Positions 1 to 64,000 of a DNA stretch of 64,000 bases are shown here, piece by piece. Every line of letters starts with the position of its first letter. Position 1 is the stretch's first letter. Below the pieces are notes generated by a model. The model saw only the letters and a list, made by a program, of their open reading frames with translations, did not search any database and was not told where the DNA came from. Origin of the DNA: a virus. The translations under genes were made by a program, and so were the position numbers. The DNA lies in the IMG/VR virus record IMGVR_UViG_3300009183_008543, positions 1 through 64,000 of that record; one strand, given 5' to 3'.

Positions 1-819
1 AATAGATCATCTCCAGTACAAATTGGCAACGAAACAAACTGGAAGCAAGTTGATTGCGGAGGCGAACATACGGCTGCGGTAAAAACTGACGGAACCATTT
101 GGGCTTGGGGCGAAGGCGCAAACGGACGATTGGGAAATGAACAGACAAGTTCTTTTTCTTCCCCAATACAAACAGGAAACGGAAACAATTGGTCGAAGGT
201 TTCCTGCGGAGCAGACTTTACCTGTGCTATCAAGACCGACAAAACCATGTGGACTTGGGGAGATAATTATAATGGTAAATTGGGAGATGGAACGACAAAT
301 GATAAATCATCACCAGTCCAGATAAGTAGCGACAAATATTGGGGTGATGTGGCTTGTGGATTTTTCCACACCATGGCTATAACCAGTAATCCTCCAGTAA
401 GATTCAATTTCGTACATCCGACCTATACATTCGAAGTGGTAACATATACTCCAGAAAGCCTAATAGCTCTGGCTCCTTATCCAGACTCATTGGAGCATCT
501 GATTCTGAACCTACAGGCTCAGGAAGTAGTCATCAACAACAGAAGGTATAAGCATGGAGATCAATTCACGGAATTTGGATCAAGAGCTATACGACTCAAA
601 CAATTGTATGTTGATTCCAGCGATCCAGTACTAAAGATAGTTTGTGATGCTGGTTACAGATTTGAGAATAATAGATGCGTTCTTGATTGCCTTGAAAGCG
701 AAACGGCATGCGGTGGCGTTTGCTCCAATCTTCTTACCGATACGGACAATTGCGGTTCGTGCGGCAATGTGTGCGACAGTGGATACACATGCGTAAGTGG
801 AGTCTGCACAGCACCATAA
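1..819 (+). CDS. RCC1/BLIP-II repeat protein (5' truncated) with C-terminal Cys-rich Stig1-like motif
   Basis: Frame is open from base 1 (NRSSPVQIGNETNWKQVDCGGEHTAAVKTDGTIWAWG); repeats of the form W..V.CG..HT.A.KTD.T.W.WG....G.LG; ends CGGVCSNLLTDTDNCGSCGNVCDSGYTCVSGVC. Confidence 0.85.
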   Translation, partial: NRSSPVQIGNETNWKQVDCGGEHTAAVKTDGTIWAWGEGANGRLGNEQTSSFSSPIQTGNGNNWSKVSCGADFTCAIKTDKTMWTWGDNYNGKLGDGTTNDKSSPVQISSDKYWGDVACGFFHTMAITSNPPVRFNFVHPTYTFEVVTYTPESLIALAPYPDSLEHLILNLQAQEVVINNRRYKHGDQFTEFGSRAIRLKQLYVDSSDPVLKIVCDAGYRFENNRCVLDCLESETACGGVCSNLLTDTDNCGSCGNVCDSGYTCVSGVCTAP

Positions 820-822
820 CAA

Positions 823-1527
823 TTAAATTTCTTTAAAGTCTGCATCGAAAAAAAAGAAATCTTTGTAAAAGAAATCATACATTATTTTTTTTGCAAAGAT
901 TTCTTCGTTATCATTATCTTGAAATATTATTTTTGCTGGTATTCCTATTGTTCCAGCCAAATTTGCTATTTCTGCATCAATACCAAAATAATACGAACAA
1001 GAAAGAATTGTGTGCGAAATTCTTCTGGTGTCATCAAAATGATGAAGTCTATTTTTAAAATACTTTTTTGTTTTAATCCCGCCAACACAAATCGAATCTA
1101 TACTTCCAAATTCATTTATGATTTTATTCATTTCGATTTCCGACATGAGTTGGTTTAATTGAAAACAGGAAGATGTATTCTTGCCATAATATCTCAACTT
1201 GTTTAATGGCAAAAATACACTTTCAATTTTTTTATCAATTGTGAAATTTTTGTATCCAATTCTTTTTGGTTCATAATATTTATAATATTTTAAATCTAAA
1301 ATATCAAAATATTTAAATGGCGAAAAAGATTCCGCTTGATGCAATGGCATTTTCAAATAATTTAATACTGGTGCATAAGAAAATATTGTGAAGAAATCTC
1401 TTAGTGTTCTAGCATTTGAACTGGCTACAGATATTCTCATGCTATTCTCAATGGCATAAGAATACAATGAGTTCAAAGCGATTAAAGTTTCAGAAAAATT
1501 TAAGTTATGAAAATAAACATTGTTCAT
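823..1527 (-). CDS. GT9-like (heptosyltransferase-fold) glycosyltransferase, divergent paralog
   Basis: YFGIDAEIANLAGTIG is a degenerate form of the GT9 G.DSG..HLA..LG motif; collinear with three neighbouring paralogs. Confidence 0.55.
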   Translation of the reverse strand: MNNVYFHNLNFSETLIALNSLYSYAIENSMRISVASSNARTLRDFFTIFSYAPVLNYLKMPLHQAESFSPFKYFDILDLKYYKYYEPKRIGYKNFTIDKKIESVFLPLNKLRYYGKNTSSCFQLNQLMSEIEMNKIINEFGSIDSICVGGIKTKKYFKNRLHHFDDTRRISHTILSCSYYFGIDAEIANLAGTIGIPAKIIFQDNDNEEIFAKKIMYDFFYKDFFFFDADFKEI

Positions 1528-1544
1528 GACTTATATATCGCTTT

Positions 1545-2294
1545 TTATTTTAGAATTTTTCTATAATGCATTCTCAAACTTGGATACATGTGGTTGTACC
1601 AAGACTCAATTTGTTTTTGATGAAACAATGTTTGAATAACTACATCTCCAGACACTCCCAAAGAACCAGCAAGATGTGACATACCACTATCGATTCCAAA
1701 AAATCCTTGAGATCCCAAAAGAAATTTACTTTGTTCGAATAAATTTGAAAAATGAACTTTTACATCAGGCAAATATATTTTTGTTTCTGGTCTGCCAATA
1801 TAATATGAATTATCGTTGCCAAATAATTTTATTATGTTTTTAATTTCAATGAAATTAAAATGTCTTTTTTTAGGACCACAAGAAAAAGAATTTAATTGAA
1901 AACATTTATAATCTTTTTTATCAATACTACCAAGTTTATTTTTAGGCAAAATGAAATTATTGATCTTGATTGGTTCGATGCTTGTGTGTCCTATAATTAT
2001 TTCACACCAACCACCACCGATACAAAAATCTAAATCAGAAAAAAATATTTTTGAAAATGTAAATGGATATTTTAAAGATTGATTAATTTCAAATAATTCA
2101 ATTCTTTCATCATAATCAAAAATATCTAAAAGTTGTTTTACAACTAAGTCTTTCGTATGAATAATTACATAAAAATTTTCTTGGAAAGCCAAACTGTAAA
2201 TTCCATTTATAAGATGAATTATATCGCCAAGATGCAGGTGTCTAGTATTCTTCAAAGTAAAATATTCTATTCTTTTATTCATTTTGAAACTCAA
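1545..2294 (-). CDS. Short GT9-like glycosyltransferase
   Basis: N-terminal HLGD and FFGIDSGMSHLAGSLG motifs. Confidence 0.7.
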   Translation of the reverse strand: MSFKMNKRIEYFTLKNTRHLHLGDIIHLINGIYSLAFQENFYVIIHTKDLVVKQLLDIFDYDERIELFEINQSLKYPFTFSKIFFSDLDFCIGGGWCEIIIGHTSIEPIKINNFILPKNKLGSIDKKDYKCFQLNSFSCGPKKRHFNFIEIKNIIKLFGNDNSYYIGRPETKIYLPDVKVHFSNLFEQSKFLLGSQGFFGIDSGMSHLAGSLGVSGDVVIQTLFHQKQIESWYNHMYPSLRMHYRKILK

Positions 2295-2304
2295 TAATAA
2301 ACAT

Positions 2305-2312
2305 TATTTATA
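2305..2312 (-). promoter_or_regulatory. T4-like late promoter TATAAATA
   Basis: Exact TATAAATA on the minus strand just upstream of 1545..2294. Confidence 0.5.
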
Positions 2313-2329
2313 CAATATATATCTATTAT

Positions 2330-3064
2330 TTAATTTAAAATTTTTCTGATGTGCATTCTCAAACTTGGATACATGAAATTGTACCAAGCTTGAACATATT
2401 TGGCTTGACAAGTTGCTTGAATAACTACATCTCCAGATATTCCCAAAGAACCAGCGAGATGCGACATGCCACTATCGATTCCAAAGAATCCTTGAGATCC
2501 TAAAAGAAATTTACTTTGTTCGAATAAATTTGAAAAATGAACTTTTACATCAGGCAAATATATTTTTGTTTCTGGTCTGCCAATATAATATGAATTATCG
2601 TTGCCAAATAATTCTATTATTTTTTTAATCTCATTGAAATTAAAATGTCGTTTTCGTGGTGGACTACAAGAAAAAGAGTTTAATTGAAAACATTTATAAT
2701 CTTTTTTATCTATATTGCCAAGTTTGTTTTTAGGCAAAATGAAATTATTGATCTTGATTGGTTCGATAGTCATACTACCTAGTGGTTTTTGACACCAACC
2801 ACCAAAACAAAAATCATTTTTAAATATATTTGAAAATGTAAATGGATATTTCAATAATAAACTAAATTTTGATAGTTCAATTCTTTCATCATAATCAAAA
2901 ATATCTAAAAGTTGCTTTACAGCTAAATCTTTCGTATGAATAATTGCATAAAAATTTTCTTGAATAGCCAAGCTATAAATTGCATTGATAAAGTTGATTG
3001 TATCTCCAAGGTGCATATTGCACAATATAAAAGATTCCATTCTTTTATTCATGTTAAACCTCAA
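2330..3064 (-). CDS. Short GT9-like glycosyltransferase (recent tandem duplicate of 1545..2294)
   Basis: HLGD and FFGIDSGMSHLAGSLG; long near-identical DNA tracts shared with 1545..2294. Confidence 0.7.
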   Translation of the reverse strand: MRFNMNKRMESFILCNMHLGDTINFINAIYSLAIQENFYAIIHTKDLAVKQLLDIFDYDERIELSKFSLLLKYPFTFSNIFKNDFCFGGWCQKPLGSMTIEPIKINNFILPKNKLGNIDKKDYKCFQLNSFSCSPPRKRHFNFNEIKKIIELFGNDNSYYIGRPETKIYLPDVKVHFSNLFEQSKFLLGSQGFFGIDSGMSHLAGSLGISGDVVIQATCQAKYVQAWYNFMYPSLRMHIRKILN

Positions 3065-3171
3065 TTGTTATTTAAAAATAAACTAAAACAACAATACTAA
3101 TTTAAACACATACATAATATTTACATTTTGATGTTCGATTATTTAATGATAATGTTTCCAATTGAAAAGAT

Positions 3172-3639
3172 ATGAATAAAAATTATTGGTCTATTGAACT
3201 GTCGCATCCGTATTCGCCATCAAACGAAGATGTAAATACATATAAAAATAACATAAAAAAAGGAACTACTCTTTTACTAGGATGCACTCATAAATTGTTA
3301 CCATTTAGCGACTTTCAAATGGATATAGATCCTTGGTACGAAGCACCTACTGTAATCGTTAAAGATTGGGTCAATAATGATAAATTTTACAACAATATGA
3401 TTGGCGATGGCGTTTTGAACTTTACTAAAGATTTAACAGAAAAAATCATCAAAATGTCTGAGGCATATAGTGAGGTTTTGATTGTTAGATGCTTCAATAA
3501 GAAATTGCCAAACATGAAAATAGCAAATTATTTCCCAACAGAAAACGACTTTGTATTGAAGCCAAGTAAAGCCGTAAACCATCAAGATTACAACTTTTTT
3601 ATATGGAATTTCAAAAATGAATCAAAAGGCAGAAGCTGA
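3172..3639 (+). CDS. Short class I SAM-methyltransferase-like protein
   Basis: LLLGCT, KDW and MIGDGVLNF motifs; overlaps the PaaK-like gene. Confidence 0.45.
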   Translation: MNKNYWSIELSHPYSPSNEDVNTYKNNIKKGTTLLLGCTHKLLPFSDFQMDIDPWYEAPTVIVKDWVNNDKFYNNMIGDGVLNFTKDLTEKIIKMSEAYSEVLIVRCFNKKLPNMKIANYFPTENDFVLKPSKAVNHQDYNFFIWNFKNESKGRS

Positions 3640-4645
3640 TCTTAAGATAACCTTAGAAAAATTTGAAATAGGTCAATGGTCACATAAGCCCAACTTCAAC
3701 ATCATTTCTAAATTTCCAATCATGAGCAAAGAATTTCTTCGAAAAGTAGAAATGAAAAAACATCTCTTTACATGTAGCACATCTGGATCGACAGGAGAAC
3801 CAGTATCAGTAGAAAAAACATATGAAGATTATATCTGGTACATGGCAACAACAATAAGAGAGTTTTTTTGGCGTAAATGGAATTTCACAAAAAATGTTGC
3901 AATAATTAGAGGCGACAATAAAATAGAAGATTTAGAAACTTGGGGACTACCAAAATTCATAGCACCAACACAAGGCATGACATACAAAATGAATTTTGCA
4001 CCTATAAGTGTAATTCAATCTTGGCTAGAAGAAAAAAATCCACATTACATTCATTGTTATCCGTCTGTTTTAAAACAAATTGATTTATCAAAAATAACAA
4101 ATCTAATTGATGTGAAAGGCACAGGAGAATTAGGCGGAACTATGTTTTCATCTGAAGAGTGTGGAACTATAGCAATACAATGTCCTGATAAAAAAAACAA
4201 TTATCATGTTATGGAAAATCAAATGGTAGAAGTCGATACTGATGGTGGCATGATCATAAGCACCATGACAAACCCTTACATTAGAAGATATAAAAATGGC
4301 GACCATATAGAGCTTGGAGAATGTACTTGTGGAAGAACACTACAAACCATTACGAAAATAAATGGTAGGGTTAGAAATATGTTTGTACTTCCAAACGGTG
4401 ACAAAAAATGGCCATTAGTTGGAAGCAGAGACTATTATTCAAGATTTGGTATTAAAAGGTACAAAGTCATTCAGACGAAAATAGACGAAATTGAATTGCA
4501 AATAATTTGCAATCCACTTAGAGAAAAAGAAAAAGAATTAAAAGAGTTGGTGTTGGAATGGCTGCAATCGCCAGTAAATATAAACATCAAATATGTTGAT
4601 TCTTTTCAAAATTACAAACATGAAGAATTTATTTCATTGATATAG
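3617..4645 (+). CDS. Phenylacetate-CoA ligase/CapK-like adenylate-forming enzyme
   Basis: STSGSTGEP P-loop, SSEECG, RRYKNGD, CTCGRTL, INGR motifs. Confidence 0.85.
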   Translation: MNQKAEADLKITLEKFEIGQWSHKPNFNIISKFPIMSKEFLRKVEMKKHLFTCSTSGSTGEPVSVEKTYEDYIWYMATTIREFFWRKWNFTKNVAIIRGDNKIEDLETWGLPKFIAPTQGMTYKMNFAPISVIQSWLEEKNPHYIHCYPSVLKQIDLSKITNLIDVKGTGELGGTMFSSEECGTIAIQCPDKKNNYHVMENQMVEVDTDGGMIISTMTNPYIRRYKNGDHIELGECTCGRTLQTITKINGRVRNMFVLPNGDKKWPLVGSRDYYSRFGIKRYKVIQTKIDEIELQIICNPLREKEKELKELVLEWLQSPVNINIKYVDSFQNYKHEEFISLI

Positions 4646-4651
4646 TCAAAC

Positions 4652-5386
4652 TTAATTCTTTAATATTTTTCTACTATGGACACGCAATGTTGGATACATT
4701 ATTCCATAAGCTTGATAAATACAATCGGTAAAATTAGGATGTAATCCTTGAGCAACTACATCTCCAGAAATTTTTAAAGATCCTGCCAAATGTGACATTC
4801 CGCTATCAACTCCAAAAAATGATTTACAACCTAATATAAATTTACTTTGATCAATCAAATTTGCAAAATGAACTTTCATATCTGGTATTGATATCATTGT
4901 TCCAACATTCCCAATAAAATAAGAATTACCCTCATCAAATATATTTAATATTTTTTTAATTTCATGCATATTAAGTCTTGGCTTTGCCCACCAATGAGAC
5001 CTTGAATTTACTTGATAGCATTTATATTCTTTTTTTTCTTTTTGTGGCAATTTGCAATTTGGCAGTTTAAAACCTTCTAAATAAACAGGTTTAAATGTGC
5101 TTCCTCCAAATCTCCTGCCAGTCCAAACTGCTTTATTTTTTGTATTTAAATATTGCCCTATGGTAAAATGATAAGGTAATCCGGGAGTTCTTTTAACAAT
5201 TTCTATCTTATCTTGATAATCAAAAATTTCCATCAATTGTCTTCCAACAATATGTTGATTGTAATGTATTTTTGCTTTAAATTCATGTTGTAATGCAAGA
5301 TTATAAATTATATTTGTGCATGCAATATTATCACCAAGATGAATTGGACCAAGATTAAATAATTCTACTTTTTCTTCTTGTGTCAT
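4652..5386 (-). CDS. Short GT9-like glycosyltransferase
   Basis: IHLGD and FFGVDSGMSHLAGSL motifs; paralog of 1545..3064. Confidence 0.7.
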   Translation of the reverse strand: MTQEEKVELFNLGPIHLGDNIACTNIIYNLALQHEFKAKIHYNQHIVGRQLMEIFDYQDKIEIVKRTPGLPYHFTIGQYLNTKNKAVWTGRRFGGSTFKPVYLEGFKLPNCKLPQKEKKEYKCYQVNSRSHWWAKPRLNMHEIKKILNIFDEGNSYFIGNVGTMISIPDMKVHFANLIDQSKFILGCKSFFGVDSGMSHLAGSLKISGDVVAQGLHPNFTDCIYQAYGIMYPTLRVHSRKILKN

Positions 5387-5475
5387 AAATAAACCTCAAT
5401 TTATATATGTGATTAGAAAAATAGTTAAGTATGAACATGAAATATAATATGTTTTTAAGAAATAATGTTGATTTT

Positions 5476-5679
5476 TTAGATCAAATAATCAACAACTTTA
5501 GATTTATTGATAAAATTTTCTATTTTAGAAGTACAATTGCCACAAAAATTAAAAGATTTCCCATCCACTTTGACAAAAGTAGAATAATCATATACAGATA
5601 AATCAGATGCGTCTGCCACGCATGACTTATTGCAAATATCACAAATGACCGATGAAATTTTATCTTCAATTTTAATCAT
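5476..5679 (-). CDS. Small Zn-finger protein
   Basis: CDIC...CGNC. Confidence 0.55.
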   Translation of the reverse strand: MIKIEDKISSVICDICNKSCVADASDLSVYDYSTFVKVDGKSFNFCGNCTSKIENFINKSKVVDYLI

Positions 5680-5995
5680 TGAATACCTTCAATAAGCAAA
5701 AGCCAATAAAAACAACAAACAAACCAACTAGTTGCATATAATTTAGTTTGAATTGAAAAATAAATATCGGAAGTATGTATCCTATAACCATTATCATTAA
5801 ATCCCAATACGCACTATTTAAAAGTATGCTTTCTTTGTTTGGTAAATTTTTAGCAAAATAAAACCAAAAAAAAGCTGCACATGTATTTAAAAAAAGATTA
5901 ATCCATATGAAATGTTTAGAAAGCCTTATGGATTCTGTAAAAGTCATCAGCATAATGGCTATGTAAAAAACAGAAGCAATAAGGTAATATATCAT
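5672..5995 (-). CDS. Small 4-TM membrane protein (SMR/DMT-like size)
   Basis: 107 aa, four hydrophobic segments, C-terminal QLVGLFVVFIGFCLL. Confidence 0.55.
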   Translation of the reverse strand: MIYYLIASVFYIAIMLMTFTESIRLSKHFIWINLFLNTCAAFFWFYFAKNLPNKESILLNSAYWDLMIMVIGYILPIFIFQFKLNYMQLVGLFVVFIGFCLLKVFND

Positions 5996-6000
5996 TGTCC

Positions 6001-7116
6001 TTATATATAAGGATTGTTTTCACATATTTTTTTAATTTCATTAAAAGGCTTTATATCAAGTTTTTCTTTGCATTGTTCAATACTAAATCCAAGTTCTTTA
6101 AATTCTCCCATTCTTATCAATTGATCCAAATTCATATCTTCAACTTCACCCTCCCAATCGCCTAAAAATCTCTTTCTTATACTGCAACTTGGATTGTCAA
6201 AATTCCTTACATATTTAAATCTACTTGGTCTCTGTTTTAAGGCATCGTCAATTTTTTCAATATCATTTGCTGTCATAAAAAATGCAACTTGCTCATAATT
6301 GTTATAAACTCCATCCATGCAGTTCAAAATAGAATCAAATGTGAATTTGATTCCCATGTTATTTCCACCATGATTGCTTTCGCCAATAATGCATTTTCTT
6401 TTGTCAAAATAGTTATCGAAATCTTCGAGCAATACAATGCACTTTTCTGGTATTTGACTAAACAAAAACATGATGTCCATATTTGTAAATTCTGGAACAA
6501 AAGTTATTATAACTATTGGCAAATTATATTTGACAGACAAATATTTGATAAAAGAAGTTTTGCCATTTCCGGGTTTGCCATAAAGTATAGCTCCTGTTTT
6601 CATAAGGCTTCCATCAGCCACTTTGCTTACTTCTTCTTCAATGTCTTTCCATAATAGTTCATCTATTATTGGTTTATCTGCAATTTTTATTGATCCGATT
6701 TTGTCAGTATACCAAGGAGTTGCAACCAATACTGGAACTCCAAATAAATTCAATTGTATTTTTTTCAACTCATCTTCTAAAAATCTTTTAAGTTCTCCGT
6801 AAGACCAACGCAAGCAAGTGATTGTAGTTGTTAAATCTTTTCCTTGAAATCCTGCTTGTAATAGTCTTTCGCCATGAGACAAATAAAATGTTGGAACTCC
6901 TTTGAATTTCAAAAAAGCTCTATAAATGACAGGGTGTCTACTTTCAGTGAAAAACTCTTCTTCTACGATAAATTTTGGGCAAGTATCAACTATTTCATAT
7001 AAAGTTCTAAATGTATTGTTATCTACCCTTATTTCCATAAAAACGATATAACGCATAAAAGCCCAAATTCCAACTAAACTTCCGCCTATTGCAATGATAG
7101 CTGTAAACCAATTCAT
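6001..7116 (-). CDS. BCS1-like membrane-anchored AAA+ ATPase
   Basis: N-terminal TM; GAILYGKPGNGKTS (Walker A), LLEDFD (Walker B), ILNCMDGV, FMTAN, DDALKQRPSRF; start moved to ATG 7116 behind GGAG. Confidence 0.8.
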   Translation of the reverse strand: MNWFTAIIAIGGSLVGIWAFMRYIVFMEIRVDNNTFRTLYEIVDTCPKFIVEEEFFTESRHPVIYRAFLKFKGVPTFYLSHGERLLQAGFQGKDLTTTITCLRWSYGELKRFLEDELKKIQLNLFGVPVLVATPWYTDKIGSIKIADKPIIDELLWKDIEEEVSKVADGSLMKTGAILYGKPGNGKTSFIKYLSVKYNLPIVIITFVPEFTNMDIMFLFSQIPEKCIVLLEDFDNYFDKRKCIIGESNHGGNNMGIKFTFDSILNCMDGVYNNYEQVAFFMTANDIEKIDDALKQRPSRFKYVRNFDNPSCSIRKRFLGDWEGEVEDMNLDQLIRMGEFKELGFSIEQCKEKLDIKPFNEIKKICENNPYI

Positions 7117-7176
7117 AAGATCTACTCCAAAATAATATTTTATATTATACATTCATTGAAAACGAATTGCAAATGC

Positions 7177-7184
7177 CATAAATA
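7177..7184 (+). promoter_or_regulatory. Late-promoter-like CATAAATA
   Basis: Same octamer lies directly upstream of genes at 10413-10420, 30996-31003, 36971-36978 and 38900-38907 (minus strand). Confidence 0.55.
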
Positions 7185-7201
7185 AGGAAAATGGAGATAA
7201 T

Positions 7202-7591
7202 ATGAAAAGTATAAATGAATTTAAGGCTGGAAATAAGATAAAAGGTTTTGTTGGTAAATTATTTGAAGCAAGGCAAGTTACTCATTCAGCACATCTCCAA
7301 ACAAAAAGTTATTCAGAACACAAGGCTCTTGGTCACTTTTATGAAGGTTTGCTAGATTTGTCAGATTCATTTATTGAAACATATCAGGGTCAATATGGAA
7401 TTGTTACTGGTTATGATTCGTTAAGTGTAAAAGTTCCAGATAGCATAGAAAAATACCTCGAAGACTTTGCTGGTGAAGTTAAATCTGCTCGTAAAAATTT
7501 AGATGAGGATGATACTCATTTGCAAAACATGTTAGACGAAGTTTTAGGATTAATTTATTCGACCTTATACAAAGTAAAATACCTCAAGTAA
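7202..7591 (+). CDS. DUF5856 family ferritin/Dps-like phage protein
   Basis: HLQTKSYSEHKALGHFYEGL.DL.DSFIETYQGQYG and LQNMLDEV...TLYK..YL, typical of T4-like large phages. Confidence 0.85.
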   Translation: MKSINEFKAGNKIKGFVGKLFEARQVTHSAHLQTKSYSEHKALGHFYEGLLDLSDSFIETYQGQYGIVTGYDSLSVKVPDSIEKYLEDFAGEVKSARKNLDEDDTHLQNMLDEVLGLIYSTLYKVKYLK

Positions 7592-7647
7592 AATTTAAGA
7601 TGTTTTACTCAATAAATAATAATATATTTTATTCAATTTGGATTTAC

Positions 7648-8697
7648 ATGAAAAATAGGAAAATAGCAAATAGCGATTATATAAAAAGAAAAATCAATCA
7701 ATCATTGCAAAAAAAAATAATATTAAATGTAAAAATACCTAGTAAAATACCAAAAAAAATATTTTTAGAATCACACAATCATGATTGTAAAAGAAAAAAA
7801 GAAAGTCCATTTTTAACAACCATACCATCAAAAATTATAAGACTTGATTTGCCAGAAGCTGGGAGCTTTAATGCCGGAATATTAGATTTAGGCAATAAAA
7901 TATTATGTGTTTATAGATCAAACGAATACGAATTCATAGCTTGTTTTTTAAATTACGAATATAAAGTTATCGATGATTTTTATTATAAGTTCAAAATGTA
8001 CGGTGTTACCGATCCAAGAATAATTAAAACTCCTGACAATAAAGTTCTTATGTCTTATTCTATGAAGTTTGATAATTGCAATACAGAAAGTATTGCAGGA
8101 ACAATTATCATGGATTTAAGTAAATCAGATAATGAAATTTTTGAAGATAAAACAATTAGAATAAGCCCAAAAGAAATTGCAGGCAGACAAAAAAATTGGA
8201 TGCCTTTTGTTCATGAAAAAAAATTATACTTTATTTCAAACATACATCCACATGAGATTTATGAAGTCCACACAGGAAGCATCATAAAATCACAAAAAAA
8301 ATATATAACATCATTTAAAAACAAATGGTTTATGCAAACTGGATTAAGAGGTAACACAAATGCAGTTCTCTTGCCAAATGGCAATTATTTGACAACATTT
8401 CACACAGTTGCAAGAGACAGAAATTTACATTATTATGACAATGGTTTTTATATTTTTGAAGGCAAACCACCATTTAAAGTAACGCATATGTCTGAAAAAA
8501 CATATTTAAAAGCAGAAGATGCCACAGAACCTCATTATAGAAAATCTGGTCTTATACTGTGTGCATTTCCAGTAGGAATGATTCTTAAAGAAAATAAAGT
8601 TGTTATAAGTTATGGCGATAATGATTCTTGTGTAAAAATACTTGAATCATCCTTAGATGATGTCATGAGCATGATGGTGGAGGTAAACGACAAATAG
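7648..8697 (+). CDS. Five-bladed beta-propeller GH130-like glycoside hydrolase/phosphorylase or mannosyltransferase
   Basis: SFNAGI, TDPRI, QKNWMPF, LRGNT, FPVG, SYGDND motifs. Confidence 0.7.
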   Translation: MKNRKIANSDYIKRKINQSLQKKIILNVKIPSKIPKKIFLESHNHDCKRKKESPFLTTIPSKIIRLDLPEAGSFNAGILDLGNKILCVYRSNEYEFIACFLNYEYKVIDDFYYKFKMYGVTDPRIIKTPDNKVLMSYSMKFDNCNTESIAGTIIMDLSKSDNEIFEDKTIRISPKEIAGRQKNWMPFVHEKKLYFISNIHPHEIYEVHTGSIIKSQKKYITSFKNKWFMQTGLRGNTNAVLLPNGNYLTTFHTVARDRNLHYYDNGFYIFEGKPPFKVTHMSEKTYLKAEDATEPHYRKSGLILCAFPVGMILKENKVVISYGDNDSCVKILESSLDDVMSMMVEVNDK

Positions 8698-8709
8698 ATC
8701 AAAAATTTT

Positions 8710-9309
8710 TTAGTCTTGTTTTTCAAAGTAAAAGCTATAACCTTCCCATCCAGAACCATAAACGGCTCTTTCTGGTGAATTATCATCCGAAGTATGAAAT
8801 AATTTTATTCCTTTTGATGCAGTAAATTCATCTACGGCTCTTTTTACATTATAGCTTTCATCAGGTCCAGCGGCATAGTCATGACCAGCAAAAATTCCAC
8901 CCTTCTTAATCTTAGGATACCAAATGTTTAAATCGTTGAGACAACCTTGATAACTGTGATTTGCATCTAAATAAATAAAATCAACATGGTTATCATAAAA
9001 CTTATTTACAGCAACATTTGACCACATTTTAAAAAATGAAACATGTTTATAATTCTCAAAATCTTTTAAAACTTGATGATATCTTGTAATTTGAACTTCA
9101 TTCGATAAATTACATGGATCATTGTATCCTTCACTTTGATTTTCCCAAAAATCAATTGCAAATAACTTTTGACATGTTTTCCAAGAATCAACAATTTGTT
9201 TTGTAAAGTGACCTGCTGCAACGCCAATTTCTACACCAATCCCATTTGGAAATTTTTTATCGATATACTCAAGTAGTTCTACTCTATTTTTAAAATTTTC
9301 ACTTAACAT
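8710..9309 (-). CDS. Methyltransf_24-type SAM methyltransferase
   Basis: GVEIGVAAG, DFIYLDANHSY, KKGGIFAGHDY. Confidence 0.85.
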   Translation of the reverse strand: MLSENFKNRVELLEYIDKKFPNGIGVEIGVAAGHFTKQIVDSWKTCQKLFAIDFWENQSEGYNDPCNLSNEVQITRYHQVLKDFENYKHVSFFKMWSNVAVNKFYDNHVDFIYLDANHSYQGCLNDLNIWYPKIKKGGIFAGHDYAAGPDESYNVKRAVDEFTASKGIKLFHTSDDNSPERAVYGSGWEGYSFYFEKQD

Positions 9310-10405
9310 AATATCTCCCGTTTGTCCAAGAATCGTTATAAATATCTACCTTTTCTTGAATTGTTTTGCCTTTCATATCTTCTGCTAATATTTGTAAATT
9401 CCTGCCTATTTTATATTTGGGTATAATAGTTGATTTATAAGAACTTTTATTTCGAATAAAATCATATGCTTCGGAAAAATCATTGTGCCAAATGATAGAA
9501 GACAAATGACATTTTTTGCATATCCAGATTTGATCTTCTTCAAAAATTTCTATTTCTCCTTTTTCTATTCTATTTTTTATATCAAATCTATTTGGTTCAT
9601 AAGTATATTGTGCTTTATCGCAAGCCTCACATGGCTTTTTAAATACATGATCAGGAACAATATTAGATCTACCAGAATGTGATCCATAATAATGATGCAA
9701 TCTGAACATTTTTTTAGAAAATCTTGCACAACGAGATCCAAACTTTCTTGCCCTTAAACAAAAATCCTGATCTTCCCAATGCTCGTTATTTGTAAATACT
9801 TCATCACAACCATTAATTTCTAACCATTCGTTTCTAAAAATCATATAATTACCATAACAATTAAGTGGCATTAATTTTTCTGGTTCATTAATTTCGCTGT
9901 GTTCTGTCCAAGAGCATCCAGATTTATTTATCTTTGGAATAGAATTCCAATTTACATTATCGCTATTCATGTCCCAAATAGAAATAGAATGACCAGTGTT
10001 TGGATGAATATCATTTATATTTTTAGGTTCGCAATTATGAAAATAAAAATCACAATTGCTAGTTGATTCAGCACAAATTTTTGTGAAGTCTGGTGTTACG
10101 AATCTCCAGCAAGACAATCTTACTATTCTATCTGATTCCGAATACATATATGGTGCATTAAATATTGCACAGTCTAATCTTTTGGCTATATTCAAATTAG
10201 GCTTGTAAGGAACATGAATGATGTTTAATTTATAATGATTTGCATATTGTGGAATAAGATCTTTTCTTTTAGAGTAGTGAGGGTCTATAGCATAAACATC
10301 AAAGTCTTTATGCTTTTGCTCAGATAAACATTTCAGTTGTGCTTTAAAAAGATAATCTCCTTCAAAAAAAAAGGATGGTGTCATTCCTACCGTAAGATTT
10401 GTCAT
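9299..10405 (-). CDS. GT-A fold glycosyltransferase (GT2/GT7-like C-terminus)
   Basis: CLSEQKHKDF, INGCDEVF...WEDQDFCLR, HHYYG; Cys-rich insert. Confidence 0.65.
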   Translation of the reverse strand: MTNLTVGMTPSFFFEGDYLFKAQLKCLSEQKHKDFDVYAIDPHYSKRKDLIPQYANHYKLNIIHVPYKPNLNIAKRLDCAIFNAPYMYSESDRIVRLSCWRFVTPDFTKICAESTSNCDFYFHNCEPKNINDIHPNTGHSISIWDMNSDNVNWNSIPKINKSGCSWTEHSEINEPEKLMPLNCYGNYMIFRNEWLEINGCDEVFTNNEHWEDQDFCLRARKFGSRCARFSKKMFRLHHYYGSHSGRSNIVPDHVFKKPCEACDKAQYTYEPNRFDIKNRIEKGEIEIFEEDQIWICKKCHLSSIIWHNDFSEAYDFIRNKSSYKSTIIPKYKIGRNLQILAEDMKGKTIQEKVDIYNDSWTNGRYYVK

Positions 10406-10549
10406 AATAAATTATTTATGTAAGCTAACACAAAAAAAATTATAAGTAAAAAATAAAAACATATGATATAATAATGATGAAACTAATTCTTAATTGGGCA
10501 ATAAAGGGTGTCCTTCCAACTTTTTATAATTTTGGTAAATCAACAAACA

Positions 10550-11170
10550 ATGATATTTTCTGAATTTCTCAAAAATGAACACAAAAAAATTCTTGGTTGG
10601 TGCGATGAAGATAAGGCACAAAAATTTTATGATATTATTACAGAATCTAAAGCCAAATTATGTGTAGAAATTGGAGTTTTTGGAGGTTCGTCTTTAATTC
10701 CACAAGCTCTTGCGATGAAAGATAATAACGGTGGAATCGTAGTTGGAATCGATCCTTGGACAAATGATGCTGCATTAGAAGACATGGAAACAGATGAAAG
10801 TAAAAAATGGTGGTCAAAAATAGATCTAGATGAAATTTATGAAAATTTTATCGGACAATTAAAAAATTATAAAGTGGATTCATTTTGTAAAATATATAGA
10901 GATAAATCAGAAAATGTAATAAATGAATTTGAAGATGAATCTATTGATGTTTTGCATATTGATGGAAATCATTGCGAAAAAATTTCCTATCAAGACTCTG
11001 TTAATTATTTTCCAAAGGTTAAAAAAGGTGGCTACATATTCTTTGATGATATATTTTGGACTGAAAACAGGAAAAATATATCAACAGAAAAAGGTTTAAA
11101 TTACTTATTGCAATATTGTGAAAAAGAATGTATTGTTGGAAAAGATTGTGTGGTTTTAAAAAAGAAATAA
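10550..11170 (+). CDS. Methyltransf_24-type SAM methyltransferase
   Basis: VEIGVFGGSS, GIDPW, IDVLHIDGNH, KKGGYIFFDD; ATG 10550 preferred. Confidence 0.85.
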   Translation: MIFSEFLKNEHKKILGWCDEDKAQKFYDIITESKAKLCVEIGVFGGSSLIPQALAMKDNNGGIVVGIDPWTNDAALEDMETDESKKWWSKIDLDEIYENFIGQLKNYKVDSFCKIYRDKSENVINEFEDESIDVLHIDGNHCEKISYQDSVNYFPKVKKGGYIFFDDIFWTENRKNISTEKGLNYLLQYCEKECIVGKDCVVLKKK

Positions 11171-11175
11171 TATAA

Positions 11176-12003
11176 GTGATTATAAAACCAAAAAGAATTA
11201 ATTGGCAAATACAAGTCAATATTCCAGACAATATAGGCGTTGCAGATTTCACGCCATTATCAATTCGCAATCAGCCAAATCTAAATGTTGTAATATCAAC
11301 ATGCAAAAGAGAAAATAGTTATATACATCAATTGCTAAGTACCATGATGCTTGGCAGTTCATCTACATTGAAAATAAATCTTGTTGTTTCTGGACAAGAT
11401 AGTTCTTATCTTGATTGTTACAAACATTTGCCGAATATAAAAATTCATACATGTTCTGATTCTGAATGGGATGTTATAAACCATTTGCCAAGTAAATTCA
11501 AAGCAAGTTATAATTACATTAAATGTCTTATGATAAACGATCATGAAAACAGTTTGGTGTTTGAAGATGATGTAATATTTCAATATGATTGGATAAGGAA
11601 ATTTTACACATGCCTAACAGACATAGAAAATGATGGAAACTCAAAATACATATTCAGTTTATTTTCATTCAATAAATGCAATAGTCAAAAAAATTACTTT
11701 TTAGTTCCAAAGCTTAGTTGGGCGGGAACACAAGCGATATATTATCCAAAATCAGTTCTGAAAAATATTGAAAAATATCTTCTAGATGTGACAAATTCTG
11801 TAAGTAGAACACAAATTGAACCAAGTAATCCTTCTTTTTTACATGCTTATGATATGATTATCAAAGAGTATTGCATGTTAGAAGATATAAAAATTTATAT
11901 GCCAGTTGAATCTTTAATTCAACATATTGGAAAAGTTACTGCTGGCGGAACTGGCGAAAATATCATTAGTAGTCAAGTGTTCTATAATTCAAATAATAGT
12001 TAA
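11176..12003 (+). CDS. GT-A glycosyltransferase (GT54/GT25-like)
   Basis: STCKRENSYI, LVFEDDV (DxD region), GTQAIYY, SLIQHIG. Confidence 0.65.
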   Translation: MIIKPKRINWQIQVNIPDNIGVADFTPLSIRNQPNLNVVISTCKRENSYIHQLLSTMMLGSSSTLKINLVVSGQDSSYLDCYKHLPNIKIHTCSDSEWDVINHLPSKFKASYNYIKCLMINDHENSLVFEDDVIFQYDWIRKFYTCLTDIENDGNSKYIFSLFSFNKCNSQKNYFLVPKLSWAGTQAIYYPKSVLKNIEKYLLDVTNSVSRTQIEPSNPSFLHAYDMIIKEYCMLEDIKIYMPVESLIQHIGKVTAGGTGENIISSQVFYNSNNS

Positions 12004-12007
12004 ATAA

Positions 12008-12451
12008 TTATTTTTTGTCTATGTTGTACTTTTCCTTCAAATATGCAAGTATGATCTCTTGCTCAGTATCCATATCTTTATGTTTGTCGTAAAGGTCTTG
12101 ATAAATTTTTTGAATGTTTTGATATTTCTTTCTTTTCTCTTTAATTGGAAATTCTACTTTATAAGAAACCTCATCTGATAAATTAAAGGAATCCAAAAAT
12201 TCTGCGTATTCTGTTGCCAAAGAAATTCTTTTTTCTGCATATTTCAAAACCAAAGAATCAACATTTTTTGTAGACATACTTCTAATTTTTGCAATAGTTT
12301 GTTTTATTTCTAAAGCTGCGGTATTTGGCTTTGCATTAATCGCTTTGTTGAAGTTGTGAATAATATCATTGAAGCCAATCCAATAACTCTTAGTCGAAAT
12401 CTCTTGCTCTGGTGTAATCGCAAAAATAGTTAAAGCAAATATCAAAATCAT
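12008..12451 (-). CDS. Secreted helical hypothetical protein
   Basis: Hydrophobic N-terminus followed by a helical body. Confidence 0.5.
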   Translation of the reverse strand: MILIFALTIFAITPEQEISTKSYWIGFNDIIHNFNKAINAKPNTAALEIKQTIAKIRSMSTKNVDSLVLKYAEKRISLATEYAEFLDSFNLSDEVSYKVEFPIKEKRKKYQNIQKIYQDLYDKHKDMDTEQEIILAYLKEKYNIDKK

Positions 12452-12595
12452 GTGTAATCCCCTTTTAAACTTTAAACTCCCTCATTAATTTATTTTATCA
12501 AAAATTTCAAAAGATTAAAGAGATATATATTTAAAATTATAAAAATAATGTAATTTTTGCAGTCAAAATAATAACTTCAAACAAATCGTATAACT

Positions 12596-13264
12596 ATGTT
12601 TAAACCGGGACCTTTATACAAAAAAAGAAAAGAAATAATGGCAGAATTAAAATCAATGCCATTGAAAACTGGTGATATATTTTACAACGGGTCTAATGTT
12701 CGTGGACCATTAGGAATTCCTTTTGCTAAACTAATCCAATTATTTACCAAATCAAAGTATTCGCATGCAACAATGATACTTGTTGAGAATGGAGAATATT
12801 ATGCGATTGATGTTTGTGACTATGGAACTAGAAAATTAAGAGTGATTGACTGGTTTGATAATTGGTATGTAGAAGATTTTTGCATTTTCAGAATCAAAGA
12901 GCAAAAAGAAGAAGACGAAGATAGATTTGAAAAATCCATTTGTAAATTTCTAGAAGAAGATCCAGATTATGATTTTAACTTCAAAAATCCAAACGCATAT
13001 TATTGCACTGAGTCTGTGAAAAGAATGTGTTCTGAGGTTGGATATGATTTGGGTGGATCATATTTAGTAAAAGATATAGTTCCAAAATGGTTTTATCCAA
13101 TTCTTTTATTTGGATCACTGATAACAAAAATAGTTTCAAATTCATCTCTTCCGACTGACATTCCTATATCAATTGTTGGTAATGAAAATAAAGGAATGAT
13201 GGCTAGTTCTCTAACAAAAAAAATACTCGAATACGATGGTGTAAAATTTGAAAAATTCATTTAA
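12596..13264 (+). CDS. YiiX/YebB-like permuted papain-like NlpC/P60 enzyme
   Basis: LKTGDIF, YSHA, YDFNF, YYCTES (His before Cys). Confidence 0.8.
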   Translation: MFKPGPLYKKRKEIMAELKSMPLKTGDIFYNGSNVRGPLGIPFAKLIQLFTKSKYSHATMILVENGEYYAIDVCDYGTRKLRVIDWFDNWYVEDFCIFRIKEQKEEDEDRFEKSICKFLEEDPDYDFNFKNPNAYYCTESVKRMCSEVGYDLGGSYLVKDIVPKWFYPILLFGSLITKIVSNSSLPTDIPISIVGNENKGMMASSLTKKILEYDGVKFEKFI

Positions 13265-13739
13265 ATTCATATTATTTGTTCTTATTTTCATTTGTGGTTG
13301 TCCGAGTCACAAAAACAATGATTGGAATGATATAGTTGTTGAAAAACAAAATGAAACAATTGAAAAGCCAGTCGAAAAACCAGTGGAAAATCACAACACA
13401 AAGTTGTTAATTCTTCATAATAAACAAAGAGAATTAAAGGGAAGAACTGGTCTTGAATTGCATAAAAATTTGATTGCATATGCACAAAATCACGCAGAAT
13501 GGATGGCTAAAAAAAATAATTTAAAACATTCTGATATTGATGTTTTGATGGGTGAATGGCATACGGCTGGAGAAAATATAGCTTGGAATCAAGAAGATGA
13601 AGAAGAAGTTACAACAGCATGGATGAATTCATCTGGTCATAGAGCAAATATTTTAAATAGAAGCTTCAGCAAAGTAGGATTTGGCGTTGCTGCAGCAAAA
13701 GATGGAAGCTTATATTGGTGTACTGTGTTCGCTGATTGA
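13248..13739 (+). CDS. CAP/SCP domain lipoprotein
   Basis: Lipobox-like ICGC; LHNKQR, AQNHAEWMA, AGENIAW, WMNSSGHRANIL, YWCTVFA. Confidence 0.9.
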   Translation: MKNSFKFILFVLIFICGCPSHKNNDWNDIVVEKQNETIEKPVEKPVENHNTKLLILHNKQRELKGRTGLELHKNLIAYAQNHAEWMAKKNNLKHSDIDVLMGEWHTAGENIAWNQEDEEEVTTAWMNSSGHRANILNRSFSKVGFGVAAAKDGSLYWCTVFAD

Positions 13740-14171
13740 TATCATTTTCAAATATAAAATATTAGGTGGTTCTGTATAATAGAACTTTATATAAGGACAA
13801 ATCCAAGTTTGTTGTCCTGCCATTACACCCTGCAAGTTTTCACTATAAACATCATAAAGCCATCCATCATATAATGGTTCTTTATAGCCTAATCTAACAT
13901 CGCATGATGGAAAATAATTATTTGAAACAAGTAATACAAATCCATTTTCATAGTCTGCCATGTTTTTGCTTTTGCAGCCTAGATTTATAAGTCTATCTGC
14001 TCCTACAACAACAGGAGATAGTGATGCATCAGTAATTTGTGCTGGTGCAAAATCATATGTTTTCCCGCCCTTTTCAAAAACCCACCTACCACTAGACTTG
14101 GAAACTTTAAAGGCATTAATTCCAAGCTTTTCTAAGTCTGATCGATTGTCTGTTTCTGGAAAAATTCCCAT
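13710..14171 (-). CDS. DUF6717-like protein
   Basis: WVF, VVGADRLI, NGFVLLVS..YFP, GWLY, WICP...FYY.EPP..LY. Confidence 0.6.
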   Translation of the reverse strand: MGIFPETDNRSDLEKLGINAFKVSKSSGRWVFEKGGKTYDFAPAQITDASLSPVVVGADRLINLGCKSKNMADYENGFVLLVSNNYFPSCDVRLGYKEPLYDGWLYDVYSENLQGVMAGQQTWICPYIKFYYTEPPNILYLKMISISEHSTPI

Positions 14172-14173
14172 TT

Positions 14174-14596
14174 TTAGCTACCCTTAATATCGTGATAATT
14201 TATTCTTGTTGTAATATTTACATCTTTAGCTGGTTTGCCATAAATTTTCACAGCGTATTGTTTCTTCTTGTACAAAATGTGAAAAATAAGAGTTTCACAT
14301 TCCAAATGTTTATTTCTGGTGGAAAATGCAACATCAACGACTTCTATTTTTTTAGTTTTGCACAAATCTAAAAACATTCCTATATGAAACATAAATCCAG
14401 AAAAAGAAACTTTACCATCTCTAGATCCGCCAACAATTTCTTTTTTGCTAGGACAAAAAAGCAAATGCGTAATTCCACTTTCTTCATCATAATTTTCAGC
14501 ATTATGATAAGTTACATCTTTCTTCTTGTTGTTGAAATCCCAACACTTAACAACAATCTTTGTAATCTTTTCTACATCTTGATTTTCTAAACTCAT
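14174..14596 (-). CDS. Hypothetical protein
   Basis: AGGAG RBS before ATG 14596. Confidence 0.55.
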   Translation of the reverse strand: MSLENQDVEKITKIVVKCWDFNNKKKDVTYHNAENYDEESGITHLLFCPSKKEIVGGSRDGKVSFSGFMFHIGMFLDLCKTKKIEVVDVAFSTRNKHLECETLIFHILYKKKQYAVKIYGKPAKDVNITTRINYHDIKGS

Positions 14597-14606
14597 ATAA
14601 AAACTC

Positions 14607-14840
14607 CTAAAAAGGTAATTCTTGTTCTTCCTGCTCAAATAAAATCGGAGCAGACATTCGATAATCAGAAGCGATGTTGTTTAAAATGTTTTGCCTCACC
14701 ATCGGAGAGACAGATTTGAAGGCAACGATAAACATATCAATCAACACATTAGCTTCATCCTCACAACTGGAAGATGCTGATTTTGAGACTTTAGTCAAAA
14801 AATCAATTATTGACTTTCTTTCATTTATGTCTTTTCTCAT
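14607..14840 (-). CDS. Hypothetical protein
   Basis: Fits operon packing; AAGGTGG upstream. Confidence 0.5.
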   Translation of the reverse strand: MRKDINERKSIIDFLTKVSKSASSSCEDEANVLIDMFIVAFKSVSPMVRQNILNNIASDYRMSAPILFEQEEQELPF

Positions 14841-14903
14841 GTTGAAACGCCACCTTGCATTCAAGTTAAGTATACCTCAAATCGAAACAACATAAATCTA
14901 ATT

Positions 14904-15752
14904 TTACCAAGAAACTAATTCAAAATTGTGCAAATCATATTTATAATCAAAAATTTTATGATGAAGTATCTCTGCGAATACAGCAGGACTTACTAATTTA
15001 TGAGCATCACACATCTGCCAATTTTCTTTAGCTATTTCTTCTACTTTACGAACAAATACAGCCTTACCAAGACAGTCTTTGATGTTCTGAATTTCTTTTT
15101 TGCAAGTAGCAGAAATGATTTTTTTTCTTTCTAGAAAATCAAGCAATTTGACCAATTTATCAGAAGCATCAACCCACTCTGGATTAGCTGGTGAAATCAA
15201 ATCGATGATGTATAAGTTTTCGTTCTTTTCCAGATAAGAAAAAACAAATCTCAAATTATGAAAATATTCTCTATCTTCACTAAATCCCAAGGTCGAAATG
15301 ATATGTGCAACATCATCTTTAGAATCAGTCAAACTTAAACCTTGATGTAAAATTGCTTGAAATCTGCAATACTTAGAACAATCAACAATGTCTAATTCGC
15401 CTATCCAACTAACATCAAAATTATCTTCTATGTTGTAATTGAAAAGCTTCATCACCATAGAATTAGGCTTAACATCAACAACGGACAAAACATTTCCAAC
15501 AGAATTTTTCGTTATGTCTCCATCAATACAAAGTGCAAATGAATCTATTTTTGCAACACTCCTAAGAATCCTAATGGTGTTTTCAATTATTGAATTATCT
15601 TTAAACAGAATAATGGCAGAGCATATGTTATTTCTTCCGAAAACAACATATGAAGGTATTACTGCGGAATGGCTGTGTTCGCTCCAAAACTCTTTAAAAG
15701 TCTTGGCGAACTCAAAAACATTCTTTTCTCTTTCGTCTTGTAATTTGAACAT
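14904..15752 (-). CDS. Hypothetical protein
   Basis: 282-aa ORF with AAGGA RBS. Confidence 0.65.
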   Translation of the reverse strand: MFKLQDEREKNVFEFAKTFKEFWSEHSHSAVIPSYVVFGRNNICSAIILFKDNSIIENTIRILRSVAKIDSFALCIDGDITKNSVGNVLSVVDVKPNSMVMKLFNYNIEDNFDVSWIGELDIVDCSKYCRFQAILHQGLSLTDSKDDVAHIISTLGFSEDREYFHNLRFVFSYLEKNENLYIIDLISPANPEWVDASDKLVKLLDFLERKKIISATCKKEIQNIKDCLGKAVFVRKVEEIAKENWQMCDAHKLVSPAVFAEILHHKIFDYKYDLHNFELVSW

Positions 15753-15818
15753 AGTCCTTATGCTTTTGGTTTAACTTCCATGATTATACATTATTTTTTT
15801 GTCAATAATCAATATAAC

Positions 15819-16724
15819 TTATTCAATGTTTTTGTCAATCTGCTGTCGTAAAATGCCAAATGCTTCCCTTAAATTATTGGTAATTGACATTTTACTGTAT
15901 GGCTCATTAGTTCTAGGATTTATGTTATTTTCTGCCATTTTGCTTTGCCAGCCCCAAGAATCATGCATGTATGCCATAACGCAATCTTTTTGTAACTTTG
16001 TAAGGGGAGCAGATTCAATGTCTATTTTTTGAATTTCTTTTGATTCCTTAGCCACAGGATCATTGTTGTCATTTTTGCATTCTGTGTCTATTCTTGCTAT
16101 GTTTGTCGCTTGCATCTGTTGAACAAGGTTATTTCTTTGCTTTTTACTCAATTCCATTAAATCCATAATTTCATTTATAGTCAAATGTGGATTCTGCGAC
16201 CTTTCATTTTCAAAAGAAATCCGAAGAAAATTCCAACGATCAGGCATAGTAATCAATTGTTGCATTCTAGATTTGCCCTGCGATGAACGAAATCTTTGAA
16301 ATGCCCTCTTCAAATACTGAATTAAAGATTTCTCTGGATTAGTAAACAAATAAATTGAATTCAATGCCTTCAAAATAAAATCTTGAAGCAAATCTTCATT
16401 GCCTTTACACCATTTAGCAAATAAACAGTGATAGCCTTCAATTAGGGAAACTTCGATGGTTTTACCATCTAGAAATTGATGATTAACATTCTTGGGAGCA
16501 AGAATATCACTCAAGTCGCCTTGTAAATCTGCGTGTAAATGTTCTGGTATTTCAGACAGGTTAGGTTTTCCAGAAAGTACACTTTCTCTAAATTCTACCC
16601 TATCATTTCTTGCAACCAAATCAGTATACTTCTTTAATATTTTAGCACTTATTGCGAGATGACTTTTGATGTAGTCACGATGTTCGTTAGAAAGAATTCG
16701 ATTCTGAATCTTGTAGTTAGGCAT
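15819..16724 (-). CDS. Highly divergent sigma-70-like factor
   Basis: Region 2-like EDLLQDFILKALNSIYLF...SLIQYL; region 3-like TINEIMDLMELS; region 4-like LTKLQKD...SKMA...YSKMSITNNLREAF..LR. Confidence 0.6.
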   Translation of the reverse strand: MPNYKIQNRILSNEHRDYIKSHLAISAKILKKYTDLVARNDRVEFRESVLSGKPNLSEIPEHLHADLQGDLSDILAPKNVNHQFLDGKTIEVSLIEGYHCLFAKWCKGNEDLLQDFILKALNSIYLFTNPEKSLIQYLKRAFQRFRSSQGKSRMQQLITMPDRWNFLRISFENERSQNPHLTINEIMDLMELSKKQRNNLVQQMQATNIARIDTECKNDNNDPVAKESKEIQKIDIESAPLTKLQKDCVMAYMHDSWGWQSKMAENNINPRTNEPYSKMSITNNLREAFGILRQQIDKNIE

Positions 16725-16779
16725 AGTATTTCTCCGTATGCAGTCAATTAGTAAAAAGTTAGTTCGTTAGTACACTACT

Positions 16780-16807
16780 AATGTAAGTTTTTGTTTAAAA
16801 TAGTCAA
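16780..16807 (-). promoter_or_regulatory. Sigma-70-type promoter for the divergent sigma gene
   Basis: TTGACT-N16-TACATT. Confidence 0.4.
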
Positions 16808-16853
16808 TAGTTTTTTACAATATAGTTTAATAGTTTTTACAAAATTTATTGCG

Positions 16854-16878
16854 TAAGCTCTTATTGTTTAAGGACTTA
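16854..16878. repeat. Double palindrome TAAGctCTTA-N5-TAAGgaCTTA
   Basis: Two TAAGNNCTTA units forming an imperfect inverted repeat in a divergent intergenic region. Confidence 0.6.
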
Positions 16879-16980
16879 TTGATTCTAAATGAAATTTAAA
16901 ATATCTATAATTTACTATTTTAATCATATGTAAAATTTGATTGTTTTTGATTTAAACGGAAAAATGAATATGGATTTAAA

Positions 16981-17376
16981 ATGAATATAATTCATCTTGT
17001 AGAGTTTTCAGAATCAAAAATCATAAGCTTTGATTTTGATGATACCTTATGTTTTGATGGCGAAAAAAATGAAATAATGATAAGCAAATTGATAAATCAT
17101 CACATAGATGGAGATAAATGTATTATCGTTACAGCAAGAGATCCAGAACACGAAAAAGATGAATGGATTCAAAAAAACGAACCAAAACGAACCAAAGTTA
17201 TAAATTTTGTAAAAAAACATAATTTGCCAATAGCACAAATTATTTTTACAAACCATAAGCCAAAAGGTCCAATCTTAAAAAGCCATAATGTTTATATGCA
17301 TTTCGATGATAAAGATGAAGAAATTGACTCTGCTAACAATAGTGGAATAAAAACAATTAAAGTTGAGAAAAAATAA
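16981..17376 (+). CDS. HAD-superfamily phosphatase (capless, PNKP-like)
   Basis: ISFDFDDTL, IVTAR, K, HFDD. Confidence 0.8.
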   Translation: MNIIHLVEFSESKIISFDFDDTLCFDGEKNEIMISKLINHHIDGDKCIIVTARDPEHEKDEWIQKNEPKRTKVINFVKKHNLPIAQIIFTNHKPKGPILKSHNVYMHFDDKDEEIDSANNSGIKTIKVEKK

Positions 17377-18065
17377 TGGAAAGAGTTGAATTAAGAGAAG
17401 GAAAGATACCAGTAATAGTATTTGCTCCACATGGATTTAATGGCAATGATGAAAATACTTCAATTATGGCTCGCTCTATTGCAAAAGAAATAAATGCATA
17501 CGCAGTTATAAACAAAGGTTGGGAAAGATCAGATGTTGTAAATTGTTTTGACGATAAAGCAGATTGTAACAATGTCGAGCATTGCCATGAAGATGTTGTA
17601 AAAGATGAAGTTCTTGATCCATTGATTCGATTCATAGCAAAAGCAAAAAAAAATCATGGAACTGCTTTCTTGTATAACATTCATGGGATGAGTGATAGGC
17701 ATCGTAAAAAAGCACAAGATAAGATGGATGTTGTTGTTGGCTTTGGCGATGGCGATCCACCAAGTTTTAGTATGGACATTTGGAGAAAAGATTTTTTTGT
17801 TTCAAAACTAAATGTTTTGGGAATTAATGCATACGAAGGTAAAGCTGGTGGAAATATGTCTGGTTGGAGTAGAAATAATATGAATCAATTATTTCGAAAA
17901 TGGTATCTTGACAGTAATGTTCAAAGTCTTCAAATAGAAGTTACTCATGAATTAAGATCAGATGTAACTATGGCATTAATTACTAGTGATTATCTTGCTA
18001 CTTGTATGCTCGAACTAATCAATATCACTAACTTTAGCACTGCTGAAAAATTTAAAAAGTATTAG
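17376..18065 (+). CDS. Zn amidohydrolase (N-formylglutamate amidohydrolase / poly-gamma-glutamate hydrolase fold)
   Basis: FAPHG...DENT, IHGM, LQIEV. Confidence 0.6.
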   Translation: MERVELREGKIPVIVFAPHGFNGNDENTSIMARSIAKEINAYAVINKGWERSDVVNCFDDKADCNNVEHCHEDVVKDEVLDPLIRFIAKAKKNHGTAFLYNIHGMSDRHRKKAQDKMDVVVGFGDGDPPSFSMDIWRKDFFVSKLNVLGINAYEGKAGGNMSGWSRNNMNQLFRKWYLDSNVQSLQIEVTHELRSDVTMALITSDYLATCMLELINITNFSTAEKFKKY

Positions 18066-18529
18066 GGTTTAATATTATTATCGATAAAGATCTTATCTTC
18101 TGATTGGATCTCAATATTTTCTGGCATTCTGTCGAGCGACCAATCGTGATTCAACAAAATAAATTTTTTATTTGGGTTCTGTTTATTTAAGATTGAAAAG
18201 TTTTCATTATGACTAATTCCAAGAAGATTTAGTCTTTTAGAATTTTTTTTAAGTTGTTCTTCAATAACATCGATTCTGTCCAAATGGCTTTTATCGACTT
18301 CCTTGCCTTCATGATGATTTTTATTTTTTTCAACTTTGAAATGACTTTCAACCCATAATCTAAATCCAGAAACTTTTTTATATCCATATAATGCAGCCAA
18401 AAAAATCAACAAAGCAAAAACAATAAAAATTAAGAATCCACTACATGATCTTTTTATTTTTTTCACAATAATAATTGGTTGCATTCTATCTCCCAATTGA
18501 TTATTTAGATCGATTTCCCATTGTTCCAT
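18062..18529 (-). CDS. Single-TM coiled-coil protein
   Basis: GFLIFIVFALLIFLAALY TM segment. Confidence 0.55.
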   Translation of the reverse strand: MEQWEIDLNNQLGDRMQPIIIVKKIKRSCSGFLIFIVFALLIFLAALYGYKKVSGFRLWVESHFKVEKNKNHHEGKEVDKSHLDRIDVIEEQLKKNSKRLNLLGISHNENFSILNKQNPNKKFILLNHDWSLDRMPENIEIQSEDKIFIDNNIKP

Positions 18530-19445
18530 TATTCTCCTTAATATAACTCAATAATGACCTCGGAATAAAAACAACAGTAGAATCTCCAATTTTACATTCT
18601 ATATGATCTTTAAAAACAAATAGAGATTCTAAAATCATATTCTTTCTAATGTTGCCAACATACTCGGTGTTTTTATCGACTTTATCAAATATAGATTTTG
18701 CTGATAAAGATCCATCTCTATTCTTATATACAGACAAATCACTTGATGTTTTCACTGATAATTCAGAAAAATTTTCCATTTCTTCTTTTTTTTGTGTATT
18801 CATTTTCCAAGGCTTAGTTAGCCTTATTCTTTCTTTTTCAACAATTTCATGTAATTGCTTTTTATTCTTTCCTCTATTTTTATCATATATCTTTCGTAGA
18901 GAAGCCAAATCTACAATACGCATATTCGAATGACCTTTAAGGCTATTGCAAATGCTACACATTGTCTGATAGTTACTATGTATATCCATGCCACCCAATG
19001 ATTTTGGCTTTATGTGATCTTTGGTCAAAAGAATAAGCTTTCCATTAGCCTGTGCATATAAATTAAAATAAGGATTTTGATCTGTAGGATTTTTCTCTAT
19101 AAAAACTTTTTTACCCTCAATGCCACAACAAACACATTTATTGTTTTCTTTAAACAAGAAGTATCTATGATGATTCATCTTTGCTGAGAAATTTTTCTTT
19201 CCAATTTTTACTTTATAAGAATTGTTTTTATTATGAATTTTATTTTTTATAAAATTCCAAGAAAACTCTTTAAGAGTCTTTGCTTCTCTTCCAGAAGACT
19301 TACTTGTAATTTCAATCTCGAAGCGAGGAATATCAGATTTAGATAGCAAGTCATTAATTGTTTTAATAGCTTGCTGTTCAATTTTATCTTTTGATAATTG
19401 AGATTTTATTTTCCATTTTAGATGTGCATGAATCTCATACTTCAT
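18501..19445 (-). CDS. HNH endonuclease-domain protein
   Basis: CVCCG...TKDHIKPKSLGG....NYQTMCSICN..KG. Confidence 0.85.
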   Translation of the reverse strand: MKYEIHAHLKWKIKSQLSKDKIEQQAIKTINDLLSKSDIPRFEIEITSKSSGREAKTLKEFSWNFIKNKIHNKNNSYKVKIGKKNFSAKMNHHRYFLFKENNKCVCCGIEGKKVFIEKNPTDQNPYFNLYAQANGKLILLTKDHIKPKSLGGMDIHSNYQTMCSICNSLKGHSNMRIVDLASLRKIYDKNRGKNKKQLHEIVEKERIRLTKPWKMNTQKKEEMENFSELSVKTSSDLSVYKNRDGSLSAKSIFDKVDKNTEYVGNIRKNMILESLFVFKDHIECKIGDSTVVFIPRSLLSYIKENNGTMGNRSK

Positions 19446-19699
19446 GAAAACTCTTCATTCATTACATCGGCTTCAGCCTGAGAGTATAAAAGCTCATAAA
19501 CCATTAAGCCACAATAGGCAGTAAGTAATTTATTTTTAGAGGTTTGCGAAAAAGACTTAATCCATTTGCTTACAAGAGGATTTACTTCTTCGATTTCCAA
19601 AAGCCTTTTTTTAATATACTCATAATCATCGGCATTTTGTAAATTTCCAATAAGAGAATATGTTGTTTCTGTTTTTACTACTGGCAAATACTTTTGCAT
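19442..19699 (-). CDS. Hypothetical protein
   Basis: ATGA-coupled to the HNH gene. Confidence 0.55.
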   Translation of the reverse strand: MQKYLPVVKTETTYSLIGNLQNADDYEYIKKRLLEIEEVNPLVSKWIKSFSQTSKNKLLTAYCGLMVYELLYSQAEADVMNEEFS

Positions 19700-19706
19700 A
19701 AATAAC

Positions 19707-20594
19707 CTAATTGATTTTTATCAAGGTGTAATCGTTGAATACCTGCTGCATCTGAAAGTCTGGAAAACCTTTACCATATGGTGGTCGTATAATTCTCGAT
19801 GCAACAATCTTTGTGTTTTTAAAGAATTCTTCGACAGGCGATTTGATTACATCGTGAGATACTATCTTAAATTTAGCCCTCTGAAACCACTTGGTATTAT
19901 CTGCCAATGGATGATATGTTTTTTGTTTTATGTCATTTTCCAAACCAATTTCCTTTAATTCATCTTCGGTGAATACAAGTTGCACAAATGCTTTATTTAA
20001 CTTACGATATTGATGAGTTCCATGTCTGGAAGTAATTGGATGACATCGAACATATACCTTAGAATTATCATTCATCAATTCACGCAAAGAAGACAAAATC
20101 GCAACTGGATCGTCAGCATGATCCAAAACATCATATAAAACTATAGAATCATATGGAGCATTAGCCTTTACCTTTTCAAAGTCGGTAGTTAACAAAAAAT
20201 TTCCATCTTCTTGATTCCAAGTTAAATTTTCAGATGTTTTAATATCGTATCCAATAGACTTTGTGGCTCCCAATCCAGCCACATGTTTAACAACATGACC
20301 TTCTCCACAGCCAAAATCCAAGAAATTTTTCCCATTTAATTCCAAACCAAGGTAGGAGATAATTCCATCTGCTCTTTCAATTTTGTCTTTTTCATTTTCT
20401 TCGCAAATCAAAAAATCAGGTGCCGCTTGCGGCCAACTTTCAGAATTCAAAAGTGTTTTAAGCTGTTCAAAAACATCCTTGCTATCCAACTCTGGTGGTT
20501 TATTTCGCACCTCTGGTGCGGTGACGATACTATTCTCATCTTTTAATATTTCTAAAACTTCTTCAAGCTTCTTTATAATTTTGCCAACATCCAT
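19707..20594 (-). CDS. Class I SAM methyltransferase
   Basis: FLDFGCGEG, GYDI, YDVLDH; paralog of 35475..36353. Confidence 0.85.
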   Translation of the reverse strand: MDVGKIIKKLEEVLEILKDENSIVTAPEVRNKPPELDSKDVFEQLKTLLNSESWPQAAPDFLICEENEKDKIERADGIISYLGLELNGKNFLDFGCGEGHVVKHVAGLGATKSIGYDIKTSENLTWNQEDGNFLLTTDFEKVKANAPYDSIVLYDVLDHADDPVAILSSLRELMNDNSKVYVRCHPITSRHGTHQYRKLNKAFVQLVFTEDELKEIGLENDIKQKTYHPLADNTKWFQRAKFKIVSHDVIKSPVEEFFKNTKIVASRIIRPPYGKGFPDFQMQQVFNDYTLIKIN

Positions 20595-20638
20595 AAATCA
20601 ATCTCCATAGTTATTCATACATCTATAATAGATAGAAT

Positions 20639-21259
20639 ATGAAATTATTTATTGTAAATAGCAGCATTTGTTTGCTCAAAAAAATTATTGAAAAAGGCTT
20701 CATGAGAAAAGTTAATTTGTGTAAAATTAACAATGATCGATGTAAAGATATATCTCTTGGAACCAATAAATTTATATACCACCTAGCAAATAATGATTAT
20801 CTTATTGATGAAGAATTCGTTGGAATTGCAGATGCTGCATGGAATATGAAATTCAAAAACACATGTAAAATGCAATATTTGAATGCTGCGACATTCAATA
20901 ACAATGTTATCTATAGCCCTTGCGTTAGCACGACATGGTATAACGATAGTACTGTAAAAATGCCAGAAACAAAAGAATTGATGGATGATGTTTTGAATAG
21001 AAACTCATTTTCAAAAAAATATGAAAAAAGTATATTTAGCAATAATTTTGTTTGTCATAAAGATATAATGAAAAAATATATTGTTTGGTTTGCTGATAAT
21101 TTTGATTATTTTTTTGATAAGTATAAAAATACATTTGTTGGAAATATGAAAAACAAAAATGGGTTCTTTTACGAAAGATTAACATCAATTTACTTTGCAA
21201 ATCAAGATTATAAGATTGAACCAATTTTAAGTTCAGAAAATTATTTCAAATTAATTTAA
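20639..21259 (+). CDS. DUF4422-like glycosyltransferase-associated protein
   Basis: FSNNFV......KYIVW and GFFYERLTSIYF. Confidence 0.5.
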   Translation: MKLFIVNSSICLLKKIIEKGFMRKVNLCKINNDRCKDISLGTNKFIYHLANNDYLIDEEFVGIADAAWNMKFKNTCKMQYLNAATFNNNVIYSPCVSTTWYNDSTVKMPETKELMDDVLNRNSFSKKYEKSIFSNNFVCHKDIMKKYIVWFADNFDYFFDKYKNTFVGNMKNKNGFFYERLTSIYFANQDYKIEPILSSENYFKLI

Positions 21260-21690
21260 GATTCGATTTTTTTTATCACTTTTCTTTGATTCTCTCTTTC
21301 CTGCATGTAATAAGATATGCCCTTGCGTATTTGTTCTTCTTTATCTGCAGAAACACTACCAAATTTTAAATGGTCGCTAATTCTGATAAATTTAGCCATG
21401 ATATCATCATCATATCCAAACAAACTTAATTCTCTAATTCTTGAATTAACTTCAGAAACAATTTTATTTTCAATTTCTTGATCTGTCATTTTTGCCAAAC
21501 TAAGATCTACAAGTGCTGGAACTCTTCTGATTTTTTCCCAAAGCCATATTGGAATTACCAAGGTATGTCCATCGCCTTCGCTTTTTTCTACCTCAATTTC
21601 AGACAAATTAAGATAGATGTTCTTATCATCAAAGCATTGATGGTAAATTTTATAGGACTCGCCAGAAAGTAATGTTTTCTTTGTTCCCAT
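21256..21690 (-). CDS. Hypothetical protein
   Basis: ORF; ATG 21690 preferred. Confidence 0.55.
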   Translation of the reverse strand: MGTKKTLLSGESYKIYHQCFDDKNIYLNLSEIEVEKSEGDGHTLVIPIWLWEKIRRVPALVDLSLAKMTDQEIENKIVSEVNSRIRELSLFGYDDDIMAKFIRISDHLKFGSVSADKEEQIRKGISYYMQERENQRKVIKKIES

Positions 21691-21771
21691 AAAAATAAAA
21701 GAGATAACCAATGATATATTGCTTGACAAAAATTTGAATATTTTTTTTTACAATCTTATGATTACATTAAG

Positions 21772-22116
21772 ATGGGAAAAAAAATAACAAATTGGTTGAA
21801 AGAATACAAATCTACACTTGCTTGTGTATATTGCGGTATAAGCCATCCAGCACTAATTGACTTTCATCATAACGATCCAGAACTTAAAAAAAACAACATA
21901 TCATCACTAAGATCTAAAGATGAAATTATGAAAGAAATAAAAAATTGCACAACTTTGTGTGCTAATTGTCATAGAAAATTACATTCCGGAGGTACTTTAT
22001 GCCTTACAAAGATCCAGAAAAAAGAAAAGAGTATTCTAAAAAATATAACAAATCATGGTATCAAAACAACAGACCAAAAAGATTGGAACAAATCAGAAAA
22101 AGAAAAAAAAATATAA
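21772..22116 (+). CDS. Small phage HNH endonuclease
   Basis: CVYCG..HPALIDFHH...C..LCANCHRKLH. Confidence 0.8.
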   Translation: MGKKITNWLKEYKSTLACVYCGISHPALIDFHHNDPELKKNNISSLRSKDEIMKEIKNCTTLCANCHRKLHSGGTLCLTKIQKKEKSILKNITNHGIKTTDQKDWNKSEKEKKI

Positions 22117-22349
22117 GAAAACAATTAAACGAATATAAAATAAAAAATAAATGTTTCAAATGCAGAGAAGATCATCCAGCAGCTTTAGATTTTCATCACA
22201 TTGAAGATAAGAATTTTTTGGTAAGCAAAATGATAAGTGATGGATACAGCATTAATTCTATTATGAGTGAAGTAAAAAAATGCATGCTGCTCTGTGCTAA
22301 TTGCCATAGATTAGAACACTATGGACAAACACAAAGCAGCAGCGTATGA
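21999..22349 (+). CDS. Small phage HNH endonuclease (paralog)
   Basis: MPYKDPEKRKEY N-terminus; CFKC..HPAALDFHH...LCANCHRLEH; GGAGG RBS. Confidence 0.85.
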   Translation: MPYKDPEKRKEYSKKYNKSWYQNNRPKRLEQIRKRKKNIRKQLNEYKIKNKCFKCREDHPAALDFHHIEDKNFLVSKMISDGYSINSIMSEVKKCMLLCANCHRLEHYGQTQSSSV

Positions 22350-22352
22350 TTT

Positions 22353-23102
22353 TTAACTAGCGATTTCTGCAAAAACATCATTCAAATCTTTGATACTTTT
22401 GCTCTTAGCATTGAAAAATCCTGTAGATTGTTCCTTGTTTACAAGTTTAAACAATTTAAAGAATACAATGCACTTAGTGGCATGATGCGTTTTAATCTTT
22501 GGCAAAGTAACATCACGATAAGATACAGATTTGCCATATTTTTTAACAGATCTAAAACAAGAAGCTAATGGCTCTATCTGAAAGTAATCCAAGCTTTTAA
22601 CGAAATCAAACATATCTCGCACAACATCTAATGCTATGTAATTGTTGTGGTACTTTGTAGCAAGTACAAGAAATTCTCCAGAAACAAAAAATCCACCCTT
22701 AGATGACTTGGAAGGTTTGACAAATTTTTTCTTAGTATCATTATTCTTAATGGGCTTTTGAGTATCATTAAATTCATTCTTCCATACTTTGATTTTACCT
22801 TTAAGCCCATCAACAATATGCTGACATTCTTTTCTAAGAACATCATCAAAACTAATGATTGTTTTGTTTTTGGCGATAGCCATATCAATGTCACTACATT
22901 CCATTAATGTGGTGATAGCATGATTTACCATCGACTTTCTATTGTTTTCGAAACAATCAATAATGTTTCTTTCTATAGTAGAAGCGACATCATCAATAGC
23001 TTGCATACAAATAATTATTTCCGAAACAACAGCCTTTTCATTGTCGGTATTAACATTGTCAATTACAGATTCATCAATAGATGAATTTAATACATCAGCC
23101 AT
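22353..23102 (-). CDS. Hypothetical protein (probable early gene)
   Basis: AAGGAG RBS. Confidence 0.65.
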   Translation of the reverse strand: MADVLNSSIDESVIDNVNTDNEKAVVSEIIICMQAIDDVASTIERNIIDCFENNRKSMVNHAITTLMECSDIDMAIAKNKTIISFDDVLRKECQHIVDGLKGKIKVWKNEFNDTQKPIKNNDTKKKFVKPSKSSKGGFFVSGEFLVLATKYHNNYIALDVVRDMFDFVKSLDYFQIEPLASCFRSVKKYGKSVSYRDVTLPKIKTHHATKCIVFFKLFKLVNKEQSTGFFNAKSKSIKDLNDVFAEIAS

Positions 23103-23120
23103 GAAAACTACTCCTTAAGA

Positions 23121-23153
23121 AAAATTGACCAGTCGCCAACATAACGACTGGTC
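23121..23153 (-). terminator. Intergenic hairpin (terminator/attenuator)
   Basis: GACCAGTCG-N9-CGACTGGTC followed by a T-rich tract on the minus strand. Confidence 0.55.
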
Positions 23154-23164
23154 GAGAAACAAAA

Positions 23165-24055
23165 TTAATTAAAAGCACTCGTACCAAGGATGTCAGCAGC
23201 AGCACTAATCTTTCGATTACTTTGCTCGACAGGATTATCATTGATGGCAAATTTAGCGTAACTTGGATAAGCTACTGGAATTAACAAACTAAATATGCCG
23301 AGCAATTCATCGGAAGATCGTGCGTAATTACAAACCCTTTCAAGGAAACCAGTCCTAACTGTAACGCCACCATCACGCTGAATCATGGCTATTTTTTCAT
23401 CGTCAGTTAAAGGTTCAAATGTTCCAGCAATTTTTGCGGATAAAAATGCTGCGAGCTTTCGACCAGCACTTTTTTCAACATCTGTTGCCAAAACAAATTC
23501 ACGATTAGACCCAAAATGACCATTCAAAAGATCACTAATTGGTCGAACACCAATCACAGGGTTCAACATTAGCTCGTTATGAACCAATTTTTCAGAATCG
23601 CTAGAATGCAAGCCAACATCACAAAAAGCTGCTATGTAAACAGATTTTGCATCTTGACCATCAAGAACTTCTGGTAATCTAACCTTAAATTTATCGGTAA
23701 ATAACCAAGAAGCGATATGATCTTCTTTGCCGTCCTTATCTATCGCCAATTGCGGGTTAGAAGGACGATTACGAGCCTCATAAAACTTAGCCACATATTC
23801 TTGCAAACAAATATTATTTAGAGCATCTTTGCTCATCTCAAGTCTCTGAAGGACTGGTTCAGATAAAGTTTTAGCTTCAACCCACTGTCTGAAAATATCC
23901 TTACCATGTTCGTCAAAATCAATTCGCCACTTTTGAGCCTTGCCTTTAGCCACTGGTGCTATTGCGGGAAGTGATGCAACCAAAGAGTCTAAAATACTTG
24001 TTACGCTTTGCACTACCGTGTTAGAGGCTTCTGCGGATTTGGATTTCTTTGCCAT
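23165..24055 (-). CDS. Hypothetical protein (probable early gene)
   Basis: 296 aa, AAGGA RBS, own promoter. Confidence 0.7.
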   Translation of the reverse strand: MAKKSKSAEASNTVVQSVTSILDSLVASLPAIAPVAKGKAQKWRIDFDEHGKDIFRQWVEAKTLSEPVLQRLEMSKDALNNICLQEYVAKFYEARNRPSNPQLAIDKDGKEDHIASWLFTDKFKVRLPEVLDGQDAKSVYIAAFCDVGLHSSDSEKLVHNELMLNPVIGVRPISDLLNGHFGSNREFVLATDVEKSAGRKLAAFLSAKIAGTFEPLTDDEKIAMIQRDGGVTVRTGFLERVCNYARSSDELLGIFSLLIPVAYPSYAKFAINDNPVEQSNRKISAAADILGTSAFN

Positions 24056-24118
24056 GATACATAGTTCCTTTTGAGCAAAATCATTTTTTACAACAAGCCC
24101 ATTGCTGTTGTTGAAATA

Positions 24119-24146
24119 AGCTTATTGCAAAAAAGATAACTGTAAA
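24119..24146 (-). promoter_or_regulatory. Putative early promoter TTTACA-N16-TAAGCT
   Basis: Matches the layout at 30419-30446 (TTTACG-N16-TAAGAT). Confidence 0.4.
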
Positions 24147-24190
24147 GTATTTTTAAAAAAATAAATAAAAATGACATAAGTCTTTATTTA

Positions 24191-25063
24191 TCAATGATTT
24201 AAGATCAAAATCGTTTGTTCGCCCATTAAAATATAACTTTGAAGAAATGAAGCGTGTGGCAAATCAAGATCATTTAAGACTTTAATTAATTCGTTACCTT
24301 CTTCAATTTGTCTTTTTAAAATATCATAATTTTTTTTATCTAAAAGTAACTTTATCATATCGACACAATCATAATATTTTAAAATTACAGATTCATTCAT
24401 TGATTTTGGATCGAGATAAAAATATTTTAAAATCTTTTCCACCAAATCATTGTAATGCAATTGACCATTAGTGTGATGCATCCATCCAGCACACATTAAA
24501 TTTATCTTATCATTATAATTGAGATTTGGGTCATATGCCATTTCTTGTGTTGTAGACATCAAATGAGATTTGACGGTAATATCATCAAACAAAAAATCAT
24601 TTTTATGAAAAGCCAAAGAATTATATTTAGCGTAATGAATGTCTTTGTGTAAAAACAATTCAGAAACATAAACTGAACAATTTTTACAAGAAGCGTCACC
24701 ATTAATTTTATCGCCATTATTCTTAAAAGTGTGCGGACAAGAAGAAACTATTTTATATTTATTGAAAGCAGCTTTTTCTGCTTCTTCTAAGTTTATACCA
24801 TATCCTGTAATCCAAATTCTTTGTTTTTGCCATTTTTCAAAAATAAAAACATCTGGCATACTTATGTTTTCTGGAATAGGATGAAAGATTGCAAAAAGAT
24901 ATTTGTAATCAACATCTTTTTTGGTCTTCATTTTACCTTCTTTTATGTAAGAAATATCGGTAGTCGATATTTTCACAAAAGAATCTGCTGACCAAGGATA
25001 GACGCAAGAATAAGTGCCACCATCATATTCAACACTAGACAACATATTCTTTACCATTGTCAT
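24191..25063 (-). CDS. Hypothetical protein with Zn ribbon and possible HD-domain remnant
   Basis: CPH...CKNC; CAGWMHH resembles AAWLHD. Confidence 0.5.
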   Translation of the reverse strand: MTMVKNMLSSVEYDGGTYSCVYPWSADSFVKISTTDISYIKEGKMKTKKDVDYKYLFAIFHPIPENISMPDVFIFEKWQKQRIWITGYGINLEEAEKAAFNKYKIVSSCPHTFKNNGDKINGDASCKNCSVYVSELFLHKDIHYAKYNSLAFHKNDFLFDDITVKSHLMSTTQEMAYDPNLNYNDKINLMCAGWMHHTNGQLHYNDLVEKILKYFYLDPKSMNESVILKYYDCVDMIKLLLDKKNYDILKRQIEEGNELIKVLNDLDLPHASFLQSYILMGEQTILILNH

Positions 25064-25994
25064 TAATTGTTTCCCTCATATAAAACAAAAACTTCTCTTT
25101 CAATTGTCTAACTCTTTCTTTAGTAATTCCAAGCCTTCCGCTTATTTCTTCTAAATTTTTTCTTTTCCTTCCATTTAAGCCGTAATATTCTTCAACAATT
25201 TTAATTTGTCTTCTTACATCTTTATGCTGAAATCTAAATTTGACTAAACGAATAATCTTATTGATATAAAGTGCATTTTCTTTTTGATGTAATTCTAATT
25301 CAAAATCTTCATTAGAAGCAGCAGCATCTTCACAAATTTCATCGGATGTAAAATAATTTTCTATTGTATAAACCACTGGTTCTGCTTTCATTTTTTTTAG
25401 CTTAATTCCACGAAAAAAATTGTTTTTTATAACCCAAATACAATATGTTGAAAATTTATTTCCAAGTGTATAATTGAAATAATCTACACTTTTTATCACA
25501 TCAAGAAAAGCATCAGATAGTGAAAATTCAGAATTACATTTATGTATTTTATTGTAGGTGTTTGTGTTACTTTTAAAATCATTCGTCAAAATGTAAGATG
25601 CTAATCGAAAATTAGAATTAGCTATTTGATTTCGAATATTCAAATAGTTTTGTAGCATTCTTTCAATTTCTCGCACTATTTTTATAGTTGGCTTTTGCTC
25701 ACCAATAAAATCAATTAGCTTCTTGCATTGATATTTGTAATAATTCATTTTTTTGAAAAGATGATATTCTTGCTCTTTGGTAAGCAATGGCTCTTCATAG
25801 AAAGGTCGCATTTCTATGGTTTTGTTTTCTTTTCTTAAATTATCTGCCTTGATTTTTTCTTTTTCAAAAATATCTTTATTTGGGATTTCTCCCAATATAT
25901 GATTTATTTTTTCTTTATTGTCAAAGTCTGGATGGTAAAAAACCTTTATATTCAAATTAAGCAACGATTCTACTCTTTTTGAAATCTTTCCCAT
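25035..25994 (-). CDS. RNA polymerase sigma-70 family factor (planctomycete-type)
   Basis: PLLTKEQEYHLFKKMNYYKY; NSNFRL; GNKFSTYCIWVI; region 4 LEEISGRLGITKERVRQL. Confidence 0.9.
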   Translation of the reverse strand: MGKISKRVESLLNLNIKVFYHPDFDNKEKINHILGEIPNKDIFEKEKIKADNLRKENKTIEMRPFYEEPLLTKEQEYHLFKKMNYYKYQCKKLIDFIGEQKPTIKIVREIERMLQNYLNIRNQIANSNFRLASYILTNDFKSNTNTYNKIHKCNSEFSLSDAFLDVIKSVDYFNYTLGNKFSTYCIWVIKNNFFRGIKLKKMKAEPVVYTIENYFTSDEICEDAAASNEDFELELHQKENALYINKIIRLVKFRFQHKDVRRQIKIVEEYYGLNGRKRKNLEEISGRLGITKERVRQLKEKFLFYMRETINDNGKEYVV

Positions 25995-26028
25995 AACTTT
26001 ATATTCCCTTTATAAAAAAGTCATAGGT

Positions 26029-26054
26029 ATAGTTTATTTTATAAAATAAACTAT
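26029..26054. repeat. Perfect 26-bp palindrome overlapping the sigma-gene promoter
   Basis: ATAGTTTATTTTA|TAAAATAAACTAT. Confidence 0.85.
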
Positions 26055-26059
26055 TGCAA
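26031..26059 (-). promoter_or_regulatory. Sigma-70 promoter for the sigma gene
   Basis: TTGCAA-N17-TAAACT. Confidence 0.55.
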
Positions 26060-26066
26060 GAAGATT

Positions 26067-26438
26067 TTACTCATATAAATCTTTTCCATCTAATTTATTT
26101 ATTATTTTCTTACGAACTAGATCTGTTGCTGTTTCTAAAATTTTTATAGATAGGGCTGGTGGAATATGAAAGCAATCTACAAATATGCCTTTATTAGTTG
26201 CTTTTACCAGTATGACAGAATTGAGTTCTCTATTATTTATCTCATGGACTATTTGATCCATTGTCGCTAATTCGAGATATTCTTTAAGATTTTTAGATTT
26301 GTCTGATTTTAATATCTGTATTTCAATCACTAATGTTGAAATACAGAGATATGAGATTGATATCAATAAAAGGAAAAGACATACAGTTAAAAAAAATATC
26401 GCATTCACATTCACCTCGATGACCAAAAAACCCCACAT
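26067..26438 (-). CDS. Membrane-anchored hypothetical protein
   Basis: N-terminal TM; start uncertain. Confidence 0.5.
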   Translation of the reverse strand: MWGFLVIEVNVNAIFFLTVCLFLLLISISYLCISTLVIEIQILKSDKSKNLKEYLELATMDQIVHEINNRELNSVILVKATNKGIFVDCFHIPPALSIKILETATDLVRKKIINKLDGKDLYE

Positions 26439-26827
26439 TCCTTGTATTTTGATATGTCTCGCAAATAAATATAAGCTTCTGCTGTTTTGCGATGTAAAAC
26501 TTGGAATGTTTTATTATGTACTGGTAGCTGGAACAAATTTATTTCTTCTAAATTAATTAATTCCCTAGAATACATTTCATATGCCACACCCTCAATTTTA
26601 TCTAGTTTATCTATGCATTCATCATTGACTTCATATAGTTCTCCATAAATTTTTCTCCCTGATGCAATTTCGGGCTTGGCATGTATTAATCCCGGAAAAC
26701 CAGATAGATCAAATAATGCATAATTATCAGTAGTTCTAGCCACACCAATATATCTTTGGTCTGACAAAGCACCTTCTCTAGAATGTCCGCCCTTCAATGT
26801 TCCATAAACAAAAATCAAATGGCTCAT
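26411..26827 (-). CDS. Gamma-glutamylcyclotransferase (GGACT/AIG2-like)
   Basis: IFVYGTLKGG, FPGL, IYGELYEV, LDKIEG, YSR. Confidence 0.9.
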   Translation of the reverse strand: MSHLIFVYGTLKGGHSREGALSDQRYIGVARTTDNYALFDLSGFPGLIHAKPEIASGRKIYGELYEVNDECIDKLDKIEGVAYEMYSRELINLEEINLFQLPVHNKTFQVLHRKTAEAYIYLRDISKYKECGVFWSSR

Positions 26828-26839
26828 ATCGATATATCC

Positions 26840-27367
26840 TTATAATTCAGATTCTGTCTTTATCAATTCCACCTTGTAATCATACAACGAAATACAAAAG
26901 TTTATCAGAAAATCATGATAAAATTCTTTTTTTACCACTTCTCTATCCCTAAACCATCTAACATGTATACGAAATGCCTTTTCCCAAAATAATTCAGAAG
27001 CACAAACGACAGAACAATCATATATTTGCTTCGAATCAAATAGACGAGCGACTTTAGCCCTATGCTCAATGTTCTCCAATGAAGCAATTAAATCTTTAGA
27101 TTGTTTTGATGATTTTGAAAAACATTGAATTTCACAGTCTTTCTTCAATGATATTCCTGCAGACAAAGGATTTGAAACATACAAAGTATGACTTTCTCTG
27201 CGACCATTCAATATCGCTACAATATCGCCCTTTATAAACTCATGATTAGTCAAATCCAATGGTTCTGAAGAGACAACTATAGTCTTAATTCCATCTTGAT
27301 CAAGAATTTTTACTGTTTCAGAAAAATCTTGAAAATTTTTAGAATCATAATCAATGTAAGCATTCAT
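26840..27367 (-). CDS. Hypothetical protein
   Basis: ORF between clpX and the GGCT gene. Confidence 0.6.
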   Translation of the reverse strand: MNAYIDYDSKNFQDFSETVKILDQDGIKTIVVSSEPLDLTNHEFIKGDIVAILNGRRESHTLYVSNPLSAGISLKKDCEIQCFSKSSKQSKDLIASLENIEHRAKVARLFDSKQIYDCSVVCASELFWEKAFRIHVRWFRDREVVKKEFYHDFLINFCISLYDYKVELIKTESEL

Positions 27368-27390
27368 CGTGCGTTAATATCTCGATTAAT

Positions 27391-28656
27391 TTAGAATGTT
27401 TTTTCAACAAGTGCTTGATCCACAACCATTTTTCTTTCAAGATTCGTAATATCAAACATAATATCATTCATAACCGCCTCTACAACAGTGCGTAATCCTC
27501 TTGCACCAGTCTTTTTATCTAAAGCTATCTTTGCCATAGTCTTTATGGCTTCTTCTGTGAATTGAAGGTCTACCTCATCGTAGTAAAACAACTTTTGATA
27601 CTGCCGAAGTAAAGCATTTTTTGGCTCCATCAGAATCCGAATCAGATCATCTTCGTTCATTGGATGAATAGGGGCTTGAACAGGTAATCTTCCTACAAAT
27701 TCTGGTATCATGCCAAATTCAATAATATCTTCATTAGTTATATTATTGATAATATCAATCTCGCTAAATTCTTTCTTATCTAATGAAGAAAATCCAATTT
27801 TACTTTTGCCAAGTCTTCTGGAAACTATATCATTAATTCCAGAAAATGTACCTCCGCAAATGAAAAGTATATTTGTCGTATCCACTCTTAAAAAAGATTG
27901 TTCTGGATGCTTTCTACCTCCTTGTGGCGGAACATTGCAAACACTTCCTTCAATGATTTTAAGCAATGATTGCTGAACGCCTTCACCACTAACATCTCTG
28001 GTTATAGACATATTCTTTGATGTTTTTGCAATTTTATCAATTTCATCTATGTAGATAATTCCAACTTGTGCTTTTTCTATATCGTAATTTGTTTCTCGAA
28101 GTAATTTTACAATTAGGTTTTCGACATCTTCGCCTACATAGCCAGCTTGTGTAAGTACAGTTGCATCACCAATTGCAAAAGGAACTTGTAAAAAATCAGC
28201 CAAACTTTTCGCCAATAAGGTTTTCCCACAACCAGTAGGACCAATCATCATAATGTTCGATTTTTCAATCTCAACATCTTGTAATGATTTTGGTAGTTTT
28301 AATACTCCAGAATAATCATTGATTCTCTTGTAATGATTGCTAACAGCAACGGCTAATTTTTTCTTGGCAGATTCTTGACCAACAACATGCTTGTCCAGAT
28401 GACTCACTACATCTTTTGGATCTATGGTAAATTTTCGAACATTAGTTGGTATTATTGACGACTTTTTTTTGGGAAATTCTTTTGATTGTAAAGAAGAATG
28501 AATCAACCCAACACAATTTGAGCAAATATAACTTTTTGATCCAACTTTTTTCCCATTTCTAATTTTAGATAAGGGAGAACTCTCCAACAATGTTGATCCA
28601 TTTGCTGCTGTTTTTTCACAAAACTCACACCAGAAACTATTCTTAATTTTTGACAT
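27391..28656 (-). CDS. clpX: ATP-dependent Clp protease ATP-binding subunit ClpX
   Basis: C4 Zn finger, GPTGCGKT, GYVGEDVE, DEIDK, RDVSGEGVQQ, GGRKHP, IGF loop, TGARGLR; AAGGAG before ATG 28656. Confidence 0.97.
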   Translation of the reverse strand: MSKIKNSFWCEFCEKTAANGSTLLESSPLSKIRNGKKVGSKSYICSNCVGLIHSSLQSKEFPKKKSSIIPTNVRKFTIDPKDVVSHLDKHVVGQESAKKKLAVAVSNHYKRINDYSGVLKLPKSLQDVEIEKSNIMMIGPTGCGKTLLAKSLADFLQVPFAIGDATVLTQAGYVGEDVENLIVKLLRETNYDIEKAQVGIIYIDEIDKIAKTSKNMSITRDVSGEGVQQSLLKIIEGSVCNVPPQGGRKHPEQSFLRVDTTNILFICGGTFSGINDIVSRRLGKSKIGFSSLDKKEFSEIDIINNITNEDIIEFGMIPEFVGRLPVQAPIHPMNEDDLIRILMEPKNALLRQYQKLFYYDEVDLQFTEEAIKTMAKIALDKKTGARGLRTVVEAVMNDIMFDITNLERKMVVDQALVEKTF

Positions 28657-28715
28657 TTTGCACTCCTTGTAATGTCGCTGAAACAATTTAACACAAGATG
28701 TGCAATAAAACAATA

Positions 28716-29477
28716 TTACAATCTCTGGTTTAGCTTATAAAAATATCTTTTTTCAATAATTTCATGATTATGATCATAAGATTTTCTGCAGTCATGTGTT
28801 TTTGCTACTTCCTTAATTGTTTTGTTTTCATGATGAATGACAAGACCAAGATGCAAAGAAAAAATATTTTTCTTTGCATCCAATAATCTCATGCTAAAAT
28901 CGCTATCTTCGCAATAAGCAAAATAAAGATATTTTTCATCAAACAAGCCAAATTCATCATAAATTTTTCTTGGAATACAAAAACACCAGCCGGGAATATA
29001 ATCTATTTCTGATCCAAAAGAAAATTTAACTCCTTTTCCTTTTGAATTTAAAATTCCGCCTAAATATCCAACTTGAGAAAAATTATGTTGCTGAATATGA
29101 GCGATCATCGCCTTATCCCAATCTGGAAGGACTTCTGTGTCGCTGTTAAGAAGGATTATGTATGGATTGGCAGATATCTTAGCCAAAGCATTATTTGGCT
29201 TAATGAAGCCTTCATTTATTTCACTTCGAACACAAATAATATCATTCTGATTTGATATCCATTCTTGAGTTTCTTTGTCAGAAGCATTATCCCAAATGTA
29301 AATTTGATATTTTTTTGTATTTTTTCTTATAGAATCAATACATTTTTTTAAATATTCAATTTGATTATGAACAACAATTAATATGTCTTTTTCTGCGGGT
29401 TCATATTTATTTGCACAAAGCAATTCTTGAAGAATTTGATCGTGGTATCCAGATATTCTATATGTTACATCACTCAT
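28716..29477 (-). CDS. GT2 family glycosyltransferase
   Basis: IWDNAS, NEGF..PNN, LLNSDT, GLFDE..FAYCEDSDFS; start placed after the terminator. Confidence 0.85.
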   Translation of the reverse strand: MSDVTYRISGYHDQILQELLCANKYEPAEKDILIVVHNQIEYLKKCIDSIRKNTKKYQIYIWDNASDKETQEWISNQNDIICVRSEINEGFIKPNNALAKISANPYIILLNSDTEVLPDWDKAMIAHIQQHNFSQVGYLGGILNSKGKGVKFSFGSEIDYIPGWCFCIPRKIYDEFGLFDEKYLYFAYCEDSDFSMRLLDAKKNIFSLHLGLVIHHENKTIKEVAKTHDCRKSYDHNHEIIEKRYFYKLNQRL

Positions 29478-29490
29478 TGTTAAATTATAC

Positions 29491-29518
29491 AAAAAAAGCG
29501 TGGATGATTCCACGCTTT
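29491..29518 (-). terminator. Rho-independent terminator
   Basis: AAAGCGTGGA-TGAT-TCCACGCTTT with a T-run on the minus strand. Confidence 0.8.
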
Positions 29519-29521
29519 AAT

Positions 29522-29839
29522 TTAACATTGACAATTTTTTAAAACATCAATCAATTGTTGCAACCTATCAATACCACCAACTTTTGTTGCAAATGATTTA
29601 AGCTCAATAAGAATATGAGTGCAATTTGCTAAATCACTAACACTATTTCCATCTGTGCCTTTTTTGGCGAGTTCTTTATTTCTTATGGCATAGATGTTGA
29701 CTTTAGATACATCAACACCTTGTTCTGAAATTTTTTCCTCGACAATTTTTTTCCAACCCTTGGGAGGCTGATCTTTAATCGCACCGATTTCATATAGAGT
29801 ATTTCTAACAAATTGCGTCACATTTGTGACACTATTCAT
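29522..29839 (-). CDS. Small putative DNA-binding protein (planctomycete-like family)
   Basis: QGVDVS..NIYAIR and LKSFATKVGGIDRLQQLIDVL; family recalled, not searched. Confidence 0.5.
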   Translation of the reverse strand: MNSVTNVTQFVRNTLYEIGAIKDQPPKGWKKIVEEKISEQGVDVSKVNIYAIRNKELAKKGTDGNSVSDLANCTHILIELKSFATKVGGIDRLQQLIDVLKNCQC

Positions 29840-29853
29840 GATGACCTCTATTG

Positions 29854-30333
29854 TTATGCACAGAATTTCATAGTTCCATCAACCTTTTCCTGTCGCAATA
29901 CCTTATTACGAACATGAATATTTAAAGATTGATATACATTATTGGCAAAATTCTTTGCACTGCTCTTATATCCATGCTTAAGTGCAAGATCAGCAACTTC
30001 AGCATAGGTCAAAGGATGTTTTGATTCACTAACAATTTTTTGAACTAATGCTGGCAAACTACTTGGTTTGTCAATAGAAGAACTAGAAGCTATTACATCC
30101 TTTACACGACTAGGCTTTCGTTTTGTTGAATTCTTTTTTGCTGTGGATTTGCTTCGATTCGAATAATTCTTTTCTGGTTTAGCCACAGTCTCTTCAACAT
30201 CAATACCTTTAAATAACATATTGATTTTCTGTTCATATGGAAGAATAGCTTCCATTTTTTCAATCAAATCACCAAGCATCTTGTGCTGGTTCTTGTAAGC
30301 ATTTAGCTTTTCTTGCAAAATATTAGAACTCAT
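29854..30333 (-). CDS. Coiled coil + basic linker + winged-helix (HARE-HTH-like) nucleoid-type protein
   Basis: SLPALVQKIV...PLTYAEVADLALKHGYKSSAKNFANNVYQSL; GGAG before ATG 30333. Confidence 0.65.
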   Translation of the reverse strand: MSSNILQEKLNAYKNQHKMLGDLIEKMEAILPYEQKINMLFKGIDVEETVAKPEKNYSNRSKSTAKKNSTKRKPSRVKDVIASSSSIDKPSSLPALVQKIVSESKHPLTYAEVADLALKHGYKSSAKNFANNVYQSLNIHVRNKVLRQEKVDGTMKFCA

Positions 30334-30399
30334 GACCACAATCTCCAAATGTCATTTGTTTTTTGTATTTGTAGGATTAATGACCAAATCCATACAAAT
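30331..30399 (-). promoter_or_regulatory. Structured 5' leader (hairpin with possible pseudoknot)
   Basis: Stem ATTTGTA(T)GGATT/AATCC-TACAAAT; loop GTCATT is complementary to downstream AATGAC. Confidence 0.5.
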
Positions 30400-30418
30400 C
30401 TATAATAACCACAGTTTA

Positions 30419-30446
30419 ATCTTAACACTTTAGATAAGATCGTAAA
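30419..30446 (-). promoter_or_regulatory. Putative early promoter TTTACG-N16-TAAGAT
   Basis: Shares layout with 24119-24146. Confidence 0.4.
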
Positions 30447-30530
30447 GTTAAAGTGATAAATTTTTTTCAAAATATATAAAAATACAATATACACACTAAA
30501 TTATAAGTACTGACTAACAAAGGAATTAAA

Positions 30531-30713
30531 ATGCTAGTACTATCAAGAAAAAAAGATGAAAAAATTATTTTAAAGCATCCAGATATGCCAGACATTAAAA
30601 TCACTATAGTAAGAATTGATAATAGAAATAAAGTTAGAATAGGTATTGAAGCAGACAAAGAGATCACTGTTATTCGTAGCGAACTTGAAGTCACTACATG
30701 TAACAACGATTAG
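30531..30713 (+). CDS. csrA: Carbon storage regulator CsrA/RsmA homolog 1
   Basis: MLVLSRKKDEKI...KVRIGIEA..EITVIRSEL. Confidence 0.92.
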   Translation: MLVLSRKKDEKIILKHPDMPDIKITIVRIDNRNKVRIGIEADKEITVIRSELEVTTCNND

Positions 30714-30990
30714 GAACCTTGGTTTCACGAAGATATACAATAAATTCATCGTGATTTAAACTGTCAATATTTATCTTTTGGTCAATAATTAAAGATTCTT
30801 GATCTGATAATTTTAATTTATTTTTTATCTGTTCAAATGTATAGTTCTTTTTTCTGACTATCCAAGCTGCTGCTAGTAACCTCGACTGTGCAGATGAATC
30901 GAAAAGCACATTACAATAAGTACAAATACATATTCCATCTTGAAGAGGTTTAGGTAACGAGTTACCACAATTCGGACAGGCATATATCAT
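30694..30990 (-). CDS. Zn-ribbon + HTH-like hypothetical protein
   Basis: CPNCG...CTYC; start after the terminator and CATAAATA (30996-31003). Confidence 0.6.
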   Translation of the reverse strand: MIYACPNCGNSLPKPLQDGICICTYCNVLFDSSAQSRLLAAAWIVRKKNYTFEQIKNKLKLSDQESLIIDQKINIDSLNHDEFIVYLRETKVPNRCYM

Positions 30991-31012
30991 TACCATATTT
31001 ATGCATATCAAT

Positions 31013-31044
31013 AAAAAAACCCCACCATATAGTGGGGTTTTTTT
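31013..31044. terminator. Rho-independent terminator (bidirectional) after the ParB-like gene
   Basis: AAAAAAACCCCAC-CATATA-GTGGGGTTTTTTT. Confidence 0.85.
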
Positions 31045-31055
31045 ATTTTGACACT

Positions 31056-32285
31056 TTAACTGGGAAAACACTTCTTCAAAATCTTAGAACAATCTTCATC
31101 TCCGTCATGAATTCCCTTGATAATCTTGACAATTGTCTTTAAAACATCTGTTTTTTCAATCTTTTCTGGTAATGAAAACATTGGCTCTGATTCAAGACAA
31201 GCACAATCATTTCTTTGCACCCTTGTCAAATAATCAAGATAATTATTCTTGATTTTATTTTGAGTCAAAGATTTTGGCTTCGAAACTTCAGAACTTCTAT
31301 TTGAATTGCCAGAAGATTTAATTGCAGCGACCACATCTTTGCCCTTGGTTGATTTGCGATTCTCTTTCTGACGAGTAACAGCATCAGCAACTTTGGCACT
31401 AGCTTTTTCAAAAGTGTGTTCTGCTTCAAAAATTTCTTCATCACTACCTTGAACAGTAGCAACTTTTACTTCTACCAAAGCAATTTCTTTTTCCCGATTC
31501 GCCCTTTCAATCCTTCTTTCATCACGCTCGCTACGAACCTTATTCTTTTCTTCGCTTATGGCATTAGCTTTTTCACGAATTTCACTTCTTTCTTCAACAC
31601 TATCAATGCTAGACAACTTAATGGCAGCAAGAAGATTGATCCTTCCTTCAAACAAATCATTTAAAGTTGCGGGATCAAGTTTCTTTACAAGTTCTTCGGT
31701 ATCTTTCAACCAAGACTTATTCTTTTGAAGAATAGCAAGGATTTTGTCATCTGGAGCTTTATACTTTCGCAATTCCATCAACAAGGCAATATCATGACCT
31801 TCGTTGAAGTTTTTGCGACAAGCGTTTTCGCTATAACTGTAAGACAAAGCCTCAAAATCATCTTCGGTACGATAAATTTGACATGGAATAGAAGCGTAAA
31901 CTTGACTTGCCTGTTTCCAAGCATATTCCTTATTGCCTTTTTTATCTTCAATGATTTGAGAACAATCTTTCACAACAATATTGTTTTCCATCAAATAGGA
32001 TACAGCCCTATATCTTCTTTCGCCACCAACGAGTTGGATCTTGCCTTCTTCTTGCATCCACCTGCAAATTATAGGAACCATCAACCCTTTATCTTTAATA
32101 TCTTCACGAAGAACTTCTGATAGTTCACTATCAATCAAATCGTTTTGACCCTGCTCGGTATATCTTCGAGGATTCTCGAATCCATATTTACCAGAGTTAC
32201 TATCATTCTCGGCAATTTCAATCAGATCAAAAGGAACAAGATACAGAGTTCCATGAAGATGCTTAATGCTGTCTGGAAGATTCAT
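31056..32285 (-). CDS. ParB/Srx N-terminal domain protein with HTH and coiled coil
   Basis: NPR, KGLMVPI, LVGGERRYRAV, ENACRKNF; AAGGAG before ATG 32285. Confidence 0.8.
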   Translation of the reverse strand: MNLPDSIKHLHGTLYLVPFDLIEIAENDSNSGKYGFENPRRYTEQGQNDLIDSELSEVLREDIKDKGLMVPIICRWMQEEGKIQLVGGERRYRAVSYLMENNIVVKDCSQIIEDKKGNKEYAWKQASQVYASIPCQIYRTEDDFEALSYSYSENACRKNFNEGHDIALLMELRKYKAPDDKILAILQKNKSWLKDTEELVKKLDPATLNDLFEGRINLLAAIKLSSIDSVEERSEIREKANAISEEKNKVRSERDERRIERANREKEIALVEVKVATVQGSDEEIFEAEHTFEKASAKVADAVTRQKENRKSTKGKDVVAAIKSSGNSNRSSEVSKPKSLTQNKIKNNYLDYLTRVQRNDCACLESEPMFSLPEKIEKTDVLKTIVKIIKGIHDGDEDCSKILKKCFPS

Positions 32286-32292
32286 ACTGACA

Positions 32293-32321
32293 CTCCTTCG
32301 CATAATGGGATTGACATCCGT
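32293..32321 (-). promoter_or_regulatory. Putative paired CsrA-binding sites in the ParB-like leader
   Basis: ACGGAUGU (32314-32321) plus SD AAGGAG (32293-32298). Confidence 0.45.
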
Positions 32322-32368
32322 TTCAAAAAACCACTCAAATTACCTACAACGGCAAATTGATCTGAGCT

Positions 32369-32397
32369 AGAATATTCTCATTTGCCAAAGTTGTCAA
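32369..32397 (-). promoter_or_regulatory. Sigma-70 promoter for the ParB-like gene
   Basis: TTGACA-N17-TATTCT. Confidence 0.7.
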
Positions 32398-32474
32398 TAC
32401 CAACAATCTTTTTATTTTAAAATTTAAATTTTTGACAATTAATGAATTTTATGTGAGTCGTATAGATCTAACAA

Positions 32475-33419
32475 TCACTTTTTTTTGTGAGAAGAAATCT
32501 CAGAAACCCAAAATGAAAGATCTAGCTTTTCCCATTTGAAATTTGACCATGCATCTACATATGACCGCAATTTTATTGATAAATCGTGACTATTAAGCTT
32601 AGAAAACGCATTCCAATCATCAACTTCCCAAACAGGAAGACCATCATAAATTCCATTTATTGGGAGCTTCTGTATCACAGGTATTCTACCAAGTGACAAA
32701 ACCTCCCAAACTCTGTGGGTATCGTATCCTTCCCCGGCAGGGCAAATTACGAAAGCGGAAGATTTCATCGATAGCCAAAAATTACATCTACTGGAAAGTG
32801 ACAACCATTTTATCCATTTTACCTCACGCAAAGATTCGTATATTGGAATACGAATACTCGCTCGCCTCTTTGGTGTGTTCATAGCCAAATGAAAATTAGC
32901 TAAAACAGGAATAGCATCACAATTTGATATTGGTAAAATATTATTACGCAGTTCGATCAGTTCTCTCTCCTGATCCTCCGCAGTCATGCCTTTGTTGCCC
33001 CAAGGATGATCAGAAACAGATCTAAATAAAGTGTGGTAGTCAATTCCTATTGGTATAGAACCAAACTTAAATCCAAGGCAATTATTCTGTGTATAGACTG
33101 CCAGAACCTTGTCACTATCCAGCAGTCTCTGAATTGTCTCATCTGAATAGTCATATGGCATAATCTTATCATCACCATTAACTACTATCACCATAGGATT
33201 GGAAAATCTATCAAGTAGTTTTGAAAATCTGGCTACCTCATTGCCATGTACAAATACAGTATTTCCATAGAGATTATCGGCTTTCCAACCGTGTGTGACA
33301 TCATTATTTTTATATTTTGGAGGTTGATCACAGGAAAGTGCTATGCCAATGGAACTGACGATGGAGCATAGATGTTCTGTATGTTTTAAACCCACCGCCT
33401 CTTGATTATTCCGTAGCAT
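32475..33419 (-). CDS. Exostosin (GT47)-like glycosyltransferase
   Basis: SIPIGIDYH, FVICPAGEGYDTHRVWEVLSLGRIPV, YDGLPV..VDDW. Confidence 0.75.
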   Translation of the reverse strand: MLRNNQEAVGLKHTEHLCSIVSSIGIALSCDQPPKYKNNDVTHGWKADNLYGNTVFVHGNEVARFSKLLDRFSNPMVIVVNGDDKIMPYDYSDETIQRLLDSDKVLAVYTQNNCLGFKFGSIPIGIDYHTLFRSVSDHPWGNKGMTAEDQERELIELRNNILPISNCDAIPVLANFHLAMNTPKRRASIRIPIYESLREVKWIKWLSLSSRCNFWLSMKSSAFVICPAGEGYDTHRVWEVLSLGRIPVIQKLPINGIYDGLPVWEVDDWNAFSKLNSHDLSIKLRSYVDAWSNFKWEKLDLSFWVSEISSHKKK

Positions 33420-33432
33420 TATGTGTCCATAA

Positions 33433-33630
33433 TCACATTTTATTTGATTTATATAAATTATTTATAGCTTTTGTAATTGCATTTTCCTTTGTAGAAAAAA
33501 CAATTGCTCCACAAAAACCACAAATTAAATTCAAATCATCATCAAAAGAAAAGCTTTTGTCTCTAAGATGCTTACAGCAACTAGGACAACTTTTTTCTTT
33601 TGGTATGTGATTTTCCAGAAATGATGTCAT
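33433..33630 (-). CDS. Small Zn-ribbon protein
   Basis: CPSC...CGFC; overlaps the 3' end of csrA-2. Confidence 0.5.
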   Translation of the reverse strand: MTSFLENHIPKEKSCPSCCKHLRDKSFSFDDDLNLICGFCGAIVFSTKENAITKAINNLYKSNKM

Positions 33631-33775
33631 CTTGTATTTCTTTCCTAAATACAGGTATATCAGTAGGAGCATCAATGCCAAGTCTAACCTTTCCATTGGC
33701 TGCTTCAACTAAAGTTACGATGATATTATTATTGATTACTATACTTTGATTTACTTTTCTAGATAAAATAAGCAT
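33581..33775 (-). CDS. csrA: Carbon storage regulator CsrA/RsmA homolog 2
   Basis: MLILSRKVNQSIVINNNIIVTLVE....KVRLGIDAPTDIPVFRKEI. Confidence 0.95.
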   Translation of the reverse strand: MLILSRKVNQSIVINNNIIVTLVEAANGKVRLGIDAPTDIPVFRKEIQDDIISGKSHTKRKKLS

Positions 33776-33816
33776 GGTTTGTCCGTCCTTGAAAACCTTT
33801 TTTATAACTCATTACA

Positions 33817-33845
33817 ATCATAACCATACAAACGAAAAAAGGCAA
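33817..33845 (-). promoter_or_regulatory. Sigma-70 promoter for csrA-2, overlapping the upstream terminator
   Basis: TTGCCT-N17-TATGAT. Confidence 0.55.
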
Positions 33846-33868
33846 CAGCATAATGCTGTTGCCTTTTT
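33835..33868. terminator. Rho-independent terminator
   Basis: AAAAAGGCAACAGCA-TAA-TGCTGTTGCCTTTTT. Confidence 0.85.
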
Positions 33869-33884
33869 ATTTATGTTAATTAAA

Positions 33885-34043
33885 TTAGAAGAGTCTTTGA
33901 TTACATACAGTAACAGCAGCAACATAAGCTCCCCTCATGGCGCTACAAAGAACATTCAATTTAGGGCAACTTGGGTAAAAGTATCTCCAAGTAGCTACAG
34001 TATAAGTCGCTTGACCTTGATATTCGCCTGTTTTACAACGCAT
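33885..34043 (-). CDS. 52-aa Cys-containing small protein not in the ORF track
   Basis: MRCKTGEYQGQATYTVATWRYFYPSCPKLNVLCSAMRGAYVAAVTVCNQRLF*; GGAGG RBS; terminator immediately downstream. Confidence 0.75.
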   Translation of the reverse strand: MRCKTGEYQGQATYTVATWRYFYPSCPKLNVLCSAMRGAYVAAVTVCNQRLF

Positions 34044-34067
34044 AGTTCCTCCAGTATTGTAGAAAAG

Positions 34068-34901
34068 TTAATCTATACTATTTATCTCTGAGGATTTTAT
34101 ATTTATTGATTCATAATATTCATTGCGTGTCTTTCGCAAAATTTCTTTCAATTTTGGCGATAAGTTGTTTGTTGTGCCATTTCCTTCATGGTTTATCCAT
34201 GAAGATCCAGCAATAGCTTGTTTATAACCTTTATCTCTCATGCGAGATGCAAATTCATGAGATTCACAACCAGCCAATGAAATATTGTTGAACAATCCAA
34301 CATGCTTGAAAATATCTCTATGTGCCAAAGAACAAAACATAGGAAGATATTCACTTTCATTTAAAATATAATCATCCGACTTTTGTGATCGTTCGGTCAC
34401 TAAATGACTCATATTTTCATCAAAATAATTGCTTCTAGCAGAAACCATTTTTATTCCATTGTCTTTCATTCTTTTTAATGTTCCTCCCAAGTTAGACAAC
34501 CAAGCTGGTCCCACTGGAATGGCATCGGAATGCATTATGCAAACATAAGGAATCCAATCATTTTTTCTATTTTGAAGAGCGAAATTTACTGCGGCACCAA
34601 AACCTTCATGCTCATTTTTTCTATAACAAACTAATCCATCTATTTTTTTTGAAGCTAATTCTTTGATAAATCCATGATTGGGAGAACCATCATCAATCAA
34701 AGTTATTTGATATCTATTGCTAGTCACAGTGGCAAAAATCGCCTCAATTAGATTGACAACCTTATGATACAATGTATGAAAAGGAATAATAATTTCTACT
34801 GAAGACATTAGGCGTGGATCAGGACTACTAAAATTATTAGAAGTCATTCTACCTTCCATAAACCCATCTGAGCCAACTTCTTGTTTTTCATCCATGTCCA
34901 A
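34068..34901 (-). CDS. GT2 family glycosyltransferase (partly degenerate)
   Basis: IIIPFH, LIDDGS, GFGAAVN, MHSD, VGLF; canonical ED.D reads ESHE. Confidence 0.75.
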   Translation of the reverse strand: MDMDEKQEVGSDGFMEGRMTSNNFSSPDPRLMSSVEIIIPFHTLYHKVVNLIEAIFATVTSNRYQITLIDDGSPNHGFIKELASKKIDGLVCYRKNEHEGFGAAVNFALQNRKNDWIPYVCIMHSDAIPVGPAWLSNLGGTLKRMKDNGIKMVSARSNYFDENMSHLVTERSQKSDDYILNESEYLPMFCSLAHRDIFKHVGLFNNISLAGCESHEFASRMRDKGYKQAIAGSSWINHEGNGTTNNLSPKLKEILRKTRNEYYESINIKSSEINSID

Positions 34902-35421
34902 TCTCCATTAAAATTTCATCTAAGGTTCTTTTGAATAAAATAAGGTCATTTAAGAAAAAATATTTTTGCTGATTTTCCTCTATCAAATTCAATAATTTTT
35001 CATTTTGCCTTCTAACTTCAAAAACATTTATAAGACAATTATATTCTTTTCTTTCATTAAGCATGAAACATTTTTTGTAATAAAAAATATCTTTATCTGA
35101 AAATTTATTGGTCAAAATTAAAATCAATTTATTGCAATCTTCTTGATTTCCAATTCCATTGATACAATCTATAATTTTTTTTGAAAAAAGATTGTTGTCT
35201 TTGCTCATAGAATAATTATCAATTTGAGCCATACTTTCACCATAACTTTTTGGTAAATTTTCATTGCCAGCAACGAAAATTTTTGCGTTCATACCAATTT
35301 TTGTTGCGAACAACATCAACATTTCTTTGATCTGTTTCAGAGCAGATTTACCATTAAGTATAAAATCATCCATGTCAAAGATAACACCGACATAAGTTGA
35401 TTTTTCAAATCCAGATAACAT
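34888..35421 (-). CDS. Degenerate vWA-like protein
   Basis: VGVIFDMD...KLILILTNK alpha/beta pattern with no intact MIDAS. Confidence 0.35.
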   Translation of the reverse strand: MLSGFEKSTYVGVIFDMDDFILNGKSALKQIKEMLMLFATKIGMNAKIFVAGNENLPKSYGESMAQIDNYSMSKDNNLFSKKIIDCINGIGNQEDCNKLILILTNKFSDKDIFYYKKCFMLNERKEYNCLINVFEVRRQNEKLLNLIEENQQKYFFLNDLILFKRTLDEILMEIGHG

Positions 35422-35474
35422 TTTTAATCTCCAGAACTCTATTAGATAAGCCGCTTTAGCCAAGATAAAAGAGA

Positions 35475-36353
35475 GTGAGGAACTGGAAAATGATAGATAA
35501 TAAACAAATTAAAGAATATATTCGTGCATGTGAACATATGATTCGTTTTTTCAACAATATTTTAAATAAAAAAATAAAAGATAATGATAATAGTCACGGG
35601 AATCTGGCGGAACTTACAGACTTAAGAATCATGGCTAAATCAAAAGAATGGGCAGAGGCTTATGATGAGAAAATATGCTCAATTGATAATCTTAGAAAAT
35701 TTATTGAGACTATAAGCACACCTATAAGCAATAAAAGTATATTAGAGTTTGGATGCAACGACAACGAATTAGCTTCATTATTCAAAAATGAATGCGGAGC
35801 AAAAAAAGTTGTATCTTACGATCTTGAACTTTGCAAATTTAAACAAGAAAATATAAATGATCAAAAAATTATTTACACAGAAAATTTTCGAATTGTTCAA
35901 CAAAATGCTCCATATGACATCATTGTTGCAAATGATGTTTTAGATCATGTTGAAAATCCAGTTCATTGGCTAAAACAAATATCATTATTGATGGAAGAAA
36001 ATTCAAGATTATTCGTTCGATTTCATCCCTATACATCTCGCAATGGAACTCATCTTGGAAATCAAATAAACAAAGCATATATTCATTTGATTTTTTCTGA
36101 TGATGAATTGGCAACCTTTGGAGTTTCAAATAAATTTACTAAAGAAATTGTTGATCTTCAAGTTTCTTACAAAAAATTCATAGAAGCATCTGGTCTTAAG
36201 ATAATCAAACATAGTGTCAAAAAGAATCCTGTAGATATTATCTTTTCAACAGATAATAGAATTGTAAATAGACTTAGAAAGTATCTGCCGGTAGAAACAA
36301 ATATCAACGATGTTCTTGAAGTTGAATATATTGATTATGAATTGATGAAATAA
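35475..36353 (+). CDS. Class I SAM methyltransferase (paralog of 19707..20594)
   Basis: ILEFGCND, SYDL, NDVLDH, RFHPYTSRNGTH. Confidence 0.75.
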   Translation: MRNWKMIDNKQIKEYIRACEHMIRFFNNILNKKIKDNDNSHGNLAELTDLRIMAKSKEWAEAYDEKICSIDNLRKFIETISTPISNKSILEFGCNDNELASLFKNECGAKKVVSYDLELCKFKQENINDQKIIYTENFRIVQQNAPYDIIVANDVLDHVENPVHWLKQISLLMEENSRLFVRFHPYTSRNGTHLGNQINKAYIHLIFSDDELATFGVSNKFTKEIVDLQVSYKKFIEASGLKIIKHSVKKNPVDIIFSTDNRIVNRLRKYLPVETNINDVLEVEYIDYELMK

Positions 36354-36965
36354 TCAAGCCTCGTCATTTTCTAATTCTATTAACCAATATGCCGCACCTA
36401 AAAAAGACTGCCAATCTTTGACAATATAATCACATTTTAAAGCATTGAATTTTGGTTTTTTTGGAATTCTCAACAAAGTCATATTTGCTTGAACTGGTGT
36501 TCTATTTGCTTTTTTAGTATTGCATTTTATACAAGCCAAAGCACAATTCTCCCAAGTTGTAAGACCGCCACGACTCCTTGGAATTATATGATCAATAGAA
36601 AGCTCTTCAGTTCCGGGTCTTTTCCCACAATACTGACACTGATACTGGTCTCTTTTGTATAGTGTTTTTCTGCAATAATAAGCCTTGCGATTTGGAATTT
36701 TATCATATCTCGTAAGCTGTATTACAGAAGGAATACGAAATGTCGCACTTACAGAACGAATAATTTCTTCGCCCTCTTTAGGCTTTGTTTTTGACCAATC
36801 ATTCCAGTTTAAAGTTTGAAAATCATTGGAACAATCAACTATTATGGCTTTTGGTTCACCATCTTTATATTCGCTGAATAATTTTATAAGAGCTTTCTCT
36901 AGCGTCAAAACCGCTACAGGTTTCCAAGAACGATTTAGAACTAAAACCTTTTTGTGAGCTATCAT
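36354..36965 (-). CDS. HNH endonuclease (McrA/HNH_5-like)
   Basis: VLVLNRSW, RDQYQCQYCG, LSIDHIIPRSRGG..TWENC..AC.KCN.KK. Confidence 0.92.
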   Translation of the reverse strand: MIAHKKVLVLNRSWKPVAVLTLEKALIKLFSEYKDGEPKAIIVDCSNDFQTLNWNDWSKTKPKEGEEIIRSVSATFRIPSVIQLTRYDKIPNRKAYYCRKTLYKRDQYQCQYCGKRPGTEELSIDHIIPRSRGGLTTWENCALACIKCNTKKANRTPVQANMTLLRIPKKPKFNALKCDYIVKDWQSFLGAAYWLIELENDEA

Positions 36966-36986
36966 GAAATTATTTATGAGTTACGA

Positions 36987-37208
36987 TTACAAATCATCGT
37001 AATTATTTTCTTCTGGTGGTTTTATATCAAAACATTTTTTGAATAGAGTTGTTTGAAATTGTTTGACTAATTGAATTGACTCCTCTCTGTTGAAGCCAGA
37101 TTCGCACAAACTCTTGTGATAACTTCCTAAAAAGTTAGCAAGCTGTCCAATATTTGCAGCAGCTTGTTCAAAATCTGAAATTCTTTTAAAAAAATCTGAA
37201 TTATCCAT
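36987..37208 (-). CDS. Hypothetical protein
   Basis: Small ORF coupled to the upstream GT2 gene. Confidence 0.55.
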   Translation of the reverse strand: MDNSDFFKRISDFEQAAANIGQLANFLGSYHKSLCESGFNREESIQLVKQFQTTLFKKCFDIKPPEENNYDDL

Positions 37209-38154
37209 TTTTCCACTCCTCGATTCTTGTCTTGGCGATTCGAACAGCATCTTCAAACCACTCTTTTGTTTTTTTAAAGTGATCAGGACTATACATTTTT
37301 CCTGATGTGTAACTTCTAAAATGATCTATATTATCATCATTTGTTCGTTGTTGATTTTCTTCACGACCAATAATGCGACAATTAATTTTGTTCTTTCGAA
37401 GAATATAATTTCCCAAGATTTCAGTATCTGGCCAATTTGGTCGCATAGGATCTGGCTTATATTCAACAATATCATATTCATTGCAAAGTCTACGCAAACT
37501 CCATGCAAAGCCAATTCTGTCCATTATCTTCATATTGTACATGCTGGCTGTGTGTGAAATCATACCTTTCCAATCGGCATGTGATCTTGGACTCAATTCA
37601 TAACCTACAACTGGACAATCTTCATCGCACATGGATAGCATATCTTCTAATAAATCTCTTCTTTTCAAGAATACATCTGCATGTGTTGCAAACATATGTT
37701 TGGTGCGACAAAGTGACATAGCCATATCCATAGCCATGGCAGGATAATCGCTCGGATGAATAACGCCATTTAATGCAATGGTATGAACCTCAACATCTTC
37801 GTCACGAAGTTTAAGAACCTCTTCAATGTGATCGCTTTGACTGCCAGTATCAATAATCATGATAAATGGCTTAACAGTTTGAAGTCTTAGTAGTTCAATA
37901 CAATACTTAAGAGTCTCAGAAGTGTTTAAACAAGGTATAACCGCAGTTACCTTATACTCCCAAGGTTTTTTTTTACAGTTTCCTTCCCATGGAGCAGATA
38001 CAGTCAATTCTCCATATATGGGAGATATTTCGACCCTTGAAAGCTCTACTTCTTTCCAGATCGATTCTGTTTTAACCCAAACAAATTTTTTGTTAGAATC
38101 AATTCTTTTTTGATTTTCACTTAATTCATTCCATCTTGAATAAGAAATTTTCAT
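37201..38154 (-). CDS. GT2 family glycosyltransferase
   Basis: AVIPCLNT, LRLQT, IIDTGS, THADVF, PDTE. Confidence 0.75.
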   Translation of the reverse strand: MKISYSRWNELSENQKRIDSNKKFVWVKTESIWKEVELSRVEISPIYGELTVSAPWEGNCKKKPWEYKVTAVIPCLNTSETLKYCIELLRLQTVKPFIMIIDTGSQSDHIEEVLKLRDEDVEVHTIALNGVIHPSDYPAMAMDMAMSLCRTKHMFATHADVFLKRRDLLEDMLSMCDEDCPVVGYELSPRSHADWKGMISHTASMYNMKIMDRIGFAWSLRRLCNEYDIVEYKPDPMRPNWPDTEILGNYILRKNKINCRIIGREENQQRTNDDNIDHFRSYTSGKMYSPDHFKKTKEWFEDAVRIAKTRIEEWKNG

Positions 38155-38247
38155 GCAATTCTCTCTGGTAATATAATAAATAAGTATTTAACTTACATTT
38201 TTCAATTGAAAATTGTAAATATAAAAGTAAAAGAAAGGAAAAATAAT

Positions 38248-38535
38248 ATGAAAAAATTTAATGAATGGATGAGTTTTAGGCAAGAAGTCGAACCAAATGG
38301 TGGCGATTATAATTTCATTGGAACATATAACACAGAAAATCTACAAGGGCTAAAAGAAAAGAGCAACTTAGTAGAAATTGATAAGGCACTTGAATTTATT
38401 CCTAATTCTTATCGAAATCAATTTTCTGATGCTATTAGTTTATCTGCCGGAATTACACAAACCGAACAAAACAAAGAAATTGTTTGGATAACAAACAATG
38501 ACCAAGAAATTACATACTTGTTTGAAAAAAATTAA
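38248..38535 (+). CDS. Hypothetical protein with capsid-targeting-like N-terminus
   Basis: MKKFNEWMSFRQE; AAGGA RBS. Confidence 0.6.
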   Translation: MKKFNEWMSFRQEVEPNGGDYNFIGTYNTENLQGLKEKSNLVEIDKALEFIPNSYRNQFSDAISLSAGITQTEQNKEIVWITNNDQEITYLFEKN

Positions 38536-38538
38536 AAA

Positions 38539-38895
38539 TTATTTTTTAATATGAACAATACTGAATGGACTTTTTTCTTTTGATTTATTGTGTTTTTCAG
38601 TCTGAGGCTCTGGACCTTCTATGTGCCTTATATTAAATGGCTCTTTAGTGCCACTGTTTGGATTTTTATACTGTTTGTGTCCGGGAATATGGCGAATATC
38701 AAATGGTGGACCATCGCCATTATCGTACAGCCTATCATCTAAAGATATGTACAAAAAAGCATCTGCTGATCTAGGAATATAAGTTTGAAGTGGGTATAAC
38801 CCAATGCCACCATATCCCAAAGGGTATAAGCCAGTTTTTCCAGAAGTTTGACCTTCTTGTATTATCATCCAATTTTTAAATGACATTTTTTCCAT
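38539..38895 (-). CDS. Hypothetical protein with capsid-targeting-like N-terminus and internal repeats
   Basis: MSFKNWMIIQE; GLYPL x2; PF.I.HI x3; CATAAATA 4 nt upstream. Confidence 0.65.
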   Translation of the reverse strand: MEKMSFKNWMIIQEGQTSGKTGLYPLGYGGIGLYPLQTYIPRSADAFLYISLDDRLYDNGDGPPFDIRHIPGHKQYKNPNSGTKEPFNIRHIEGPEPQTEKHNKSKEKSPFSIVHIKK

Positions 38896-38917
38896 ATGTT
38901 ATTTATGTTTCATTTTT

Positions 38918-38951
38918 CAAAAAAAAAGGAGATGTCCAAAAAGACATCTCC
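38918..38951 (-). terminator. Rho-independent terminator
   Basis: GGAGATGTC-N6-GACATCTCC followed by a T-run on the minus strand. Confidence 0.8.
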
Positions 38952-38984
38952 AATGAGTAACAAGTTTTATAACCAAATAATTTT

Positions 38985-39257
38985 TTACTTGGTGCTAGGA
39001 GCAATAGCCTTTGGTTTTTCTGCACCTTTAGCTTCTTCTTTTTTCACATTATTTGCAGAAGTGCAACTAGAAGCACAGCGTCCAGACGAACAAGAACTCT
39101 TGCTTTGAAGAATTCGTCCACCAGATGTGCCACCAGATGTGCCACAAGATGAATTGCCACCACGAAGTTTTCCGCCCAAAAGTCCGCCACGACATCCTGC
39201 TTCAGCGGTATTTGCTACAAACGCAGTAGCCAAAGCCAAAACTACAAAAATCTTCAT
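38985..39257 (-). CDS. Secreted Gly/Ser/Cys-rich small protein
   Basis: Signal peptide ending AEA|G; GCRGGLLGG...SCG...CSSGRC; AAGGAG RBS. Confidence 0.7.
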   Translation of the reverse strand: MKIFVVLALATAFVANTAEAGCRGGLLGGKLRGGNSSCGTSGGTSGGRILQSKSSCSSGRCASSCTSANNVKKEEAKGAEKPKAIAPSTK

Positions 39258-39347
39258 ATCAAACTCCTTTAAGAAAAATATGGCTAACATTAGCCACGCA
39301 CATAAGCATACCAACTATTATTGAATTATCAAATAAAATATTATGAT

Positions 39348-39572
39348 TTATTTATTTTGATGTGGAATCCATATACGGAACAGTATCCCAAACAATAGAT
39401 TTAATTCTAAAGCTTGTAAAAAACTAATTTCTTTAAGCCTATCTCCAGTAATATCTGGAATTATTGCATTCCATAGCCAGTAAACTGGCAGGGTTAGTAA
39501 AAATGCGTAAATTATGATTATACATATGACGGCAACAACAATAGCGATTGTTTGTTTTATATTCATTTTCAT
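39348..39572 (-). CDS. Small membrane protein
   Basis: WLWN..IP....L.EISFLQAL.L motif typical of small phage membrane proteins. Confidence 0.6.
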   Translation of the reverse strand: MKMNIKQTIAIVVAVICIIIIYAFLLTLPVYWLWNAIIPDITGDRLKEISFLQALELNLLFGILFRIWIPHQNK

Positions 39573-39591
39573 TTCTCTCTGTTTTGATGAA

Positions 39592-39626
39592 AAAAGCCTA
39601 CTACAAATTTATTGTAGTAGGCTTTT
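39592..39626. terminator. Rho-independent terminator
   Basis: AAAAGCCTACTACAA-N5-TTGTAGTAGGCTTTT. Confidence 0.85.
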
Positions 39627-39685
39627 CATTTTATGAAACAAATTATTTTAGCAAATATATAAATAATTGTAACCAAACAGTAAAG

Positions 39686-39910
39686 TTAAGATTCAATTAT
39701 AAAATCAAGATTGCCATTGTCTTCGATGGTATCGGTAAAGTTACCACCATCTAAAACACGACCAGCGATTTTTCTATTGGTTCCATTAACAATGGTCATG
39801 GCATGAACAGATCGTTGGATCGAGTTACCATTAGTAACAGATGTATCCAAAGATCCTTCAGTACCCAAATTCACCAAAACTGGTGACAAATTTACAGTAT
39901 AAGTAGCCAT
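39686..39910 (-). CDS. Small putative virion protein (monocistronic)
   Basis: AAGGAG RBS, own terminator, MATYTVNL... beta-rich sequence. Confidence 0.6.
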   Translation of the reverse strand: MATYTVNLSPVLVNLGTEGSLDTSVTNGNSIQRSVHAMTIVNGTNRKIAGRVLDGGNFTDTIEDNGNLDFIIES

Positions 39911-40009
39911 AATTTTTCTCCTTTTGCAAAAGTAAACTACTAAAATATATAAACTTTTTAAAGCCTATTTTGATTTGCAAAGTGTATATTTAAGTGAATT
40001 CGGTGAGAA

Positions 40010-40882
40010 TTAATTAGGAATCAACAAATTCATCTCTGCAAGCTTAGAGAAATAATATGAATAAGTGTTACTTCCTGTGTGAAATATACTTAAATTTGGA
40101 TTAAACTCTGAGATGGCTATGTCAGTTTCATCAAAAAAATCAGTAGATATATTGTTTTCCAAAGTGAATAGATTAAAAGAAAGTTCTTCTCTCGATCTCC
40201 CATCAGGACGAATTGCAAACATCATATCTGACATTGGATGCTTTTTATACATCAACTCATTGCAATATTTCAAAACACAAGAACCGTATTTTTTTATTAG
40301 TCCTTTGCGAAATAAAACAACTCCAGAGTTCATTGGAGAAATTACTTTTTTATGAAGTTTATTTTCAATAAGATAAGAAAACATTATATCAGTTTTATCT
40401 ATTCTTGAGGTATCTTGTTCTTTCAATAATGCTACCATTCGGCAAGCATAAATATCGGAATCTTTATATTTGGTAAAAACATAATCTATTGGCTTGAAAA
40501 TAAAAGTGTCCACATCAAGAAGAAGAACATTCTCTGTATCTATTCCTTCAAACAAACACCGTTGCATACTAACAAAATTCTGCGATCTATAAGGAAGCTT
40601 TTCAACAACACGCATGTCTATATTGCACAACTTAACAAGACCTTCGATGTTTTCAAAATTCCAAGCCATATATTTTTGAACAAGATTAGAGTCTAATGAT
40701 TTAAAAATTTCATTAGTTTCAGACCAAGAATCAACATTAGAATCCTTAACATAAATAAGTTGAATTGGGATTTGTGGATTTATTGATCTCAACAGACGAA
40801 CCGAAACTGAAAATATTGCGTGATAAAGAGGATTATCATTCAAAATATAAAGACAAGATGTATTATTCATATTTGCTTGCAT
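40010..40882 (-). CDS. GT8-like nucleotide-diphospho-sugar transferase
   Basis: LLLDVDTFIF (DxD), MNSGVVLF, REELSF, IFH. Confidence 0.7.
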   Translation of the reverse strand: MQANMNNTSCLYILNDNPLYHAIFSVSVRLLRSINPQIPIQLIYVKDSNVDSWSETNEIFKSLDSNLVQKYMAWNFENIEGLVKLCNIDMRVVEKLPYRSQNFVSMQRCLFEGIDTENVLLLDVDTFIFKPIDYVFTKYKDSDIYACRMVALLKEQDTSRIDKTDIMFSYLIENKLHKKVISPMNSGVVLFRKGLIKKYGSCVLKYCNELMYKKHPMSDMMFAIRPDGRSREELSFNLFTLENNISTDFFDETDIAISEFNPNLSIFHTGSNTYSYYFSKLAEMNLLIPN

Positions 40883-41246
40883 TTCTTAAAAAGACAAATT
40901 TTGTTATTTCCGATTCATTAATCTGCCAGTAGCAGCCATTTTCATTAAATTCGCAATGATGCACTTTCATATTCATTCTTAAAGAGTATTCTGACTCAAT
41001 TTTTCTATTTAAAAAGACTTTTGCAAATATCCAGCCCTTTTCATCTGCGTGACTACACATTCCAGCACCAACAAATTCTTCTCCTAAATAAATAGGAACA
41101 AATCTTTTTGATTTGGACCACTTCTCAAAACACTTTTGATGTATACTAAAATTATGAGAATTCATTGTATCCACTTTAGCAAATGGAACAAAAATTTCAT
41201 CTTTAGTGCCTATAAAATTAAACAAAATTAAAAAAATACTAATCAT
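40863..41246 (-). CDS. Hypothetical protein
   Basis: Operon packing. Confidence 0.5.
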   Translation of the reverse strand: MISIFLILFNFIGTKDEIFVPFAKVDTMNSHNFSIHQKCFEKWSKSKRFVPIYLGEEFVGAGMCSHADEKGWIFAKVFLNRKIESEYSLRMNMKVHHCEFNENGCYWQINESEITKFVFLRNASKYE

Positions 41247-41427
41247 TAGGAATATCCAAAGAACATTTTCTAGATGTCATACCATTTTTACTCATTTCGT
41301 TGTCTTTTTTGTCTCTGCACTTAGGGCAGAATCTAATAGTCGCTTTGTCTGAACTATTAAATGTTTTGTTGCACCATCCAAGACAAGAAACAATTCCCTT
41401 GCGAGACACATCATTTTGTTTTTGCAT
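41239..41427 (-). CDS. Small Zn-finger protein
   Basis: CLGWC..TF.S.....RFCPKC; AGGAGG RBS. Confidence 0.65.
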   Translation of the reverse strand: MQKQNDVSRKGIVSCLGWCNKTFNSSDKATIRFCPKCRDKKDNEMSKNGMTSRKCSLDIPND

Positions 41428-41471
41428 AAATCCTCCTAATTTTTGCAAAATAACAAAAAATAGATATTTCA

Positions 41472-42203
41472 TCAAGATAATTGCGTCAATATATTCATAT
41501 ATTTTTTTATTTCTTCAAAACTCCAAGGAGTTCCAAATGGAATTCCATCTCTACGATTATCCACACCAACATCAAGTGTTTTGAGTTTTGGTTTACTGGC
41601 TCTAATAGTTTCTATCATCGTATCGAGTACTATTGGGTCTTTAATGAAAAAAGAAAAATTTTCTCTTATTTTATTTTCTTGATCTAAAGACATTCCATTG
41701 ATATCCTCTGCACAATAAGCTCCGTGTACATGTCCATATAGCATCCATGATCCGTACAATCTTTTGTTCCATGATCTGCATGGGTAATGATTCGTAAATA
41801 TTTGTTGCCCATTCACATTGAACATATATTGATCGGCACACTCAAAAAACTTTTCACAAACTTTTCTATCATCATGATTCCCAATAATAAGATGAACATT
41901 TTGACAATTAATTCTAGATCGCAAACTACCAACATATTTCTCTCTATCTTTGCTTCTAGAATAGCAAAAATCACCAATAATGATAAGTTTATCTCTTCTT
42001 CCAACAACAGCATTGATCGAATCAATAATCGCATCTGTCATCAATTGTGTAGATTCTTTAGAGATACTAATTTCAGACAAAGGTATTGATCCATTATCAA
42101 CCAATTCCATCAATCCAAGCTCTATTTGATTCATAAATGGTCTTTTAGAGTATTTGATAATATTTGAATGATTTAGATGCAAATCTGCGGTAAAAAACCA
42201 CAT
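41472..42203 (-). CDS. Calcineurin-like metallophosphoesterase
   Basis: TADLHLNH, IIGDF, GNHD, HYP, YGHVH, DVGVD. Confidence 0.92.
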   Translation of the reverse strand: MWFFTADLHLNHSNIIKYSKRPFMNQIELGLMELVDNGSIPLSEISISKESTQLMTDAIIDSINAVVGRRDKLIIIGDFCYSRSKDREKYVGSLRSRINCQNVHLIIGNHDDRKVCEKFFECADQYMFNVNGQQIFTNHYPCRSWNKRLYGSWMLYGHVHGAYCAEDINGMSLDQENKIRENFSFFIKDPIVLDTMIETIRASKPKLKTLDVGVDNRRDGIPFGTPWSFEEIKKYMNILTQLS

Positions 42204-42478
42204 TAGGTGATACTCCCATCAAAAAGACCTATAAATCTATATTTTTCAACGCCATTAACAAAATATATTGTTGTGGGATATAATTCGATTTTGTTATTGT
42301 AAGCGAGATCATGGTTTTCTTCCACATTTATCAATCCGCATTTAGCCTTAAGTCTTGCCTTTTTGAATAAATCAATTTGTAAAAAAGATGGTTTACCCCA
42401 TGGAACCCAAAATAAAACATACCATTCATTCTTTTTGATTAAATGAAAATTTTCATTTGTTATATTGACTAATTCCAT
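42203..42478 (-). CDS. Thioredoxin-fold protein lacking CxxC
   Basis: LFWVPWGKPS in place of FWAPWCGPC; INVEEN.DLA...I..YPT..YF.NG. Confidence 0.7.
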   Translation of the reverse strand: MELVNITNENFHLIKKNEWYVLFWVPWGKPSFLQIDLFKKARLKAKCGLINVEENHDLAYNNKIELYPTTIYFVNGVEKYRFIGLFDGSIT

Positions 42479-43125
42479 AAAAAGCTAAATCCAAAATTAT
42501 TTATTATTTTTTTGCAGTCTGGAAGTATCAACTTATTCTTTATGACACTCAAATCCGCCCCTACAAACTCAGAATGCCATCCGTGTCTTATCAGCGTAGA
42601 GCTTCCATTCATAAAAACTTGGGGCAAAAACCCCTGATACTTAGTGAAACCAAACATAAATCTAATAATGGCATTTTTTGTTTCTTTTGCCAATCGACAT
42701 TCTGAATAATCTCCGAACAAACAATCTTCAAAATTTTGATTTTTTATATCGAAATTTAAACTACATCTAAGAAGCAATGTCAATAAAGATCTTTTCAACA
42801 CACAATCAAGCCAAAAATTTGATGGTGTCATCCAAATAATATTGATTTTATCTGTTCTTCTAAAATAAGAATATTGCATAGTTGTTCCAGACATGCAAAT
42901 TACTTCTTCAAATTTTGCTATAAAATTTGCAACATTTTCTGATTTAAAATCATGATGAGAGAAATAAAATCCAGACATATTTAATGACATTTTTCCTAAA
43001 AACTGTTCACGACAATGATCCCAAATAATAGGCTTAGGGCTTTCCTGATCACAAGCAAAGTAGCCAATTAGAGGGCAATTATAAATTAAATTAATCGTTT
43101 TTGATTCTAAAAATTTTGCTGGCAT
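42469..43125 (-). CDS. Hypothetical protein
   Basis: ORF; start uncertain. Confidence 0.55.
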   Translation of the reverse strand: MPAKFLESKTINLIYNCPLIGYFACDQESPKPIIWDHCREQFLGKMSLNMSGFYFSHHDFKSENVANFIAKFEEVICMSGTTMQYSYFRRTDKINIIWMTPSNFWLDCVLKRSLLTLLLRCSLNFDIKNQNFEDCLFGDYSECRLAKETKNAIIRFMFGFTKYQGFLPQVFMNGSSTLIRHGWHSEFVGADLSVIKNKLILPDCKKIINNFGFSFLWN

Positions 43126-43135
43126 ATTTACCAAA

Positions 43136-43798
43136 TTAATTGTTGAATTCCAACCGACAAGGTGATTTATCGGCAAATAATTTTCCAATCCATGCACTAT
43201 AGCTCTTAAGATATACAAGCATTGCATTGAACCATATCGAACACATCGATCTAGAATCCAAGCTAATATGATTTACTATTTCATTTATACTTTGAATTCT
43301 TTTTTCTAAGGAATTTTTCAAATTTAAACTTTCCCAAAGAAGTGATTTTATATTGTGTGGAACTTCTAAAAAATAAAGATCAAACATATAGACAAATGAT
43401 TCCCATAACATAAAACGAGCATCTTCTTTTGAATTTGCAAAAATCCAATTTGTATTAGACTTTTTAACTGCATAATACCAACTATAAATGAACTCCTCAT
43501 AATCATCATATTCAATCTTTTGACTTGATAAAGTTTTGAACAAAGTATTATGACTTACAAATTCATCATTCCTAATAGAATTCAATATTGGATATTGTAT
43601 TTTTTGAGGATATTTAAATTCAATGAAATAATTACCCGGACTTTTTGTTCTATTGTTCCAGCTAATGCTTATGTAAAGATAAGTATTTGATGTGGTAATA
43701 ACTGATGGTTTTGCTATAGCAAATGTATTATAACAATGATGAACAACAGATAGATTTTGAAGATTTTTTCGCTGTATATATTCTTCTAATATATTCAT
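43136..43798 (-). CDS. Hypothetical protein
   Basis: ORF in operon. Confidence 0.6.
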   Translation of the reverse strand: MNILEEYIQRKNLQNLSVVHHCYNTFAIAKPSVITTSNTYLYISISWNNRTKSPGNYFIEFKYPQKIQYPILNSIRNDEFVSHNTLFKTLSSQKIEYDDYEEFIYSWYYAVKKSNTNWIFANSKEDARFMLWESFVYMFDLYFLEVPHNIKSLLWESLNLKNSLEKRIQSINEIVNHISLDSRSMCSIWFNAMLVYLKSYSAWIGKLFADKSPCRLEFNN

Positions 43799-44487
43799 TT
43801 TTTACTTGGTGTTAATGCCTTGTCTAAAATTGGAAGATTAGGTTCAATAATATCAAGTTTGATTTCTGGCTTTGGTTCTGGTTTGATTTCTGCCTTAGTA
43901 TCTATTTTTTGACGAATTCCAACAAGTTCTTTTTGTACTTCTGAAATTAGATATTTAATTTCATTAAAACTATTTTTTTTATCTTTATTTGTTTCAAGTC
44001 TTTCAAAATAATCAATTGTCTTAATTTGTGAGTTTTTTATTTCTAGAGCCATAGCATTAAGCTCCTCAATCTTTTTAGATAAATCTTTTATTTTCCCATC
44101 AACTGCGGACATACTATTGCTATTTATCATCTTGATGTCATTGATTTGTTTTTTAATTGCAGAAAATGTTTCCAAAAAACTTGGATCATTATTTCCAGCC
44201 TTTGACTCCAATTGATATGAAATTAATTTTTCATCTTTATAATCATTGCACTTTTTATCACTATAGTCAAAATGCAAATCGCACAAGTTTCCTTGCTTTT
44301 CATAAATAAATATGATGGGAACTTTTTTGTTTAAAATTGGAATGGTTATCTTATCGCCATTTGGCAAAATAGATTCTGCATGCTTACATGACTTTATTTC
44401 TTCTTTATAATTTATCGTATATGTATAACTTTTAAGATTTTGATGCTCTGAAAAAATCATTCCGATAATAAGTGCATAATATATCAT
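43795..44487 (-). CDS. Secreted/anchored coiled-coil protein
   Basis: Hydrophobic N-terminus, heptad-rich body. Confidence 0.55.
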   Translation of the reverse strand: MIYYALIIGMIFSEHQNLKSYTYTINYKEEIKSCKHAESILPNGDKITIPILNKKVPIIFIYEKQGNLCDLHFDYSDKKCNDYKDEKLISYQLESKAGNNDPSFLETFSAIKKQINDIKMINSNSMSAVDGKIKDLSKKIEELNAMALEIKNSQIKTIDYFERLETNKDKKNSFNEIKYLISEVQKELVGIRQKIDTKAEIKPEPKPEIKLDIIEPNLPILDKALTPSKK

Positions 44488-44705
44488 TTCAATTCCTCAA
44501 GAAATTTATTTTGAAAAGTAAAATCCTTCAGCCTAATCCAACATTTTGAATCCTCATCCCAAGTAATGGGATATTTTTTTGGTATGGATTCCAAAATATC
44601 AAATAAATGAGTTACATTACTAGCATGTTCTAACGATCTTTGAAAAATTAATGGATGTAATTTTGGATATCTTTTTCTCAATCCATCAACGATATTATTA
44701 TCCAT
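44484..44705 (-). CDS. Hypothetical protein
   Basis: Coupled ORF. Confidence 0.55.
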   Translation of the reverse strand: MDNNIVDGLRKRYPKLHPLIFQRSLEHASNVTHLFDILESIPKKYPITWDEDSKCWIRLKDFTFQNKFLEELK

Positions 44706-45000
44706 TCATTCTCTTTCCATTAAAGAAGTTTCTTGCACCATCTTTAGCTGTTTTCAAATTGTAAAATCTCCAAAAGGCACAAAAAATAACGCCACCTAAA
44801 ATTGACATAAAAAAGCCAGAAGGCTCATAAGGTGCTTTTCCAGAATTTATAACCCAATTTAAAAACCCACCAATCCACGATCCGCAAATTCCAATCAAAA
44901 TAGTTGGCAACAAACCAACTGGATCTGATCCGGGATGAATAATCTTTGCAATAAATCCAGTGATAAGCCCAAATATAGAAAAAATTATAATACTAAACAT
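44698..45000 (-). CDS. GlsB/YeaQ/YmgE (transglycosylase-associated) membrane protein
   Basis: FGLITGFIAKIIHPG.DP.G...TILIGI.GS.IGG...GFFMSILGGV. Confidence 0.9.
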   Translation of the reverse strand: MFSIIIFSIFGLITGFIAKIIHPGSDPVGLLPTILIGICGSWIGGFLNWVINSGKAPYEPSGFFMSILGGVIFCAFWRFYNLKTAKDGARNFFNGKRMNG

Positions 45001-45002
45001 TT

Positions 45003-45848
45003 TTACCTCTCTGCTTTCTTAATTGTTAAATAACTATCTGGTGTTACTCTTTCCTGTAAATCTTTCGACAAACCATTTACATATCTCACATATGTTTTCT
45101 GAAAATCATCCATAATTTTGAATCCCAAAACTTTTTCCGTAGCAACCTTCGATCCACTATGATGAGATGTTTTCAAAAAACTATGAAATCTTACTTCTCC
45201 GAATTCTTTACGCAACAATAAGCACAAAGCTGCAGATTGCGAAGAAAATACTTTTTGTCTATCTAAACTCAATTTCAAAAATTGATCTTCTTGTAAATTC
45301 AAGATACTCTCTAAATCAAACAACTTACTACTAGATAAAGAAGATAAATCAACTTTAATGTCTGATGTCAGACCATTCAATTGACACATACCTTTGATAG
45401 ACCAAATCGGAAACTTAAAATTGTTTACTTGTTCAAATTCTGCAAAAATAATTTGACTTAAATTAATTGGTAAAATTTTTGCAGGTTTATCGTCTAAAGC
45501 CAACCACATAGCCGTAATTTCAATTGATCCATCTTTTCTTCTAATCTCAACTTTTGAATCATTTAAATTAAACAACTTATTTAACATCGCAGAATCTGGA
45601 ACGCAAAAAATTCTACATTCTTTAGAAAATTTAACATCTGGCAAACCCCATCTTGTTAAGCACCAAACTTTGATGTCATCAAGATTGTTTTTCATCCATA
45701 GCCCATGATCGTCATCAATGCTTAGAATGGTGAAATTACTTGTGACATATCGATGCCACGCCAAATCTTTCAACAATTGATCATCTTGTGCAATAACAGA
45801 TGTATTGAAAAAAAACAACATAAACATTAAAACAAAAGTTTTTCTCAT
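45003..45848 (-). CDS. Secreted zincin (peptidase MA-like) homolog lacking HEXXH
   Basis: Signal peptide; TSNF, ILPINLSQII (for VLPHE..H), PIWSIKG (for P.W..EG), FSSQS. Confidence 0.5.
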   Translation of the reverse strand: MRKTFVLMFMLFFFNTSVIAQDDQLLKDLAWHRYVTSNFTILSIDDDHGLWMKNNLDDIKVWCLTRWGLPDVKFSKECRIFCVPDSAMLNKLFNLNDSKVEIRRKDGSIEITAMWLALDDKPAKILPINLSQIIFAEFEQVNNFKFPIWSIKGMCQLNGLTSDIKVDLSSLSSSKLFDLESILNLQEDQFLKLSLDRQKVFSSQSAALCLLLRKEFGEVRFHSFLKTSHHSGSKVATEKVLGFKIMDDFQKTYVRYVNGLSKDLQERVTPDSYLTIKKAER

Positions 45849-45860
45849 AATAATTTATCC

Positions 45861-46847
45861 TCAATCAATTTTGTATATCCTATCTAATAGAGTTTTTGCT
45901 TCTTTTTTAGCATTGATTTGTTTAAAATAATGATTTGAAGAAGAAGAATTTTGATTTTTTATGATTCTTTTTAATAGCCATTTTCTTAAATTGAAAAAAT
46001 TATTATCGTATATATCAAAGGATCTTTGCCTGTATAAGCCAAAAAATGATAACATATCTGTTACTGAGTATCTTCTTTTTGATAAATTATTTAATGGAAA
46101 TATTTTTTTATTTTTAACATAATCAACAAAGTTTACAAATAATATAATCCAACACTTAGCATCTTTTCCACAAACAGTTCCTTCTGGACATCTAAATTCA
46201 ACCGTATTACGAATGTCTGTTTTGTTGTGTAAAGAATTATAAAAGTTGACAATATTTAAAGTTGATCTTTTAGCATTTGTTGCCGACAAAACATCCTCGC
46301 TTGGCTTGAAAAACTTGGCAATGTTGACGGCATCCAATGATGAATAAAGATGTGATATTACCCAATGTTTTATACTAGGATTTAAAAATTTACAATATTT
46401 ATTTTCCCATCTTGAAAAAGGCAAAGCATAAATTAAAACTTGTTCTATTGCCATCCAATACAAAAGAAGTCTGCCTATATCGTCTTCATCAAAGTCACTA
46501 ACATCAACATGAACATGAAGTCCACAAAATTTATTGACTTCGGCTTTATTTTGTTTCACCTTGTTTATAACATGAGAAACATGATTCACATCTTTTAATC
46601 CAGAACAAATATAACTTGCTATTTCGATTCCTAATGGACCTCCAGATCCACGAGGACCACAACTGGCATCATTTTTCACATGCCAATAATTATTTCTATA
46701 TGAAAGCGAATAACGAGTCGTTATTGCTTTTCTGTAAGAATTCTGCTCTATAATTTTCTTTATGTCTTTTTTAGATAAATTGTTCGACAACTCGAATTCA
46801 ACTCCGAATTTACGATTAGAATTAAATTTTTTATATTTTATTTTCAT
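45861..46847 (-). CDS. Putative amidoligase (COOH-NH2 ligase, Amidoligase_2)
   Basis: RKFGVEFE, WHVKNDAS, IEIAS, VNKFCGLHVHV, TVEFR..EGT. Confidence 0.88.
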   Translation of the reverse strand: MKIKYKKFNSNRKFGVEFELSNNLSKKDIKKIIEQNSYRKAITTRYSLSYRNNYWHVKNDASCGPRGSGGPLGIEIASYICSGLKDVNHVSHVINKVKQNKAEVNKFCGLHVHVDVSDFDEDDIGRLLLYWMAIEQVLIYALPFSRWENKYCKFLNPSIKHWVISHLYSSLDAVNIAKFFKPSEDVLSATNAKRSTLNIVNFYNSLHNKTDIRNTVEFRCPEGTVCGKDAKCWIILFVNFVDYVKNKKIFPLNNLSKRRYSVTDMLSFFGLYRQRSFDIYDNNFFNLRKWLLKRIIKNQNSSSSNHYFKQINAKKEAKTLLDRIYKID

Positions 46848-46856
46848 TTATTTAAC

Positions 46857-47120
46857 TTAAACTAAGCCCCTATCATCTCGGCTTCTCCTTTGAACTTCAT
46901 CAAGCTCTTCTTCAAATTTTTGATCCCAAGACTTACCTCGATTACTTGTCGTGGCAGTCTTTTTTAATGTTCCAAAGTTTTCAAGAACATCAACAATGTC
47001 TGATATAAATTCTTTTTGTTCGTCACGAATCCTTACCAAGAAAGCACTTATAAAAAACAAAACTACTAAGTTTATTATAAGTAACAATATGATTACTATG
47101 CCAATAATTAAATCGTACAT
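46857..47120 (-). CDS. Single-TM protein
   Basis: Long N-terminal hydrophobic helix. Confidence 0.6.
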   Translation of the reverse strand: MYDLIIGIVIILLLIINLVVLFFISAFLVRIRDEQKEFISDIVDVLENFGTLKKTATTSNRGKSWDQKFEEELDEVQRRSRDDRGLV

Positions 47121-47123
47121 TTA

Positions 47124-50100
47124 TCACACATAAAATTGGGATTGTGGTTCGGGTCGAAGAGACGATATATCAATAATATTCGTGTCGAGACTAATATTTC
47201 TATCAAGTATTCTGCAAACAAAGTCATTGGCATCCCAATAAGTTCCCTTAAATATATTTAACTCATCATAATAACTGAATGTGTCTACATTAATTTTAAG
47301 ATCATTTGTAACATACTCTGGTCTAAAGTGAAAGTCAAATGTAAAATCTATTCCAAAACTTGTAAATTTATTGCATAAATCTTCTGATGGAAATAAAACA
47401 AAAAGTCTAGCATCTGTATTACTTCCTGTTTGCAAATTGATTCTTTTTGCATAAAGACCAAATTTCCACATAGATGATGATAAAACATCTTCTCCGTATT
47501 GAGATATACAAGACCAGTCAAAATTAATATGCCAAAGTTCCTGAGCATTAGAATTATCACTTCCTATGCCACGAAGATGCAATGAATATTGCCAACTATT
47601 TGTAATAGTATTATAAAACAACTGTAAAGATTCTGGTATCTTAAGATTATTTCGTAATAAAAAGTCTTGCAATATATTTGCACTGCCTAGATTGGTTCTC
47701 ATGTACAATGTTTCTGGTATCGCATCACAATTGCCACATGTGGTTGTTATGTTTTGCGTAATAGCAGCCAAATCTGTCACAAAATCTTCAGCATAAGCAA
47801 TTTCTAAAAAATCAATCTCAGTAATAACCCCCATGGATATATCATCGACATTTAATGGCGAATCATAAGTTCCAGACAAATAAATTGATCCACTACCATC
47901 AAATGCATAACCCGGAACAACATATTCCGAGTCTCCTCCCAAAGATATTGGCGATAATAAAGATGTATACCAAAAATCTCCAGCTATAGAATCTCTTGTA
48001 GATGCTGCATCTCCCAAAGTAATAGGAACCGAATCATCTACTGGAATTTCAAAAGATGCAATTCCAATGTCAATTGAACCATCCAAAATTATGGTTCCAC
48101 TTCCCTCATAAGATTGATATGGAGAAATTGCTTTCGCTGAACCACCAATTGAAACTGTACCCAAAGATTCAAATATGTAAATATTTCTTGAATATATAGA
48201 ATTTCCATAAACATACATTAATCCATCTACATATGGTTTAATCGGATAATCAGCACTTCCGTAAACCACAACTCCTGCATAAGATGGATATATATATCCT
48301 AATCCAGTAGACGCAAAACTCAATTTAAATTCGACCAATGACTCATTTGAAGTTGTAATACCACCAGAAGTATTATACTTATAATAAGGACTTACTGGTA
48401 TGGATTCGCCTTCTAAGGTTATAGATCCTGATGATTCGTAGTTGTAGTTTGATAGTGATATCAAAGCAGAATCATCTATATAAACATTTCCATCTCCCAC
48501 ATAAATATAAAATGCACATAAAACTTCAGAAGATCCAGAGGTTGAAATATTTCCGCTAGAAATATATTTTCTTTCTAAATTTGCTTGAGAATTTATTGTT
48601 ATTCCGCCAGATGCCTCGTAATACGACAATTCAATAATTCCAGTTTTTATGCCCATAGAAACTACTGTTGTTGCAACAATAGTGAATGGTATGCATTCTG
48701 GTATTTTTGAAAATGGAACTGAGACGAATTCATTGCTTGAAGGTACTGGCAGTCCATTTATTGCAATTCCTGTTGAACCTATGGCGACAAAAGAATTAAC
48801 AGGATGAATTGATCTTTGAATGTCTGCTATTGGCCAAGTCCAATTGACATCAGTTAAAAACTGGCAAACTTCTCCTAAATCTCTAGCAACAATCTCTTGA
48901 AACATTCTGTTCAAACCATTTGGTATTGCACAAAATGGAATATTATCACAATTGTAGTACTCAACACCAACAACCCTAAATGTTCTTAGTGGTAATTCTC
49001 CAACATTAAAATTAAATGTTTGACTAAATTCAAATTGTTTATAAATATCAAAATTAAAATCAAAATTAAAAAAAACAGAAACGGTTGGATTAGTATAAGC
49101 CACATAACTTAAAGATATCTTCCCATTTCCAACAAAATTAATACTTGAATTACAAATAGCATTTCCAGATATTAAAATTTCTCCAGAACCAACAAGTGGT
49201 ATTAGTGTGGTGAGAGAAATTTCTTCGCCAATAGACTCTGGAGATCCGTGAGAAATTGGTCTAAAATAATATTTTACTCCTGAAATCAAATTGGAAATAG
49301 TCACTCTATGTTCAAAAACCAAATTGCTATCTTCTACTGTCGAATATGCATATCCATAAGTAGGACTTTCACCTAAACCTGAGCGAGAAACAGTATCGTA
49401 AACAACACGACTAGTCGAAGGAGTATTCGTAATCCAAGATATTGTTATCAAAGTAGTCGTTGAAGTAGCTTTTGAAATAGCTGAGACTGCACTTATTACT
49501 GGAGGCTCTTTTGGACTTATGGAGCTTTCATAGCTCAGAATAACTCCTCCATCAGCAATGACGCTAAGATTTAAATTAACAATAGCTGTTCCAAATATTA
49601 TAATATTTTCAGAATCAGAAATAAAAGTCAAAGCATATTCGAATAAACTATTTGCGTCATTTGTGCCACTTGGAGTTGTAACCAACACACTTGCAGAACC
49701 AAGAACATTAGAATCTGTGATCGCAATGATAGTATTCGAGTCCACGACTGTAAATTCGATAACAGCAATGCCACCAATTGTGACTTCTGTAGTTCCCGTA
49801 AAATTTTCTCCAGTAATCGTAATCGAAGTTCCGCCAGATATAGAGCCATTAGACGGATAAACGCTGGTTACTGTAGGTGGCACTTCAATGTATTCGAATA
49901 AGCTATTTGCGTCATTTGTACCACTTGGCGTTGCGACCAACACACTTGAAGAACCAAGAACATTGGCACCTGTGATAGCAGTGATAGTAGTCGAATCCAC
50001 GACTGTAAACTCGGTAACAGCAATGCCACCAATTGTAACTTCTGTAGTTCCAGTAAAATTTTCTCCAGTAATTTCAATTGAAGTTCCACCCAATGTTGAT

Positions 50101-53100
50101 CCGCCAGAGGGAGAAACGCTGACTACTGTAGGTGGCACTTCAACATATTCGAACAAACTATTTGCATCATTTGTACCACTTGGCACTATAACTAACACGC
50201 TAGAAGTTCCAGCAACATTAACATCTGTGGTTGCAGTGATGGTGGTCGGATTAACTACTGTGAACTCAGTAACAGCAATGCCACCAATTGTAACTTCTGT
50301 AGTTCCCGTAAAATTTTCACCAGTAATCGTAATGAAAGTTCCGCCCAATGTTGATCCACTAGATGGAGAGACGCTGGCTACTGTGGGAGCATTTTCAATG
50401 TATTCGAACAAAATATTTGCGTCATTTGTACCACCTAGCGTTGTAACTAACACACTTGCGGGACCAGCAATATTAACATCTGTGGTTGCAGTTATAGTGG
50501 TCGAGTCAACAACTGTAAACTCAATAACGGCAACACCGCCAATTGTAACTGATATCACATCAGCAAAATAAGTTCCAGTAATCGTAATTAAAGCACCACC
50601 TGATGTAAATCCACTAGATGGAGAAACGCTTGCTACTGTTGGAGAAGTTTCAATATATTCGAAAAAACTATTCGCATCATTTGTGCCACTTGGCGTTGTA
50701 ACCAACACACTTGAAGAACCAGCGACATTGGCATCTGTGGTTGCAGTTATAGTGGTTGAGTCAACGACTGTAAACTCAATAACGGCAACGCCACCAATTG
50801 TAACTGATATCACATCAGCAAAATAAGTTCCAGTAATCGTAATCGAAGTTCCGCCTAATATAGAACCACTAGACGGAGACACGCTCGACACTGTCGGAGT
50901 AGTTTCGACATATTCGAACAAACTATTTGCTTCATTTGTGCCACTTGGAGTTGTGACCAACACACTTGCGGAACCAACAACATTGGCACTTGTGGTCGCA
51001 ACAATGGCTGTAGAATTCACGACTGTAAATTCGGCAACAGCAACGCCACCAATTGTGACTTCTGTCGCATCAGTAAAATAAGTTCCAATAATTGCAATCG
51101 AAGTTCCGCCTAATGTTGATCCACTAGACGGAGACACGCTTGACACTGTCGGAGTAGTAACAACATATTCGAACAAACTATTTGCTTCATTTGTGCCACT
51201 TGGAGTTGTGACCAACACACTTGCGGAACCAGCAACATTGACATCTGTGGTAGCAGTAATGGTGGTCGAGTCAACAACTGTAAATTCAGTGACGGCAACG
51301 CCACCAATTGTGACTGCTGTCGCATCGGTAAAATAAGTTCCAGTAATCGTAATAGAAGTTCCACCCAATGTCGATCCACTAGAAGGAGACACGCTTGAAA
51401 CTACGGGCAGTACTAAAACATATTCGAACAAGCTATTTGCATCATTTGTACCGCTTGGAGTTGTGACCAACACACTTGCGGAACCAGCAACATTGACATC
51501 TGTGGTTGCAGTTATAGTAGTCGAGTCAACAACTGTAAATTCAGTGACGGCAACGCCACCAATTGTAACTGCTGTCGCATCGGTAAAATAAGTTCCAGTA
51601 ATCGTAATCGAAGTTCCACCTAATGTCGATCCACTAGACGGAGACACACTTGCTATTTCTGAAATAGGTAATGTATAAAGGAAAATAGTTGTTTCGTCAT
51701 TTGTACCGCTTGGAGTTGTGACCAACACACTTGCGGAACCAGCAACATTGGCATCTGTGGTTGCAGTTATAGTAGTCGAGTCAACAACTGTAAATTCAGT
51801 GACGGCAACGCCACCAATTGTGACTGCTGTCGCATCGGTAAAATAAGTTCCAGTAATCGTAATTGAAGTTCCGCCTAATGTTGATCCACTAGACGGAGAA
51901 ACGCTTGATACTGTAGGAGCAGTTTCGATATATTCGAACAAACTATTTGCATCATTTGTACCGCTTGGAGTTGTGACCAACACACTTGCGGAACCAACAA
52001 CATTGACATCTGTGGTTGCAGTTATAGTGTTCGAGTCAACGACTGTAAATTCAGTGACTGCAATACCACCAATTGTAACTTCTGTAGTTCCCGTGAAATT
52101 TTCTCCAGTAATCGTAATCGAAGTTCCTCCCAATGTCGATCCACTAGAAGGAGAGACGCTTGATACTGTAGGAGAAGTTTCAATATATTCGAACAAGCTA
52201 TTTGCGTCATTTGTACCGCTTGGAGTTGTGACCAACACACTTGCGGAACCAACAACATTAGCATCTGTGGTTGCGTTAATGGTAGTCGAGTTCACGACTG
52301 TAAATTCAGTAACCGCAATACCACCAATTGTAACTTCTGTAGTTCCCGTGAAATTAGTTCCAGTAATCGTAATAAAAGTTCCGCCTAATGTAGATCCTCT
52401 ATATGGAGAAACACTGGCTACTGTAGGTGGAACAACAGAATAGGTAAACAAACTATTTGCACTATTTGTGCCACTTGGAGTTGTGATCAACACACTTACA
52501 ATTCCAGCAGATCTAGCAGATATGATTGCTGTTATGGTGGTTGAGTTTACGACAGTAAAAATAGAAACTGGAGAGCCACCGATTGTAACTGCTGTTGCTC
52601 CAGTGAAATTTGCTCCAGTAATCGTAATGGAAGTTCCGCCCAATGTTGATCCGCTAGAAGGAGAGACGCTTGATACTGTGGGAGCAGGAGCCACATAAGT
52701 GAACCAGTGATTTATGTTTCCATCACTTGTTCCTCCTCCAGTTGTAACCAACACACTTGCAAGACCAGCAACATTTGCCGGGGTAATTGCGGTAATAAAG
52801 GTTGGACCAATAACGGTAAGTCCTATTCTGCAAAAAGATGTCAGAAAGTTCTTGCTTGGACCTATTTGCCCTCTGGCTAAAAAAGAAAAAGAAATTAAAT
52901 CGTTGACATTCACCATTAAAGAGTCAGAAGCTTGTACATTGGCAGAAGCGCCGACATATACTCCGTTGACTTGAACCGAAGCTAAAATGGCGTTAGTATG
53001 ATCCCCATATGGCCAAGATATGCTGATATATAAATGTCCAGCCTTGACAACTTTTAGCGTTGCCCTTAATGATACTGGACTAGAGGTTGGGTAATCAGTT

Positions 53101-56100
53101 CCAAGAAAAAAATCACTATCTACTTCATACAAAAAAGCAGGATTACTAGAATAGACAGTCTCAAAAGGCATTATGACTTTGGTCGAGTTCACAACGGTAA
53201 AACCAGTGGCGGCAATGCCACCAATGGTAACTGCTGTTGTTCCCGTTAAATTAGTTCCATTGATCGTAATGAAAGTTCCACCCAATGTTGATCCGCTGGA
53301 TGGAGAAATGCTGTTTATGGAAGGGGGAGGAGCCACATAAGTGAACAAACTGTTTGCACTATTTGTGCCTCCTGCTGTTGTGACCAACACGCTCGCAGTT
53401 CCAGCAGTTCTGGAACCTATTTTGGCGTTTATGGTGGTCGAATTGACAACTGTAAAGGTAATGACCGAAACGCCACCAATGGTTACTGCTGTCGCTCCCG
53501 TTAAATTAGTCCCAGTAATCGCAATCGAAGTTCCGCCCGATATGGAACCACTAGATGGAGAAACGCTTGCTACTGTGGGAGCAGGAACCACATAAGTGAA
53601 CAAGCTGTTTGCACCATTACCACCTCCATCTGTTATGATCAATACGCTTGCAGTTCCAGCAGATCTAGCAGATGTGGTTGCCGTTATGGTGGTTGAGTCA
53701 ACAACGATAAAACTGGCGACTGAAAATCCTCCGATTGAAACTGCTTTCACCCCCGTGAAATTTACTCCAGTAATCGTAATCGAAGTTCCACCCAATGTTG
53801 ATCCGCTAGAAGGAGAAACACTTGATACTGTGGGAGCAGGAACAATATAAGCGAATAAGATATTTGCGTTACTTGCACCTCCAACTGTTGTGACCAATAC
53901 ACTTGCTGTTTCGGCAGTTCCAGAAGATCTAGAAGATATTGTTGCCGTTATGGTGGTTGAGTTCACAACAATGAAACTGGCAACGGCAACTCCTCCAACT
54001 GTGACTGATATCACATCGGCAAAATAAGTTCCAGTAATCGCAATTAAAGTTCCTCCGAATGTTGATCCGCCAGATGGGAAAACTCTGGTTACTACAGGAG
54101 CAGGAACGATATATTCGAACAAGCTATTTGGACTATTTGTGCCACTCGGAGTAGCTACTAGCAGACTTGCATAGCCAGCAACATTGGCTGCTATAGTAGC
54201 GGTGATGGTCGTTGAGTTCACAACGGTAAAACTAGTAACAGAGATGTCGCCAATGGCAACTGCTGTCGCTCCCGTGAAATTTGCTCCAGCAATCGTAACC
54301 GAAGTTCCTCCGAATGTTGATCCGCTAGACGGAGAAACGCTTGCTACTGTAGGAGCAGGAATATAAGTAAACAAACTGTTTGTGTCATTTGTGCCACTTG
54401 GCGTTGTGACCAGAACACTTGCAGTTCCAGCAACATTAGCAGCTATGATGGCGGTGATAATAGTCGAGTTTACAACGGTAAAACTAGTGACAGAGATGCC
54501 ACCAATGGTAACTGCTGTCGCTCCTGTAAAATCTGTTCCGGTAATCGTAATTGAAATTCCGCCTGATGTGAAACCAGTAGATGGAGAGATGCCGACTACA
54601 GTAGGTGGCACTACGGCATAAGTAAACAAGCTAGTTCCAGTATTTGTGCCACCCGCTGTTGTGACCAATACACTTACAATACCAGCAGATCTAGCGGACG
54701 CAATTGCGGTGATAGTAGTTGAATTCACAACGGTAAAACTACTAGCTAAAACTCCACCGATTATAATTGCTGTCGCTCCTGTGAAATTTGCTCCAGTAAT
54801 CGTAATCGAAGTTCCGCCCAATGTTGATCCACTAGACGGAGAAATACTTGCTACTGTGGGAGTAGGAATCACATAAGTCAATAGGCTGTTCGCACCATTT
54901 GTTCCACTTGGTGTTGTGACCAAGACGCTTACAGTTCCAGCAGATCTGGCGGATGTGATTGCCGTTATGGTAGTTGAGTTCACAACAATAACGCTAGTGG
55001 CTAAAACTTCACCGATTGCAACTGCTGTTGTTCCCGTGAAATTCGTTCCAGTAATCGTGATCGAAGTTCCTCCGAATGTAGAAGCGTTAGACGGAGAAAC
55101 GCCGGCTACTGTAGGTGAAACAACAGAATAAGTAAACAAACTATTTGCACTATTTGTGCCACTTGGAGTTGTGATCAACACACTTACGATTCCAGCAGAT
55201 CTAGCGGATATGATTGCTGTTATAGTGGTTGAGTTTACGACAGTAAAACTAGCGACAGAAACGCTTCCAATCGTAACTGCTGTTGCTCCAGTGAAGCTAG
55301 TTCCAGTAATCGTAATGGAAGTTCCGCCCAATGTCGATCCACCAGATGGAGAAATGCTGGCTACTGTAGGAGCAGGAACGGCATAAGTGAAAAAACTGTT
55401 TGTACCATTTGTTCCACTCGGAGTCGTGATCAAAACACTTGCAGTTCCAGCAGATCTAGCGGATGTGGTTGCCGTTATGGTGGTCGAATTCACAACGGTA
55501 AAACTAGTAACAGAGATGCCACCAATCACAACCCCTGTTGCTCCAGTGAAATTAGCTCCAGTAATCGTAATAGAAGTTCCGCCAAATGTTGATCCACTAG
55601 ATGGAGAAATGCTGGCTACTGTAGGTGGTATTACAACATAAGTAAATAAGCTGTTTGCATGACTTATCCCACCCGCTGTTGTAACCATTACACTTGAAGC
55701 ACCAACAGGTCCAGCTGGTACGATTGCCGTTATGCTGGTTGAGTTAACAACGATAAAACTAGCGACTGGAAATCCTCCAATTGTTACCGCTGTAGCTCCC
55801 GTGAAATTTACTCCAATAATTGCAATGGAAGTTCCACCCAATGTTGATCCACTAGATGGAGAAAAACTAGATATTATAGGTGGAACTACAATATAAGTAA
55901 ACAAGCTATTTGCACCATTTCTACCACTAGGTGTTGTCACCAAAACACTTGAAATTCCAGCAAATCTAGCTCCTATGTTGGCGGTTATGGTGTTCGAGTT
56001 CACAACCGTAAATCCAGTGGCGGCTACGCCACCGATTGTTACCGCTGTCGCTCCTATAAAACTGGTTCCTGTAATCGTAATGGAAGTTCCACCCAATGTT

Positions 56101-59100
56101 GATCCACTGGATGGAGAAACGCCAGATACTGTAGGTGGTATTGCGACATAAGTGAACAGGTTGGTCACTGTAGGTGACCCAGATCCAAGAATGTTATAAA
56201 CTATTACATTTACATTTCCAAAAGATCTAGCTGCCGTGACTGCTGTGATGGTGGTGGAATTCACAACAGTAAAACTAGTGACTTGAACACCACCAATTCT
56301 CACATCTGTTACTCCAATTAGGTCGGTTCCAGTAATCGTAATGAAAGTTCCACCTAGTGTTGATCCACTAGACGGAGAAACGCTGGTTACTGTAGGTATC
56401 ATGATGGCGTAAGCAAACAAGTTGTTTGGATTATTCATGCCACTAGGCGTTAAGACAAGAACACTTGCAGTACCAACGGGATATAAATCTCCTCCATATC
56501 CTGCTCTGGTAGCGGTGATGGCTGTGATGGTGGTCGAATTTACAACAATAAAGCTAGCAACTGAAATTCCAATCGTAACTGCTGTTGCTCCAGTAAAGTT
56601 AGATCCAGTAATCGTAATGGAAGTGCCTCCCAATACGAAACCGCTAGATGGAGAAACGCTGGTTACGGTAGGAGGAATTGCAGCATAAGTAAATAATGTT
56701 GCTCCGGTATTAGTGCCACTAGGAGTCGTAATATATATACTTGCGTTTCCAGCATACCTAGGAGCTATAGTGGCTGTGATGGTAGTTAAGCTTATGACAG
56801 TAAAACTAGTTACCGAAACTCCACCAACAGTAACCGCTGTCGCTCCAATAAAATCAGTTCCAGTAATCGTAATGACAGTTCCACCTAATGTTGATCCACT
56901 CACTGGTAAAAAATTAGTTATAGATGGAGGAATTGCAACATAAGTAAACAAGCTGTTTGCATTATTTGTGCCACTTGCCGTTGTGACTAATATACTTGCG
57001 GCTCCAGCAGATCCAGCAGATGTTGTTGCCGTTATAGTGGTTGAGTTCACAACGGTAAAACTAGTGACTGGAACGCCACCAACAGTAACTGCCGTAGTTC
57101 CCGTAAAATTAGCTCCGTTAATTGCAATTAAAGTTCCACCTAATTTTGATCCACTAGATGGAAAAACGATGTATGGTGTTGGTGAGGAAACAGTCAAATC
57201 GTATACTGCCAAAGAACTTGTGTATTTAGTTGGATTTAATTTCGTATTTAAAACAGAAACATAAACATTTGCACCGTCTGGTGAAACAAAAATATTTTCA
57301 GGATTTTCATACGATGAAACATTTTGCTGAACTGTATTGATTTTAGTCAACGAACCATTTGAAACATTTCTGTTTAAAATTATAATTTTTCTGTACCCAG
57401 ATAGATTCACTCCAACATAAAAATTCTTTCCATTAGGAGAAATGCAAACAGAAGTGCAAGAACCAGAACCGGCAGGAGATGTCAAATTCAAATCGAATGT
57501 TGTACTGACAGTCAACCAGCTACCACCAGTGGTTTCTGAAATACAATCGAATATTGAAATCTTATCGTTATTGTTTACATAAACAAATCTGCTATCTGAA
57601 GAAATTGCGACATCGTTGATTATATTTCCAATCTGTGGTAGATCTCGCCTAATCCCGAAACTAATAGTTCCAGCTGGTTGCAACTGCGAAACTTGATCTT
57701 GAATGATACCTAAAGCCGAAATTGAACCTCCTCCACTGATGTAAATACGCAAACCATCAGGAGAAGCATAAACTCCATTGATTCCACTTCCATAATTGTT
57801 TCTTTTTTGACCACCATAATACTTAAGGCTGAATGCATTGGAAAATAACAAATCTCGGTTCATGCTGAAATTGCCAATCAAAACACCTGTGATGGAATCC
57901 CTCTTGAACATGGCGATTGAAACATAATTAGCAGGATCATCAAGGTTGTTGGGAGCCGTTGTTTCGCCTCCTTGACCATTGCAAGCCACATAAACATATT
58001 TTCCGTTAGGCGTTATGCAAATCGCAGCAGGATTGATATTAGCCCAAGGGCTTTTTATTCCGGTAGAAATCCTAGATGTTCCTTCGATCAATAATCCCGT
58101 CAAAGCATCTCTGTAAAACATAGAAATCTTATCTCGATGCAAAACATACAAATTTTTCCCATCTGGAGATGCACATATATCGACAGGTAGCGAACCAACA
58201 GATGTGTTTGAATCCAAACTAAACAAACCAGTACTAAAATTTTTAGAATAAATAGATATTTTACTGTCAAAATTGCTGTTAAAAGTAAGTGCGTAAATAT
58301 TCATTCCATCTGGAGAAATACAACTTTTTAAGCCACTAAAATCGTTTGCGACTATTTGTTTTTGTGACAGCCATGGTTTTGATTCAGATTCAAAGTAAGT
58401 TAAATTTTTATCGATAGTTATATTTGTATTTTGGGATGTAACAGAAATCGCAGCATTTCCGAGAGTTTTTGGAGGCACTAGAACAGCAATGATTTTTGAG
58501 TCAATACCGTAAAATGTAGTGGCTGTTATACCTCCAACGGCAACAGCGGTTACTCCAGAAAAATTAGGACCAGTAATATAAACCAATTCATTGCCCAATG
58601 TGGAAACACCAGATGGGTAAATGTCAACAGACGCAAGTGCGTTTGCCTCATATTGAAAAATATTGATATTATTTGTGACATTTGTTCCATTGGGCGTTGT
58701 CACCAAAACTATTGCAGGTCCAGCAACATTGACTGGTACAATTGCGGTTATAGTGATCGAATTGACAACTTTAAAGCCAGTATCAGCAATGCCTCCAATT
58801 GTCACTGCTGTCGCTCCAGTGAAATAAGCACCAGTAATCGTAATAGAAGTTCCGCCCAATGTCGATCCGCTAGACGGAAAAACGCTAGTTATCTGAGGTA
58901 AAGGAGAAAGTGTCGATTCTCCATTTCCTCTATTGAACATTGAAATCGTTTTTTCGCCATTACTGATGGAATAAAGACTGTCTCCTGCAGCGTTTATGAC
59001 ATAAACGCTGTTTCCGTCTGACGAAATAATGATATCTACTGGATAGATCCCAGTAGGAATATCTATTGATTTCCCAAAAGAACCTGTTTGTGGATTTACG

Positions 59101-60083
59101 CCAAAATTAGAAATAAGACTTTTTTCATATAAGTCATATCCTACTTCTGAAAATGGTCTGATTATTTCGCCATATCTTGAGGGTAAGTTCAATGAACCAG
59201 AAAGACCGTAAAAATTATTGCCATCCGGTGAAACTGAAATTTTTACAGTCGAACGCTGGTTATATCCATGATAGGCTCCATTATGAACATAACTGGTTGT
59301 ATTCAGAGCATAGGGTCCACCATAGAAAACACCAAAAGCCCATATCGTACTTTTCTTCTGGAATCTGAAAACATTGTTGCTTTCATAAAAACTCACATAG
59401 ATAAATTTCCCATCCGGAGAGAAAAACAAATCATCGGGACTCTGTTTTTCCGGAAGCCACTGGTAAGGATCTGCGTTGAATACCGAACCTTGGCTTATTT
59501 TTCCGTTCAAGGTATTTCTGTAATGAACTCCAATCTTATTGCTCACATTATCTGTCGCACAAAGATAATCTCCGGCTGGCGAAATGGCGATTTTAACTAG
59601 CGCCATGCCTATAGAATAAAATGTTTCGACATAAGTCAATAGACCAGTTCCTGTATTGCGATTGCAAACAAAAAAAGCATTGGATATACCATTGCCAAAA
59701 TAAATATTTTTATCGTCTGGCGAGATCGCACTGCAAATTCCCCCATATCCAAACAAAGCGGAGTAAGTCAACAAGCCAGTTGAAATGTTTCTATCGTAAA
59801 TCCTTGTCTGACCTGTTCCAATTACATAAACATTTTTTCCGTCTTGAGAAATCAAAAGTTTGGAATAGCTTGAAACTGGGTTTGCTGGATCTACTGGAGT
59901 CGTGCTGTTTAAAGTTAAAGTTCCAGTCAAAGTGTCACGATTGTAGATTAAAATCACAGAAGAATTGGAACTGTTGACATAGACATTTTTGCCGTCAGAA
60001 GAGATGCATCCAGATGTGGGCGCATCTCCAGCCGATATCACTCCATTTTCAATCAGATACCCAAGACTCCATCTGTCTGCCAT
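47124..60083 (-). CDS. Giant 4319-aa surface/virion fibre protein: two lactonase-like beta-propellers, 30 IPT/TIG domains, FN3-like domain, C-terminal anchor region
   Basis: ISPDGKN.Y propeller blades; about 85-aa repeats PTV.SVSPSSGSTLGGTSITITG.NFTGAT.VTIGG; TISWITNTPSTSRVVY FN3-like domain. Confidence 0.92.
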   Translation of the reverse strand: MADRWSLGYLIENGVISAGDAPTSGCISSDGKNVYVNSSNSSVILIYNRDTLTGTLTLNSTTPVDPANPVSSYSKLLISQDGKNVYVIGTGQTRIYDRNISTGLLTYSALFGYGGICSAISPDDKNIYFGNGISNAFFVCNRNTGTGLLTYVETFYSIGMALVKIAISPAGDYLCATDNVSNKIGVHYRNTLNGKISQGSVFNADPYQWLPEKQSPDDLFFSPDGKFIYVSFYESNNVFRFQKKSTIWAFGVFYGGPYALNTTSYVHNGAYHGYNQRSTVKISVSPDGNNFYGLSGSLNLPSRYGEIIRPFSEVGYDLYEKSLISNFGVNPQTGSFGKSIDIPTGIYPVDIIISSDGNSVYVINAAGDSLYSISNGEKTISMFNRGNGESTLSPLPQITSVFPSSGSTLGGTSITITGAYFTGATAVTIGGIADTGFKVVNSITITAIVPVNVAGPAIVLVTTPNGTNVTNNINIFQYEANALASVDIYPSGVSTLGNELVYITGPNFSGVTAVAVGGITATTFYGIDSKIIAVLVPPKTLGNAAISVTSQNTNITIDKNLTYFESESKPWLSQKQIVANDFSGLKSCISPDGMNIYALTFNSNFDSKISIYSKNFSTGLFSLDSNTSVGSLPVDICASPDGKNLYVLHRDKISMFYRDALTGLLIEGTSRISTGIKSPWANINPAAICITPNGKYVYVACNGQGGETTAPNNLDDPANYVSIAMFKRDSITGVLIGNFSMNRDLLFSNAFSLKYYGGQKRNNYGSGINGVYASPDGLRIYISGGGSISALGIIQDQVSQLQPAGTISFGIRRDLPQIGNIINDVAISSDSRFVYVNNNDKISIFDCISETTGGSWLTVSTTFDLNLTSPAGSGSCTSVCISPNGKNFYVGVNLSGYRKIIILNRNVSNGSLTKINTVQQNVSSYENPENIFVSPDGANVYVSVLNTKLNPTKYTSSLAVYDLTVSSPTPYIVFPSSGSKLGGTLIAINGANFTGTTAVTVGGVPVTSFTVVNSTTITATTSAGSAGAASILVTTASGTNNANSLFTYVAIPPSITNFLPVSGSTLGGTVITITGTDFIGATAVTVGGVSVTSFTVISLTTITATIAPRYAGNASIYITTPSGTNTGATLFTYAAIPPTVTSVSPSSGFVLGGTSITITGSNFTGATAVTIGISVASFIVVNSTTITAITATRAGYGGDLYPVGTASVLVLTPSGMNNPNNLFAYAIMIPTVTSVSPSSGSTLGGTFITITGTDLIGVTDVRIGGVQVTSFTVVNSTTITAVTAARSFGNVNVIVYNILGSGSPTVTNLFTYVAIPPTVSGVSPSSGSTLGGTSITITGTSFIGATAVTIGGVAATGFTVVNSNTITANIGARFAGISSVLVTTPSGRNGANSLFTYIVVPPIISSFSPSSGSTLGGTSIAIIGVNFTGATAVTIGGFPVASFIVVNSTSITAIVPAGPVGASSVMVTTAGGISHANSLFTYVVIPPTVASISPSSGSTFGGTSITITGANFTGATGVVIGGISVTSFTVVNSTTITATTSARSAGTASVLITTPSGTNGTNSFFTYAVPAPTVASISPSGGSTLGGTSITITGTSFTGATAVTIGSVSVASFTVVNSTTITAIISARSAGIVSVLITTPSGTNSANSLFTYSVVSPTVAGVSPSNASTFGGTSITITGTNFTGTTAVAIGEVLATSVIVVNSTTITAITSARSAGTVSVLVTTPSGTNGANSLLTYVIPTPTVASISPSSGSTLGGTSITITGANFTGATAIIIGGVLASSFTVVNSTTITAIASARSAGIVSVLVTTAGGTNTGTSLFTYAVVPPTVVGISPSTGFTSGGISITITGTDFTGATAVTIGGISVTSFTVVNSTIITAIIAANVAGTASVLVTTPSGTNDTNSLFTYIPAPTVASVSPSSGSTFGGTSVTIAGANFTGATAVAIGDISVTSFTVVNSTTITATIAANVAGYASLLVATPSGTNSPNSLFEYIVPAPVVTRVFPSGGSTFGGTLIAITGTYFADVISVTVGGVAVASFIVVNSTTITATISSRSSGTAETASVLVTTVGGASNANILFAYIVPAPTVSSVSPSSGSTLGGTSITITGVNFTGVKAVSIGGFSVASFIVVDSTTITATTSARSAGTASVLIITDGGGNGANSLFTYVVPAPTVASVSPSSGSISGGTSIAITGTNLTGATAVTIGGVSVITFTVVNSTTINAKIGSRTAGTASVLVTTAGGTNSANSLFTYVAPPPSINSISPSSGSTLGGTFITINGTNLTGTTAVTIGGIAATGFTVVNSTKVIMPFETVYSSNPAFLYEVDSDFFLGTDYPTSSPVSLRATLKVVKAGHLYISISWPYGDHTNAILASVQVNGVYVGASANVQASDSLMVNVNDLISFSFLARGQIGPSKNFLTSFCRIGLTVIGPTFITAITPANVAGLASVLVTTGGGTSDGNINHWFTYVAPAPTVSSVSPSSGSTLGGTSITITGANFTGATAVTIGGSPVSIFTVVNSTTITAIISARSAGIVSVLITTPSGTNSANSLFTYSVVPPTVASVSPYRGSTLGGTFITITGTNFTGTTEVTIGGIAVTEFTVVNSTTINATTDANVVGSASVLVTTPSGTNDANSLFEYIETSPTVSSVSPSSGSTLGGTSITITGENFTGTTEVTIGGIAVTEFTVVDSNTITATTDVNVVGSASVLVTTPSGTNDANSLFEYIETAPTVSSVSPSSGSTLGGTSITITGTYFTDATAVTIGGVAVTEFTVVDSTTITATTDANVAGSASVLVTTPSGTNDETTIFLYTLPISEIASVSPSSGSTLGGTSITITGTYFTDATAVTIGGVAVTEFTVVDSTTITATTDVNVAGSASVLVTTPSGTNDANSLFEYVLVLPVVSSVSPSSGSTLGGTSITITGTYFTDATAVTIGGVAVTEFTVVDSTTITATTDVNVAGSASVLVTTPSGTNEANSLFEYVVTTPTVSSVSPSSGSTLGGTSIAIIGTYFTDATEVTIGGVAVAEFTVVNSTAIVATTSANVVGSASVLVTTPSGTNEANSLFEYVETTPTVSSVSPSSGSILGGTSITITGTYFADVISVTIGGVAVIEFTVVDSTTITATTDANVAGSSSVLVTTPSGTNDANSFFEYIETSPTVASVSPSSGFTSGGALITITGTYFADVISVTIGGVAVIEFTVVDSTTITATTDVNIAGPASVLVTTLGGTNDANILFEYIENAPTVASVSPSSGSTLGGTFITITGENFTGTTEVTIGGIAVTEFTVVNPTTITATTDVNVAGTSSVLVIVPSGTNDANSLFEYVEVPPTVVSVSPSGGSTLGGTSIEITGENFTGTTEVTIGGIAVTEFTVVDSTTITAITGANVLGSSSVLVATPSGTNDANSLFEYIEVPPTVTSVYPSNGSISGGTSITITGENFTGTTEVTIGGIAVIEFTVVDSNTIIAITDSNVLGSASVLVTTPSGTNDANSLFEYALTFISDSENIIIFGTAIVNLNLSVIADGGVILSYESSISPKEPPVISAVSAISKATSTTTLITISWITNTPSTSRVVYDTVSRSGLGESPTYGYAYSTVEDSNLVFEHRVTISNLISGVKYYFRPISHGSPESIGEEISLTTLIPLVGSGEILISGNAICNSSINFVGNGKISLSYVAYTNPTVSVFFNFDFNFDIYKQFEFSQTFNFNVGELPLRTFRVVGVEYYNCDNIPFCAIPNGLNRMFQEIVARDLGEVCQFLTDVNWTWPIADIQRSIHPVNSFVAIGSTGIAINGLPVPSSNEFVSVPFSKIPECIPFTIVATTVVSMGIKTGIIELSYYEASGGITINSQANLERKYISSGNISTSGSSEVLCAFYIYVGDGNVYIDDSALISLSNYNYESSGSITLEGESIPVSPYYKYNTSGGITTSNESLVEFKLSFASTGLGYIYPSYAGVVVYGSADYPIKPYVDGLMYVYGNSIYSRNIYIFESLGTVSIGGSAKAISPYQSYEGSGTIILDGSIDIGIASFEIPVDDSVPITLGDAASTRDSIAGDFWYTSLLSPISLGGDSEYVVPGYAFDGSGSIYLSGTYDSPLNVDDISMGVITEIDFLEIAYAEDFVTDLAAITQNITTTCGNCDAIPETLYMRTNLGSANILQDFLLRNNLKIPESLQLFYNTITNSWQYSLHLRGIGSDNSNAQELWHINFDWSCISQYGEDVLSSSMWKFGLYAKRINLQTGSNTDARLFVLFPSEDLCNKFTSFGIDFTFDFHFRPEYVTNDLKINVDTFSYYDELNIFKGTYWDANDFVCRILDRNISLDTNIIDISSLRPEPQSQFYV
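49635..57190 (-). repeat. Tandem array of 28 IPT/TIG coding repeats (about 255 bp each)
   Basis: Counted from the translation; two more copies lie at about 58400-58900; boundaries approximate. Confidence 0.9.
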
Positions 60084-60108
60084 AACAATTGTTTCCTCTA
60101 TATGAAAA

Positions 60109-60834
60109 TCATACCTTCTTTTCTATTTCTGAAAACTTTTCTAATATATCAGCAATAAGTGGATGGCGAACTATATTGCATGGCTTGAATTTTATAACTC
60201 CAATTTTGCCAATTTCGCTCATTTTATTTACAACATCTGTTAACATAAAATTTCCATTTCTAATGTCTGATTGATCTGGATCTCCTGTGATAATCATTTT
60301 GCTATTCTTACCAAACCTTGTCATAAATAATTTAATTTGTGTTGTAGTTGCATTTTGAGCTTCATCGAAAATACATATAGCATCATTGAATGTTCTTCCC
60401 CTACAATATGCTATTGGTGCTATCTCTATAGCTTTATTTATAATTTCTTTTTCTGGACTTTCCTTTCCAATGCATCTGTCCATACAATCATACATTGGCA
60501 TCATGTATGGATTTAGCTTTTCTTCAAACGAGCCGGGAAGAAAACCAAGTGACTCACCAGATTCAACCACAGGTCTTGTAAGAACTATTTTTTCTCTCTT
60601 TTTCGCAAGAACTTCGCTAATAGCAAAGGCACAAGCTAATTGACTTTTCCCTGTTCCAGCTGGACCGATAAGAAATAAAACATCATATTGATCGAATGCA
60701 GCCCACGCATCTCTTTGAGCAGTATTTAAAAATTCAAATTTAAATCCAGACTCTACCTTACTTGCGTGTTTTGGTATATGTGGTTCATATTGTTTAGGTT
60801 TTCTATCTGTCTTCTTTTTTTTATATCTTGGCAT
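60109..60834 (-). CDS. phoH: PhoH family ATPase
   Basis: GPAGTGKS, LTRPVVE.GESLGFLPG, PIAYCRGRTF, DEAQN, ITGD..QSD, VRHPLI. Confidence 0.95.
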   Translation of the reverse strand: MPRYKKKKTDRKPKQYEPHIPKHASKVESGFKFEFLNTAQRDAWAAFDQYDVLFLIGPAGTGKSQLACAFAISEVLAKKREKIVLTRPVVESGESLGFLPGSFEEKLNPYMMPMYDCMDRCIGKESPEKEIINKAIEIAPIAYCRGRTFNDAICIFDEAQNATTTQIKLFMTRFGKNSKMIITGDPDQSDIRNGNFMLTDVVNKMSEIGKIGVIKFKPCNIVRHPLIADILEKFSEIEKKV

Positions 60835-60893
60835 TGATGGTGTCCATAAAAGGTAACTTGATAATCTATATATATCGATAGACAACACAAATA

Positions 60894-61352
60894 ATGAAGC
60901 ATAGGAAATTCATGATCAATTTAAATTTCAAAATGTTTTTTGAATCAGAAAAAAATGGTGATTTAAAAAAATTACTTAAAAAGATTCCTTCGAGCCACAA
61001 AGAACTGGTTAAAGATTTTAAGTTCAAATATACAAAAAATAACACCATAAATAGTAAGAATAAACATATAGGCGTGATTCACAAAGATAAAATTGAAGTT
61101 GCAGCACCATGGAATTACGGAAGGGAATTCACTACTCTTCACGAAATAGCACATATGGTTTGGGCATATAAGATGACAAATAAACTAAAAAAAGAATGGT
61201 CTAATATTGTAAAAAAAACCAAAAATAAACCACAAGATACAGATGAAGAGCTTTTCTGTCATTCTTATGCACAATATTATGCGAAGAATAAGTTGTTGAA
61301 ATTTGATATTCCAGAATGGAATAAATTTATCTCTAAAAAAATACCCGCTTAA
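60894..61352 (+). CDS. HEXXH zinc metallopeptidase-like protein
   Basis: TTLHEIAHMVW ... EELFCHSYA. Confidence 0.7.
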   Translation: MKHRKFMINLNFKMFFESEKNGDLKKLLKKIPSSHKELVKDFKFKYTKNNTINSKNKHIGVIHKDKIEVAAPWNYGREFTTLHEIAHMVWAYKMTNKLKKEWSNIVKKTKNKPQDTDEELFCHSYAQYYAKNKLLKFDIPEWNKFISKKIPA

Positions 61353-62074
61353 AGAGGTCTTGACTGCGTTTGACTTATCAATCTTGGTAATACAGAAACT
61401 GCCTCTTCTTGTAATTTTTCATATTCATTAATTCCAAGAGAGAAAATCTTATAGTGATGCAAGACTGGTGTACGCATAATTTGAGGTTTATGACCACGAG
61501 ATTGTGCTTTCATAGTCATTACAAAACTTGTTCCAATTTGTGGCAATTCTTCTGGCCAAGGTCCAATATCGCTCCAACAATCCCTTGTCATCATGATGCA
61601 ATGATCCATAATGAATCCTACATCTTGACTTCCAACTGTATAGGTTTGCGTATCAAGACCTATAAATCCAGATGATGTAGATTCAGCTACATTCAACAAA
61701 AGATCTAACCAACTTGGATTTGTAATAACAATATCACAATGCATAAAGATAAGATATTTAGAATTTTTATCAGATGCATTGGCACCCTTATTACAAGCTG
61801 CCGACCAATAAAGATTCTTTTCATTACGAACTACCTTAACAGTTCCTTCGATTTCATCAAGAAACTGTTGAGATTCTTTTTCGCTTCCATTATCAACAAC
61901 AATAATTTCATAATTAGAATTAAAACTAGTCACACAAATGCTTTGCAAAAGCAAATTGAGATATTCTGGTCTGTCTTTATGAACAACAATAATAGAAATT
62001 TGTTCATCGCTATAATTTTTCAATGAAACTGTCAGATCTGATCTTGATGTGTCTAAAATGCTTCCAGAACTCAT
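61349..62074 (-). CDS. GT2 family glycosyltransferase (partly degenerate)
   Basis: ISIIVV, IIVVDNGS, N.YWSAACNKG, FMHCD; no ED.D motif. Confidence 0.75.
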   Translation of the reverse strand: MSSGSILDTSRSDLTVSLKNYSDEQISIIVVHKDRPEYLNLLLQSICVTSFNSNYEIIVVDNGSEKESQQFLDEIEGTVKVVRNEKNLYWSAACNKGANASDKNSKYLIFMHCDIVITNPSWLDLLLNVAESTSSGFIGLDTQTYTVGSQDVGFIMDHCIMMTRDCWSDIGPWPEELPQIGTSFVMTMKAQSRGHKPQIMRTPVLHHYKIFSLGINEYEKLQEEAVSVLPRLISQTQSRPL

Positions 62075-62076
62075 AA

Positions 62077-62289
62077 TTAATTCTCCACTTCAATTTCAAA
62101 CACCGCACGGATACAGACACACTGAACTGGTCCTGTTGGAGTTTGAATTGTTTCTGCGTATTGTTTTGCTAATTTATTTACAGCCTCTTCTGCCTTATTT
62201 CTGGCACTAAAGGCTCTTTCTGGCTTTACAACAATGTATTCGCCTTCTACTTGTCTTGCGACACTGATAATTGCATAAAATTTTTCCAT
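62077..62289 (-). CDS. Hypothetical protein
   Basis: ORF in operon. Confidence 0.55.
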   Translation of the reverse strand: MEKFYAIISVARQVEGEYIVVKPERAFSARNKAEEAVNKLAKQYAETIQTPTGPVQCVCIRAVFEIEVEN

Positions 62290-62309
62290 AAAATAATTGA
62301 GTATGTTAT

Positions 62310-62888
62310 TTAAAATTCATCATTTGAAATTTCTTTTAATCCATAAGGAATTTTAATTTCTTCTTTTTTTTGCACAATTTCTTCTTGTTTTTGATCTTTT
62401 AAAATTTCTTCTTGTTTCGGAAAAATTTCAATTTCTTCTTGTTTTGAAACAATTTCTTCTTGTTTTTGAGTTTTATTTATTTCTGGCATGTCCATTTCAT
62501 CAAAATCATTTTTTATGCTTTTGATTGATGGCAAAGACATATTTTTTGGCTCTGGTTTTTTAAAATCGTCATTTAACGAATCTAATTTTTTGTAATTACT
62601 ATCACCTAATTCGCCAATAAATAAAGGACGACTTTTATGAGCAGCCTTCTGAGCAATTGCAAGATTATTTTGAAAGTTCTTCCCAAAATTAGAATAAGCA
62701 CTGTGTGGATATTTGCTTACCATTTTTTTAAGTTCTTCTTTTACTGTTTCATCGTAACCTCTCTTATCAATCCAAGCAAATATTTTATCTAATGTTAAAA
62801 TCCTAAAGTCACGATTTGGCTGTGTATCTTGATCATTTTTTAATTGCGTTACCTTAAATTTCATTGATTCTGCTGAGTGATCTGGCAT
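62310..62888 (-). CDS. Hypothetical protein with acidic KQEEI repeats
   Basis: K(Q/K)EEI x5 near the C-terminus. Confidence 0.6.
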   Translation of the reverse strand: MPDHSAESMKFKVTQLKNDQDTQPNRDFRILTLDKIFAWIDKRGYDETVKEELKKMVSKYPHSAYSNFGKNFQNNLAIAQKAAHKSRPLFIGELGDSNYKKLDSLNDDFKKPEPKNMSLPSIKSIKNDFDEMDMPEINKTQKQEEIVSKQEEIEIFPKQEEILKDQKQEEIVQKKEEIKIPYGLKEISNDEF

Positions 62889-62894
62889 AATTTC

Positions 62895-63215
62895 CTACTT
62901 TTTTGTTTTTTCATTTTGAACTGAAATATTTTCCATATCAGGAGTAAGACCAAAAAACGATTTGTCTCCCTGTCTTGCATGACTCATATTTTCAAAAATA
63001 TGTGCTGGAATTGCAAAATCTAAACTTTCTATCGAATTAGAACAATGTTTTACAAGTTCATTTTCTATAAATTCTTTTTTTTGCTGATCCATGCTTCCGA
63101 CAAAGAATACTTTTTTAGAAGTGTGTTCAAAAAAAACCAACACAGATTCCGAAGAATCTTCTTCTTTTAATGTTATTTGGAATGGAGTCAACATATTTAT
63201 TTCTGATATTTGCAT
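62895..63215 (-). CDS. Hypothetical protein
   Basis: ATG 63215 avoids overlap with the divergent gene. Confidence 0.5.
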   Translation of the reverse strand: MQISEINMLTPFQITLKEEDSSESVLVFFEHTSKKVFFVGSMDQQKKEFIENELVKHCSNSIESLDFAIPAHIFENMSHARQGDKSFFGLTPDMENISVQNEKTKK

Positions 63216-63235
63216 TGTAACTCGTAAATATAAAC

Positions 63236-63580
63236 ATGAAAAGTAATTTTTCCATGTACTGTAGATTACAAGAGTTATGTGAATCTCACTCTTTGTATAT
63301 TCCAGAAAATTTTGATTGGGTAAAACCATATTTGAGCTTACTGCCCAATTATGATTTGCAATTGCCCATTATAACCAGAAAGTCAAAGATTCACATGATT
63401 CAAAGAAATAAGAATCCAATAACAATACATTTCGAGAACGGAGGAAAAATGTATTGTAGTCACGATGAATTTCTTCGTTTGCCAAAAAATCTGGAGCTTG
63501 GGAAAACAATTGAATACACTCTTTTTGATCGTGGTTTCGATAAGCCCATGATCATAAAATCTTTTAAAATTATTTCTTAA
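63236..63580 (+). CDS. Hypothetical protein (possible OB-like C-terminus)
   Basis: MKSNFSMYCRLQE N-terminus; TAAATA upstream. Confidence 0.55.
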   Translation: MKSNFSMYCRLQELCESHSLYIPENFDWVKPYLSLLPNYDLQLPIITRKSKIHMIQRNKNPITIHFENGGKMYCSHDEFLRLPKNLELGKTIEYTLFDRGFDKPMIIKSFKIIS

Positions 63581-63773
63581 TCTTATTGATATCAATCTTA
63601 TCTGGATCAAATCCGGGAGAAAAAGGCGAAGGAGAGTATTCCCTTTGTAACTTTTGAATAACTCTATCCGCTACTTTATCTACAATGATTTTATTGCAAA
63701 CCAATAAAATAAAAATAAATGAAGCAATAATAACCACCGGAATAAACAATTTGTTTTCTGTAATGTCTTTCAT
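63570..63773 (-). CDS. Small single-TM protein
   Basis: AGGAG RBS; TM; YSPSPFSPGFDPDK tail. Confidence 0.6.
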   Translation of the reverse strand: MKDITENKLFIPVVIIASFIFILLVCNKIIVDKVADRVIQKLQREYSPSPFSPGFDPDKIDINKIKK

Positions 63774-63789
63774 AAGTCTCCTATATTAT

Positions 63790-64000
63790 CTATAAATATT
63801 TTTTTGTTTTTTCAATCCAATCTTGTCTTCTTTTGGAAACATGCTTTTCTTCAAATTCTGTAAGCTTTGCAACAATATCTTCATATTCTTGAGGCATATT
63901 TCTAGGAACATCAAGCTTTGGTATTATAAACATATCGCCCAATACAGATTTGCCACCCGGCAACCCCTTTCCAGCAATTCTAATTTGAGAATTTGGATAA
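63790..64000 (-). CDS. dnaJ: DnaJ chaperone, C-terminal part (5' end outside window)
   Basis: Manual translation: YPNSQIRIAGKGLPGGKSVLGDMFIIPKLDVPRNMPQEYEDIVAKLTEFEEKHVSKRRQDWIEKTKKYL*. Confidence 0.7.
   Translation of the reverse strand, partial: YPNSQIRIAGKGLPGGKSVLGDMFIIPKLDVPRNMPQEYEDIVAKLTEFEEKHVSKRRQDWIEKTKKYL

Follow-up and report, generated by a model that had tools for sequence, protein, structure and literature searches.

CsrA, one of the most thoroughly studied global regulators of translation in bacteria, has an archetypal fold of five β strands (β1 to β5) followed by a single helix; as an interlocked homodimer, it binds GGA sequences in the leaders of mRNAs or in sponge RNAs. 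Multiple paralogs, such as RsmA, RsmE, RsmI and others in Pseudomonas and CsrA, CsrR and CsrT in Legionella, are found in some bacteria, and one CsrA-family paralog is reportedly a direct target of another (Abbott et al. 2015). In the RsmN/RsmF protein of Pseudomonas aeruginosa, an insert between strands 2 and 3 forms a helix that takes the place of the C-terminal one. In E. coli CsrA, the strand-5 arginine R44 has been described as essential for RNA binding (PMC7366521). Members of the family are also carried by mobile elements: CsrA was found in 30 of 2,517 phages (Sobrero & Valverde 2020, PMC7366521), GenBank and IMG/VR have been surveyed for phage CsrA (Campa et al. 2021, PMC8450108), and a CsrA/RsmA homologue, RsmQ, is plasmid borne (PMC9928087). 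In the accessible text of these papers, such proteins are proposed to manipulate host translation, and the phage CsrAs are described as “highly similar” to those of bacteria and as encoded by single genes. The sequence-only reading of the present locus likewise took single phage csrA genes to be known. The locus described here resembles these cases in being phage borne, which sets it apart from cellular CsrA/RsmA/RsmE, but it carries a conserved pair of genes, one of them divergent and phage restricted. Like the Pseudomonas and Legionella systems, it combines several CsrA paralogs, there with partly distinct roles, in one genome; however, those paralogs are cellular or ICE borne, whereas this pair sits in one phage block.

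The window, 64,000 nucleotides in length, is the start of the IMG/VR record IMGVR_UViG_3300009183_008543. This record is 136 kb long (∼95% of it coding) and is estimated to be 28% complete, which makes its source a huge phage; its clade consists of huge phages from fresh water, with near-complete records of about 0.37 to 0.6 Mb. Exactly two CsrA matches were detected in the entire 136-kb record by Pfam and six-frame searches, and both fall in the window: csrA-1 (30531..30713, + strand, 60 aa) and csrA-2 (33581..33775, − strand, 64 aa). Two distinct CsrA genes had been predicted at these places, flanking a ParB-like gene, and both predictions hold. The products score far above the 27-bit cut-off of Pfam PF02599 (57.8 bits, E = 1e-15, for csrA-1 and 72.8 bits, E = 2.1e-20, for csrA-2), match phrog_9500 (“CsrA-like regulator”) at 7.2e-9 and 6.2e-18, respectively, and retain MLxLSRK in strand 1 as well as the essential arginine. 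The gene between them (31056..32303, − strand), identified by a ParB_N domain (4.1e-8 in Pfam) and by synteny, probably starts at 32285, after an AAGGAG sequence. In a long block of − strand genes, csrA-1 is the single + strand gene.

The csrA-2 product is a canonical CsrA. Its residues 1-57 align without gaps to RsmE (2jpp, 1.4e-9) and E. coli CsrA (1y00, 4.6e-8) through the helix region of these solved structures, so that all five strands and the helix are accounted for, and its R44 pairs with R44 of both proteins. It differs from them in its basic tail (...SGKSHTKRKKLS), correctly noted in the sequence-only reading, whose coding end overlaps another ORF, ZnR2 (see below).

The csrA-1 product belongs to a divergent CsrA subfamily, referred to here as T1 (T2 denotes csrA-2 and its counterparts in relatives); with csrA-1 as the query, 63 IMG/VR loci were recovered. 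Residues 1-52 of csrA-1 align to positions 1-47 of the PF02599 profile, with extra residues after strand 2. Compared to CsrA/RsmE, T1 proteins contain 4 additional residues at this site (4 to 5 across the subfamily) and 1 in the β3-β4 turn. The inserts are longer in two relatives, by ∼15 residues over canonical CsrA in G042 and by ∼35 beyond the 4 to 5 of T1 in G047. In 24 aligned T1 sequences, M1, L2, V3, L4, S5, R6, K7, R49, and E51 are all invariant; in the profile alignment, R49 pairs with the Arg of the RsmE “VHREE” motif and with R44 of canonical CsrA, and the His residue that precedes this Arg is replaced by Leu or Ile. As a single query, csrA-1 had no PDB match at E ≤ 1e-3, whereas the T1 profile finds RsmE (2jpp) at 1.2e-8. 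In the AF2 monomer model, csrA-1 forms strands at residues 10-16, 19-28, and 35-41, strands 1 and 5 are unformed, and there is no helix. The lack of the C-terminal helix had been anticipated from the sequence, as had the insertion; the latter, however, was described as a loop, whereas the model suggests a lengthened β2-β3 hairpin (strands 10-16 and 19-28). The best Foldseek matches of the T1 model are CsrA, RsmA, and RsmE chains, with probabilities of 0.85 to 0.92 and E values of 0.14 to 0.3, which fall short of significance given the small size of the protein. Since the model is devoid of the archetypal helix, RNA binding by csrA-1 may be altered or lost.

T1 is reminiscent of RsmN/RsmF, likewise a CsrA-family paralog that accompanies a canonical one and has residues added between β2 and β3 and a shifted helix; the RsmN/RsmF structures (4kji and 4k59) are found by the T1 profile at E values of about 1e-6. 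Assignment of T1 to the RsmN/RsmF subfamily was nevertheless rejected: the RsmN/RsmF insert is long, with 64 chain residues on 53 profile positions (∼11 more needed), whereas that of T1 is short and is predicted to be a strand extending the hairpin, with no helix. Among 185,579 species genomes, a single T1 instance was detected, and the 13.7-kb contig that carries it is a fragment of a phage with the same synteny. Judging from these comparisons, T1 is a phage-specific derived subfamily. Its V[IL]R[SG]EL motif is not phage specific, since it is also present in chromosomal CsrAs of Planctomycetota, which lack the insertion.

Such a distribution, together with the changed surface (the longer β2-β3 hairpin, the replacement of His by Leu/Ile before the Arg, and the missing helix), could point not to a conventional repressor but to an antagonist or decoy of a Csr system that titrates host sponge RNAs, poisons the CsrA of host or phage through mixed dimers, or binds a protein via its lengthened hairpin. 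The extreme conservation of T1 relative to its neighbors would be expected if it acted against a target that is itself conserved. We nevertheless consider this role decidedly unlikely, as all the conserved residues of canonical strands 1 and 5 are kept, which argues for the usual RNA binding, and the V[IL]R[SG]EL motif also occurs in the insertion-free chromosomal proteins.

The pair is not limited to the window, and the sequence-only reading of two distinct CsrA paralogs in a phage is supported. A further CsrA is encoded in 21 of the 35 T1-bearing records, and in 19 of these 21 (the window record included) it is encoded by the other strand, 2.2 to 8.5 kb from T1, within a single syntenic block. 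The gene order in relatives is ClpX (−), GT (−), p105 (−), HTH (−), csrA1 (+), ZnR1 (−), ParB (−), a variable segment, ZnR2 (−), csrA2 (−), and GT2 (−); csrA-1 and csrA-2, whose products differ in architecture, sit in separate, convergent transcription units. The T1 and T2 sequences of the window each cluster with their G001 and G002 counterparts, indicating that they were co-inherited. In all 27 loci compared, no other protein of the module is as conserved as T1. Both genes are under purifying selection, with dN values of 0.09 to 0.17 for T1 versus 0.19 to 0.54 for T2; dS is saturated in 9 of 10 comparisons and equals 1.8 in the remaining one. Full-text literature searches found no report of a conserved CsrA pair in a phage, although the supplements of PMC7366521 and PMC8450108 may list multicopy phages. 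Phage-borne CsrA is already known; the conserved pair in huge phages is apparently new, without being a new kind of system.

These data bear on two further explanations. According to the first, one or both csrA genes are functionless passengers from the host, which would fit the scarcity of close csrA-2 relatives (2 loci among viral contigs in a close-relative scan and none in 50,697 GenBank phage records) and the loss of csrA-2 in several lineages. This explanation, already disfavored, is extremely improbable: both ORFs stay intact in relatives whose neighboring proteins share only 25 to 60% identity, dN is low against saturated dS, and synteny and strand are maintained. According to the second, put forward in the sequence-only reading and tied there to leaderless late genes, csrA-1 and csrA-2 would form mixed dimers as a timer, their ratio shifting during infection and thereby switching the translation of phage genes. 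Such dimers are compatible with the co-inheritance and tight linkage of the genes in 19 records, with the similarity of the core hydrophobic positions in the T1 and canonical alignments, and with the existence of natural single-chain tandem CsrA-CsrA proteins in metagenomes; one of these, P0055, fuses a canonical and an insertion-bearing domain, so mixed pairing is geometrically plausible. In the accessible text of PMC7366521, CsrA heterodimerization is likewise termed “plausible,” not demonstrated. However, T1 is the only CsrA in G010 (100% complete), G011 (98%), and LR756511.1 (595 kb), and the presence of solitary T1 in near-complete genomes makes an obligate T1/T2 heterodimer unlikely. Further, csrA-2 is gone from its syntenic site, with the flanking genes present, in G018-G022 and G028, the much faster evolution of T2 than of T1 is a poor fit with a co-evolving interface, and separate units on opposite strands suggest separate control. 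A heterodimeric timer is therefore very unlikely, and its proposed tie to leaderless late genes is not supported.

The genomic neighborhood of csrA-2 suggests another type of partnership. ZnR2, a 65-aa zinc-ribbon protein (33433..33630, − strand), has its ATG within csrA-2 and overlaps the 3' end of that gene by 50 nt, and an overlap of 14 to 50 nt is kept in G000, G001-G005, G007, G008, and G023. The invariance of its residues C15, P16, C18, C37, and C40 marks it as a real conserved gene. The csrA-2-overlapping place is taken by an HExxH protein gene in G009, G012, G013/15, and G042, and in G007 and G008 such a gene follows ZnR2. In the window, ZnR2 is followed 13 nt downstream by a GT47/RXYLT1-like glycosyltransferase gene (32475..33419, − strand, sub-threshold Pfam matches), a position that in most relatives is occupied by an HExxH plus zinc-ribbon protein. 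CsrA-2 might thus act as a unit with ZnR2, joined in most relatives by the HExxH zinc-ribbon protein, ZnR2 being its partner or antagonist by a FliW/CesT-like logic; in the FliW-CsrA partner switch (5dmb), there is likewise a tight coupling between a CsrA gene and the gene of a small partner. ZnR2, in contrast, is a zinc ribbon outside the known families, with only generic, sub-threshold zinc-ribbon matches in Pfam, and FliW (PF02623) had no match in the 136-kb record, a 28% fragment, whereas control genomes were matched. Moreover, G010 encodes ZnR2 and the HExxH protein in the absence of csrA-2, and the HExxH gene persists in G018-G022 and G028 after csrA-2 has gone. As the partner genes persist without csrA-2, the link may be mere operon neighborhood, and a dedicated unit appears rather improbable.

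Divergent from csrA-1 is a 164-aa HTH-like gene (29854..30348, − strand) with a weak DUF7648 match, which is syntenic in relatives; translation probably begins at the ATG at 30333, preceded by TTGGAG. On the other side, csrA-1 converges with ZnR1 (30694..30990, − strand), the final gene of the ParB unit, and their 3' ends share 20 nt. ZnR1 (AF2 pLDDT 86.6) is a 98-aa protein combining a 4-Cys zinc ribbon with a four-helix domain; its residues C5, P6, C8, C23, and C26 are invariant, and it had no significant match in the PDB, the weak ones being HTH domains.

We consider it somewhat more probable than the opposite that the block encodes two nonredundant CsrA-family proteins that act as homodimers on GGA sequences near Shine-Dalgarno (SD) sites and tune how phage and/or host mRNAs are translated. 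The data establish the family membership of both proteins, their conservation and purifying selection, and the synteny and layout of the genes and units; that they bind RNA, how they dimerize, what they target, and whether they are timed is what we infer. CsrA-1 would be transcribed alone on the opposite strand, retaining the strand-1 motif and the essential arginine; csrA-2, a canonical CsrA, would be served by a separate promoter region downstream of a terminator and would be translationally linked to ZnR2. Each homodimer may bind GGA in or near SD sequences, thereby repressing or tuning translation during infection. The best candidate targets would be the csrA leaders themselves, through auto- or cross-regulation.

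The leader of csrA-1, in the intergenic region that separates this gene from the divergent HTH-like gene (30349..30530), carries only one GGA (AAAGGA, 30519-30524), 6 nt ahead of the ATG; an SD-GGA is present in all 24 distinct T1 leaders. The csrA-2 leader AAGGACGGACAAACC (33776..33790, − strand) contains, as predicted, the sequence AAGGACGGAC (33790-33781) immediately ahead of the csrA-2 ATG. Its two GGAs are separated by one base, too close for a single CsrA dimer to bridge, and this GGAnGGA is shared only with the nearest relative, G001. Because most leaders of the genome contain at least one GGA (121 of the 168 crude gene calls), leader ANGGA sites are to be regarded as SD sequences, not as a special signal. 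Of the 24 distinct T1 leaders, 16 have a second GGA 8 to 30 nt upstream of the SD-GGA, versus 54 of 222 background ORFs; by ortholog group, the figures are 15 of 29 for csrA1 and 16 of 32 for csrA2 leaders versus 25 of 107 for the pooled leaders of other module genes. These counts come from related, nonindependent sequences and a background containing spurious ORFs. Only the csrA leaders are thus enriched; across relatives, the ParB (6/19) and HTH-gene (3/13) leaders are not, and the proposal that the block contains candidate targets is not supported for these genes. Of the ANGGA sites claimed for adjacent leaders, that at ∼30340 reads TTGGAG; sites exist elsewhere, but as ordinary SD sequences at background frequency.

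Transcription of csrA-2 was proposed to start from a sigma-70 promoter. The site in question (TTGCCT-17-TATGAT, 33817..33845, − strand, 9/12 match), located between the terminator and csrA-2, overlaps the terminator stem, and such matches are as frequent as in shuffled sequence (30 observed versus 29.2 expected), so this claim was not upheld. Stronger sites are found at the equivalent position in G009 (TTGACA-17-TACAAT), G001, and G012. The best match of the region (TTGACA-17-TATTCT, 32369..32397, − strand, 10/12), upstream of the ParB-like gene, belongs to a class not above chance. A promoter of its own is needed by csrA-2 because the upstream unit is closed by a strong intrinsic terminator with a 15-pair stem and a T run (33836..33868, − strand); T-rich terminator-like sequences also precede csrA-2 in G001, G002, G009, and G012. 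Just upstream of the terminator lies a conserved 52-aa four-Cys ORF (33885..34043, − strand), homologs of which adjoin CsrA genes in many relatives.

An ambitious but unlikely extension is that T1 is a hallmark phage-invented lineage of a clade of freshwater phages of 0.4 to 0.6 Mb that joins a canonical CsrA in a two-component program with sequential or mixed dimers, autoregulation via leader GGA pairs, and zinc-ribbon modulators. If so, the phage would govern translation of its own SD-led mRNAs without relying on the host Csr system. The conservation of T1 beyond that of the phage's own ClpX suggests a post-transcriptional program of its own and not the mere borrowing of a host gene. At 60 and 64 residues, the pair is a compact natural system for asking whether CsrA paralogs form mixed dimers and how a longer hairpin and helix loss change the choice of RNA.

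Rfam searches for a CsrB/RsmZ-like RNA gave 0 hits in the window, and the GGA-dense 150-nt windows all look coding, as judged by eye with gene calls not mapped on. Lake metatranscriptome contigs (at least 99% identity) cover csrA-1 fully and csrA-2 mostly, one contig corresponding to 33616-33788; as DNA can occur in RNA libraries, these contigs do not prove transcription. In a variant strain, csrA-1 differs at 9 sites, 7 of which are third codon positions and the other two result in the R28K and I45V replacements.

Two CsrA-encoding genes flank a ParB-like gene in this region of the phage genome. The divergent gene csrA-1 (positions 30531 to 30713, plus strand; type T1) is an ORF of 60 codons and the canonical csrA-2 (33581 to 33775, minus strand; type T2) one of 64; their products match the Pfam CsrA domain (PF02599, cutoff 27 bits) with 57.8 and 72.8 bits, respectively. 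The gene between them (31056 to 32303, minus strand) encodes a protein with the Pfam ParB N-terminal domain. This arrangement, proposed in the sequence-only reading, is borne out by the ORFs and the Pfam matches and turned out to be broader than first noted. A six-frame search of the whole record (136,406 bases) found these two CsrA genes only. The window comprises the first 64 kb of this record, which CheckV estimates to be 28% complete, and is therefore only part of a very large phage genome. The G+C content is ∼30 to 33%, and no tRNAs were found in the window. Freshwater metagenomes, including those of lakes, contain near-identical DNA (20 rows, 12 studies, of which one may be the record's own). 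A DNA search of GenBank phages with the block gave no match, and no viral contig yielded a relative of the ParB-like protein.

With csrA-1 as the query, 63 IMG/VR loci were detected, many of them on contigs of 100 to 530 kb, and with csrA-2 two close relatives only; GenBank phages contributed a single T1 match, LR756511.1 (595 kb). The subsequent PF02599 search of whole records covered 49 of the 65 loci. A strict T1 gene was identified in 35 records, including those of the window and LR756511.1, at least one further CsrA in 21 of the 35, and in 19 of these 21 the further CsrA lies on the opposite strand, 2.2 to 8.5 kb from T1; independent lineages are fewer than records, as there are near-duplicates (G002 to G004, G013/G015/G016, G018/G022, G019 to G021, and G033/G034). 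The common gene order is ClpX (−), glycosyltransferase (−), p105 (−), HTH-like (−), csrA-1 (+), ZnR1 (−), ParB (−), a variable segment, ZnR2 (−), csrA-2 (−), GT2 (−), p191 (−), and methyltransferase (+), where ZnR1 and ZnR2 are small zinc-ribbon proteins. The ClpX-like AAA+ ATPase encoded by the phage (27391 to 28713, minus strand) has a zinc-binding part at its N terminus and is conserved in all syntenic relatives at 50 to 64% identity. In a phylogeny of 75 different CsrA sequences, a branch with a support of 72 sets T1 apart, and none of 500 label shuffles was equally clustered; the real T1 set has 28 rows, as one canonical G033 row had been mislabeled as T1. The T1 and T2 of the window each group with those of the related records G001 and G002 and have therefore been inherited together. 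T1 ranks first in conservation among the block's proteins in 27 of 27 loci. Its dN values are 0.09 to 0.17 versus 0.19 to 0.54 for T2; dS, saturated in 9 of 10 comparisons and 1.8 in the tenth, precludes dN/dS ratios. The csrA-1 gene of a variant strain from another lake run has nine differences: R28K, I45V, and seven at the third position of a codon. In these huge phages, the CsrA pair is conserved, and one of its members is a phage-specific paralog.

A search of 185,579 species genomes (one genome each) with the T1 profile revealed one true T1, on a 13.7-kb contig that is a syntenic phage fragment. This short phage-like contig had been binned with a Neisseriaceae MAG and is the sole T1 match there; the binning was not accepted as evidence of the host. 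The next-best matches are chromosomal CsrAs of Planctomycetota (50 to 58% identity), which have V[IL]R[SG]EL in common with T1 and no insert. Among 1.84 billion representative proteins, the T1 profile matched 23,765 at an E value of ≤1e-3 and 550 at ≤1e-10; within the best 150 matches, the strict V[RK]IDNxNK signature is present in 23, and inserts of at least 4 residues at the β2-β3 site occur in 87. PMC7366521 reports csrA in 30 of 2,517 phages, and PMC8450108, a survey of GenBank and IMG/VR, describes phage CsrAs as highly similar to bacterial ones. Literature searches found no paper on paired phage CsrA genes or on CsrA in huge phages, although the supplements of these two papers may list multicopy phages.

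csrA-2 is an ordinary CsrA, its residues 1 to 57 aligning without gaps with RsmE (2jpp, E value of 1.4e-9) and E. coli CsrA (1y00). With csrA-1 alone, no solved structure was matched at an E value of ≤1e-3; the T1 profile, built from 24 relatives, matches RsmE at 1.2e-8, with 4 additional residues after strand 2 and 1 in the β3-β4 turn. In the AlphaFold2 monomer (pLDDT of 76), the insert forms a longer β2-β3 hairpin and the helix is absent. The top Foldseek rows for this model are CsrA chains, which is not significant at such a small protein size. Residues M1 to K7, R49, and E51 are invariant in the alignment of 24 T1 sequences, and R49 aligns with the arginine that PMC7366521 describes as essential for RNA binding; csrA-1 retains these key residues. 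Many T1 proteins (in G005 to G008, G013, G015, G018 to G023, and G042; loci L010 to L028 and L054) end in a conserved tail, R-A-P-I-G-Q-I-S-A-E-T-A and variants, which is absent from those of the window, G001, and G002; one idea, suggested by the phage ClpX gene in the same block, is that this tail is a putative degradation tag. The β2-β3 site seems to be an insertion hot spot in phage CsrAs: the insert is ∼35 residues longer than that of T1 in the CsrA of L067 (G047) and exceeds the canonical length by ∼15 residues in that of L054 (G042), both recalling the RsmN/F architecture.

The possibility, raised earlier, that the two proteins form a heterodimer has to be seen against the distribution of their genes. 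T1 is the sole CsrA in G010 (100% complete), G011 (98%), and LR756511.1, and csrA-2 is missing at the syntenic site in G018 to G022 and G028, so a heterodimer cannot be obligatory. A nonobligatory T1/T2 heterodimer would be compatible with the core positions, which are alike in both types, and with natural tandem CsrA-CsrA proteins, one of which joins a canonical and an insert-bearing domain; such CsrA heterodimers are undemonstrated according to PMC7366521. Tandem fusions in one polypeptide (P0029, P0032, P0034, P0045, P0053, P0055, and P0062, some with three matched stretches; 12 of the best 150 representative-protein matches by a crude pattern) would be single-chain pseudodimers. In one lake metatranscriptome library, a type of library in which DNA can be present, contigs that give neither strand nor level match with at least 99% identity over 30518 to 30936 (all of csrA-1) and 33616 to 33788 (the start and most of csrA-2), which suggests weakly that both genes are expressed; block parts that lack such contigs (32396 to 33480 and others) are not evidence of silence.

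The proposal that the pair controls neighboring genes as a circuit is mostly unsupported. Leaders in this genome carry 1.01 GGA per 51 nt versus 0.58 expected, with at least one GGA in 121 of 168 crude gene calls; GGA-bearing Shine-Dalgarno sequences are the norm here, and the GGA sites read as marks of CsrA targets are ordinary Shine-Dalgarno sequences. A second GGA 8 to 30 nt upstream is present in 16 of 24 T1 leaders versus 54 of 222 background ORFs; by ortholog group, the counts are 15/29 for csrA-1, 16/32 for csrA-2, 6/19 for ParB, 6/18 for ClpX, and 3/13 for HTH-like genes, versus 25/107 for all other module genes pooled. Because a second GGA is common in csrA leaders only, the neighbors are not marked as targets, and this enrichment, seemingly limited to csrA leaders, is suggestive only, the sequences being related. 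Auto- or cross-regulation of the csrA genes is the target idea with the best support. In the window itself, the csrA-1 leader has one GGA, the csrA-2 leader two that are one base apart, and the ParB leader two that are 23 nt apart. As to a sponge RNA, Rfam gave 0 matches in the window, and the GGA-densest 150-nt windows of the 136-kb record look coding-like, judged by eye rather than from gene calls. In other phages, GGA accumulates in the 90 nt before the CsrA start codon, with 13 copies in L069 (G048), most of them part of a GGAcGG-type repeat, and 8 in L044 (G039); these leaders may be sponge-like or strongly autoregulated.

A strong terminator with a 15-pair stem (33868 to 33836) lies just upstream of csrA-2, followed by a 60-nt stretch and the leader AAGGACGGACAAACC. 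The σ70 promoter assigned to this stretch, TTGCCT-17-TATGAT, is a 9/12 match of a kind found as often as in shuffled DNA (30 versus 29.2 expected) and is weaker than proposed. In relatives, better sites stand at this position, likewise behind a terminator-like T run (G009, TTGACA-17-TACAAT; G001 and G012, similar sites); csrA-2 is likely to have its own promoter, of unproven class. Upstream of T1 genes, at approximately −35 to −70 (∼30460 to 30500 in the window), an AAAATTT A/T-rich box, a variable spacer, and an ACTnACTTAAT-like sequence are, by eye, common to relatives; this loose pattern is not enriched in the genome (22 versus 20.9 in shuffles), and no promoter class is claimed.

ZnR2 (65 aa) starts 50 nt inside csrA-2, and an overlap of 14 to 50 nt is kept in G001 to G005, G007, G008, and G023. 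In other relatives, the gene overlapping csrA-2 encodes an HExxH protein of ∼215 to 235 aa, in which an HEMxH motif is combined with a CxC...CxxC zinc ribbon at the C terminus (e.g., L015:13651-14352, minus strand). This gene lies behind ZnR2 in G007 and G008 and behind csrA-2/ZnR2 in most relatives, and it is absent from the 136-kb record and G001 to G004. The label "SprT-like" was dropped for this protein, which has no Pfam match at an E value of ≤0.001 and matches only phrog_6361 (unknown function). The csrA-2/ZnR2 link is not strict, because ZnR2 and the HExxH protein are present in G010 without csrA-2. ZnR1 (98 aa, pLDDT of 86.6) combines a zinc ribbon with four helices; its gene closes the ParB unit, and the 3′ ends of this gene and csrA-1 overlap tail to tail by 20 nt. 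The predicted fold of ZnR1 had no significant match in the PDB, the weak rows being HTH DNA-binding domains, and an Atlas search gave weak leads only. ZnR1 and ZnR2 may have a common origin, with a pairwise E value of 0.032 and a profile-profile probability of 77% over 34 zinc-ribbon columns; in Pfam, both families hit only subthreshold generic zinc ribbons, and PHROGs contained no match for ZnR1, ZnR2, the HTH-like gene, or p105.

Just upstream of csrA-2, behind a GGAGG Shine-Dalgarno sequence, lies a four-Cys ORF of 52 codons (33885 to 34043, minus strand), which is conserved before csrA-2 in G001 to G004, G007, G009, G012, G023, and G027 and also occurs in G018, G022, and G028, where csrA-2 is absent. 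In G014, G024, G029, and G030, the four-Cys sequence makes up the C terminus of a larger repeat protein, whose gene precedes T1 on the same strand, immediately in the last three and ∼1 kb away in G014. Elsewhere in the window, an ORF of 4,319 codons (47124 to 60083, minus strand) encodes 30 IPT/TIG repeats and a β-propeller (Lactonase-like) N-terminal part in a stretch with 42 to 44% G+C versus ∼30%; its product is probably a giant surface or fiber protein.
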